DNA from: Labrenzia sp. VG12
Lineage (GTDB): Bacteria; Pseudomonadota; Alphaproteobacteria; Rhizobiales; Stappiaceae
Length of the DNA: 24,000 nucleotides
Assembly (NCBI RefSeq): GCF_002237595.1
Contig: NZ_CP022529.1
Span: forward strand, 2,494,117 to 2,518,116
Direction of reading: 5' to 3'
The notes under the pieces: generated by a model
The model's database searches: none
The model's input: the letters and a program-made list of their open reading frames with translations, nothing else
What the model was told of the DNA's origin: nothing
Program-made: the position numbers and the translations under genes
Shown: positions 1 through 24,000 of the stretch, piece after piece
Layout: each line of letters starts with the position of its first letter
How positions within the stretch are numbered: the first letter of the stretch is position 1

Positions 1-201
1 CAGTTTCCGTGAGCGGTTTCGCGCAGCAGAATGCCGGAAGACACTCATCCCGTCCGACGAAGTCACGCCTCCTGCCCGATTGAACCCACGCTCCATATCG
101 GGAGCGGTGTAGGTGACATAGTCCTGCCAGTCATCTTCCACCCACTGGCGTTCCGCGCGCGCGGACTGCAACTCGGACTTCAGGTCCTCGACGATCCCCA
201 T
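1..201 (-). CDS. Phage portal / head-tail connector protein, N-terminal fragment (runs off the window edge)
   Basis: The minus-strand frame from the ATG at 201 reads MGIVEDLKSELQSARAERQWVEDDWQDYVTYTAPDMERGFNRAGG...SVFRHSAARNRSRKL, 67 codons with no stop to position 1. Its ATG shares the A of the upstream gene's TGA (TGATG coupling). Its position after terS/terL and its N-terminal pattern fit a podovirus-type portal. The family call is from memory only. Confidence 0.5.
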   Translation of the reverse strand, partial: MGIVEDLKSELQSARAERQWVEDDWQDYVTYTAPDMERGFNRAGGVTSSDGMSVFRHSAARNRSRKL

Positions 202-428
202 CAGGCACGCCCGAGAAGTGTAACGCCCGGACGCGAGGCGCTGCCGAAATCGGGAACGCCGAGCGGGCTCGTCAGGTTGGTAGCGCGCGAACTATAGGCC
301 GCGGCCCGCCGTCGCCGGCCGTTTTCCTGAAGGTTCCTGGCCTGGCGCTGAGGATCGGGTTGCCGCGGTGGTGGCGGTGTCGGTTCCGGTTTCGGCTGCT
401 TCGCGCCGCCGCCTCCAAAGAGACACAT
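201..428 (-). CDS. Small Gly/Pro-rich phage protein (75 aa) immediately upstream of the portal
   Basis: ATG at 428 is preceded by GAAAGGAGCACCTC (strong SD). The protein starts MCLFGGGGAKQPKPEPTPPPPRQPDP and ends GVTLLGRA. As I recall, this low-complexity type occurs before portal genes in BPP-1-like/T7-like podovirus prophages. It is translationally coupled to the next ORF. Confidence 0.55.
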   Translation of the reverse strand: MCLFGGGGAKQPKPEPTPPPPRQPDPQRQARNLQENGRRRRAAAYSSRATNLTSPLGVPDFGSASRPGVTLLGRA

Positions 429-632
429 GAGGTGCTCCTTTCAGATGGTTTGGATTTGGGGTTTGGTTTCCAAAGCGCCCCCGCAAAAAAGAATGCCTCG
501 ACGGGTCAAACAATGGTGATGCGTCACCATGTGAGACGAGAACGGGTCAACGATTTTGCAGAATGGATCGTCATGGAAGGCTGAAGGCAGGACCGATGTC
601 CCGGTCATTCAGCCACACTTTTCCAAGGTAAC

Positions 633-748
633 CTTGTAAGCTCTGTTTTAGAGCTGTTTTGACGACCCGTCCAGCTTATGGACGGGTCTCAAATACTTGT
701 TTAGGCGTGACTTTTCGAAAAAACCTGTTCAATCAAAAGGCTCTGCCA
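633..748. repeat. Copy A of a ~116-bp imperfect direct repeat (partner at 9537-9652)
   Basis: Core gttttgacgacccgtcca (656-673) matches gttttgacgagcctgtcca (9561-9579). Core cttgtttaggcgtgacttttc (696-716) matches cctgtttagattgaccttttc (9602-9622). Core spacing is 40 vs 41 nt and the flanks are weakly similar. Overall identity is roughly two thirds by eye. Confidence 0.55.
664..688. repeat. Perfect 10-bp inverted repeat (gacccgtcca / tggacgggtc) with a 5-nt spacer, inside repeat copy A
   Basis: Read directly: gacccgtcca-gctta-tggacgggtc. No T-run follows on either strand, so it looks like a protein-binding palindrome or RNA hairpin rather than an intrinsic terminator. Confidence 0.6.
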
Positions 749-843
749 TTTCAGCCTTGCGCGTTGTTCGCCGATTTTTTTCAAGCAGTCCAGCGAGCGG
801 GCGCGCCTAATTGTCGAGGCCCGTTTTCACAGTCGTAATTGTC

Positions 844-1242
844 TCACTGCGGTCCGCTTTCCAACTCGAAACCTTCGTCGATCCAGCCGGTAATCCCACC
901 AGCCATGATCTTCACGGGACGTTCAAGTTCTGCGAGCCGCAATGCGCCGCGCGCCGCGCCATTGCAATGAGGCCCTGCACAATAGGTCACAAACAGGGTG
1001 TCTTCCGGCCAATGGGCAAGCTTTGATCGTATGATCTTGCCGTGCGGCAGGTTGATGGCCCCCGGGATGTGTCCCTTGGCATAAAGAGCAGGACTGCGAA
1101 CATCCAAGAGTACAAATCCGGGATCGCTTTTCAATGCATCTTGGACATCCCAGCAATCTGTCTCGAATCTGAATTCCGACGCGAAATGTTCCGCCGCCAG
1201 GGTGCTCGAGGCCGCGGGTATCTTGGTAACATTGTTGGTCAT
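844..1242 (-). CDS. Rhodanese-like sulfurtransferase domain protein (132 aa)
   Basis: ATG at 1242 follows GGAAAGGAGACCTC. The sequence includes FVLLDVRSPALYAKGHIPGAINLP and the active-site loop YCAGPHCNGAARGA. The longer ORF start at 1347 lacks an SD and adds non-homologous residues. Confidence 0.85.
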   Translation of the reverse strand: MTNNVTKIPAASSTLAAEHFASEFRFETDCWDVQDALKSDPGFVLLDVRSPALYAKGHIPGAINLPHGKIIRSKLAHWPEDTLFVTYCAGPHCNGAARGALRLAELERPVKIMAGGITGWIDEGFELESGPQ

Positions 1243-1255
1243 GAGGTCTCCTTTC

Positions 1256-1267
1256 CAGAACGTTCTG
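1256..1267. promoter_or_regulatory. Perfect 12-bp palindrome CAGAACGTTCTG in the rhodanese/ftrA divergent intergenic region
   Basis: Read directly. It lies 14-25 nt upstream of the rhodanese ATG within the 78-bp divergent spacer (1243-1320). The operator role is inferred. Confidence 0.3.
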
Positions 1268-1320
1268 TCCCGGAGGGTGATCATTGGCAACTGGCACGAA
1301 AGACGATATACGTAAAAATC

Positions 1321-2325
1321 ATGCCAAACATCTCGGTTTCCGCTCAACTGCCCCCCACGACCGCCCCAACAGGGCCGCTTGTGGTTGCCCTTGTCTATGA
1401 CGGCCTGTGCACTTTCGAGTTTGGCATCACGGCAGAAATCTTCGGCTTGACCCGGCCGGAATTCGGCAATGACTGGTACCGCTTTGCCAGCTGTGCGATC
1501 GAGGATGGCCCTTTACGGGCAGCTGGCGGACTAAGCATTTCTGCTGATCAGGGCATTGACGCCCTCGACCATGCCGACATCATTGTCGTTCCGGGCTGGA
1601 AGAGTGCTGACGCGAATATCCCTGCAAATCTCAAGGACAGGCTGGTCATCGCTCATCGGCGCGGTGCGCGGCTCGTATCGATCTGTTCTGGTGCGTTTGT
1701 TCTGGCAGCGACGGGCCTGCTCGATGGCAAGACAGCCACCACCCACTGGCGTTATGCCGAGCAGCTTCGCTCCCGTTTTCCCTCCATCACGGTGGATGAA
1801 GCATCGCTTTACCGGCTCGAAAACCGCGTTTCTACGTCAGCCGGAAGTGCGGCGGGCATCGACCTGATGCTCGAAATCATTCGGCGTGATTATGGACCGG
1901 ACAAGGCCAACAGTGTCGCAAGGCGCCTCGTTGTGCCCGCTCAGCGCCAGGGGGGACAGGCCCAGTACCTGGAACGTCCGGTTTCCTGCAGGCCAGAGAG
2001 TGCGATCGCCCCGCTCCTGGAAGATGTGCGCCGCCGGCTTTCGGAGAACTGGACAATCGAAGGCATGGCGGCGGGATGCCACATGAGCGCGCGCACCTTT
2101 CAGCGGCGTTTCATTGATGCTGTCGGCCTGACGCCGGGCGATTGGCTGACCGGAGAGCGCATCGAAGCGGCCAAGGAAATCCTCATCACAGGGCGCCAGG
2201 ACATGGAAACGGTGGCGGCACTGGTCGGCTTCGGCAGCGCGCATGCGCTACGCCACCATTTTCGAAAACGCCTTGGATTGAGCCCGACCGACTACCGGCA
2301 CTTGTTTCGCTCAGATGTAGCCTGA
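1321..2325 (+). CDS. ftrA: FtrA / GlxA-family transcriptional regulator (DJ-1/PfpI-like domain plus AraC-type HTH), 334 aa
   Basis: From the ATG at 1321: LVVALVYDGLCTFEFGITAEIFGL..., SICSGAFVLAATGLLDGKTATTHWRY, SAGSAAGIDLMLEIIR, then a C-terminal AraC HTH (ARTFQRRF...LRHHFRKRLGLSPTDYR). It matches the FtrA consensus as I remember it. The upstream in-frame extension to 1042 is antisense to the rhodanese gene. Confidence 0.85.
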   Translation: MPNISVSAQLPPTTAPTGPLVVALVYDGLCTFEFGITAEIFGLTRPEFGNDWYRFASCAIEDGPLRAAGGLSISADQGIDALDHADIIVVPGWKSADANIPANLKDRLVIAHRRGARLVSICSGAFVLAATGLLDGKTATTHWRYAEQLRSRFPSITVDEASLYRLENRVSTSAGSAAGIDLMLEIIRRDYGPDKANSVARRLVVPAQRQGGQAQYLERPVSCRPESAIAPLLEDVRRRLSENWTIEGMAAGCHMSARTFQRRFIDAVGLTPGDWLTGERIEAAKEILITGRQDMETVAALVGFGSAHALRHHFRKRLGLSPTDYRHLFRSDVA

Positions 2326-2503
2326 GCGCTGACAATGCTGCACTTCCGGCCAATCGGTATGAAGCGCTGCCACAAACACCATTCCACGAACATGACCTCA
2401 GGCAATCGTGCGCTTCCCTGACATAGGGTTAATTGCTAGACTAGTCCTCAAATATAACAGCACAAATAAAAGAGTGAAATGTCGAGACTGGCGAGGGACA
2501 GTT

Positions 2504-4330
2504 ATGGCGACAGACAAATTTCACATTTTTCTTATTCGACCAACCAAATATGACGATGACGGCTATCCGATTCATTGGCATAAAACCACAATCCCGGCCA
2601 ATTCACTTTCCTGCCTTGCAGGAATTTCTTTGGATTGCAAGGAACGGCAAGTCCTTGGTCCCGATGTGGAAATTGCGACCCGCGCCATCGATGAAGGCAA
2701 CACCCGCATTCGCCCCCACCAGATCATCCATGAGATCCGGCGCGATGGGGCACGTGGCCTGATCTGCTTCGCCGGTGTCCAGAGCAATCAGTTCCCTCGT
2801 GCCATTGACCTCGCCCAGCCGTTTCTGGCGGCAGGCCTGCCCGTCGCTGTCGGCGGATTTCATGTGACCGGCTGCATGGCAATGCTTGACGAAATGCCAA
2901 GGGACATGCGCGACGCATTGGACATGGGGGTTTCCTTTTTTCTCGGCGAGGCAGAAGGCGGGCGCTTTGACGCTGTGCTGCGAGACGCCTATGCGGGCGT
3001 CCTGAAACCGGTCTACGACTACACCAGGGATCTTCCGTCACTTCCAGGGCAACCGGTGCCTGTCGTTGAAAAGGCACAGGTAGAACAGTCGACATTGGGC
3101 TACGGCAGTTTCGATCTCGGTCGCGGGTGCCCGTTTGAATGCAGTTTTTGCTGTATCATCAATGTGCAGGGCAGAGGCAGCCGCTTTCGCTCGACCGGGG
3201 ACCTTGAGAAGATCATCAGGGATCACGCCAGGATCGGTGTCACCAAGTTCTTCGTCACGGACGACAATTTCGCACGCAACCGGAACTGGGAAGCCTTTCT
3301 CGATACGCTGATCCGGCTTCGCGAGGAAGACGGGCTCAGGTTCACCCTGATCATTCAGGTCGATACCCTGTGCCACAAGATCCCGAATTTCATAGACAAA
3401 TGCGTTAGAGCCGGTGTCGATCAGGTGTTTATCGGGCTGGAAAACATCAATCCGGACAACCTGGCCGGCTCCAAGAAAAGACAGAACAAGATCACCGACT
3501 ACCGTGAGATGTTCCTCGCTTGGAAGAAACACCCCGTGGTCCTGACCGCCGGTTACATCATCGGGTTTCCCAACGACACCCGAGAATCCGTCCTTCACGA
3601 TATCGATGTCCTCAAGCGCGAGCTTGCTGTCGACATACTCTCACTGTCGATCCTCACGCCGCTGCCAGGCTCCGAGGACCACAAGAACGCCGTGGCCGCA
3701 GGCACCTGGATCCATCCGGATCTCAATCGCTACGATTTGACCCATAGTGTGATCCGGCATCCGAACTTGCCCGGCGACGAGCTCGACAAGCTCTACATCG
3801 AAGCCTGGGCAACCTTCTATTCCCCGGACCATTGCCGCACCATCCTGCGCCGCGCGGCTGCGCTTGGAAGCAACAAGAAAATTGCGACCATGAACCGGCT
3901 GCTGATCTATGGAACCGGATCACGGCTCCACAATGTCTTTTCGCTCGACGGCGGATTCTTGCGATTGAAATACCGTCGTGACCGCCGCCCGGGTTTGCCG
4001 GTCGAAAGCCCTCTGATCTTCTATCCCAAACATGCCTTTGAAACGGTGCGCAACATTTTGCTGCTGATGCTCACACGCTGGCGTTACCTGCGCTTCATCA
4101 AGGCACTCTGGAGCGACCCCGGGCGCTTTGACTACGTGGATGCGGCCATTGCACCGGTTGGCGCGGGCGATTTCGAGAGGCTGAAACTCTACACCGCAAC
4201 AAGAGGCGGACAAGAAGCTGTTGCCAATCATCGCAAGATGGAAGCCATCAAGAAAAAGGCTCGGTCAAAAGCACTTGCCGGCACCTTAAAAACGAAAATG
4301 GGTGTCACATATCCTGGCCCGCATTCATAA
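2504..4330 (+). CDS. B12-binding-domain (class B) radical SAM enzyme, 608 aa; substrate unknown
   Basis: ATG at 2504 is preceded by GAGGGA. The N-terminal Rossmann-like region (LICFAGVQSNQF...PVAVGGFHVTG) precedes the radical SAM cluster motif GRGCPFECSFCC (CxxxCxxC). It continues with FFVTDDNF and ENINPDNL, then a ~170-aa C-terminal extension. The N-terminus IFLIRPTKYDDDGYPIHW recalls HpnR-like methylases, but that is a weak recollection. Confidence 0.85.
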   Translation: MATDKFHIFLIRPTKYDDDGYPIHWHKTTIPANSLSCLAGISLDCKERQVLGPDVEIATRAIDEGNTRIRPHQIIHEIRRDGARGLICFAGVQSNQFPRAIDLAQPFLAAGLPVAVGGFHVTGCMAMLDEMPRDMRDALDMGVSFFLGEAEGGRFDAVLRDAYAGVLKPVYDYTRDLPSLPGQPVPVVEKAQVEQSTLGYGSFDLGRGCPFECSFCCIINVQGRGSRFRSTGDLEKIIRDHARIGVTKFFVTDDNFARNRNWEAFLDTLIRLREEDGLRFTLIIQVDTLCHKIPNFIDKCVRAGVDQVFIGLENINPDNLAGSKKRQNKITDYREMFLAWKKHPVVLTAGYIIGFPNDTRESVLHDIDVLKRELAVDILSLSILTPLPGSEDHKNAVAAGTWIHPDLNRYDLTHSVIRHPNLPGDELDKLYIEAWATFYSPDHCRTILRRAAALGSNKKIATMNRLLIYGTGSRLHNVFSLDGGFLRLKYRRDRRPGLPVESPLIFYPKHAFETVRNILLLMLTRWRYLRFIKALWSDPGRFDYVDAAIAPVGAGDFERLKLYTATRGGQEAVANHRKMEAIKKKARSKALAGTLKTKMGVTYPGPHS

Positions 4331-5984
4331 CCGGCGCATTCGACGGAATTTCATCCGTGTCAGATGTCGGTGCAAAGGCCCCGCGCACATTCGCTTGGAA
4401 GCTGTTTGTCACCAAGATCTGTTCACCGATCTCATCGGTATAGGTCAGGGTCATGCGTGGGCCAAACCCTTCGTCATCGGTTCCACCCTTTTTCCAGTCG
4501 CTTCCCGTGTGCGCGTTTGGCATCAATGACCATCGCCTTGCCGTGATGCCAAGTGTTGCCAGAAGTCCCTCCACTTCCTTGCTGATGTAGTCACGGTTTG
4601 TCCCACTCGTGGCCGGGTAGACCTTTTCCACCGGGTGTTTGAACACGACACCCTTTGCCTCGGATGCAAATTCCGTCAGGCCCCATGCCATGGAAAACCG
4701 CGCGAGCGCCAACGCTTCTGCCGCGTCTTCATCGCCGCCCATATCCAGAAAACTCTGCTTCCAGAGTTTGGCATGTTCCTCCAGTGCTTCGGCTTCCTCT
4801 TCGGCGGTCAAGCCAAGTTGACGATACCGGTCGAAGGACGTTTCCCGGGCAGGAACAGCGACCGGTGGCCTTCCTGGGACCGAATGGAATGTATCAACAC
4901 CAGACCGGACGGTTTCCTGATCCAGGGCCAGCTCGACCGGCGCTGCGTCCTGAGCTGACGCGTCGGGAAAAAGCCGTGCGCTTTCGCCGCCATCTGCCTC
5001 CGGTCCCTCCGGCTCACCTGCCTCGCCGCCTGGCGTCGCTGATCCATCCAGGTAGATGAAGTAGCCGCCATATTTTCGTGCGAAATCCTTTTTCCAGGGC
5101 ATGCCCAGCGACCTGGCCGTCGCAAGCTCGCCAAGGATGGAGGACGCCAGCGCAGGATCGCTCCGATGAAGCCGGCGAATATTTTTCTCCGTTGCGCGCC
5201 AATCGACGTCACCGAAGTCTTCGGCAATGTGTTCCGGAAAGACGCTGTCTCCAAACAATTCGTCCCAGAGGCCTTCGCTACCGTTCGACGGATCCGAGCC
5301 GTCGGGAGTTCCCTGCCATGCCTCGTTCAGAATTTCGAGGGATCGGTTGGTCCTGTTGTCGAGGTCATGGATCTGCCCCTTGTGTTTCCGGACAAACCTG
5401 TCTTCAAGGCGCTGATAAACGGCGGCATAGCCAGCCGCATGTTGGCCTGCTGCATCGTCGAAATGCGTGGACAGAAACTCTGAAACCGGCCTCTCGAAGA
5501 CCCTTCTGTTTTCAAACCCGGCCGCGGGTCGGCGCCGCTCCGAAGGTGGCAGGTCCTCTTTTGTAATATTGATGTCGACAGCGGCCAGTGCGGCGGACAC
5601 GAGCCCGTTGCTGTTGACGATCCAGTCTGAGTTGACGTCGCCGATTGCTGCAAGCGTGTCGTAATCCACTTCCGACTGCTCAACCAACTGGGCGAAGAAG
5701 GCCATCTTGAGATATTTTTCTTCAAGATCCCCTCCGCTCTCCAGAACAACGGTGTCTTCCTGAGAGCGTTCGGCGGGCGGAACCCAGTCTCGCGACCGTT
5801 CCGAGTAGGGACCGATTTCCACGTCGATATTCCCGACGACGGACAGCGGCCCAGGTCCGCCCCGAATGACAAATTCTTTTCCTTCGTTATTCGTATAGAT
5901 GATGTAGAGATGCCCGAAATCCTTCGAAGCGGCATCCGTCACACGAAGCTCGATAGTTTCCATTTCAGTCTCCGAAACTGGCAT
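4305..5984 (-). CDS. Orphan 559-aa protein: conserved N-terminal ~140-aa domain, acidic low-complexity linker, C-terminal domain of unknown function
   Basis: ATG at 5984 is preceded by GGAGGCCTGTCTG. This long ORF is the only long open frame across most of this span; the other ORFs there are much shorter (202 aa or less). No signal peptide or TM segment is apparent. The N-terminal region reads GHLYIIYTNNEGKEFVIRGGPG...VDYDTL...NSNGLVSAALAAVDI. The linker GGEAGEPEGPEADGGES is acidic. The GTG at 6086 is an unlikely start. Confidence 0.7.
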   Translation of the reverse strand: MPVSETEMETIELRVTDAASKDFGHLYIIYTNNEGKEFVIRGGPGPLSVVGNIDVEIGPYSERSRDWVPPAERSQEDTVVLESGGDLEEKYLKMAFFAQLVEQSEVDYDTLAAIGDVNSDWIVNSNGLVSAALAAVDINITKEDLPPSERRRPAAGFENRRVFERPVSEFLSTHFDDAAGQHAAGYAAVYQRLEDRFVRKHKGQIHDLDNRTNRSLEILNEAWQGTPDGSDPSNGSEGLWDELFGDSVFPEHIAEDFGDVDWRATEKNIRRLHRSDPALASSILGELATARSLGMPWKKDFARKYGGYFIYLDGSATPGGEAGEPEGPEADGGESARLFPDASAQDAAPVELALDQETVRSGVDTFHSVPGRPPVAVPARETSFDRYRQLGLTAEEEAEALEEHAKLWKQSFLDMGGDEDAAEALALARFSMAWGLTEFASEAKGVVFKHPVEKVYPATSGTNRDYISKEVEGLLATLGITARRWSLMPNAHTGSDWKKGGTDDEGFGPRMTLTYTDEIGEQILVTNSFQANVRGAFAPTSDTDEIPSNAPVMNAGQDM

Positions 5985-6113
5985 CAGACAGGCCTCCGGC
6001 AAACGATGGTGCCGAACAGCAAATGACGTCGTTGAATCAACGCGAAGTCGTGAGGGTTTCCGGGAAAGCGTGATGCGCTGCTTCACTCACAGCGTGCCTT
6101 GGGCGGAACGTTT

Positions 6114-6341
6114 TTAGTACCGTCCTGCCAACTCTTGAGAGCAGTTGATCGGCTGAAGGACCTTGCTCCTACCCGGCTGATAGCTGAGAAAAACCTGCAG
6201 GACTACATCTAGCGGCTTTGCGAGTTGGTCTCGTTTCGCGTCGACATCGCAGCCCCGCTCCCGCAGGAAGTAAAACATCACCGGTGCGCATGTTGGTCTC
6301 GGCCCGATGACCGGTTCATCAAATAGAGCGTGCGGTTTCAA
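6114..6341 (-). CDS. Hypothetical 75-aa ORF (TTG start) between the 4-TM gene and the 559-aa gene
   Basis: The open frame starts 7 nt after the TGA of the upstream membrane gene and has the same orientation. There is no recognisable motif and no clear SD. An internal ATG (MFYFLRERG...) is also possible. It may not be coding. Confidence 0.3.
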   Translation of the reverse strand: MKPHALFDEPVIGPRPTCAPVMFYFLRERGCDVDAKRDQLAKPLDVVLQVFLSYQPGRSKVLQPINCSQELAGRY

Positions 6342-6347
6342 CCAACT

Positions 6348-6755
6348 TCAAACCAGCGAGAAGGCGGCAAGGGCGGCGGCTTGAAACACGCAGTAAAGCA
6401 GCAGCACAGAGAGTATGCGTCTTATCCATGTCACTCTTGCAGCCCTGCGCGGATAGCACAGGGCCAACTGGAGAAGACTGAGTACAACGTCGGCTAAAAA
6501 AAACGCAATTACGTAATTCCGGTAATCGTTAAACAAAAGAGAAATAAGGTCGCGATCAAAAAAGATACAAAGGTACAAATAGAGAAAAAAAGTGGTGCTC
6601 AACCCAACAAAACTGTCAGAAAGGCGACCGATCTTGGAAGTGTCAGGCCCCAGCACCAGGCGGACATTGAGATAAACTCTGAATAGAAGTGACACGGGCC
6701 AGAAAGCCAGGAACCCAAAATACGCAACAACCTGCAGATACTCGAGCCATTCCAT
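6348..6755 (-). CDS. Small integral membrane protein, about 4 predicted TM helices (135 aa)
   Basis: Four hydrophobic stretches: VVAYFGFLAFWPVSLLF, GLSTTFFLYLYLCIFF, YVIAFFLADVVLSLLQLAL and ILSVLLLYCVFQAAALAAF. The gene is markedly AT-rich (e.g. 6480-6620) compared with its neighbours. No family was recognised. Confidence 0.7.
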   Translation of the reverse strand: MEWLEYLQVVAYFGFLAFWPVSLLFRVYLNVRLVLGPDTSKIGRLSDSFVGLSTTFFLYLYLCIFFDRDLISLLFNDYRNYVIAFFLADVVLSLLQLALCYPRRAARVTWIRRILSVLLLYCVFQAAALAAFSLV

Positions 6756-6883
6756 CGCTTTTACCGTTCACATACCTTTGCAGCTCAGTTCCAGCGCCTC
6801 GCCGTCATAACGCCACTGCCAGAGCCAATACATGTTCTCCAATTGTTCCATTGCAATAAATCACAGCATCAAACGCATTGCAC

Positions 6884-7336
6884 CTAAAAATTGTCCTGCT
6901 CCCCACCACGCGCACCGTCGCTCCCGGTCCAGGCATAGATCAGGAAGTCTTCGCCGCCCCGGCCGTAGGACTTGAGCCGGCCTTCCCGTTCCGCCCCAAG
7001 TGCCTCAATCCAGCGATGGGCAATATCGTGCCCACACATCGTGATCACCTGAAGTCGCCGGCAATCACGTTCAATCTGCGGGCGCAACGACAGGATATGC
7101 CGCGTGATCAGCGGCACACAGCGCTTGAATCGCGCTGTTCCAAAAGCCCAGGCCTGCCAGTGTTGCGGATCGAAAGCCGACGCCTGGCTGAAGCCGAAGG
7201 CTGCCGCCGGCTGGCCGTCATACCAGACTGACCAGACCATGCCTGGCACTGCCGTCTCGATCGCGCAGACACCCAGGGCGCGCGTGTCCCAGACCTCCCA
7301 GAGACACGAGATTTCCTCAAAATCCTGCTGACGCAT
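6884..7336 (-). CDS. Phage-associated 150-aa protein downstream of terL (possible GNAT-like fold; function unknown)
   Basis: ATG at 7336. A CTG at 7384 overlapping the terL stop would add LIKDLCLRDVSYIAAN, which looks like part of the domain, so the start is uncertain. The pattern W..WYDGQPAAAFGF...W.AWAFGT...RWIEALGAE...GEDFLIYAW recalls small proteins that follow terminase genes in podovirus prophages. The ORF-track version (to 7747) overlaps terL and is an artefact. Confidence 0.6.
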   Translation of the reverse strand: MRQQDFEEISCLWEVWDTRALGVCAIETAVPGMVWSVWYDGQPAAAFGFSQASAFDPQHWQAWAFGTARFKRCVPLITRHILSLRPQIERDCRRLQVITMCGHDIAHRWIEALGAEREGRLKSYGRGGEDFLIYAWTGSDGARGGEQDNF

Positions 7337-7380
7337 GTTCGCTGCAATGTAGCTGACATCACGCAGACACAGGTCCTTGA

Positions 7381-8961
7381 TCAGAAGCCGCCGAGGGGAT
7401 CGTCCAGCGGCTTCATCTGGCTTCGGCCGGTGTTCGTCAGAATTTTTTTCAGGTCCGCCCTGTCTTTCCATCCCCATGCCTCGACCATCGCATCGGCTTC
7501 GTCCGGCGACGCACCGAGCCGTTCCTTGATGTCTTCCTTGCTCTCGATCAGGATCCGGCCGCCCTTCATCTTCCAGCGATGCGCCGTCAGCTGCGCCTTG
7601 ATCGTGGCGGAGCGCCTGATCGCGACCCCCGCCCCGCTTTTGGGGTGAAGCGCCTCGCGAAACCGCCAGTAAAGCTGGGCCCGCAGATTGTAGAAGGGAA
7701 TGCGGCTGTCTTTCGCGGTCTCGCCGGACTGGGCGGAAAAGACGCATTTTTCGACAGGAATACCGTTCTCACGGGTCAGAAATCCGACCGTATCTCCACC
7801 CCAGCCGCCGGTACAGTCGACCACGATCAGCGCATTGTCCCTCCGCTCCCGGATGATTAGCGCACCGACATCCGCTCCATCCTTGGTATCAGCCCCCTTG
7901 CGGACGATATTCTGTTCAAACCGCCGGCCGTGCAAAGGCTGCAGGACAGTCTTGTCCTTACCACCCTGCGCAACATCCACAGCCAGCACATCCATCGGCT
8001 GGTCCTTGTCGACATTCTCGTCATAGCGCTGAAAGGCCAGGTCAACCCAGTCGGACGGGATCACCTGCCAATCATGATCCTGTCGGGCGGCCAGAAAATC
8101 GCCGGTCTTCAGCGCGGTCCGCATCGGCTCCGGCATCTGGTCGAGCTGCGCATCATAGTCAGCGCCCAGAAACTTGTTGTCCTGCCGCCGTGCGGGAATG
8201 AAGGTGCGGCTTTTCGGCGTGCGCAATTCGCCCTCGATCTCGACCGGTTCCGGCCCGTCAACCCAGACGGTTCGAATGGCGTCGCCATCGTCGATGAAAA
8301 CGGCCCAGAGCAGGTCTCCGGGCTTGACCTTGCCATGGAGCGGGTGAAGCGGGTCAAGCCAGGGTCCGAACCAGTCACTCAGATAATCACCCTGTCCACC
8401 AATTGGCGGATTGGTAGCGATCAGGCCACGGCAACGTTGTCCCATCCGGCTGCTGCGCAGCCAGCCGAGCACAAAGATGATCTTGCGCGGGTCCATCTGC
8501 GCCCCTTCATCGAAGGCCTTCAGGTCATGGTCGCGCCCTTGCCAGTCTTCTTCAGAACCAGGCAGCCCCAGATGACCGAACTCGATCAGGCGTTCGTCCG
8601 GGCCAACCCAGCGTGGCGGATTTCCGGTGATCTTTCCCATCTCCGCCTGCCGCATCAGCGCGTTCATGCGTTCGATCAGCCCCTTCAGTGATTTTAGTGA
8701 TTGCCGGAAGATGGCGGCCTTGTGATGGGCGAACAGCGCCAGGCCGGCGATCAGGTCCGTTTTGCCACCACCGGCGGCACCACCATAGAGTGTCAGATCA
8801 GCCTTTGAGAAATAGCCGTCCGTCTGGGGGCCATGTTGCGGCCGCCAGACGTCGAACTGATCCAGAACCCCGGCTTCATCCAATTTCTTTTGCAGGGCGA
8901 CACGATTGGGTGGCTCCATCCTGTCAATGGTTCTGATCAGTGTTTCCAGAGCCGTCGTCAT
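7381..8961 (-). CDS. terL: Phage terminase large subunit (526 aa)
   Basis: Walker A-like motif LYGGAAGGGKTDL near the N-terminus. A C-terminal nuclease-domain pattern is present (VDVAQGGKDKTVL, IVVDCTGGWG, PDEADAMV). Size and position after terS fit. The start could instead be M15 at 8919. Confidence 0.9.
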   Translation of the reverse strand: MTTALETLIRTIDRMEPPNRVALQKKLDEAGVLDQFDVWRPQHGPQTDGYFSKADLTLYGGAAGGGKTDLIAGLALFAHHKAAIFRQSLKSLKGLIERMNALMRQAEMGKITGNPPRWVGPDERLIEFGHLGLPGSEEDWQGRDHDLKAFDEGAQMDPRKIIFVLGWLRSSRMGQRCRGLIATNPPIGGQGDYLSDWFGPWLDPLHPLHGKVKPGDLLWAVFIDDGDAIRTVWVDGPEPVEIEGELRTPKSRTFIPARRQDNKFLGADYDAQLDQMPEPMRTALKTGDFLAARQDHDWQVIPSDWVDLAFQRYDENVDKDQPMDVLAVDVAQGGKDKTVLQPLHGRRFEQNIVRKGADTKDGADVGALIIRERRDNALIVVDCTGGWGGDTVGFLTRENGIPVEKCVFSAQSGETAKDSRIPFYNLRAQLYWRFREALHPKSGAGVAIRRSATIKAQLTAHRWKMKGGRILIESKEDIKERLGASPDEADAMVEAWGWKDRADLKKILTNTGRSQMKPLDDPLGGF

Positions 8962-9415
8962 CTCCCGGCAGATCCTTTGCGGTCAGAAGTGCCATCACGC
9001 CCAGCGCGATTTCATTCGAACTTCGTGGTTTCAACGCCTCGAGCCGTCCAGCGTCGTCCGGCCCAGCCAGGATGTTCCAGCTTTCCAGCTCCGAACGGTC
9101 CCGCCACCCGGCCCGGTTCTTCATGTTCAGCGCCCAGGCACTGGCGTTGAACTTTGGCAACTCGCCCTGGCTGCCAGCCTTGCCAATACGTTCCCACTCC
9201 AGAAGCCCGCGCCGTGCGGCCGCTTCAAGTTGTTCAGCTGGAAAATCCTCCGGGAACTGCTCCGCGTAGTACCGAAGGGTCTTGCGGTCCGCACCTGGAA
9301 AGCTGTCGATCGAAAAACCGGCGGCAATATGGTCGCAGAATGCGCTGCAAGCCCGCCGCCTGTCTTCCGGTGTCGGCCATGGCAGCGCGCAAGCGCCGCT
9401 GCCCATTTGAGCCAT
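8924..9415 (-). CDS. terS: Phage terminase small subunit (163 aa)
   Basis: ATG at 9415 follows GAGGTGACGC. N-terminal HTH-like region (RRRACSAFCDHIAAGFSIDSFPGADRKTLRYYAEQFP) and WALNMKNRAGWRDRSE are typical of terS. It overlaps the terL start by 38 nt. Confidence 0.7.
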   Translation of the reverse strand: MAQMGSGACALPWPTPEDRRRACSAFCDHIAAGFSIDSFPGADRKTLRYYAEQFPEDFPAEQLEAAARRGLLEWERIGKAGSQGELPKFNASAWALNMKNRAGWRDRSELESWNILAGPDDAGRLEALKPRSSNEIALGVMALLTAKDLPGDDDGSGNTDQNH

Positions 9416-9536
9416 GCGTCACCTCGCTCATCATCAGTCGAAAGAAAAGTCACCCTCGTACGGCGCGGTCGCGCCCCAATGGAAATCCGGCATACGAACA
9501 CGTGGGGTGTTCGATGGATGCAGTATTCCAGGATGA

Positions 9537-9652
9537 CTTGATAAGACCTCTTATAGCTCCGTTTTGACGAGCCTGTCCAATCACCTGAACCAACTGAACC
9601 ACCTGTTTAGATTGACCTTTTCAGTTTGCTCTGACCAATCAGGACCTTGGCA
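9537..9652. repeat. Copy B of the ~116-bp imperfect direct repeat (partner at 633-748)
   Basis: See copy A. Copy B lacks the second arm of the palindrome and instead has a tandem 8-mer, ctgaacca-a-ctgaacca (9585-9601). It lies about 120 nt upstream of the terS start on the minus strand. Confidence 0.55.
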
Positions 9653-9816
9653 GAAGCCGACATTATGCGCCTATGAAGAGACTTTTTCTGTCCCCATCTT
9701 CAGAACCTTCGGAGGACCACCGCTTCTTTGCCGGAGCCATGCATTCACCTGCTTCATCACCCGTCCGGACCTGCCAGACTTCGCAAACCGCACTTGACTC
9801 AGCTTCCATTTCATAA

Positions 9817-9841
9817 TTAGTTCGGTAACTGAACGAACTAA
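9817..9841. promoter_or_regulatory. Inverted repeat TTAGTTCG-N9-CGAACTAA just upstream of the ROK regulator start; candidate auto-operator
   Basis: Read directly: ttagttcg gtaactgaa cgaactaa, with a nested gttc...gaac. It ends 4 nt before the GTG at 9846. The operator role is inferred. Confidence 0.4.
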
Positions 9842-9845
9842 TGAG

Positions 9846-11069
9846 GTGCCCGTCTTGGCCGACCCTTCCAACATCTCCCGGCGCATGTCCCTGAGTGCAG
9901 TGGTTCAGGCGATTGCCAGCTACAGCCCGATCTCCCGCGCAAGCGTGTCCAAGATCACCGGCCTGTCCAAGCAGACCGTGTCGGAGATTGTCGGCAATCT
10001 GGAAGAAGAAGGCTGGGTCAGGACCGTTGGGCAAACCGAAGGCCATGTCGGTCGCCGGGCTGTCGTCTACGAGATCGTGCCGGAGGCCGCCTCTGTGGCA
10101 AGTGTTGATCTCGGCGGCACCAAGATCCGCGTCGCCATCTGCAACTTGACCGGCGCCGTTGTCTCCGAACTGGTGGAACCGACCGACAAGGCCGGCGGCA
10201 AGGCGGTGATCGATCAGGTCGCCGATCTGATCCGTCGCACGGCCGCCCAGGCCGGAACCACCGCGAAACTCCCGCGTGTTGCAGTGATCGGCGTCCCGGG
10301 CGCCCCTGACCGGGAAACCGGCAACATCCGCATGGCGCCGAATATTCCCGGCATCGGCGAACTCGATGCACCGGCCCTTTGGCGCGACGCACTCGGCATC
10401 GAGGTCTTTGTCGAAAACGACGTCAATCTCGCCGCGCTTGGCGAACACTGGCTGACCAAACGCAGCGACAAGGACGACCTGATCTACGTCTCCATCGGCA
10501 CCGGCATCGGCGCAGGCATCGTTATTGGCGGTCAGCTCCATCGCGGACTGAACGGGGCTGCCGGTGAGATCGGCTATCTGCCCTTCGGCGCCGATCCCTT
10601 CGAGCCGGAGAGCCTGGAAACCGGCGCCCTGGAACGGGTCGCCGCCACACACGCCATTACGGAACTCTACGCCCGGAAAACCGGCAGGAGCCTCGACGTG
10701 CCCGCCATTTTCGAAGCCGCCAATGACGGTGACACGGCCGCGTCCGAAACCCTTGACCAGACAGCCCGCCAGGCGGCGCGCGTCATGGCAGCCCTGGCAG
10801 CCGTGCTCGACCCGTCCTGCATCGTCATCGGCGGCTCCATCGGTGCGCGCTATGAATTGTTTTCAAGGGTGGAAAATCAGCTGAAGGCCTGTTTTCCCCG
10901 CCCAGTCCTGATTGAAAAGTCAACGCTCGGCAATCATGCCGCACTTGCCGGTGGCGCCTCCGTCGCCCTTTCCCGCCTGCACCTGTCCCTTTTCACCGAG
11001 GGATTGAAAGGGGTGGAAATCGCCGTGCCGCCCCCTTCCATCGAGACGTTCAGGAAGGGAGCAGCCTGA
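9846..11069 (+). CDS. ROK-family transcriptional regulator (N-terminal wHTH plus sugar-kinase-like domain), 407 aa
   Basis: wHTH region SRASVSKITGLSKQTVSEIVGNLEEEGWV, then ASVDLGGTKIRVA (DxGxT) and SIGTGIGAGIV...GAAGEIG. The canonical ROK Zn motif (GH...CxCGxxGCxE) is replaced by GYLPFGADPFEPESLETGALE, which has no Cys. The start is GTG 9846 or TTG 9855 (GAGG at 9843-9846). The stop overlaps the next ATG (TGATG). Confidence 0.85.
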   Translation: MPVLADPSNISRRMSLSAVVQAIASYSPISRASVSKITGLSKQTVSEIVGNLEEEGWVRTVGQTEGHVGRRAVVYEIVPEAASVASVDLGGTKIRVAICNLTGAVVSELVEPTDKAGGKAVIDQVADLIRRTAAQAGTTAKLPRVAVIGVPGAPDRETGNIRMAPNIPGIGELDAPALWRDALGIEVFVENDVNLAALGEHWLTKRSDKDDLIYVSIGTGIGAGIVIGGQLHRGLNGAAGEIGYLPFGADPFEPESLETGALERVAATHAITELYARKTGRSLDVPAIFEAANDGDTAASETLDQTARQAARVMAALAAVLDPSCIVIGGSIGARYELFSRVENQLKACFPRPVLIEKSTLGNHAALAGGASVALSRLHLSLFTEGLKGVEIAVPPPSIETFRKGAA

Positions 11070-12327
11070 TGAGCTCTGAGTTTCTTCAAACACTGAGCGA
11101 TCATCAGGACCGGGACGCGGACCTGAAACTGCTGCAAGAGGCCATAGGCCATGAAAGCATCACCGGCAATGAAACCGACTTTGCCTCTTTCCTGAAGAGC
11201 CGGATGGACGAACTCGGCCTGCAAACCGGATCGGGTGACTTTCTGCCCGGACGTCTTAATGTCTGGGGGAAACAAAAGCAGCCCGTGCGGACGCAAAACG
11301 GCTCCTGTTTGTCGGCCACACCGACACAGTCCACGTCCGTGGCTGGCAAGACAATTGGTCGGGCAAACCGCAGGAGAACCCGTTTTCGGGTGCGCTGATC
11401 GATGGCCACATCTGGGGTCGGGGCGCTTGTGATCTGAAGGGCGGTATCTGTGCGGCGCTGGCCGGCTTGCGCCTGTTGCAATCGGCAGGCCACCAACCTG
11501 CAGGCGGCCTCTCCTTTGCCTTTATCGGCGACGAGGAAAGCGGAGAACCCGGAACGGGCGTCAGCGCCGGAGCCCACGACCTTGTCAAACGCATCCAAGC
11601 CGGCGAAATCGCCAAACCCGATTTCGCAGTCTATGTCGAACCGACAAAGCTCGACGTCTATACCGCGCAGATCGGCTTTTTCATTGCAGATATCACCATC
11701 ACCGGAAAATCCGCCTATTTTGGCACACCGGAGCTTGGCACCGACGCCCTGAAAGCCACCCACGCCATCCTCGAACAGATCTGGGCGCATGAGGCTGACC
11801 TGACCGCCGGGCCGAAACACGACCTGGTCGGCGCATCGTCGGTCCTTGTGACGGATATCCGCGGCGGCGGCTACATCGCCGTGCCCGGCGAATGCCGCTT
11901 TTCCCTGATCCGCAAGTTACGCCCCGGCGAAGATCTGAACGAGGCCGTTGCGGCACTGGAAACTGTCATCCACGCAGCTCCCGTTGCCGACGGCATATCC
12001 CTTCAGATCGACTATCCCGCAGGCCGGGACCACAAATTCGGCGGTTCCCCGGTCGAGATTGCCCATGACCATCCGGATGCGCGGCTGCTGGCGCGCTGCA
12101 TCGGTGAGGTCCATGAACCGGGAGGCGCCCTTGGCGGCGCACCCTATTGGTCGGAAATGCCGTTTCTCGTCAACGAGATCGGCTGTCCGGCGGTTTACTG
12201 CGCTCCGGGCGACATCGCCCTGGCGCACACATTCGAAGAGCGCATCGAGGTGGAAAGCTACCTGGCAGCTGTCAGGGCTTTTGCGCTGTTCGTGGCCGAA
12301 TTTTGCGGCCTGGAAGAAGCACGGTAA
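11069..12327 (+). pseudogene. M20-family metallopeptidase / deacylase (ArgE/DapE/CPG2-like) with a broken reading frame
   Basis: The N-terminal 67 codons (MSSEFLQTL...GRLNVWG) are in one frame. The rest (ETKAARADAKRLLFVGHTDTVHVRGW...GRGACDLKGG...FIGDEESGE... to 12327) is in another. The junction is at the G5 run 11265-11269; one more G would give a continuous ~419-aa M20 protein. Confidence 0.8.
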
Positions 12328-12352
12328 CAACCAACAACCAGAGGGTACCGAC

Positions 12353-13423
12353 ATGAAATCTGCAGCAAGACACCTGGCGGCTTCCGCCCTGTTCACACTG
12401 ATGAGCGTCACCGCTCTGTCTCCCGCCGCCATGGCCCAGACCGTCGGCCCGGGCGGGGAAAGTGCGACGCCGTCCGCCGACGTCGTCGTCGGCGATGACA
12501 GCCTGGAGGCGATCCGCGGCGCGGGCTACAAGGCGGCCCTGCTCTGGCACGACCAGTCCGATTTCGTCAACGCCGTCAGCGCCGGTGCAAAGGACGAATT
12601 CGAGCGGCTCGGCATCGAGGTAGTGGCCACCACCAGTGCCGGCTTTGACGCCGCCAAGCAGCGCAGCGACATCGAAACCTCGCTTGCCAAGGAACCGAAC
12701 ATCATTCTGTCGCTGCCGCTCGACCCGGTCACTTCCGCGGCAGCCTTCAAGGAAGCCCGTGACGGTGGGGTCTCTCTGGTGTTTCTCTCAAATCTGCCGG
12801 CCGGATACGAGCATCCGCGCGACTATGCCGCCATTGTCACCGACGATCTTTTCCAGATGGGCAAGCAGGCCGCCGACGCCCTGGCAAGCGCCATGGGCGG
12901 CAAGGGCACCGTCGGCTGGATCTATCATGACGCCGACTATTACGTGACCAACCAGCGGGACAACGCCTTCAAAACGACGATCGAAAAGGACTATCCGGAA
13001 ATCTCCATCGTCGCCGAACAGGGCATCAGCGATCCGGCCCGCGCCGAAGAGATTGCCAACGCGATGCTTTTGAAGAACCCGGATCTCGGCGGCATCTATG
13101 TCACCTGGGCAGGTCCTGCGGAAGGTGTGCTCGCGGCCCTGCGCGCCAATGGCAACAAGACCACGAAAATCGTCACGCTCGATCTGTCTGAGCCGGTCGC
13201 ACTCGACATGGTCCGGGGCGGCAATGTCGCTGCCATCGTCGCCGATGAAGCCTATGAGCTTGGCCGAGCCATGGCAGCCGCCGCAGCGCTTCGTCTTGCC
13301 GGCAAGGATGTGCCGCCTTTCGTGACAGCGCCTGCCATCACCGTGACCGCCGACACGGTGGTCGAGGGATGGAAAAAGTCGCTCAACATCGACGCGCCGG
13401 CAAGCGTTTCCTCCGCGCAGTGA
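12353..13423 (+). CDS. ABC transporter periplasmic substrate-binding protein, sugar/RbsB-FrcB type (356 aa)
   Basis: ATG at 12353 follows GAGGG. Signal peptide MKSAARHLAASALFTLMSVTALSPAAMA. The body is PBP type I-like (ALLWHDQSDFVNAV..., VTDDLFQMGKQAADAL). Confidence 0.85.
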   Translation: MKSAARHLAASALFTLMSVTALSPAAMAQTVGPGGESATPSADVVVGDDSLEAIRGAGYKAALLWHDQSDFVNAVSAGAKDEFERLGIEVVATTSAGFDAAKQRSDIETSLAKEPNIILSLPLDPVTSAAAFKEARDGGVSLVFLSNLPAGYEHPRDYAAIVTDDLFQMGKQAADALASAMGGKGTVGWIYHDADYYVTNQRDNAFKTTIEKDYPEISIVAEQGISDPARAEEIANAMLLKNPDLGGIYVTWAGPAEGVLAALRANGNKTTKIVTLDLSEPVALDMVRGGNVAAIVADEAYELGRAMAAAAALRLAGKDVPPFVTAPAITVTADTVVEGWKKSLNIDAPASVSSAQ

Positions 13424-13433
13424 CCGGCAATAC

Positions 13434-13455
13434 GGCGGGCAGCTCTCTGCCCGCC
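13434..13455 (+). other. Intercistronic GC stem-loop between the SBP and permease genes
   Basis: ggcgggcag-ctct-ctgcccgcc: a 9-bp perfect stem with a 4-nt loop, starting 11 nt after the SBP stop. No T-tract follows. It is likely an mRNA-stabilising or attenuating hairpin rather than a full terminator. Confidence 0.4.
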
Positions 13456-13483
13456 GGCACTTCCTTGCAGCAAAGAGACTGAC

Positions 13484-14437
13484 ATGACCACCATCGCAGC
13501 GCGCCTGCAGCGCCTCGATCTGCAGCGCTCCGTAATTTATCTCGGCTTTCTGGCGATCTTCCTGTTCTTCGCGATCACGCTTCACGATGACGGCTTCCTG
13601 ACCAGCCGGAACCTGACCAACATTGTTCTTCAGACGGCTCCCGCCACCATCATGGCCATCGGTCTTGTCTTTGCGCTGTCAGCCGGAGAGATCGATCTCA
13701 GTTTCGGCTCGGTGGTGGCCGTGTCCGCGCTTTCCGCCGCCGTTGCCATGCAATCCTACCCGATGGTCGTCGGCGTCATGGCCGGTCTCGGTGCAGGTGC
13801 GCTCATCGGCGCAATCAACGGTGTCCTGGTCGCCTATCTGCGCCTGCCGTCTTTCTTGGTCACGCTCGCAACCATGGGCCTGTTCGCGGGGATTGCACGG
13901 TCCATGACAGATCTCCGCTCCATCCCTGTGCTCAATGACACCTTCACCGGCATTTTCGGCTCGGGCGCCCTGTTTTCTATTCCCTCGCTGGTCCTCTGGA
14001 CCATCGCCGCTGTCATTATCGGCCACATTGTCTATCGCAACACGCGCTTTGGCGCGCATGTGCTGGCGACCGGCGACAATGCCCGTGCCGCGCAGGTCTC
14101 CGGCATCAAGGTGCCACGCATTCGTCTCAGCGTGCTCATGCTTTGCGGCACGATGGCCGGCCTCGCCGGATTGCTCTATGCCGGCCGTCTTCAGGCCGCA
14201 AAATACACGCTGGGGGAAAGCGATCTGATGACCGTGATTGCCGCGGTCATTGTCGGCGGCACGGCGCTTAATGGCGGCAAGGGCTCGATCATCGGCGCGC
14301 TCCTGGGCTCGCTGCTGATGGGCATGCTCAACAATGGCCTCATCCTGATGGGCCTTGATGTTTCGGACCAGATGATCGTCCGCGGGCTCATCATTCTCAT
14401 TGCCGTCGCCGTCTCCCTGCGCGACACCAGCCGGTAA
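13484..14437 (+). CDS. ABC transporter permease, RbsC/FrcC type (317 aa)
   Basis: Multi-TM protein with typical CUT2 permease motifs: LSAGEIDLSFGS, GGTALNGGKGSIIGALLG, LILMGLD. Confidence 0.9.
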   Translation: MTTIAARLQRLDLQRSVIYLGFLAIFLFFAITLHDDGFLTSRNLTNIVLQTAPATIMAIGLVFALSAGEIDLSFGSVVAVSALSAAVAMQSYPMVVGVMAGLGAGALIGAINGVLVAYLRLPSFLVTLATMGLFAGIARSMTDLRSIPVLNDTFTGIFGSGALFSIPSLVLWTIAAVIIGHIVYRNTRFGAHVLATGDNARAAQVSGIKVPRIRLSVLMLCGTMAGLAGLLYAGRLQAAKYTLGESDLMTVIAAVIVGGTALNGGKGSIIGALLGSLLMGMLNNGLILMGLDVSDQMIVRGLIILIAVAVSLRDTSR

Positions 14438-14449
14438 CCGGAGCTTCCC

Positions 14450-15661
14450 ATGTTTCTAGACACCCTGATCCGCCGTAACCCGGCCTTCATCGAAGCGGCG
14501 ATGGCTCTTCACCAGCAAGGCAAGATCCCGGCCAATACCTATGTGCTCGATCTTGACGCGGTGGAAGACAATGCCCGGCTTTTTCAGACCGAAGCGGCCA
14601 AACATGGCCTGAAAACCTTCGCCATGACCAAGCAGGTTGGCCGCCATTCCGGTTTCTGCCAGGCGGTCCAGAAAGGCGGCATCGACCGGTCGGTCGCCGT
14701 CGACATGGCCTGTGCGCTTGCCTGCGACCGTGCTGGTCTCAAGACTGGTCATCTTGGCCATCTGGTTCAGATCCCCCGCCGGGAAGCCGCCTTTGCAGCC
14801 GCAAAACTGCAGCCAGACTACTGGACGGTCTTTTCCGATACCAAGGCCGCGGAAGCGGCCGGCGCGGCACAAGCAGCCGGGCGCGTCCAGAAACTCCTGG
14901 CCCGCATTCAGACCGAAGGCGACACCTTCTACCGCGGACACGAGGGCGGTTTCGCAGCGGAAGACATAGTCGCGGTGGCAGCAAGGCTGGACGCGCTTGA
15001 CGGCGCAGCGTTTGCAGGTATCACCACCTTCCCGGCCCTGCTCTTTGATCTGGAGACCCGCAAGGTCAAACCCACCCCCAACCTTGCCACGCTTAGCCGG
15101 GCCGCCGACGCGCTGGCCAGATCCGGCCGCACCGGCATCGAGATCAATGCTCCGGGCACCACCTCCTCCGCGGTTCTCGGCGCCCTTTCCGAAGCCGGTG
15201 CAACCCAGTGCGAACCCGGCAATGGCCTTCATGGCACGACGCCCCTCCATGCGGTGGAAGACCTGCCGGAGAACCCGGCGGTGCTTTATCTTTCAGAAGT
15301 CTCGCACCACCATGGCGGCAAGGCCTATTGTTTTGGCGGCGGGCTTTACATCGATCCGGTGTTTCCGAAATATCAGGTGCAGGCCCTGGTCTCCGCCGAA
15401 CCGACCGCCAGCCGCTCCGCGCTGCGTGACGTCGAGATCCCGGACTATTCGGCTATCGACTATTACGCCATGATCGACGCGATTGGCCCTAAACCGCCGG
15501 CACCCGGAGACACGGTTGTTTTCGGCTTTCGCGGCCAGGCCTTTGTCACACGCGCACTTGTTGCCGGCATCTCCGGTATCAGCAGCGGAAATCCGGTCGT
15601 AACAACCATCGAGAACAGCTTTGGCGATCTCGTCAGCTGGCCGGGAGTGCACCAGCAATGA
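14450..15661 (+). CDS. YhfX-like PLP-dependent enzyme (alanine racemase N-terminal, fold type III barrel family), 403 aa
   Basis: GGAG lies 6 nt upstream of the ATG. NPAFIEAAMALHQQGKIP...YVLDLDAV...FAMTKQVGRH...GHLGHLVQIP...EPGNGLHGTTP...YCFGGGLY matches my recollection of E. coli YhfX along the whole length. The Lys in MTKQ is the likely PLP lysine. Confidence 0.7.
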   Translation: MFLDTLIRRNPAFIEAAMALHQQGKIPANTYVLDLDAVEDNARLFQTEAAKHGLKTFAMTKQVGRHSGFCQAVQKGGIDRSVAVDMACALACDRAGLKTGHLGHLVQIPRREAAFAAAKLQPDYWTVFSDTKAAEAAGAAQAAGRVQKLLARIQTEGDTFYRGHEGGFAAEDIVAVAARLDALDGAAFAGITTFPALLFDLETRKVKPTPNLATLSRAADALARSGRTGIEINAPGTTSSAVLGALSEAGATQCEPGNGLHGTTPLHAVEDLPENPAVLYLSEVSHHHGGKAYCFGGGLYIDPVFPKYQVQALVSAEPTASRSALRDVEIPDYSAIDYYAMIDAIGPKPPAPGDTVVFGFRGQAFVTRALVAGISGISSGNPVVTTIENSFGDLVSWPGVHQQ

Positions 15662-16461
15662 ACTTGGCAGATCCAGTCCTTTCCCTGACCAACATCCACA
15701 AGGCCTTTGGCGGTGTGGTTGCCATCCAGGATTTTTCGCTCGACCTCAGGGCCGGCGAGATCGTCGCGCTTGTCGGTGACAACGGCGCCGGCAAATCCAC
15801 ACTGGTGAAGATCATTTCGGGCGTCTACAAGCCGACCTCCGGCGCGATTCGCCTGGATGGCGAGGAGGTCAGCTTCTCCGACGCGAGCTCCGCCCGCAGC
15901 CGCGGCATCGAAGTGGTCTATCAGGATCTGGCCCTGGCCGATCAGCAGCCGGTCTACATGAACATGTTTCTCGGGCGCGAACTAACCAGGCCACCCTTTG
16001 GCCTGCTCGACAAGAAGCGTATGCGCCGGGAGTGCCAGCAGCTGGTTGATGAGCTGGATGTACGCATTCCTTCTGCCAGTTCCACCATCCGCGATCTCAG
16101 TGGCGGGCAACGGCAAGGCATCGCCATTGCAAGAGCGACCCACTGGGCGTCCAAGCTGGTCCTCCTGGACGAGCCGACCGCAGCCCTGGGTGTCGCCGAA
16201 ACCGCCAAGGTGGAAGAGCTTGTCGCGTCGCTGAAGAAGAAAAACCTTGCTATCCTGATCATCAGCCACTCGCTCGACCAGGTTTTCCGCCTCTCCGATC
16301 GCATTTGCGTGCTGCGCCGCGGCCAGCAGATTGGCATTCGCGAAACGGCCGAAACCGACAAGAACGAGATCGTGTCCATGATCACCGGCGTTGCGGACAA
16401 GACCACAGACCCCGGCAAAAGTGCGGGCACGTCGGCCAGATCAGCAACGGCCGGGCTTTAG
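15658..16461 (+). CDS. ABC transporter ATP-binding protein, single NBD (FrcA-like), 267 aa
   Basis: Walker A GDNGAGKST, signature LSGGQRQ, Walker B LVLLDEPTAALG. ATGA overlap with the upstream gene. Confidence 0.9.
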   Translation: MNLADPVLSLTNIHKAFGGVVAIQDFSLDLRAGEIVALVGDNGAGKSTLVKIISGVYKPTSGAIRLDGEEVSFSDASSARSRGIEVVYQDLALADQQPVYMNMFLGRELTRPPFGLLDKKRMRRECQQLVDELDVRIPSASSTIRDLSGGQRQGIAIARATHWASKLVLLDEPTAALGVAETAKVEELVASLKKKNLAILIISHSLDQVFRLSDRICVLRRGQQIGIRETAETDKNEIVSMITGVADKTTDPGKSAGTSARSATAGL

Positions 16462-16748
16462 AACGGGATGGTGACGTTCAGAGTGAGGCCATAGGAGCGC
16501 CTTGTACCACATGCCCCGACGCCTTCGAACTCAAAACAGCGCAAATGGCCCCTTCAGCAATGACCTGAGAGACTTAATCTGTTCATCTATCCTCTGGCCC
16601 CAAATTGAAACCTTCTGCTCGCAGAGAGCTAGGCAGAGGTCTTCAAGAAAACACAGAGTTTACAAATCAGCTCCTCGGACGATTACTTGACATCGAACTC
16701 CCTTTCACTCGAACGGCCTTCTTGCCGACACCTATCGGCACAGTCTGT

Positions 16749-16928
16749 TCAGCCGACATCGGCGTGATGCGAGGATCCGTTCTGTTCCTTCTGGTATCCC
16801 TCGTCCCACAGACCGAAATAATCGGCTTCCGGTGGATAGGGATTGTCTTGTCGCATTTTCCCGTCCCGGTACGCTTCCACACCGCGTTCGAAGGCATGAA
16901 GCTGTGCCTTGGTCAAATACCCGTTCAT
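16749..16928 (-). CDS. Rmf/CrpP-like small protein (59 aa)
   Basis: ATG at 16928 is preceded by GAGGACGTGCAGG. ERGVEAYRDGKMRQDNPYPPEADYFGLWDEGY parallels the RMF pattern RG..A...G.....PY.......W..GW. Confidence 0.5.
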   Translation of the reverse strand: MNGYLTKAQLHAFERGVEAYRDGKMRQDNPYPPEADYFGLWDEGYQKEQNGSSHHADVG

Positions 16929-17423
16929 CCTGCACGTCCTCAATAAATGAGTAAAATGGCTACCCCTTGCCAATCCCCGCCCCTTCGCGGCGCAATCTCA
17001 GTGGGCGGAAAACCGGAAACGCACTACACCCAATGATTGACGCGCGCAGTGTAGTCTTCAGGATTTGTCTGACAACTGCTTTCATGCCCGCTGTTCCGGG
17101 CAGCCTGCCTTCAACGGTCCTGTGTTCTGGCAGGACAACAATACATGCAGCATGACGGAATCACTTAATACCTAGATTTTATTGTTTTTTTCTGAGAACC
17201 CTCAGGCAGAAGCAATCCCTTGCTCCGGAAATCGAGGTGGCGCGATCCAGCCAGGCTTTTTGCGCAGAACTAGCCGAAACACGGCTTTGCCGTGCCATTC
17301 TGGCGTGTCTTCTCGCGTCCCAAATGAAACGACCAATCCGCAGATGAGTCGCAAACACCCGCAATGGAACAAGTGAACGACAAACCCTACCGCAGAGTGC
17401 ACCGAGGACCTTTCTGGAAATCG

Positions 17424-18365
17424 CTAGTGCCGATGCGCACGTGGCGGCTGGCCGAATTCCAGTCGGTACGCCCGTGTCATCGCACTTGAATTGCGATATC
17501 CGCATCGCTCGGAAATCTCCGCAATGCTGAGCCGTGTCAGTTCGACAAGCCTCCGGGCTTCACGCAGCCGGATCGCCTTGTAGACACCGAGCGGTGTCAT
17601 GCCCACCTCCTGCCGAAAGTGGTCTTCCAGGCTTCTCTGGTCGATGTTCAGCCGGGCTGCCAGTTCGGCGATCGTGAGCGGCGTTTCCAGCGTCCTGCGC
17701 ATGAGTGCCGCCGCGCTGCGCACCAGGCTGTCTGCCGTCAACCGCAGACGCGGATCCTGCCGCTCAAACGCGTCGCCATGCATGAAATTGGCGGAGACTT
17801 CGAGTGCAAACAGGGCACCATGTTGCTGTTTGATCAGCTCCAGTGTCAGCTCGAAAGTGGTCGACGCGCCGCCGCAGGTGCAGGTGTCCCTGCCGGCGAC
17901 GACGCGGTCCTCAACCACATCCACTTCCGGGAAGGTTTCGGCAAAGAGAGACAGCTCGTCCCAGTGAATGGTCGCCTGGCGACCGTCCAGGAGACCGGCC
18001 GAGGCCATCAACCAAGCACCGGTATCCATGCCGACAAGGGTCGTAAAACGCCCCCTCGCCGCCCGCAGCACCCTTTGCATGCGGGCACCGGCATACTGCG
18101 TATAGTCGTAGCTCGGCATCACAAAGAGGAAATCCCCGGTCGGCATGGCCTCTGCCCAGGACCGGGTGTCCACCGGTAGCCCGCTGGAAGAGGTAACGGT
18201 GCCTCCGTCCAGGCTGACATGCTCCCAAACGTAAAGCTGCCGGCGGGCAATCGTGTTGGCCGCCCGAAACGGCTCAACGGCATTGGCAAGGCAATAGACC
18301 GAGAACTTGTCGAACAGGAAAACGCAGATTTTTCGGGAAGCGGAAGATTTTTCCGAAACCTGCAT
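17424..18365 (-). CDS. GlxA-family (DJ-1/PfpI-like plus AraC HTH) transcriptional regulator, 313 aa; CdhR/GbdR-like
   Basis: ATG at 18365 follows TTGGAGAAAAACC. ICVFLFDKFSVYCLANAVEPFRAAN, TGAWLMASAGLLDGRQATIHW, and a C-terminal HTH (LSIAEISERCGYRNSSAMTRAYRLEFGQPP). It is divergent from the acyl-CoA operon. Confidence 0.85.
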   Translation of the reverse strand: MQVSEKSSASRKICVFLFDKFSVYCLANAVEPFRAANTIARRQLYVWEHVSLDGGTVTSSSGLPVDTRSWAEAMPTGDFLFVMPSYDYTQYAGARMQRVLRAARGRFTTLVGMDTGAWLMASAGLLDGRQATIHWDELSLFAETFPEVDVVEDRVVAGRDTCTCGGASTTFELTLELIKQQHGALFALEVSANFMHGDAFERQDPRLRLTADSLVRSAAALMRRTLETPLTIAELAARLNIDQRSLEDHFRQEVGMTPLGVYKAIRLREARRLVELTRLSIAEISERCGYRNSSAMTRAYRLEFGQPPRAHRH

Positions 18366-18442
18366 GGTTTTTCTCCAAAACGGCACACTGACGTTTCCCT
18401 GCTTGTCTCACTCTCTGTTGCAAGAGGCAAGAGGAGATCCCG

Positions 18443-19603
18443 ATGGAGTTTGGTCTGAGCGAAGAGCAGGAGATGATCGTCTCCACCGTCCGCTCTTTCG
18501 TTGAAAACGAGATCTATCCGCACGAGGACATGGTCGAGAAAACCGGTCAGGTGCCTCTGGAGCTCGGTGAGGAGATCAAGCAGAAATGCATCGATCTCGG
18601 CTTCTACGCCTGCAATTTCCCGGAAGAGGTCGGCGGCGCCGGGCTCAGCCATCTGGATTTCACGCTGGTCGAGCGTGAACTCGGTCGCGGATCCATGGCC
18701 CTCAACCACTTTTTCGGCCGTCCGCAGAACATCCTGATGGCCTGCAGGGACGAGCAGCGCGAGCGCTATCTGTTGCCGGCCGTGCGCGGCGAAAAGATGG
18801 ACGCGCTGGCCATGACCGAGCCGGATGCCGGCTCCGATGTGCGCGGCATGAAATGCCAGGCCGTGCGCGACGGCGGCGATTGGGTGATCAACGGCTCCAA
18901 GCACTTCATCTCCGGGGCGGAACACGCAGACTTTTTCATCGTCTTTGTTGCCACGGGTGTCGACGAGACACCGAAAGGTCCGAAGAAACGCATCACATGT
19001 TTCCTGGTCGACAGAGGCACGCCGGGCTTTGAAGTCCGCGATGGCTACAATTCCGTCAGCCATCGGGGCTACAAGAACTACATTCTCTATTTCGACAAGT
19101 GCCGCTTACCGGACGCACAGGTTCTCGGCGAGGTTGATGGCGGTTTCGACGTCATGAACGAGTGGCTTTACGCGACTCGGCTGACCGTTGCTGCCATGAG
19201 TGTCGGCCGCGCGCGCCGCTGCTTCGACTATGCCGTGAATTATGCCGCTGAACGCAAGCAGTTCGGTCAGGCCATTGCCAAGTTCCAGGGCGTCGGCTTC
19301 CAGGTCGCCGACATGATCACCGAGATCGATGCAGCCGACTGGCTGACGCTGGTCGGCGCCTGGCGCCTCGATCAGGGGCTGCCCGCCAACCGCGAGATCG
19401 CCAGTGCCAAGGTCTATGCCACGGAAATGCTGGCCCGTGTCACGGACACGACCCTGCAGATCTTCGGCGGCATGGGCCTGATGGACGACTTTCCAATCGA
19501 ACGCTTCTGGCGCGACGCAAGGGTCGAGCGCATCTGGGACGGCACCAGCGAGATCCAGCGCCACATCATCAGCCGCGACATCTTCCGGCCGCTCGGGGCC
19601 TGA
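18443..19603 (+). CDS. Acyl-CoA dehydrogenase (386 aa)
   Basis: GAGGAG SD. ALAMTEPDAGSDV, INGSKHFISG, RKQFGQAIAKFQGV, and IFGGMGLMDDFPIERFWRDARVERIWDGTSEIQR are classic ACAD motifs. Confidence 0.9.
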   Translation: MEFGLSEEQEMIVSTVRSFVENEIYPHEDMVEKTGQVPLELGEEIKQKCIDLGFYACNFPEEVGGAGLSHLDFTLVERELGRGSMALNHFFGRPQNILMACRDEQRERYLLPAVRGEKMDALAMTEPDAGSDVRGMKCQAVRDGGDWVINGSKHFISGAEHADFFIVFVATGVDETPKGPKKRITCFLVDRGTPGFEVRDGYNSVSHRGYKNYILYFDKCRLPDAQVLGEVDGGFDVMNEWLYATRLTVAAMSVGRARRCFDYAVNYAAERKQFGQAIAKFQGVGFQVADMITEIDAADWLTLVGAWRLDQGLPANREIASAKVYATEMLARVTDTTLQIFGGMGLMDDFPIERFWRDARVERIWDGTSEIQRHIISRDIFRPLGA

Positions 19604-19606
19604 TCC

Positions 19607-21634
19607 ATGCGGTCCCTGGAACGTCTGCTCCGGCCGAACTCCATTGCCGTCATCGGCGGCGGCACCTGGTGTGAAAACGTCATCGGAGAATGCCGCAAAG
19701 CCGGTTTCAATGGTGCACTCTGGCCCGTCCATCCGAGCCGAGACGAGATTGGCGGGGTCAGGGCCTTCCGCTCGGCAGACGAGCTGCCCTCCGCACCCGA
19801 CGCGGTCTTTATTGGCGTCAACCGGAACACCACCATAGAGGTTGTGGCAAGCCTGGCGCGTCTTGGGGCCGGCGGCGCGATCTGCTTCGCCTCCGGTTTC
19901 AGTGAGGCCACGAGAGAGCTTGCCGATGGTGCGGACCTGCAGGCAGCCCTGGTTGACGCAGCCGGGGAGATGCCGATCCTTGGCCCGAACTGCTATGGTT
20001 TCCTGAACGCGCTCGATGGTGCCACGCTCTGGCCAGACCAGCATGGCCTGACACCCGTGGAATCCGGCGTTGCCATCATCGCCCAGTCCTCGAACATTGC
20101 CCTCAATCTGACCATGCAGACCCGCGGCCTGCCGATCGCCTATCTGATGACGGTCGGCAACCAGGCACAGACCGGTCTGTCGGCCATCGGCGATGCGCTT
20201 CTTCAGGATGAGCGCGTCACGGCCATAGGTCTTTACATCGAGGGCCTGGACGACCTTGCGGCCTTTGAGGCCTTTTCGCGCCGTGCCAATGCCCTCGGCA
20301 AACCGGTCGTTGCCTTGAAGATCGGCCGATCGGAGGCAGCGCAAGCAGCCACACTGTCACATACCGCATCGCTGGCCGGCAGCACGGCCGGCTCCGACGC
20401 CCTTTTCAAACGCCTGGGCATCGCGCGTGTCGACAGCCTGCCCGCGCTCCTGGAGACCCTGAAACTTCTGCATGTCGCCGGTCCGCTCGAGAGCGCAAAC
20501 ATCGCGTCCATGTCCTGTTCCGGGGGCGAAGCCAGCCTGATTGCCGACACCGCAGTTGGCCGCAACGTGACTTTCCCGGCGCTGACCGACAACCAGCGCG
20601 CAGCTTTGACCAATGCCCTCGGCCCCAAAGTCGCGCTCGCCAACCCGCTCGACTATCACACCTATATCTGGGGTGATAAAGCCGCCATGAGCCGCTGCTA
20701 TACGGCCATGATGCAGGGCGATCTTTCGCTCGGGCTCGTCATTCTCGACATTCCACGGCAGGACCGGTGCGATCCCGCAGCTTGGCTGAAAGTATTCGAC
20801 GCGGTGGAAATCGCCCAGAAAGCCTCCGGTCGCCAGATGGCCATCCTGAGTTCCCTGCCGGAACTGATGCCGGAGGCAATCGCAACCGGATTGATCGCAC
20901 GGGGCATCGTCCCGCTCTGTGGTTTCGAAGAAGCCCTTACGGCCATCGAGGCCGCTGCCCTGTTCGGGCGCCCTCTGCCGACGGACCCGGTGCATCTGCC
21001 CGGCCCGGTCAATGATCCGGAGCTTCTGGACGAGAGCAAGGCCAAGGCGCTCCTTGCAGAACACGGGCTCAGAATTCCGAAAAGCCGCAACGCCGCCAGT
21101 TCTGAGGAGGCGGCACGCGCTGCTGAGGAGATCGGCTTTCCGGTTGTGCTCAAGGGCACCGGCATTGCCCACAAGACCGAGGCTGGTGCTGTCGCACTCA
21201 ATCTGACATCTGCCTGCGATGTTCAGGAAACCGCCGAAAAAATGCCGACGGCGACATTCCTTGTGGAAGAGATGGTCACCGGAACGCTGGCCGAGCTCCT
21301 GATCGGCGTCGTCCGCGATCCGGCCCATGGCTACGTTCTGACGCTTGCTGCCGGCGGCACCTTGACCGAGCTTCTGAAAGACAGCGTCTCGCTGATCCTG
21401 CCTGTCGGTGAAGAGGACATCCGCACAGCCCTCGCCACGCTGAAGATCGGCCGCGTGCTGACGGGCTATCGCGGCATGCCTTCCTGCGACATGAAAGCAA
21501 TCGTTTCTGTCGTTCTTGCCATCCAGGCGCTTGCCTGCAGCACACCGGTCGAGGAAGTTGAAATCAATCCCCTGCTCTGCGGCAGGGACTTTGCCATCGC
21601 CGCCGATGCGCTGGTGAGACTGGGAGGAAACTGA
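19607..21634 (+). CDS. ADP-forming (NDP-forming) acyl-CoA synthetase, fused CoA-binding/ligase-CoA plus ATP-grasp domains (675 aa)
   Basis: N-terminal PNSIAVIGGG...WPVHP..., ILGPNCYGFLN, SHTASLAG, and a C-terminal ATP-grasp region (GFPVVLKG...HKTEAGAV). The architecture is that of the acetate--CoA ligase (ADP-forming) family. Confidence 0.8.
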   Translation: MRSLERLLRPNSIAVIGGGTWCENVIGECRKAGFNGALWPVHPSRDEIGGVRAFRSADELPSAPDAVFIGVNRNTTIEVVASLARLGAGGAICFASGFSEATRELADGADLQAALVDAAGEMPILGPNCYGFLNALDGATLWPDQHGLTPVESGVAIIAQSSNIALNLTMQTRGLPIAYLMTVGNQAQTGLSAIGDALLQDERVTAIGLYIEGLDDLAAFEAFSRRANALGKPVVALKIGRSEAAQAATLSHTASLAGSTAGSDALFKRLGIARVDSLPALLETLKLLHVAGPLESANIASMSCSGGEASLIADTAVGRNVTFPALTDNQRAALTNALGPKVALANPLDYHTYIWGDKAAMSRCYTAMMQGDLSLGLVILDIPRQDRCDPAAWLKVFDAVEIAQKASGRQMAILSSLPELMPEAIATGLIARGIVPLCGFEEALTAIEAAALFGRPLPTDPVHLPGPVNDPELLDESKAKALLAEHGLRIPKSRNAASSEEAARAAEEIGFPVVLKGTGIAHKTEAGAVALNLTSACDVQETAEKMPTATFLVEEMVTGTLAELLIGVVRDPAHGYVLTLAAGGTLTELLKDSVSLILPVGEEDIRTALATLKIGRVLTGYRGMPSCDMKAIVSVVLAIQALACSTPVEEVEINPLLCGRDFAIAADALVRLGGN

Positions 21635-22416
21635 TGGAAGGTCCCGTCAAGACCGAAAGACGCGGCCATATTCTGGCCGTCACGCTAGACCGGCCCAAGG
21701 CCAATGCCATTGACCTGGCGACAAGCCGGATCATGGGCGACGTCTTCACCGATTTTCGCGATGACCCGGAGCTGCGCGTTGCCATCGTCACCGGTGCAGG
21801 CGAGAAATTCTTCTGCCCGGGCTGGGATCTCAAGGCCGCTGCCGACGGCGATGCGGTCGATGGCGACTATGGCAAGGGTGGCTTCGGAGGTCTTCAGGAA
21901 CTGCGCGGGCTCAACAAGCCGGTGATTGCCGCCGTCAACGGCATCTGCTGCGGCGGTGGGCTGGAGCTGGCCCTGTCCGCAGACATCATTCTGGCCGCAG
22001 ACCATGCCACCTTTGCGCTGCCCGAGATCCGTTCCGGCACGGTTGCCGACGCCGCCAGCATCAAGCTGCCGAAGCGCATTCCCTATCACATCGCCATGGA
22101 AATGCTGTTCACCGGCCGCTGGATCGACGCAGACGAAGCTGCGCGCTGGGGCATGATCAATCACATCCATCCGGCGGCCGACCTCATGGACCAGGCCTGG
22201 AAGATGGCCGAGCTACTCGCCTCCGGCCCGCCGCTTGTCTATGCCGCGATCAAGGAGATCGTGCGCGAAGCCGAAGACATGAAGTTCCAGGATGCGCTCA
22301 ACCGCATCACCGGAAGCCAGTTTCAGACGGTGGAAACCCTCTACCGCTCGGAGGACCAGATGGAAGGCGCGCGCGCCTTTGCCGAAAAACGCGATCCGGT
22401 CTGGAAAGGCCGTTAG
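21634..22416 (+). CDS. caiD: Crotonase-family carnitinyl-CoA dehydratase-like enoyl-CoA hydratase (260 aa)
   Basis: ILAVTLDRPKANAID, RVAIVTGAGEKFFCPGWDLKAAA, KPVIAAVNG..GGGLELAL, and the C-terminus AFAEKRDPVWKGR are near-identical to E. coli CaiD as I recall it. TGATG overlap with the upstream gene. Confidence 0.85.
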   Translation: MEGPVKTERRGHILAVTLDRPKANAIDLATSRIMGDVFTDFRDDPELRVAIVTGAGEKFFCPGWDLKAAADGDAVDGDYGKGGFGGLQELRGLNKPVIAAVNGICCGGGLELALSADIILAADHATFALPEIRSGTVADAASIKLPKRIPYHIAMEMLFTGRWIDADEAARWGMINHIHPAADLMDQAWKMAELLASGPPLVYAAIKEIVREAEDMKFQDALNRITGSQFQTVETLYRSEDQMEGARAFAEKRDPVWKGR

Positions 22417-22425
22417 GAGACCAGA

Positions 22426-23343
22426 ATGCCCCTTCAAATGAACCGCGACGTCTTCATCACCTGTGCCGTCACCGGCTCCGGCGGTACCCAGGACAAGTCT
22501 CCGCACGTGCCGCGCAGCCCGAAGGACATTGCCGACAGCGCCATCGATGCGGCCAAGGCAGGCGCAGCCATCGTTCACTGTCACGTGCGCGATCCGGAGA
22601 CCGGCGCTCCATCCCGGCGCCTGGACCATTACCGGGAAGTCACCGACCGTATTCGCGATGCGGATGTCGACGTGGTCCTGAACCTGACGGCCGGCATGGG
22701 CGGCGACATTGTCTTCGGCTCGACCGAGGCGCCTCTCCCTGTCAATGAAGGTGGCACGGACATGATCGGTGCCACCGAACGCATGGCCCATGTGCGTGAG
22801 TGTCTGCCGGAGATCTGTACACTCGACTGCGGCACCATGAATTTTGCCGAAGCCGACTATGTCATGACCAACACCCCGGGCATGCTGCGGGCGATGGGCG
22901 CCATGATGACGGAGCTGGGCGTCAAGCCCGAGATCGAGGCCTTCGACACCGGTCACCTCTGGTTTGCCAAGCAGCTGGTCCAGGAAGGCACGCTTGCCTC
23001 CCCCGCCCTCGTTCAGCTGTGCATGGGCGTTCCCTGGGGTGCGCCGAACGATCTCAACACCTTCATGGCCATGGTCAATGCCATTCCGCAGGACTGGTCA
23101 TGGTCGGCCTTCAGCCTCGGCCGGGACCAGATGCCCTATGCAGCGGCGGCAGTGCTTGCCGGCGGCAATGTCCGTGTCGGGCTGGAAGACAACCTGTTTC
23201 TGGAAAAAGGTGTGCTGGCCACCAATGCCCAGCTGGTGGAAAAGGCCGTCGGCGTTGTTGAAGGCATGGGTGCCCGGATCATCGGCCCGGACGCCGTGCG
23301 CGCGCAACTGGGTCTCACCAAGCGCGCACCAGTGGCGGCCTGA
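22426..23343 (+). CDS. BKACE-family (DUF849, 3-keto-5-aminohexanoate cleavage-like) beta-keto acid cleavage enzyme (305 aa)
   Basis: GGAG SD. VFITCAVTGSG...SPHVPRSPKDIADSAIDAAKAGAAIVHCHVRDPETG... is the typical BKACE N-terminal TIM-barrel signature. Confidence 0.85.
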   Translation: MPLQMNRDVFITCAVTGSGGTQDKSPHVPRSPKDIADSAIDAAKAGAAIVHCHVRDPETGAPSRRLDHYREVTDRIRDADVDVVLNLTAGMGGDIVFGSTEAPLPVNEGGTDMIGATERMAHVRECLPEICTLDCGTMNFAEADYVMTNTPGMLRAMGAMMTELGVKPEIEAFDTGHLWFAKQLVQEGTLASPALVQLCMGVPWGAPNDLNTFMAMVNAIPQDWSWSAFSLGRDQMPYAAAAVLAGGNVRVGLEDNLFLEKGVLATNAQLVEKAVGVVEGMGARIIGPDAVRAQLGLTKRAPVAA

Positions 23344-23345
23344 CC

Positions 23346-24000
23346 ATGAGCCGGCGGGTGCTCATCACGGCCGGCGCCTCGGGCATCGGCCGCGCCATTG
23401 CCGAGCGGTTTCTGGCAGATGGCGACACGGTCGCCATCTGCGATGCCGATCCGGTTGCGGTCGAAGCCTTTTCCGCAGCTCACACGGGGGCGGTCGCTGC
23501 AATTGCCGATGTCACCTCGGAAGAGGACATGAAGGCGTTTCTGGCGGCGCTGGAAGCTGATTGGGGCGGCGTGGACGTGGTCTGCGCCAATGCCGGCACC
23601 GGCGGACCTGCGGGGGCCATCGAGACACTGGACTATGACAAGTGGCAGCGCTGCATTGCCACCAATCTGCATGGTGCCTTTCTGACCTGCCGTTGGGCGG
23701 CCAGGGTGATGAAGGCGCAAGGCCACGGCCTGATCGTGCTGACCTCCTCGACCGCCGGTCTTTACGGCTATCCGTTCCGCTCTCCATACGCGTCCGCCAA
23801 ATGGGCCATTGTCGGCCTCACCAAGACACTCGCCATGGAACTGGGGCCTCACGGTATCCGCGTCAACGCGGTCTGCCCCGGCGCGGTTGAAGGCGAGCGT
23901 ATGGACCGGGTCGTTGCCATGGAAGCCAGGGCACGCGGTGAGACCGAGGACACCATTCGCGACAGCTATGTCAAAGGCGTTTCCCTGAGAACCTGGGTAA
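23346..24000 (+). CDS. Short-chain dehydrogenase/reductase (SDR), partial, continues past the window end
   Basis: ATG at 23346, 2 nt after the BKACE stop. Cofactor motif ITAGASGIGRA, NAG motif (CANAGTGG) and catalytic YASAKWA. The frame is open to position 24000. Confidence 0.85.
   Translation, partial: MSRRVLITAGASGIGRAIAERFLADGDTVAICDADPVAVEAFSAAHTGAVAAIADVTSEEDMKAFLAALEADWGGVDVVCANAGTGGPAGAIETLDYDKWQRCIATNLHGAFLTCRWAARVMKAQGHGLIVLTSSTAGLYGYPFRSPYASAKWAIVGLTKTLAMELGPHGIRVNAVCPGAVEGERMDRVVAMEARARGETEDTIRDSYVKGVSLRTWV

Follow-up and report, generated by a model that had tools for sequence, protein, structure and literature searches.

Why should the packaging and portal genes of a phage-derived element in Labrenzia sp. 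VG12 (genome G000) be held apart by 6.4 kb of other DNA? The coordinates used here are those of a window of 24,000 nt (NZ_CP022529.1, positions 2,494,117–2,518,116, forward strand), in which positions 429–6883 separate terS–terL–p150 from p75–portal. All five of these genes are on the minus strand, and their placement in an earlier note on this DNA agrees with their phrog and Pfam matches and with their position. The terminase operon begins with the putative small-subunit gene terS (8924–9415), for which family searches gave no match and which was assigned from its position before terL in all the elements. It continues with the large-subunit gene terL (7381–8961; phrog_979, E 8e-28, and phrog_2; dN/dS 0.06–0.09), 40% identical to bbp25 of Bordetella phage BPP-1, and ends with p150 (6884–7336), a member of the phrog_308 “internal virion protein” family (E 6e-12) that follows terL in all related elements and may actually start farther upstream, so as to overlap terL. 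Across the block, the first gene of the structural operon is p75 (201–428), encoding a Gly/Pro-rich protein of 75 aa (phrog_831, E 3e-7; dN/dS 0.05–0.10); it is directly upstream of the portal gene in all related elements, its stop codon overlapping the portal start as TGATG. The T7/BPP-1-type portal gene runs out of the window after its first 67 codons (1–201), which have a weak PF12236 match and are 99% identical at the amino acid level to the G085 portal (567 aa, intact); in VG12 the gene is a pseudogene. The mean GC content of the block is 0.558 versus 0.61–0.65 in the flanking phage genes, and its previously noted AT-rich patches are real but modest (windowed GC of 0.50 at 2201–2600 and 0.47 at 6401–6800).

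The interruption itself is genuine, since only 221–590 bp lie between p150 and p75 in four related elements (G019, G024, G022 and G017:C4). In no other part of the element is the family so variable: across 25 related elements of the genus the slot, which tolerates insertions, measures between 0.2 and 10.8 kb, while the genes flanking it are conserved. Its fillings re-assort: rhodanese–FtrA, a radical SAM gene (rSAM), orf559-family genes, and host-type detoxification or regulator genes. The sister species G085 has the same block with the same junctions at 92–93% nucleotide identity; collinearity with G085, and likewise with a Logan contig, extends from −5365 to 16182 in window coordinates at this same level of identity, and a JGI metagenome contig also carries the block at the same junctions (67% amino acid identity on orf559). 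A chimeric assembly is therefore rejected, the junctions being identical in three independent assemblies. In both G085 and the JGI contig the portal, scaffold and capsid genes are intact; the block-bearing relatives encode a 567-aa portal, a 291-aa scaffold, a major capsid protein (MCP), tail tubular proteins A and B, a gp14-like protein, a collagen-like fibre, a holin, a lysozyme and spanins. The suggestion that the block is cargo carried by the element is thus supported both by its presence at the same position in relatives with intact structural genes and by the polymorphism of the slot. In our view the block is very probably accessory cargo, lodged between two operons in a highly variable gap of an old podovirus-derived element that is fixed in the chromosome and whose particle genes, in VG12, have decayed while the cargo has stayed intact.

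Could the block simply be a piece of the host genome, caught between two unconnected prophage fragments by rearrangement or mis-assembly? Rhodanese–FtrA and many of the slot genes are of host type, the other half of the genus has FtrA–rhodanese pairs on the chromosome, and a search for flanking repeats and a transposase found none. Nevertheless, the recurrence of the junctions in three assemblies, the orientation and order of the flanks (the same as in contiguous relatives), the different fillings between the same two genes in 25 elements and the separate lineage formed by the element-type FtrA (48–55% identity to the chromosomal type) make this scarcely credible. Equally hard to accept is the opposite idea, that the block belongs to the conserved core of the phage type as a regular terminase–portal module. 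Elements whose structural genes are intact do have homologues in this place, but the near-empty slots refute this reading; many other elements have unrelated genes there, and BPP-1 has three small unrelated genes at the terL–portal position. The earlier note had proposed that the same genes at the same place in related phages would point to such a module; this is found in one sub-lineage only and not otherwise, and the block is therefore lineage-specific cargo rather than a core module.

The slot also coincides with a regulatory boundary. A promoter-like element of the p75–portal operon (600–715, minus strand) is conserved in VG12, G017:C4, G003 and G009; it has the core TGGAC-N3-TCGTCAAAAC-N4-CTAAAA at 646–673, with an operator-like inverted repeat upstream, and all clade-A elements scanned have this core motif ahead of p75. 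A second copy (9549–9579, minus strand) lies upstream of terS. A simple promoter/terminator scan gave sites no more frequent than in shuffled sequence, and operon boundaries were placed by the conserved motif alone. As p75 and terS each have a copy of the motif in front of them, the slot is a gap between operons. The late genes would thus form two transcription units, a terminase operon (terS–terL–p150) and a structural operon (p75–portal–scaffold–capsid–tail–lysis), each headed by a copy of the motif. In lambda-type phages (morons) and P2/P4-like prophages (variable cargo hotspots), non-essential genes sit at operon boundaries, between conserved modules; some of them run opposite to the late genes, and their presence and content differ among collinear relatives. 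The present locus would be analogous, with cargo between modules at an operon boundary, partly anti-late in orientation and variable among relatives. However, the cargo here is mostly of the host-type regulator and detoxification kind and not defence or virulence, it reaches 10.8 kb per slot, there are several slots (also upstream of terS, between scaffold and capsid, and between capsid and tail), and the carrier is not a self-replicating phage.

What does the block encode? Next to the portal side is a single-domain rhodanese gene (844–1242, minus strand; PF00581, E 3e-17; dN/dS 0.04–0.11), called as 132 aa in G085; a search of the whole VG12 genome found no second rhodanese gene of this type. 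Divergent from it is ftrA (1369–2325, plus strand), encoding an AraC-type regulator with a DJ-1/PfpI domain (PF01965 and PF12833) that scores 458.5 bits against the NF006902 cut-off of 425. The element-type FtrAs are 68–100% identical among themselves and 48–55% identical to the chromosomal FtrAs of the genus, and there is no close FtrA elsewhere in the VG12 genome. Downstream and co-oriented is the gene for the 608-aa rSAM (2504–4330, plus strand; PF04055); both it and ftrA are transcribed antisense to the phage late genes. The earlier description of this protein as a class B radical SAM enzyme holds for the radical SAM part, but Pfam detected no B12-binding domain. Its matches to B12-rSAM families are weak, and we name it by the general PF04055 with no specific family assignment; its best solved relative is AprD4 (E 2e-15). 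The gene (dN/dS 0.07–0.13) occupies the same slot in eight further elements, has decayed to a pseudogene in G072, is reduced to a fragment in G055, and has a paralogue on the VG12 chromosome with 52% amino acid identity. Judging from the family names, rhodanese, FtrA and rSAM may constitute a self-contained, chromosomally expressed unit, with FtrA as its putative local AraC-type regulator, probably acting in sulfur/thiol or small-molecule chemistry.

The remainder of the block is co-oriented with the phage genes. Convergent with rSAM, with a 26-nt overlap, is orf559 (4305–5984, minus strand), which encodes a modular F0-family protein of 559 aa (552 aa from the second Met). Family searches with the whole protein and a PDB profile search with its C-terminal domain found nothing, and the AF2 model is uninformative (pLDDT 44). 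Its N-domain is also found in RTX-repeat proteins, while its C-terminal domain recurs in proteins that resemble those of phage virions and carry phage lysozyme, tail-lysozyme or M15 peptidase domains; the assertion that no ORF of the block has structural phage character is therefore wrong for this one. The orf559 family is a regular resident of the related elements, some of its genes elsewhere preceding terS and others following the capsid or internal-virion genes. C-terminal domains of this kind occur in lysozyme-bearing internal virion proteins, and this two-domain protein would therefore probably be loaded into particles. Next comes a 75-aa ORF with a TTG start (6114–6341, minus strand), counted among six in the earlier note but probably not a gene: Pfam and phrog searches gave no match, the similarity to G085 (92% identical) is split across two frames, and the ORF is uncalled in both related contigs (L025 and L026). 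The last is tm135 (6348–6755, minus strand), encoding a small multi-pass membrane protein of 135 aa without a Pfam, phrog or defence-model match; only G085 and the JGI contig (L026) share it, at the same position.

The earlier note had seen here the likeliest site in the window for an undescribed accessory system; on this reading all six ORFs would make up a single accessory or defence system carried by the phage, in which rSAM, orf559, the membrane protein and the regulator act jointly. The fact that the block is retained whole in G085 and the JGI contig, purifying selection on all its genes, the overlap of rSAM with orf559 and a weak match of the rSAM core to the PADLOC model PDC-M51A (E 3e-7) could be read in this way. 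That match, however, covers only the generic rSAM core, the other five proteins having none, and does not amount to a defence-model match; moreover, the genes come apart in other elements. In G009, G071 and G053, rSAM adjoins p150 without orf559, tm135 or FtrA (it lacks FtrA in G072 also), FtrA–rhodanese is found without rSAM in G003, G069, G060, G045, G061 and G065, being alone in G061, and orf559-family genes turn up at the other positions mentioned above. Because the modules occur independently, the block is not one system, and joint action is quite improbable. The cargo is rather a mosaic of independent modules: rhodanese–FtrA–rSAM, orf559 and tm135.

With respect to the carrier, the family has a single locus, between azoR/DUF2336 and an AraC/DJ-1 gene; in the 16 genomes where a clade-A portal shares a contig with DUF2336, it is always 5.6–50 kb from it. 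The well-supported rpoB clades all recur in the terL tree (Mantel r 0.68, p = 2e-4); dS is saturated, and the co-divergence therefore rests on tree congruence and not on rates. A LexA-type repressor module has been kept. There is no tyrosine integrase near the elements of G085, G067, G053 and G065, and the enumerated interiors of G053, G085 and G067, where small-ORF annotation is limited, contain no integrase or replication genes. The alternative offered in the earlier note, a mark of domestication, agrees with these findings too: the family has one chromosomal locus, co-diverges with its host and carries neither integrase nor replication genes. The late genes have the order of BPP-1 (Rauchvirus) and T7-like podoviruses (terS–terL–small genes–portal–Bbp19-like–scaffold–capsid–tail tubular A/B–gp14-like), and PF12236, PF25181 and PF24072 are present, as in T7-like late modules. 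The relationship is distant (40% identity to BPP-1 for terL, 22% for the portal, 30% for tail A), and a BLAST comparison with a stretch of BPP-1 gave no match for p150 or p75. The clade-A elements lack a primase, methylase or integrase region, and BPP-1, gap-free from terL to portal, has no cargo between the two.

PBSX-type defective prophages are one comparison for such an element. Gene transfer agents (GTAs), as defined by Kogay et al. 2022 (PMC9662315), provided our other standard. The likeness consists of phage-derived late genes with a repressor module only, a fixed locus, host co-diversification and purifying selection, together with an element span in G085 (49 kb) that exceeds the 42.5-kb reference podovirus genome. 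On the other hand, the late module here is podovirus-like, and many lineages, VG12 among them, have decayed. We know of no described podovirus-like GTA, and a non-systematic literature search found none. The family may nonetheless be GTA/PBSX-like.

In VG12 the decay is extensive. The phage ORFs flanking the block had been called intact, which is true inside the window but not beyond its edge. The portal gene has TGG>TGA at codon 94 (its first stop, about 80 nt past the window edge), a 41-nt deletion at codons 390–403 and GAG>TAG at codon 498, and the scaffold gene is frameshifted; none of these lesions is a homopolymer error, all being nonsense substitutions or multi-base deletions. By comparison with G085, a 12.4-kb segment from capsid to lysis is missing, and nowhere in the genome is there a homologue of the MCP or tail genes. 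At the other end, deletion scars (16499–17434) replace 11.9 kb plus 2.3 kb of G085 that include DUF6362, o90, the S24 repressor and o106. Of this DNA only a 345-bp relic is left (16743–17087); the control module is deleted, without a homologue elsewhere in the VG12 genome, and the scars mark the right end of the former element. The ROK regulator, sugar ABC transporter and YhfX-like locus (9846–16461, plus strand; Pfam) also falls within the element, where it occupies another cargo slot, bounded by the control module and terS; it lies between the DUF6362/repressor module and terS in G085, G046 and G055, and the control module is within about 1.3 kb upstream of terS in G053, G003, G060 and G069. 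Decay is also seen in G054, G065, G072, G060, G012, G046 and G055.

All five cargo genes of VG12 are free of lesions. Cargo and late genes alike have dN/dS of 0.02–0.2 among the elements, where dS exceeds 1; between VG12 and G085 the values are 0.13 for rSAM, 0.14 for ftrA and 0.11 for the rhodanese. Perhaps, then, the block genes are leftovers without current function, still intact because the decay in VG12 is recent: G085 is close (dS 0.14–0.32), leaving little time, terL and terS are likewise intact though useless without portal or capsid, and rSAM has itself degenerated in G072 and G055. We find this doubtful, although less so than the other alternatives. In the neighbouring particle genes at least five lesions and two to three large deletions have built up, against none in the five cargo genes, FtrA–rhodanese has also been kept in the remnants G046 and G055 after loss of everything from portal to lysis, and VG12 has neither another rhodanese of this type nor a close FtrA. 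The particle-forming part of the VG12 element is dead; its cargo, to judge from the substitution patterns, is still under purifying selection, and so would appear to have outlived its vehicle.

The late genes of the phage-derived cluster in Labrenzia sp. VG12 (G000; a genome of 5.98 Mb in a single contig, 59.9% GC, with the window at 2494117-2518116) lie on the minus strand in two parts. One comprises terS (8924-9415), terL (7381-8961; phrog_979) and p150, a phrog_308 protein gene that ends at 6884; the other resumes at 428 with p75, a 75-aa phrog_831 protein gene that is TGATG-coupled to a T7-type portal gene extending beyond the window edge. The terL product is 40% identical to those of the Bordetella phage BPP-1 and similar podophages, and in BPP-1 the order terS – terL – three small genes – portal – Bbp19 – scaffold – capsid – tail runs without a gap. 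As an earlier note on this DNA had claimed, the phage operon is interrupted here by the block at 429-6883. Five real genes occupy it: a rhodanese, FtrA, a radical SAM enzyme, a protein of 552/559 aa without a family match (orf559) and a 135-aa membrane protein (tm135). The note had counted six ORFs; the sixth, of 75 aa (6114-6341), is not conserved as an ORF in a relative with 92% identity and is therefore probably spurious. The contrast that it drew with a GC-rich background is real but slight (GC 0.558 in the block vs 0.61-0.65 in the flanks).

A DNA search of the related genomes found the two flanks nearly adjacent in some and separated by other DNA in others. In four elements the slot between p150 and p75 measures 221, 252, 421 and 590 bp, so that the block sits inside a phage-derived cluster and between modules that are adjacent in relatives, as the earlier note had suggested checking. 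Exact look-ups of orf559 homologues led to two contigs that carry the complete block at the same place, one from Logan (92% aa identity) and one from a JGI metagenome (67%), each with an intact 567-aa portal and 291-aa scaffold. The Logan contig corresponds to the sister species G085 (the portals are 100% identical), whose genome is collinear with VG12 over window -5365 to 16182 at 92-93% nucleotide identity and continues downstream with genes for the capsid, tail tubular A/B, a gp14-like protein, a collagen-like fibre, holin, lysozyme and spanins. This otherwise intact element has a transposase-like ORF fragment (L047:5106-5369) between its holin and tail-fibre accessory genes. Because the block junctions are the same in three independent assemblies, a chimeric assembly is excluded. 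A transposon or IS origin was rejected as well, the block having neither flanking direct or inverted repeats nor a transposase, and no tRNA or att site was found in the approximately 31 kb formed by G000 2474117-2494116 (L002) and 2492617-2505216 (L006). The choice offered by the note, cargo or domestication, was thus essentially right: the block is a further case of something already known, accessory genes within a cluster of phage origin. What is unusual is the setting, a podovirus-derived element that is fixed at one locus, holds late genes only and has several cargo slots.

The portal family was located in 29 of the 71 other genomes of the genus, and the p150-p75 region was fetched from 25 elements. 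Across these 25 slots (0.2-10.8 kb) the flanks are conserved and the content is variable; apart from the four short slots, the lengths range from 1.2 to 10.8 kb. The slot ORFs cluster into 28 families in re-assorting combinations, a table that under-counts small genes because our own codon-usage gene caller overlooked short or atypical ones such as p75, the rhodanese and p150. With remnant loci counted, rhodanese-FtrA occurs at about 11 loci and the radical SAM gene at about 9. The orf559 family (F0) is present in most elements, often adjoining p75, and in places it forms tandem arrays, at most six ORFs long (about 160 aa each), in which only the C-domain is matched. In G069, G060 and G073 (L034, L036 and L030) such arrays beside p75 comprise 3-6 ORFs, each about 156-162 aa long and homologous to the C-terminal domain of orf559, and an F0-family member of 750-800 aa follows each array. 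Other slot genes are of host type: APH phosphotransferase, AraC, PpoB2, DUF899, GST and HxlR, along with an AzoR-like flavodoxin, LysR, LysE and a PEP-mutase-family protein. Since the radical SAM gene occurs without FtrA in some elements and FtrA without the radical SAM gene in others, and tm135 is restricted to G000, G085 and the JGI contig, the block is a mosaic of modules; the single novel accessory system of six ORFs that had been proposed gives way to parts that occur separately in other elements. A defence-system reading gained nothing specific from the PADLOC models, which gave a weak generic match to the radical SAM core and none to the other block proteins.

The FtrA protein scores 458.5 bits against NF006902 (cut-off 425) and combines PF01965 with PF12833 and PF00165, that is, DJ-1/PfpI with an AraC helix-turn-helix. 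Among themselves the element-type FtrAs share 68-100% identity, but with the chromosomal FtrAs of the genus only 48-55%, and the genomes that carry an element-type copy have no other close one; the cassette is therefore an old companion of the element and not a recent capture. The radical SAM enzyme has the PF04055 core (E 2.6e-14) and the cluster motif CPFECSFC (CxxxCxxC) in its translation. No B12-binding Pfam domain was detected at E <= 0.01, so the radical SAM part of its earlier designation stands while class B is unproven; matches to B12-dependent radical SAM families are weak (45-55 bits) and run through the core, about 200 N-terminal residues are without a domain match, and AprD4 is the closest relative with a solved structure. 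A paralogue (52% aa identity) is encoded on the chromosome at G000 1773075-1774841, and most genomes of the genus have orthologues of it, frequently more than one. As to orf559, its nearest named homologues are from Roseibium sp. The N-domain (8-145) is shared with RTX-repeat proteins, again at the N-terminus. The C-domain (about residues 380-540) is found once more at the C-terminal end of about 880-1040-aa proteins in which there is also a phage lysozyme, tail-lysozyme or M15 peptidase domain; contrary to what had been thought, the block is accordingly not devoid of phage character. From this domain company we infer that orf559 is probably a particle-associated, possibly ejected, effector-like protein. 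Its AF2 model, built on 5 sequences, was not used for a fold search because the pLDDT was only 44, and a profile of the C-domain matched none of the PDB sequences.

About 240 nt upstream of p75, G000, G017:C4, G003 and G009 share a conserved element some 100 nt long. Its core, TGGAC-N3/4-TCGTCAAAAC-N3/4-GCTAAAA, reads as a -35/-10-like pair and has an inverted repeat just upstream. It precedes p75 (646-673 in the window) in every scanned element of clade A, a group of related podovirus-derived elements; a second copy lies upstream of the terS operon (9549-9579), and in G053 there is a third after the capsid gene. A generic promoter and terminator scan gave no excess over shuffled sequence. Given the motif upstream of both p75 and terS, we infer that terS-terL-p150 and p75-portal onwards are likely to be separate operons and that the slot would be the gap between them. 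FtrA and the radical SAM gene run antisense to the late genes, and the motif precedes the p75 operon.

The clade-A elements are constant in location. Their portals share 82-100% aa identity, and those on the same contig as DUF2336 (16 genomes) all lie 5.6-50 kb from azoR and DUF2336, while the other element end abuts an AraC/DJ-1 gene (window 17424-18386). A control module consisting of o106, an S24 LexA-type repressor and then the divergent o90 and DUF6362 protein genes is found at most about 1.3 kb upstream of terS in G053, G003, G060 and G069, and 10-19 kb upstream in G085, G046, G055 and G067; G042 and G061 also carry it. The notion that terS marks a prophage end beside host DNA was rejected on finding this module 17-19 kb further on in G085, G046 and G055. 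Nor could G079 serve as a clean empty site, its locus being rearranged with a relic of the control module still in place. The more distant member G017:C1 resembles a full prophage, with a weak integrase match and about 10 kb between the repressor and the DUF6362 gene; the clade-A elements have neither, and no tyrosine integrase was found near those of G085, G067, G053 and G065. The interiors of G053, G085 and G067 hold only the control module, late genes, lysis genes and cargo, as far as a partial annotation of small ORFs goes. The late genes have dN/dS values of 0.02-0.2 with dS saturated, and dS-based dating of the element against its host was dropped on that account. Every well-supported rpoB clade is also present in the terL tree (Mantel r = 0.68, p = 2e-4). 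The matches in IMG/VR were prophages predicted in isolate genomes, a metagenome fragment of 16.9 kb (terL 79% identical) and distant metagenome contigs (terL 35-37%); no complete free-virus genome of the clade was recognised among them. We are thus dealing with a family of locus-fixed podovirus-derived elements with late genes only, in at least 20 species, that co-diverges with its hosts under strong purifying selection.

The p150-p75 slot has counterparts elsewhere in these elements. In G085, G046 and G055 the ROK regulator/ABC sugar transporter/YhfX-like locus (window 9846-16461) lies between the control module and terS, and it is therefore itself cargo in another slot. This locus is absent from G079, which lacks the element late genes. 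In G067 most of the same slot is taken up by a 1731-aa repeat protein (L029:783-5978), adhesin-like by eye. The scaffold-capsid and capsid-tail regions are variable too. Just left of the window, between the scaffold gene and the capsid position, a 325-aa glucosaminidase (PF01832) is encoded on the minus strand (L002:15935-16912; G000 2490054-2491028). The C-terminal 40 or so residues of this enzyme are similar to the end of the scaffolding protein (58% over 38 aa), and other genes in the scaffold-capsid slot of related elements have the same C-terminal segment. The segment may be a capsid-targeting tag for packaged proteins.

In VG12 the element is decayed. The phage genes flanking the block had been taken for intact; scored relative to G085, the portal carries two nonsense codons (codon 94, TGG>TGA, about 80 nt past the window edge, and codon 498, GAG>TAG) and has lost 41 nt at codons 390-403, and 13 nt are missing from the scaffold gene. 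A further 12.4 kb is absent; the loss extends from midway in a 338-aa Ntox44-like gene to the lysis genes and takes in capsid, tail and fibre. What this deletion has left of the 338-aa G085 gene is its 5' part, an ORF of 179 aa that matches Ntox44 weakly (L002:14601-15140; G000 2488720-2489256). No capsid, tail or lysis genes were found anywhere in the G000 genome, which, with portal and scaffold as pseudogenes, lacks a complete particle gene set. Two more deletions, of 11.9 kb and 2.3 kb, left scars at window 16499-17434 and removed DUF6362, o90, the S24 repressor and o106, with a 345-bp relic at 16743-17087. The five cargo genes are all intact, with dN/dS between G000 and G085 of 0.13 for the radical SAM gene, 0.14 for FtrA and 0.11 for the rhodanese. 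The remnants G046 and G055 likewise retain terS-terL-p150 and FtrA-rhodanese and have lost portal to lysis; about a quarter of the loci are decayed, G000 among them. The host flank beside the element (G000 about 2479860-2488711; window -14257 to -5405) is only 73-83% identical between G000 and G085, whereas identity is much higher in the element (92%) and in the flanks further out (90-96%), which suggests a recombination tract or a replaced segment.

Four attributes have been used to define gene transfer agents (GTAs; Kogay et al. 2022, PMC9662315). The family matches two of them: residence in a cellular genome with vertical inheritance and co-diversification with the host, and loss of autonomous replication, the interiors of G053, G085 and G067 having no replication or integration genes as far as small ORFs are annotated. 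In length the element comes to about 37 kb in G053 and, cargo included, to about 49 kb in G085, vs 42.5 kb for the BPP-1 genome, and this is suggestive of particles that hold less DNA than the locus; the G085 locus being the larger, the element may be unable to package itself. The inter-operon gaps would then be landing pads for host-type genes (FtrA-rhodanese-rSAM, detoxification genes, the sugar-uptake locus), and cargo beside terS might be the DNA most often transferred. With two attributes matched, packaging and delivery only predicted and a quarter of the loci decayed, we hold it possible, if rather unlikely, that one subclade of the genus maintains a living, vertically inherited, repressor-controlled podovirus-derived particle factory, a GTA/PBSX-like viriform. 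If true, this would to our knowledge be a first on two counts, as a GTA-like element of podovirus type and as one with built-in cargo slots.

For VG12 itself, one eroded element with several cargo slots accounts for the puzzling mixture in the order of phage and host genes over 17 kb, and FtrA-rhodanese-rSAM, orf559 and tm135 are the cargo that selection kept in the window. The orf559-family proteins are one lead to follow; another is the proteins that end like the scaffold, a feature that may mark cargo loaded into capsids. The family as a whole is a candidate for a new type of gene transfer agent or defective-phage particle factory, and a natural system in which to study the recruitment of host genes into phage-derived clusters.

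Follow-up and report, generated by a model that had tools for sequence, protein, structure and literature searches.

The window analysed here, a 24,000-nt stretch of Labrenzia sp. VG12 DNA taken at its full length, carries a minus-strand operon of phage type headed by a terS-like gene (8924-9415). This is followed by terL (7381-8961) and a ~197-aa gene (6884-7477) that matches phrog_308, 'internal virion protein' (E 6e-12). The start of the phrog_308 gene was set by comparison with L004, one of the related loci to which we refer by L numbers, and the gene lies directly upstream of the module that is our subject. The terL and terS-like pair gives PHROG matches to phrog_979 (terL, E 8e-28) and phrog_2 (E 2e-21). 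A conserved 75-aa gene (204-428, minus strand) and the first 67 codons of a T7-type portal gene (1-201, minus strand), the rest of which is cut off by the window edge, place the module between terL and portal; the portal of L001 and L002 contains PF12236 Head-tail_con. Host-like genes (844-4330) are inserted between the module and the portal and encode a rhodanese (844-1242, minus strand), an AraC/DJ-1 regulator (within 1042-2325, plus strand) and a B12-type radical SAM protein (2408-4330, plus strand), the last of which converges on the large gene of the module with a 26-nt overlap.

The module comprises a gene (6348-6755, minus strand) whose 135-aa product has four predicted transmembrane (TM) helices, a 384-nt spacer (5964-6347) and the gene for a three-part protein of 552 aa that we call p552 (4305-5963, minus strand, stop codon 4305-4307). 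The initial annotation had described an AT-rich, three-gene accessory cargo module in a phage-type operon that joins a membrane protein to an enzyme-like orphan, and this description is borne out as a pair of genes, both co-oriented with the minus-strand terS, terL and phrog_308 genes. The small 4-TM frame is real, with hydrophobic segments at residues 7, 48, 80 and 111. The third member, a 75-aa ORF with a TTG start in the spacer (6114-6341, minus strand), is most likely not a gene: its frame is broken by 1-nt indels in the DNA alignment with the ~96%-related L004, is unrecognisable through strong divergence in L002 and is uncalled in L001 and L002. Only the last ~17 nt of the spacer (GGAG plus ATG) are invariant in an alignment with L004 and L002. 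An Rfam search of the spacer returned no family, no promoter-like site was found in it, and its one terminator-like hairpin is below chance expectation. The low GC content holds for the TM gene and for the spacer before the large gene (0.48 each) but does not extend to the large gene (0.575, against 0.60 for the window).

The long minus-strand frame ending at 4305 had been read as a 559-aa protein behind a strong Shine-Dalgarno sequence. Neither that upstream ATG (5984) nor its GGAGG is conserved, whereas ATG 5963 (METIELR) is conserved together with an invariant GGAG in the window, L004 and L002; p552 thus most likely starts at ATG 5963. Searches of Pfam, PHROG and NCBIfam returned zero matches for the 4-TM protein, the 75-aa ORF and the large protein, in agreement with the initial view that no named family covers them.

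The two genes are strictly paired. A 4-TM homologue lies directly upstream of every gene that combines the N- and C-domains of p552 (L002, L004, L001 and L009), so that the co-occurrence that the initial annotation had proposed to examine is seen in 5/5 loci. The two 4-TM subgroups are homologous (hhalign probability 97.4%, E 9e-12), an orphan copy of the 4-TM gene is present in L005, and in L009 the pair has been relocated together to a different slot. The module is a mobile gene pair carried by a phage-derived, T7-like element in marine Roseibium. Purifying selection acts on both genes, with dN/dS of 0.28 and 0.14 for the 4-TM gene and 0.19-0.23 for the whole of p552; terL likewise has a dN/dS well below 1. 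A search of 5.8 billion clustered proteins gave only 4 homologues of p552, the frame of which is intact in five loci at divergences down to 42% identity. In the loci of Roseibium, Labrenzia and Stappia, terL and the terS-like gene keep 82-89% amino acid identity, a level that for terL is close to that of the flanking host permease (86-90%).

Architecture and relatives of p552

The three-part build proposed initially holds, with conserved N- and C-terminal parts on either side of a variable, helical and partly acidic low-complexity linker (residues 169-368, 4860-5459) whose conservation is limited to the five close homologues. The ~160-aa N-domain (residues 1-168, 5460-5963) is the most constrained part of the protein, with dN/dS of 0.08-0.11 compared with 0.26-0.31 for the linker and 0.25-0.26 for the C-domain. 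Its residues H18, G28, E30, R34, G36, D59, Y101, S118 and N119 are invariant in an alignment of 19 sequences (A5), with H18 encoded at 5910-5912 and S118 at 5610-5612. No match to the N-domain was found in Pfam, PHROG, NCBIfam or the PDB. Since the domain lacks a recognisable fold or family, the labels 'enzyme' and 'toxin' are drawn from its conserved residues and context, and it is probably an uncharacterised catalytic domain.

The initial statement that this domain begins calcium-binding-repeat proteins proved right: HemolysinCabind is present in 9/21 N-domain proteins, and the domain opens RTX, cadherin and Hint proteins from residue 1. These RTX relatives, which the initial annotation had placed in Rhizobiales, are sequences from metagenomes, and one such gene adjoins T1SS ABC and HlyD-like genes. 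Outside phages the N-domain occurs without the C-domain, and its gene is usually preceded by one for a signal- or TM-anchored small protein. These partners outside Roseibium belong to several families, none homologous to the 4-TM protein, which counts against an effector and immunity reading. In L011, a divergent copy of the N-domain (15676-16584) has at its end a ~40-aa tail common to the scaffold-like protein g291; Glucosaminidase (E 2e-17) or Hydrolase_2 (E 2e-8) is present in other proteins with this tail, together with weak Tlde1 and Ntox44 matches.

The initial annotation had also seen a loose resemblance to papain-like hydrolases of the PPPDE and LRAT families. By eye, the motif order is that of the permuted papain-fold hydrolases of PPPDE/Peptidase_C97 and LRAT type (a strand His, G-x-E-F..GG, a helix, Y-[DN]-x-[LF] and N-[C/S]-N at a helix start), with Ser in the N-domain replacing the catalytic Cys, but profile tests gave this assignment no statistical support (hmmsearch -2 bits; hhalign probabilities 0.1% and 0.05%). 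The one match seen for the N-domain was a weak, single-sequence one to the H...NC family Lnb_N (E 0.03).

The ~165-aa C-domain (residues 369-545, 4329-4859) has a different set of relatives. Its AF2 model is a confident alpha/beta fold (pLDDT 92.3); a Foldseek search of the PDB gave no match (best E 0.23), and the best BFVD match was an uncharacterised 701-aa Caudovirales protein (E 6e-4). Across an alignment of 41 sequences (A4), E77, T117, D120, R134 and several Tyr are invariant or nearly so. A profile search collected 259 relatives, mostly of 700-1150 aa with the domain near the C-terminal end, and the N-terminal parts of 42 that were scanned include SLT (7), Phage_lysozyme2 (3), Peptidase_M15_3 (3), VanY (2), Phage_lysozyme (2), Tlde1 (1) and YkuD (1). 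Outside the enzyme part, such relatives match phrog_1044 and phrog_10475.

Gene order in L021, L022, L038-L040 and Microcystis phage Mwe-JY08 assigns these relatives to the internal-virion slot. The neighbours of the C-domain gene are a gp14-like gene of 183 aa and a gene of 1025 aa in metagenomic podovirus contigs, and genes of 171 aa and 1500 aa in Mwe-JY08; in the divergent elements L021 and L022 the domain lies within the g492-like protein encoded after the gp14-like gene. In the main Roseibium group, this gp15-position protein is without a C-domain. As judged by homology and gene position, the C-domain is part of the internal core protein that podoviruses encode at the gp15 position. The initial annotation had allowed that homologues might prove to be ejection proteins shared with lytic relatives, and this is what we found for the C-terminal third of p552 only.

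C-domain carriers in related elements

Proteins carrying the C-domain in Roseibium, Labrenzia and Stappia have at least four unrelated N-terminal architectures, and what they have in common is only a ~155-aa C-domain of ~50% identity with a sharp homology boundary. One to three carriers are found per element. They occupy different slots of one conserved T7-like element: the interval from terL to portal, a site upstream of terS, and the gap that separates the capsid gene from g119. Each head architecture is preceded by its own small-gene family. Type I carriers follow 1-6 tandem genes for ~160-aa soluble proteins in 14/14 loci, and two further carrier types, which both occur in L005, come with multi-TM genes of their own; type I carrier genes are truncated or split in L016 and L010. 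Exchangeable heads that each come with a particular family of small upstream genes fit the logic of a toxin or exclusion system.

Possible function of the module

We see a roughly even chance that p552 is a capsid-packaged, ejected polymorphic effector accompanied by a cognate membrane immunity or exclusion protein. The C-domain, taken from a podoviral gp15-position internal core (ejectosome) protein, would serve as a virion-incorporation module that docks p552 inside the capsid; the start of p552, METIELRVTDAAS, shows by eye in translation no N-terminal hydrophobic stretch and no signal peptide, which fits loading into capsids from the cytoplasm. After ejection, the N-domain would be the payload, a putative enzymatic and toxic head acting on the envelope of the cell to which the particle attaches, and the 135-aa four-helix protein, in the inner membrane, would protect element-carrying cells from this head. 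Several features sit uneasily with such a scheme. The candidate immunity gene is upstream, at a distance of 384 nt, where classical polymorphic toxin loci have it downstream and abutting, and a 4-TM protein would be an unusual type of immunity against a peptidoglycan enzyme. Further, with its conserved polar residues (E77, T117, D120 and R134), the C-domain could have a catalytic or wall-binding activity of its own in place of a docking role.

In the main Roseibium group the protein at the gp15 position has no C-domain, which in L021 and L022 is fused to the g492-like protein, and a carrier may therefore do no more than provide an essential part of the structure in trans. p552 would then be an ordinary ejection protein with which the element's own particle crosses the envelope, its N-domain a wall-penetration enzyme and the 4-TM protein an unrelated moron or membrane helper. 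The core-protein homologues, often joined to peptidoglycan hydrolases, agree with this account, as does the recovery of at least one carrier in every locus, although the latter follows by construction from scans that selected for the C-domain. We nevertheless regard it as unlikely, given that carrier number, slot and head type differ between closely related elements, that 4-TM gene and p552 shifted jointly in L009, and that a penetration enzyme has no need of head-specific upstream families with arrays of up to six genes, orphans and fragments. Activity residing in the C-domain, for example as a new wall-binding or wall-cleaving domain with accessory heads and upstream chaperones or assembly factors, would explain its near-invariant polar residues, its regular combination with muralytic domains and its confident fold without a known structural relative. 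This seems very improbable to us, as the N-domain is under the stronger constraint, has its own invariant polar set and stands without the C-domain outside phages, and as tandem diverged small genes and orphan copies are atypical of chaperones.

Membrane proteins paired with orphan enzyme-like proteins are common in defence, abortive infection and exclusion systems, and the cargo position of the pair and the lower GC content of the TM gene would suit a prophage-encoded system of this kind, the leading idea of the initial annotation, in which p552 acts inside the lysogen with the membrane protein as sensor or effector. The toxin and exclusion part of what the initial annotation suggested fits the family-wide pattern, but PADLOC returned zero family matches for either protein or for related carriers. 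Intracellular action also leaves unexplained why the constant part is an ejectosome-protein domain, why this head is also found on secreted T1SS/RTX proteins and why it bears a scaffold-type tail in L011, and we judge it quite improbable. That the module is a functionless, decaying remnant of a defective prophage is hardly credible: host-like genes do interrupt the structural operon, split or truncated carriers occur (as in L010 and L006) and no replication or lysogeny genes are seen adjoining terS, yet p552, the TM gene and terL all show dN/dS well below 1, frames stay intact across the five diverged loci, and terL is conserved across species about as closely as the neighbouring permease.

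The reading of p552 as a packaged effector has partial parallels in known systems. In the account of Jamet et al. (2017, PMC5576092), MuF toxins of temperate phages combine a constant virion-protein domain with variable toxin domains and adjacent immunity genes, and the authors proposed particle-borne delivery. The p552 arrangement is analogous with reversed polarity, its constant part being C-terminal and its variable part N-terminal. It lacks a MuF domain (Pfam negative), and its constant part is that of a podovirus gp15-position core protein rather than the SPP1 gp7/Mu F head protein; its candidate immunity genes lie upstream, unlike those of MuF loci, and its hosts are marine Alphaproteobacteria rather than Firmicutes. 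Compared with the core proteins of T7 gp14-gp15-gp16 type, whose gp15-position domain is homologous to the C-domain and whose relatives carry SLT, lysozyme and M15 parts, p552 lies outside the core-protein slot, between terL and portal, and is much shorter, with only the ~165-aa domain in common; its head is none of the known muralytic domains, and its C-domain model has no similarity to solved structures by Foldseek. RTX/T1SS secreted proteins and RTX-type bacteriocins of Alphaproteobacteria have the same N-domain at residue 1 and an upstream gene for an exported small protein, whereas p552 has no RTX repeats or nearby T1SS genes and ends in a phage domain. T4 Alt, IPI (with its capsid-targeting sequence) and the P1 Dar proteins are non-structural proteins that are loaded into the head by a dedicated targeting element and delivered to the recipient, where they counter host defence on behalf of the infecting phage. 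The elements that target them to the head are not related to those of the p552 family, and these proteins, unlike that family, are not swappable heads with cognate protective genes.

In summary, recognition of the C-domain as an ejection-protein domain moves the reading of this module from intracellular defence or exclusion to a virion-packaged, ejected effector with a protective partner. Under the packaged-effector reading, immunity conferred by the 4-TM protein on element-carrying cells would amount to the exclusion of incoming particles.

The p552 operon and its gene calls

The p552 gene occupies a packaging-module location, between terL with its phrog_308-type neighbour and the portal gene, in the window and in the related loci L001, L002 and L004. 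On the minus strand of the window, the co-oriented operon runs from a terS-like gene (8924-9415) through terL (7381-8961; phrog_979, E 8e-28), a ~197-aa gene (6884-7477) with a match to phrog_308, 'internal virion protein', a 135-aa ORF with four hydrophobic segments (the 4-TM protein, 6348-6755) and a 384-nt spacer (5964-6347) to the long p552 ORF, which ends at 4305. Converging on p552 with a 26-nt overlap is a plus-strand B12-type radical SAM gene (2408-4330). Further left lie an AraC/DJ-1 regulator gene (1042-2325, plus strand) and, at the left edge of the window, a rhodanese gene, both inside the element, together with a conserved minus-strand 75-aa gene (204-428) and the opening 67 codons of a portal gene of T7 type. 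With these genes at the left edge, the module falls within a podovirus-type structural operon, between its terminase and portal genes.

The 3' end of terL and the phrog_308-like gene overlap by ~97 nt in different frames, as they do in all related loci. The 75-aa gene, which begins MCLFGGGGAKQPKPEPTPPPP and directly precedes the portal gene, is 81-92% conserved in most elements and 56% in the divergent L021. The radical SAM gene adjoins the element in several loci (77-95% conserved; fragmentary in L005 and L014) and weakly matched PDC-M51A, a candidate-defence model in PADLOC (E 3e-7). A second AraC/DJ-1-type regulator gene is found at 17424-18386 (minus strand); the true start of the element-internal one is probably further downstream, because the gene as listed overlaps the opposite-strand rhodanese ORF.

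Comparison among loci revised the module as first described. The initial annotation gave the large protein 559 residues; it has 552, the conserved start being ATG 5963 (METIELR). The upstream ATG 5984 with its GGAGG is not conserved, the GGAG of ATG 5963 is invariant in the window, L004 and L002, and the distant relatives of the N-domain all start at the equivalent residue. The 75-aa ORF in the spacer (ORF75, 6114-6341), proposed as a third module gene, was rejected on non-conservation: it has a TTG start, single-base indels disrupt its frame in L004, a close relative, L002 has no recognisable counterpart, and it is called in neither L001 nor L002. The description of the module as AT-rich applies only to the TM gene, with GC 0.48, and to the spacer that precedes it, against a window mean of 0.60. 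Scans of the module region (3800-7600 / 4000-7600) gave no Rfam family, no promoter-like site and one terminator-like hairpin versus 4.0 expected.

The T7-like element and the C-domain

Scans of genome and viral collections yielded 34 loci, which with few exceptions come from Roseibium, Labrenzia or Stappia; except for three distant contigs, they have one element in common. Its gene order is terS, terL, the phrog_308 gene, the 75-aa gene, portal, Bbp19, the scaffold-like g291, capsid, g119, g195, an 810-aa tail protein, a gp14-like protein, a g492-like protein and a collagen-like fibre. The gene bearing the C-domain, here called the carrier, lies between terL and portal (the window, L001, L002, L004, L008, L010, L011, L019), upstream of terS (L005, L009, L013-L015, L017, L023) or between the capsid gene and g119 (L006, L007, L016, L018, L020), and fusion of the domain to the g492-like protein is confined to two divergent loci, L021 and L022. 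Across species of Roseibium, Labrenzia and Stappia the amino acid identity is 82-89% for terL and ~91-93% for capsid, and a flanking host permease, 86-90% identical in eight loci, has diverged about as much as the element. Host-like genes (radical SAM, AraC/DJ-1, rhodanese) lie inside the element's operon; together with the identity pattern, these embedded genes suggest long vertical inheritance. Neither replication nor lysogeny genes were seen adjoining terS (window 1-9415 and L001-L037), and the element, instead of being an ordinary prophage, may be domesticated, GTA-like or particle-producing.

Scanning the module's three ORFs against Pfam, PHROGs and NCBIfam gave no match, and p552 matched no Pfam family at E<=1, hence no MuF domain. 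PADLOC-DB 2.0 at E<=0.01 returned nothing for p552, the 4-TM protein, ORF75, the phrog_308-like protein or related carriers, and neither a single-sequence search of solved structures nor a tblastn search of 50,697 phage records with p552 produced a match. A word-indexed search of 5.8 billion proteins recovered only four full-length homologues (92, 67, 42 and 42% identity), the named ones coming from Roseibium. The five-sequence p552 profile drew 259 relatives from 1.84 billion representatives, which split cleanly into N-domain matches and C-domain matches. Both p552 and the TM gene are under purifying selection. The AF2 model of full-length p552 (5 sequences) was unusable at pLDDT 43.8, with ~30 for the N-domain part. 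The N-domain and the C-domain are two protein domains outside current libraries, and p552 is no member of MuF, PPPDE, RTX or any PADLOC family.

Homology of p552 to core or ejection proteins is limited to residues 369-545. The lowest profile-search E-value is 1e-69, among the closest carriers, with 1e-22 to 1e-8 for phage-type proteins of 800-1100 aa; the HMM of the 41-sequence C-domain alignment matches in L021, L022 and L003, while L038-L040 match the p552 C-domain by tblastn. The domain lies near the C-end of 450-1150-aa proteins. The N-parts of 42 such proteins that were scanned include SLT (7), Phage_lysozyme2 (3), Peptidase_M15_3 (3), VanY (2), Phage_lysozyme (2), Tlde1 (1) and YkuD (1), and non-enzymatic parts match phrog_1044 and phrog_10475. 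AF2 modelling from the 41-sequence alignment gave a confident alpha/beta fold (pLDDT 92.3), for which Foldseek found no solved relative (best E 0.23); its top match in BFVD (E 6e-4) is an uncharacterised Caudovirales protein of 701 aa. The C-domain profile found nothing among solved structures, and a homologue search with the same alignment, with 3 matches only, was uninformative. Three metagenomic podovirus contigs have the order portal, scaffold, capsid, a 189-aa protein, tail tube, gp14-like (183 aa), C-domain protein (699-788 aa), a 1025-aa protein and fibre, and in Microcystis phage Mwe-JY08 the carrier lies between 171-aa and 1500-aa genes. These positions indicate that the C-domain belongs to the internal core protein at the T7 gp15 position, and it is possibly a natural tag for loading into the capsid or ejectosome.

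The N-domain in secreted and phage-type proteins

The N-domain is the most constrained part of p552 (dN/dS 0.08-0.11), with H18, G28, E30, R34, G36, D59, Y101, S118 and N119 invariant among 19 aligned sequences. Outside Roseibium it always begins at residue 1, ahead of Hint modules, cadherin/Ig repeats or, in 9 of 21, RTX repeats; the RTX cases bear out the earlier suggestion that a similar domain opens secreted calcium-binding-repeat proteins. RTX, cadherin and Hint proteins opening with it occur in L025 (116-6266), L024 and L041-L067. The N-domain gene of L025 is followed by genes for a T1SS ABC transporter and an HlyD-like protein, and the P0124 contig has Replic_Relax and TrwB-type genes as well. 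Among 27 further metagenome N-domain loci the C-domain and the 4-TM family are each absent (0/27); in at least 11 of them a gene upstream encodes a small protein that carries a signal peptide or a TM anchor. RTX/cadherin/Hint N-domain genes usually have one for a small exported protein ahead of them, drawn from at least three unrelated families, and such a locus looks like a secreted toxin-immunity operon.

A divergent N-domain copy in L011 (15676-16584) ends in a ~40-aa C-terminal tail that the scaffold-like g291 also has, with the pattern NPFD..P.LK.Q.ELLE.NP..A.QLI.AAGRDP.LFG. Between g291 and the capsid gene, one to three extra genes end in this tail; besides the L011 copy, they include L004 17996-18973, L008/L010 ~14495-15442, L007 1811-3112 and 5751-6719, and L016 1121-2149. 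The heads, or N-terminal parts, of tail-bearing proteins match Glucosaminidase (E 2e-17) and Hydrolase_2 (E 2e-8), with weak matches to Tlde1 and Ntox44, and the tail looks like a natural capsid-targeting peptide. Because the N-domain is thus found with RTX/T1SS, with the C-domain and with the scaffold-type tail, three devices for export or loading, we read it as payload; its presence on all three points to an envelope target, and it is apparently catalytic.

By eye, the N-domain motifs are collinear with those of DESI-type proteins, with Ser in the Cys position, in keeping with the resemblance to PPPDE/LRAT hydrolases first suggested for it. Profile comparison gave this homology no footing. 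Pfam at E<=10 with 19 members returned neither PF05903 nor LRAT, and hmmsearch of the 19-sequence N-domain profile scored DESI1 and DESI2 at -2 bits. Its hhalign probabilities against two PPPDE alignments were 0.1% and 0.05%, the DESI1-built profile being shallow because the DESI1 search gave only close vertebrate orthologues. A catalytic Cys-His dyad is absent from the 19 sequences: His18 is invariant, and the candidate nucleophile is the invariant S118, never Cys. One N-domain member weakly matched Lnb_N (E 0.03), a family with an H...NC motif. PPPDE/LRAT homology was rejected as unsupported, and the motif likeness and the Lnb_N match are kept as a lead only. Among solved structures the N-domain profile hit only TIM barrels designed de novo, in short matches that recurred and were treated as spurious. 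By eye, an ADP-ribosyltransferase (R-S-E) reading was set aside for want of an ExE motif after the NSNS motif, and a pore-former reading for want of a hydrophobic hairpin.

Carrier heads, upstream genes and a possible role

The ~155-aa C-domain is all that carriers have in common; it is ~50% identical among them, the homology breaks off sharply at its boundary, and at least four N-terminal architectures precede it. Heads and upstream genes co-vary. Upstream of the N-domain carriers lies a gene for a 126-145-aa four-helix protein in all five loci (the window, L001, L002, L004 and L009), including L009, where the pair occupies another slot next to host genes; the two 4-TM sequence subgroups are homologous (hhalign probability 97.4%, E 9e-12), and L005 has an orphan 4-TM gene without an N-domain gene. 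Type I carriers (750-860 aa) are preceded in 14/14 loci by 1-6 tandem, diverged genes for ~160-aa soluble proteins. Arrays of these genes (up to six; start MADFDDITGWREEL) are found in L008 (4677-8219) and in L011, L015-L017, L028, L032, L036 and L037, and have no Pfam or PADLOC match. L005 holds two other carrier types, each with its own multi-TM gene; L016 has a truncated type I N-terminal fragment and L010 a split carrier gene. The type I N-terminus appeared PIN-like by eye; Pfam gives no support, and we make no claim for it. Judged on gene arrangement, the co-variation, arrays and orphans appear to follow the usual grammar of toxin-immunity loci, with a putative immunity role for the upstream genes.

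In the account attributed to Zhang and colleagues from 2012, polymorphic toxins reportedly join a constant trafficking domain to alternative, unrelated toxin domains at a sharp homology boundary, and are said to have an adjacent cognate immunity gene that co-varies with the toxin domain, as well as orphan cassettes. The p552 carriers likewise pair a constant domain with variable heads, but with reversed polarity, the constant part being C-terminal. The MuF family is described mainly in Firmicutes. The closest concept is the MuF polymorphic toxins of temperate phages (PMC5576092), which resemble the carriers in packaging-region location, a constant virion domain, variable putative toxin domains and adjacent candidate protective genes, and differ in the constant domain used, polarity, partner-gene position and host range. 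p552 resembles RTX/T1SS systems in its N-domain only: HemolysinCabind did not match p552, and no T1SS genes lie near it in the window. A holin-endolysin cassette combines a multi-TM protein with a recognised muralytic enzyme in a lysis module, whereas the p552/4-TM pair lies outside any lysis module and p552 has no muralytic domain. Elsewhere, L005 carries spanin-like genes and a gene for a lysozyme-like protein (203 aa, by eye).

Our tentative and on balance doubtful proposal is that the vertically inherited T7-like particle of Stappiaceae (Roseibium, Labrenzia, Stappia) serves as a contact-independent device for protein-toxin delivery. Swappable effector heads would be brought into the capsid by either of two tags, the C-domain of 165 aa that derives from gp15 or the scaffold-type tail of ~40 aa, and each effector would have an immunity gene within its own operon. 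The p552/4-TM pair would be one cassette, its head a new envelope-targeting toxin fold also found on bacteriocin-like T1SS/RTX proteins. The mechanism that we favour for p552 itself is about as likely as not. p552 would be made in the cytoplasm; by eye its start, METIELRVTDAAS, has no signal peptide and no N-terminal hydrophobic stretch. It could then be loaded into the procapsid through the C-domain and, together with the core proteins, be ejected into the envelope of the cell that the particle has bound, where the head would act enzymatically, and in element-carrying cells the inner-membrane 4-TM protein would neutralise that head. The main alternative is that p552 simply serves the element as its penetration protein and provides in trans a C-domain that is essential. 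p552 sits outside the gp15 slot; the g492-like protein takes the position after the gp14-like gene and, in the main group, has no C-domain. Carriers vary in number, slot and head type and come with cognate gene families, which makes a penetration role less likely.

If the proposed mechanism is correct, a podovirus ejectosome domain used as a constant delivery module would represent a second, MuF-independent route to phage-borne polymorphic effectors, and would extend that idea to marine Alphaproteobacteria. The strict pairing of p552 with a small membrane protein suggests toxicity and rescue hypotheses, and the C-domain, as a possible loading tag, could serve cargo loading into podovirus capsids. 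The N-domain heads both RTX/T1SS secreted proteins and phage cargo, and the conserved, host-like embedded element of Stappiaceae is a candidate domesticated element, of interest in its own right.

What the first reader, a model, noticed from the sequence alone, without database searches (positions are those of the whole stretch)
2504..4330. Orphan class B (B12-binding) radical SAM enzyme with no biosynthetic context, next to an FtrA regulator and a rhodanese
The gene has a clear B12-binding-like N-terminal domain, a CxxxCxxC cluster and a long C-terminal extension. Class B radical SAM enzymes normally sit in pathways for hopanoid methylation, bacteriochlorophyll, phosphonates, antibiotics or RiPPs. 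Within the window I see none of the expected partners: no shc/hpn genes, precursor-peptide machinery, cobalamin genes or methyl-acceptor pathway. Its neighbours are a sulfurtransferase/regulator pair and the orphan module inside a phage-derived operon. It has its own AT-rich upstream region (2400-2500). The substrate may be a small molecule, a lipid, or one of the neighbouring proteins or peptides.
Basis: partly seen in the sequence, partly recalled or inferred. Interest (0 to 1): 0.6.

Follow-up and report, generated by a model that had tools for sequence, protein, structure and literature searches.

The report
Prophage-carried orphan radical SAM enzyme
The gene is real and encodes a vitamin-B12-type radical SAM enzyme from a very large, highly conserved family that nobody has characterised; in this bacterium it is not a stray pathway gene but cargo kept alive inside a decayed prophage, and its substrate is still unknown.

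Summary
Window 2504-4330 (+) is an intact 608-aa radical SAM gene. It has a CxxxCxxC cluster, a five-stranded Rossmann N-domain and a basic helical C-domain. It fails every curated family model: AprD4, BchE, HpnJ, HpnR and YgiQ all score about 10% of their cut-offs. The genome has no hopene cyclase.

The protein belongs to a large family, 50-57% identical across phyla, with up to 4 copies per genome. The genes stand alone: no conserved neighbour was found in 80 loci.

The new result is the context. This copy's subclade (77-96% identity) sits 0.5-3.1 kb from a BPP-1-like terS-terL module in 7 of the 9 genus genomes that carry an orthologue at 74% identity or more. It lies in the terL-portal cargo slot. 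One sibling prophage looks complete. Here the portal is a pseudogene, yet the rSAM is under strong purifying selection (dN/dS 0.03-0.11).

Rhodanese, FtrA and rSAM form a recurrent cargo cassette. A 46%-identical homologue lies inside N4-like phage contigs.

Function is unknown. The best inference is a single-gene enzyme acting on a phosphate-bearing substrate that any host supplies. Cobalamin use is untested.

The scan had already flagged this family as orphan on other DNA, and had flagged this block in the same genome.

The parts
2504..4330 (+). Radical SAM gene, 608 aa. Residues 1-172: Rossmann (B12-domain-like) N-domain. About 200-440: rSAM TIM-barrel core with C209/C213/C216. About 440-608: basic helical C-domain. 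The last 26 bp overlap the convergent gene 4305-6086.
2326..2503 (+). FtrA-rSAM intergenic region (48.9% GC; 44.6% at 2400-2500) with an SD GAGGGA at 2493-2498. It presumably holds the gene's own promoter. No riboswitch. Poorly conserved among orthologues.
1321..2325 (+). FtrA-type AraC/DJ-1 regulator (334 aa), co-directional with and upstream of the rSAM. Part of the recurrent cargo cassette.
844..1242 (-). Single-domain rhodanese (132 aa), divergent from FtrA. Part of the cargo cassette.
204..428 (-). 75-aa phage gene that precedes the portal in sibling prophages (91% identical to the THAF82 copy). It marks the far edge of the cargo slot.
1..201 (-). 5' end of the BPP-1-type portal gene (PF12236 family in the sibling prophage). 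It continues upstream of the window and is a pseudogene: 2 in-frame stops and 1 frameshift.
4305..6086 (-). 593-aa mosaic phage protein. Only its C-terminal ~155 aa are shared (43-48% identity) with the 540-750-aa proteins in the same region of sibling prophages.
6348..6755 (-). 135-aa ORF with no family match and no homologue in the sibling elements.
6884..7366 (-). About 160-aa protein that always follows terL in this phage lineage (71-82% identity). It holds the position of bbp24 in BPP-1. The longer ORF gives a weak PHROG 308 match.
7381..8961 (-). Large terminase, 526 aa, intact. 40% identical to Bordetella phage BPP-1 terL and 82-97% identical to single copies in 30 of 61 genomes of the genus.
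8948..9415 (-). Small terminase-like gene (about 156-163 aa), 64-69% identical to those of the sibling elements.

Best explanation
Shown. Window 2504-4330 encodes an intact radical SAM enzyme of class-B architecture that is under selection. It has a Rossmann N-domain, a [4Fe-4S]/SAM TIM-barrel core and a basic helical C-domain. It belongs to a large, very conserved and functionally uncharacterised family whose genes stand alone. This copy belongs to a Roseibium/Labrenzia subclade carried as accessory cargo on the strand opposite the late operon. It sits in the variable slot between terL plus a small gene and the portal of BPP-1-like (Rauchvirus-like) prophages. In this genome the prophage has decayed: the portal is a pseudogene and the lysogeny module is gone. 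The rSAM survives, together with a divergent rhodanese/FtrA pair, as a three-gene cargo cassette seen in several sibling elements.

Inferred. The enzyme works alone. It travels between hosts, and in an unrelated N4-like phage, without any constant partner gene. Its substrate must therefore be something every host already contains. The invariant Arg cluster (R487/R491/R494/R495), the invariant K325/Q327/N328 within the basic KKRQNK motif, and the basic C-domain point to a phosphate-bearing or polyanionic substrate. Candidates are RNA or the ribosome, a nucleotide or a phospho-sugar, and a phospholipid.

Proposed chemistry. Reduced [4Fe-4S] cleaves SAM to the 5'-deoxyadenosyl radical. That radical abstracts H from an unactivated carbon held between the Rossmann domain and the barrel. 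The substrate radical is then either methylated from methylcobalamin (about 45%) or resolved without cobalamin by elimination or rearrangement, as in AprD4 (about 35%).

In the lysogen the gene would act as a conversion gene that benefits the host, which would explain why it outlives the prophage.
For: Gene and fold.

Not in any curated family. Best scores are AprD4 54.7/500, BchE 52.5/481, HpnJ 48.3/578, HpnR 47.5/650 and YgiQ 14.8/462.

Family size and conservation: more than 8000 hits at 50-57% identity; 587 50%-clusters at E<=1e-30; 15 of 301 Pseudomonadota species genomes, including 1.7-2.3 Mb genomes; up to 4 copies per genome in the genus.

Stand-alone: no neighbour family in more than 12 of 80 loci. 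The core paralogue lies among housekeeping genes.

Phage linkage: THAF82 prophage with S24 repressor, terS, terL, portal and Bbp19; L115, L116, L117; G009; G046 with an intact portal, and G054. Of 9 genus genomes with an orthologue at >=74% identity, 7 have it 0.5-3.1 kb from terL. The BPP-1 gene order gives the slot. The phage-linked rows fall in one clade with 98% support.

Co-divergence: terL and rSAM pairwise identities correlate (Spearman 0.67).

Selection: dN/dS 0.03-0.11 with saturated dS.

Decay of this prophage.

N4-like phage homologue.

Basic C-domain. Invariant Arg/Lys residues.
Against: Cobalamin binding is unproven. PF02310 is not matched, and the closest solved relative, AprD4, binds none.

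The phage-borne clade is a small part of a mainly chromosomal family. Only 8 of 2.9 million IMG/VR contigs carry a homologue, and none of 50,697 isolated phages does. Phage carriage therefore says little about the family's general role.

Two close orthologues (G058 at 81%; R. album at 74-75%) lie outside any phage context.

The substrate class rests only on charge and on conserved Arg/Lys residues.

The terL-rSAM correlation uses non-independent pairs.
Confidence: 0.6

Rival explanations
1. Mobile RNA- or ribosome-modifying methylase, working like Cfr or RlmX. The family C-methylates a conserved rRNA, tRNA or ribosomal-protein site. The chromosomal paralogue (L002 clade) would be the housekeeping copy. 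The prophage-borne clade would be a diverged, mobile copy that changes ribosome properties, for example tolerance to ribosome-targeting compounds.
For: Stand-alone genes without pathway neighbours, as is usual for RNA-modification enzymes. Very high conservation across phyla. Basic C-domain and an invariant Arg cluster. A cobalamin-dependent rSAM that methylates 23S rRNA riboses (RlmX) now exists as a precedent (PMC13602947, citing Ishiguro et al. 2026). MgmA/QCMT, which modifies a protein, is among the nearest relatives. In two sibling prophages the neighbouring cargo is an antibiotic-kinase-fold APH protein. The family is retained in 1.7-2.3 Mb genomes.
Against: Only about 5% of Pseudomonadota genomes have the family, and 6 of 24 genomes in the first genus sample lack it. 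Up to 4 paralogues and tandem arrays occur, which is unusual for one rRNA site. No recognised RNA-binding domain (TRAM, PUA, THUMP) was found by Pfam. The protein is not a member of YgiQ, RlmN, Cfr, MiaB or RimO.
Confidence: 0.2
2. Cobalamin-independent, AprD4-like enzyme acting on a small phosphorylated or sugar-type metabolite. It would catalyse radical dehydration, elimination or rearrangement, and the Rossmann domain would serve only to hold the substrate.
For: AprD4 is the best hit by sequence (E 2.3e-15; profile search), by NCBIfam and by structure (TM 0.69-0.70 on the target). AprD4 has a Rossmann-related domain but no cobalamin (PMC12931638). PF02310 is not matched. The beta1-alpha1 loop, where B12 domains carry their lower-ligand motif, is replaced by an invariant Y16-D17...G20-Y21-P22...W25 hairpin. 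An APH-fold kinase is co-cargo in two prophages.
Against: The AprD4 model scores 54.7 bits against a cut-off of 500, and the match covers only the rSAM core. Cobalamin-dependent TsrM, CysS, TokK, QCMT and OxsB match the structure nearly as well. GGxH- and S-containing loops typical of B12 domains are invariant. No reductase partner like AprD3 lies nearby.
Confidence: 0.2
3. Peripheral-membrane lipid-tailoring enzyme. It would methylate or otherwise modify acyl or isoprenoid chains of phospholipids in place, like stand-alone CFA synthases or HpnP/HpnR.
For: Long basic amphipathic C-terminal helices. Stand-alone and multi-paralogue, like cfa genes. The N4-like phage copy lies three genes from a FabA-like hot-dog protein (E 6e-27). 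Weak NCBIfam similarity to the ladderane/lipid B12-rSAM model TIGR04072. An earlier scan note paired a possible family member with a lipid desaturase in one genome (e1-3248608).
Against: No transmembrane segment. No lipid-synthesis gene is enriched among neighbours. No hopanoid pathway in the genome. Phage carriage of a lipid-tailoring enzyme has no obvious rationale. The FabA-like neighbour is seen in one phage lineage only.
Confidence: 0.12
4. FtrA-controlled sulfur or thiol-stress enzyme that works with the neighbouring rhodanese.
For: The rhodanese<-|->FtrA->rSAM order recurs in the window, G052, G046, L115 and L116/L105. Sulfur- or thiol-related genes occur next to other members: TauD adjacent in 7 of 80 loci (an 8th has it about 7.7 kb away), GST/DUF899/HxlR in L117, and a DMSP-lyase-fold protein in R. 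album.
Against: All cassette carriers tested fall in one subclade, so this is one acquisition. Sibling prophages carry the rSAM without FtrA or rhodanese. No rhodanese or FtrA homologue lies near any of about 90 other family members. The FtrA-rSAM intergenic region is not conserved.
Confidence: 0.1
5. Prophage-encoded anti-phage defence. The enzyme would make a modified nucleotide or another toxic product, as viperins do, and so protect the lysogen from superinfection.
For: It is located in a prophage accessory slot on the opposite strand. Its distribution within the genus is patchy. One orthologue lies next to IS110 and T6SS VgrG/PAAR genes. The nearest relative performs sugar-ring dehydration, the same reaction type as viperin (my own knowledge of viperin chemistry).
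Against: No PADLOC system matches beyond a generic rSAM-core hit (27.7 bits). Most family members sit in stable housekeeping surroundings. A lytic N4-like phage carries a copy too.
Confidence: 0.06
6. Unlinked gene of a known pathway: a hopanoid methylase (HpnR/HpnP), HpnJ, or the anaerobic Mg-protoporphyrin cyclase BchE. One database record names an orthologue this way.
For: One source labels the R. album orthologue as the anaerobic cyclase. There is weak core similarity to BchE, HpnJ and HpnR.
Against: Scores are about 10% of the curated cut-offs. The 99.99%-complete genome has no squalene-hopene cyclase. The family occurs in non-phototrophs and in phages.
Confidence: 0.02

Closest known systems
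AprD4 (radical SAM 1,2-diol dehydratase of apramycin biosynthesis; PDB 6FD2; NF033070)
   Same: Best match by sequence, profile and structure. Same order of a Rossmann-type N-domain followed by an rSAM TIM barrel with CxxxCxxC. The alignment runs from the cluster loop to about residue 430.
   Different: About 19-20% identity, and 54.7 bits against a family cut-off of 500. AprD4 is 450 aa and lacks the ~170-aa basic C-domain. It sits in an aminoglycoside gene cluster with a partner reductase, whereas this family stands alone. AprD4 binds no cobalamin, and that property is untested here.
Class I cobalamin-dependent radical SAM enzymes (TsrM 6WTE/6WTF, TokK 7KDX, CysS 9N1B-D, QCMT/MgmA 9CCB, OxsB 5UL4)
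   Same: Overall architecture: a five-strand Rossmann domain N-terminal to the rSAM barrel, plus a C-terminal substrate domain. Foldseek E 1e-13 to 1e-10. The domain description follows PMC12931638. GGxH-type and S-containing loops are invariant.
   Different: 11-16% identity. PF02310 is not matched. The beta1-alpha1 loop carries a family-specific invariant YD..GYP..W hairpin. The known enzymes lie in antibiotic, cofactor or MCR-maturation contexts, and this one has none.
BchE / HpnJ / HpnR / PhpK-type B12-rSAM families (TIGR02026, TIGR03471, TIGR04367, TIGR04479)
   Same: Weak similarity in the rSAM core (45-53 bits). Similar length to BchE.
   Different: All scores are far below the cut-offs of 481-650 bits. 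The genome has no hopene cyclase. No pathway neighbours.
RlmX, a cobalamin-dependent rSAM that 5'(S)-C-methylates riboses of 23S rRNA in E. coli (Ishiguro et al. 2026, cited in PMC13602947)
   Same: A precedent for a stand-alone B12-type rSAM that acts on a universal macromolecule rather than in a biosynthetic cluster.
   Different: The YgiQ-type model TIGR03904 gives only 14.8 bits here and finds nothing in this genome. Whether RlmX is YgiQ is my assumption and is unverified.
Accessory genes in the terL-portal interval of Bordetella phage BPP-1 (bbp24 GNAT, bbp23, bbp22)
   Same: Same phage type (terL 40% identical) and the same gene order: terS-terL-small gene-variable genes-portal-Bbp19-protease.
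   Different: BPP-1 carries no rSAM, and none was found in 50,697 isolated phage genomes. The Roseibium cargo is transcribed against the late operon.
Cfr versus RlmN (a mobile, diverged copy of a housekeeping radical SAM methylase)
   Same: Analogy only. The genome has one vertically inherited paralogue (L002 clade, which tracks the genus) and one mobile, diverged paralogue.
   Different: A different rSAM class (A, not B-type) and no sequence relationship. A resistance function is not shown here.

Membership tests
Radical SAM superfamily (PF04055) | CxxxCxxC cluster loop and a Pfam match above the gathering score | tested here: met
   C209/C213/C216 are invariant in 51 sequences. PF04055 scores 54.3 bits against 29.5.
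Class B (cobalamin-dependent) radical SAM | Rossmann-type cobalamin-binding domain fused N-terminally to the rSAM barrel (fold level) | tested here: met
   AF2 model with a 5-beta/5-alpha N-domain. Foldseek matches to TsrM, TokK, CysS, QCMT and OxsB with probability 1.00.
Class B (cobalamin-dependent) radical SAM | Sequence match to the B12-binding domain model PF02310 | tested here: inconclusive
   No hit for this protein at E<=0.01. A relative, P0132, gives E 1.7e-4, below threshold. TIGR04013/TIGR04014 alignments extend into the N-domain of the paralogue and of the phage homologue.
Class B (cobalamin-dependent) radical SAM | Actually binds and uses cobalamin | not testable with these tools
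   The host can make cobalamin: CobN scores 1599 bits. AprD4, the nearest relative, does not bind it.
AprD4 family diol dehydratase (NF033070) | Score at or above the curated cut-off (500 bits) over the full length | tested here: not met
   54.7 bits, residues 204-429 only.
HpnR hopanoid C-3 methylase (TIGR04367) and hopanoid pathway genes in general | Model score >=650 bits and a squalene-hopene cyclase in the genome | tested here: not met
   47.5 bits. TIGR01507 gives no match in the 99.99%-complete genome. HpnP was not tested with a model of its own.
BchE anaerobic Mg-protoporphyrin cyclase (TIGR02026) | Model score >=481 bits | tested here: not met
   52.5 bits, although one source names the R. 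album orthologue this way.
YgiQ / UPF0313 (TIGR03904) | Model score >=462 bits | tested here: not met
   14.8 bits over 32 residues. No family member in the genome.
MiaB/RimO methylthiotransferases (TIGR00089) | Model score >=251 bits and an N-terminal three-Cys auxiliary cluster | tested here: not met
   26.2 bits. The only Cys conserved outside the rSAM motif is C290, nearly invariant.
Prophage accessory (moron-type) cargo | Flanked on both sides by genes of one phage; not part of the conserved phage core; found in only some members of the phage lineage | tested here: met
   terS-terL-orf160 lie on one side, and the 75-aa gene and portal on the other. The same slot is used in THAF82, G046, L115 and L117. 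terL is in 30 of 61 genomes, and the linked rSAM in 7.
Known or candidate anti-phage defence systems (PADLOC-DB 2.0) | Match to a system-specific model | tested here: not met
   Only a 27.7-bit generic rSAM-core hit to PDC-M51A. The neighbours give nothing.

The most novel reading that the evidence does not exclude
This family would be a new functional class of B12-type radical SAM enzyme. It would work as a single gene and modify a universal, phosphate-bearing cell component: rRNA, tRNA, the ribosome or a nucleotide. Temperate and lytic phages would have captured it repeatedly to reprogramme or protect the host, as a Cfr-like or viperin-like cargo in a class-B scaffold. The Roseibium prophage clade would then be a naturally mobile, diverged copy of a housekeeping modification enzyme.
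Probability: 0.15. Interest if true: 0.8.

Novelty: new variant of a known kind. Interest (0 to 1): 0.45.

Why it matters
The family is one of the larger blocks of radical SAM enzymes with no known function. It has thousands of sequences, about 100 invariant residues, and members in streamlined 2-Mb marine genomes. It offers no genomic clue to its substrate.

The prophage-borne clade gives a practical way in. It is a natural single-gene transfer experiment: closely related lysogens exist with and without the gene. The gene must also work on something every host provides. This narrows the search to RNA or the ribosome, nucleotides, or bulk lipids, and it favours deletion strains analysed by omics over pathway reconstruction.

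It also adds a B12-type radical SAM to the list of genes that temperate phages keep as lysogenic-conversion cargo. If the enzyme proves cobalamin-independent, it would become a second solved reaction type in the AprD4-like fringe of the class B network.

Tried and rejected
- Riboswitch or other RNA element upstream: none in the window at gathering thresholds, and only a chance miRNA hit at E 3.9.
- Promoter and terminator scan: no more sites than in shuffled sequence.
- Shared regulatory boxes (FNR/FixK, Fur, Irr, RirA, PhoB) and enriched 8-mers in 86 upstream regions: none. Alignment of orthologue upstream regions shows almost no conservation.
- Conserved neighbours in 80 loci with +-10 kb flanks: the largest neighbour cluster occurs in 12 of 80 loci and is a generic ABC ATPase. 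TauD occurs in 8 of 80 loci (adjacent in 7), mostly within one Reyranella-like clade.
- Informative domain fusions in longer relatives (700-830 aa): none.
- PADLOC defence models: none.
- Isolated phage genomes: no homologue. BFVD gives only distant B12-like rSAMs at 11-13% identity.
- IMG/VR contigs L108 and L114: the rSAM lies near a contig or prophage edge, so I did not count them as phage-borne.
- Membrane anchoring: no hydrophobic segment.
- Literature: no paper on this family was found in five searches.
- GTG 2408 as the start codon: rejected, because orthologues align from the ATG at 2504 and an SD precedes it.
Full report
**1. The observation**

The ORF runs from ATG 2504 to the stop at 4330 and encodes 608 aa. 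A GAGGGA ribosome-binding site lies 5 nt upstream. Seven orthologues begin at the aligned methionine, so the upstream GTG at 2408 is not the start.

Pfam finds only Radical_SAM, at residues 206-368 (54.3 bits, cut-off 29.5). The motif C209-x3-C213-x2-C216 is invariant in 51 homologues. The only other conserved cysteine is C290, so there is no auxiliary cluster.

An AlphaFold2 model built on that alignment is confident (mean pLDDT 90.9, pTM 0.89). It shows three parts:
- a 5-beta/5-alpha Rossmann domain (residues 1-172);
- the TIM-barrel core;
- a C-terminal region dominated by two helices of about 33 residues each.

The last 170 residues are basic in every family member (pI 9.6-11.0). No transmembrane segment exists. 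The region 2400-2500 has 44.6% GC against 59.9% for the genome. It contains no Rfam element.

**2. What the protein is not**

Every curated NCBIfam model fails by about an order of magnitude, and matches only the rSAM core:

| Model | Score (bits) | Cut-off (bits) |
|---|---|---|
| AprD4 | 54.7 | 500 |
| BchE | 52.5 | 481 |
| Sden_1168 | 49.5 | 575 |
| HpnJ | 48.3 | 578 |
| HpnR | 47.5 | 650 |
| PhpK | 45.2 | 600 |
| MiaB/RimO | 26.2 | 251 |
| YgiQ | 14.8 | 462 |

The genome is one contig and 99.99% complete. It has no squalene-hopene cyclase and no YgiQ. It does have the CobN cobaltochelatase.

**3. What it resembles**

By sequence, the best PDB hits are:
- AprD4 (6FD2, E 2.3e-15);
- the MCR glutamine C-methyltransferase (9CCB, E 2.3e-9);
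- TsrM and TokK, weakly.

By structure, the ranking is AprD4 (TM 0.69-0.70 on the target), then TsrM, CysS, 9CCB, TokK and OxsB, and then MiaB/RimO. This is the 'class I' architecture of B12-dependent rSAM enzymes described in PMC12931638. The same review states that AprD4 falls in the B12-rSAM network but does not bind cobalamin.

Evidence on the B12 domain is mixed:
- PF02310 does not match this protein.
- A relative gives a sub-threshold hit.
- TIGR04013/04014 alignments reach the N-domain in the paralogue and in a phage homologue.
- The loops after beta3 (GVQSNQFPRA) and beta4 (GGFHVxG) are invariant and look like the S-x-L and GG loops of B12 domains. That reading is my inference.
- The beta1-alpha1 loop carries a family-specific invariant hairpin: Y16, D17, G20, Y21, P22, W25.

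Cobalamin use is therefore open.

**4. The family**

More than 8000 sequences match over their full length at 50-57% identity. They come from Alpha-, Beta- and Gammaproteobacteria, Acidobacteriota and Nitrospirota. A search of 50%-identity representatives gives 587 clusters at E<=1e-30. Source names are generic, such as 'radical SAM protein' or 'B12-binding domain-containing radical SAM protein', or plainly wrong, such as BchE or pyruvate formate-lyase activase.

An even sample of the phylum finds the family in 15 of 301 genomes. Six of these are small genomes of 1.7-2.3 Mb from one family-level group. Within the genus, 18 of 24 sampled genomes have it, with up to four copies. Tandem arrays occur in some MAGs. 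This genome has a second copy, 52% identical, at C1:1773075-1774844.

I extracted ORFs from 80 loci with +-10 kb flanks, clustered them and counted neighbours. No neighbour family occurs in more than 12 loci, and the most frequent ones are generic (ABC ATPase, SDR, TctC, TauD) and restricted to particular clades.

Individual contexts vary:
- dnaG-rpoD;
- NifU-YidD and ThrRS;
- polysaccharide genes with IS110 and T6SS genes.

The gene therefore stands alone throughout the family. Two earlier scan notes had flagged what appear to be family members as orphans on other DNA.

**5. The real context of this copy**

On the minus strand the window holds:
- terS (8948-9415);
- an intact 526-aa terL (7381-8961);
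- a small conserved gene (6884-7366);
- at the other end, a 75-aa gene (204-428) and the start of a portal gene (1-201).

Upstream of the window lie the rest of the portal, Bbp19, a protease-like gene and an endolysin.

The terL is 40% identical to that of Bordetella phage BPP-1. The BPP-1 gene order is terS-terL-bbp24-bbp23-bbp22-portal-bbp20-Bbp19-protease, and it matches.

The same rSAM clade occupies the same slot, convergent with terL, in these elements:

| Element | rSAM identity | Features |
|---|---|---|
| Labrenzia sp. THAF82 | 81% | Apparently complete prophage: S24 repressor, RNase T, DUF6362, 574-aa portal |
| L115 | 85% | |
| L116/L105 | 82% | Same chromosomal site as the window |
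| L117 | 77% | |
| G009 | 77% | |
| G046 | 83% | Contiguous portal |
| G054 | 78% | |
| G057, G075, G052 | 78%, 81%, 96% | Linkage judged from coordinates |

Across 61 species-level genomes of the genus:
- terL is present once, uninterrupted, in 30.
- An rSAM orthologue at >=74% identity is present in 9.
- In 7 of those 9 the two genes lie 0.5-3.1 kb apart.
- The exceptions are G058 (81%) and the R. album type (74-75%), which have no phage gene within 10 kb.

In a maximum-likelihood tree of 120 family members, all Roseibium phage-linked copies fall in one clade with 98% support. That clade is separate from the genus-wide chromosomal paralogue clade (100% support).

Pairwise identities of terL and rSAM correlate (Spearman 0.67; the pairs are not independent). 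dS between copies is saturated, while dN/dS is 0.03-0.11. The association is therefore old and the gene is under purifying selection.

In this genome the prophage is a relic. The portal has two in-frame stops and a frameshift, and the lysogeny module is missing. The rSAM has outlived the phage.

**6.

Rhodanese (844-1242, minus strand) and FtrA (1321-2325, plus strand) are divergent, and the rSAM follows FtrA. This three-gene order recurs in G052, G046, L115 and L116/L105. The carriers placed in the tree belong to one subclade.

Other sibling elements carry different cargo:
- an APH-fold kinase in THAF82 and G054, whose best PDB relatives are APH(2'')-Id and other antibiotic kinases (E 3e-9);
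- LysE/PpoB2/DUF899/GST/HxlR in L117.

No FtrA or rhodanese homologue lies near any other family member.

The 593-aa protein (4305-6086) shares only a C-terminal module of about 155 aa with the 540-750-aa proteins of sibling prophages. It is a mosaic phage protein, not a partner of the enzyme.

**7. Other phages**

No isolated phage genome has a homologue. Of 8 IMG/VR contigs that do:
- One is the THAF82-type provirus.
- Five (L109-L113) are related contigs, four of them with identical match statistics. L111, the one annotated, is a genuine low-GC phage with N4-like virion RNA polymerase, terL and structural genes. It carries a 537-aa, 46%-identical homologue a few genes upstream of terL, beside a 2OG-Fe(II) oxygenase and a FabA-like protein.
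- Two are ambiguous because the rSAM lies near a contig or prophage edge.

**8. Mechanism**

The following are shown:
- the rSAM cluster motif and fold;
- the class-B-type architecture;
- single-gene mobility;
- purifying selection.

The rest is inferred. The gene moves between hosts and into an unrelated phage without a constant partner, so its substrate and reductant must be supplied by any host. Three features suggest a phosphate-bearing or polyanionic substrate:
- the invariant R487/R491/R494/R495 motif;
- the invariant K325/Q327/N328 within the KKRQNK motif;
- the basic C-domain.

I rank the substrate options as follows:
- RNA or the ribosome, about 0.2. RlmX, a cobalamin-dependent rSAM that methylates 23S rRNA riboses, is now a precedent (PMC13602947, citing Ishiguro et al. 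2026).
- An AprD4-like reaction on a small metabolite, about 0.2.
- A lipid, about 0.12.
- A sulfur-linked role with FtrA and rhodanese, about 0.1.
- Anti-phage defence, about 0.06.
- A known hopanoid or bacteriochlorophyll role, about 0.02.

For the chemistry, I put methyl transfer via cobalamin at about 45% and cobalamin-independent radical elimination or rearrangement at about 35%.

**9. Novelty and verdict**

The architecture is known, and the family exists in databases under generic names. Three things are new:
- The family is an orphan as a whole.
- This copy is stable cargo of a BPP-1-like prophage lineage and survives the decay of the prophage.
- An unrelated lytic phage has captured a homologue.

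I class it as a new variant of a known kind, of moderate interest (0.45). It is a good target for function discovery, but no unexpected biology has been demonstrated yet.

**10. Limits**
- The primary RlmX paper was not in the library.

Noticed in passing
window 7381-8961 (-) and genus genomes G003-G075: The BPP-1-like terL is present as a single, uninterrupted 526-aa copy (74-97% identity) in 30 of 61 species-level genomes of the genus. In this genome the adjacent portal is a pseudogene. Either this is a very successful prophage lineage, or the terS-terL module has been domesticated.
   Followed up: partly
window 1-201 (-) and G000:C1:2492680-2494317: The portal gene of the prophage relic has two in-frame stops and one frameshift relative to the 574-aa THAF82 portal. 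Homologues of that prophage's S24 repressor, RNase_T and DUF6362 genes were not found within +-20-30 kb.
   Followed up: yes
G000:C1:1773075-1774844 (L002): A second family member, 52% identical, belongs to a clade that tracks the genus. In a relative it lies between NifU/YidD and EamA/ThrRS. It is the vertically inherited paralogue.
   Followed up: partly
L102 11797-12699 (-); L122 7511-8386: In two sibling prophages the gene next to the rSAM is a 300-aa APH-fold kinase. Its nearest solved relatives are aminoglycoside, capreomycin, viomycin and macrolide phosphotransferases (E 3e-9 and weaker).
   Followed up: partly
L111 9654-15796: A low-GC N4-like phage contig carries this gene order: RepL-like gene, rSAM homologue (537 aa), 2OG-Fe(II) oxygenase, two unknown genes, FabA-like hot-dog protein, terL. 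This may be an accessory metabolic block. The host is unknown.
   Followed up: partly
L025 (7091, 10001, 11991), L048 (7210, 10001), L095 (8062, 10001): Tandem arrays of two or three family paralogues occur in some soil alphaproteobacterial MAGs. This hints at heteromers or successive reactions.
   Followed up: no
window 4305-6086 (-): This 593-aa protein has a divergent N-terminal part and a ~155-aa C-terminal module shared with 540-750-aa proteins of sibling prophages. That mosaic pattern is typical of phage receptor-binding or ejected proteins. It has no Pfam, PHROG or PADLOC match.
   Followed up: partly
G000:C1:5189013-5189789 (L003) and 2562150-2562878 (L004): Two further B12-type rSAM genes (open frames of 557 and 636 aa) match only PhpK, ApyD and HpnR models, weakly. 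They are also unassigned.
   Followed up: partly
window 9846-16461 and 17424-23999: The rest of the window is ordinary chromosome: a ROK regulator, a sugar-type ABC transporter with a YhfX-like racemase-fold gene, a second FtrA-like AraC/DJ-1 regulator, and an acyl-CoA dehydrogenase / CoA ligase / enoyl-CoA hydratase / BKACE cluster.
   Followed up: partly
genomes G197, G234, G261, G272, G284, G293: Six small genomes (1.7-2.3 Mb) from one family-level group of the phylum each keep one copy of the rSAM family. That is notable for an enzyme of unknown function.
   Followed up: no
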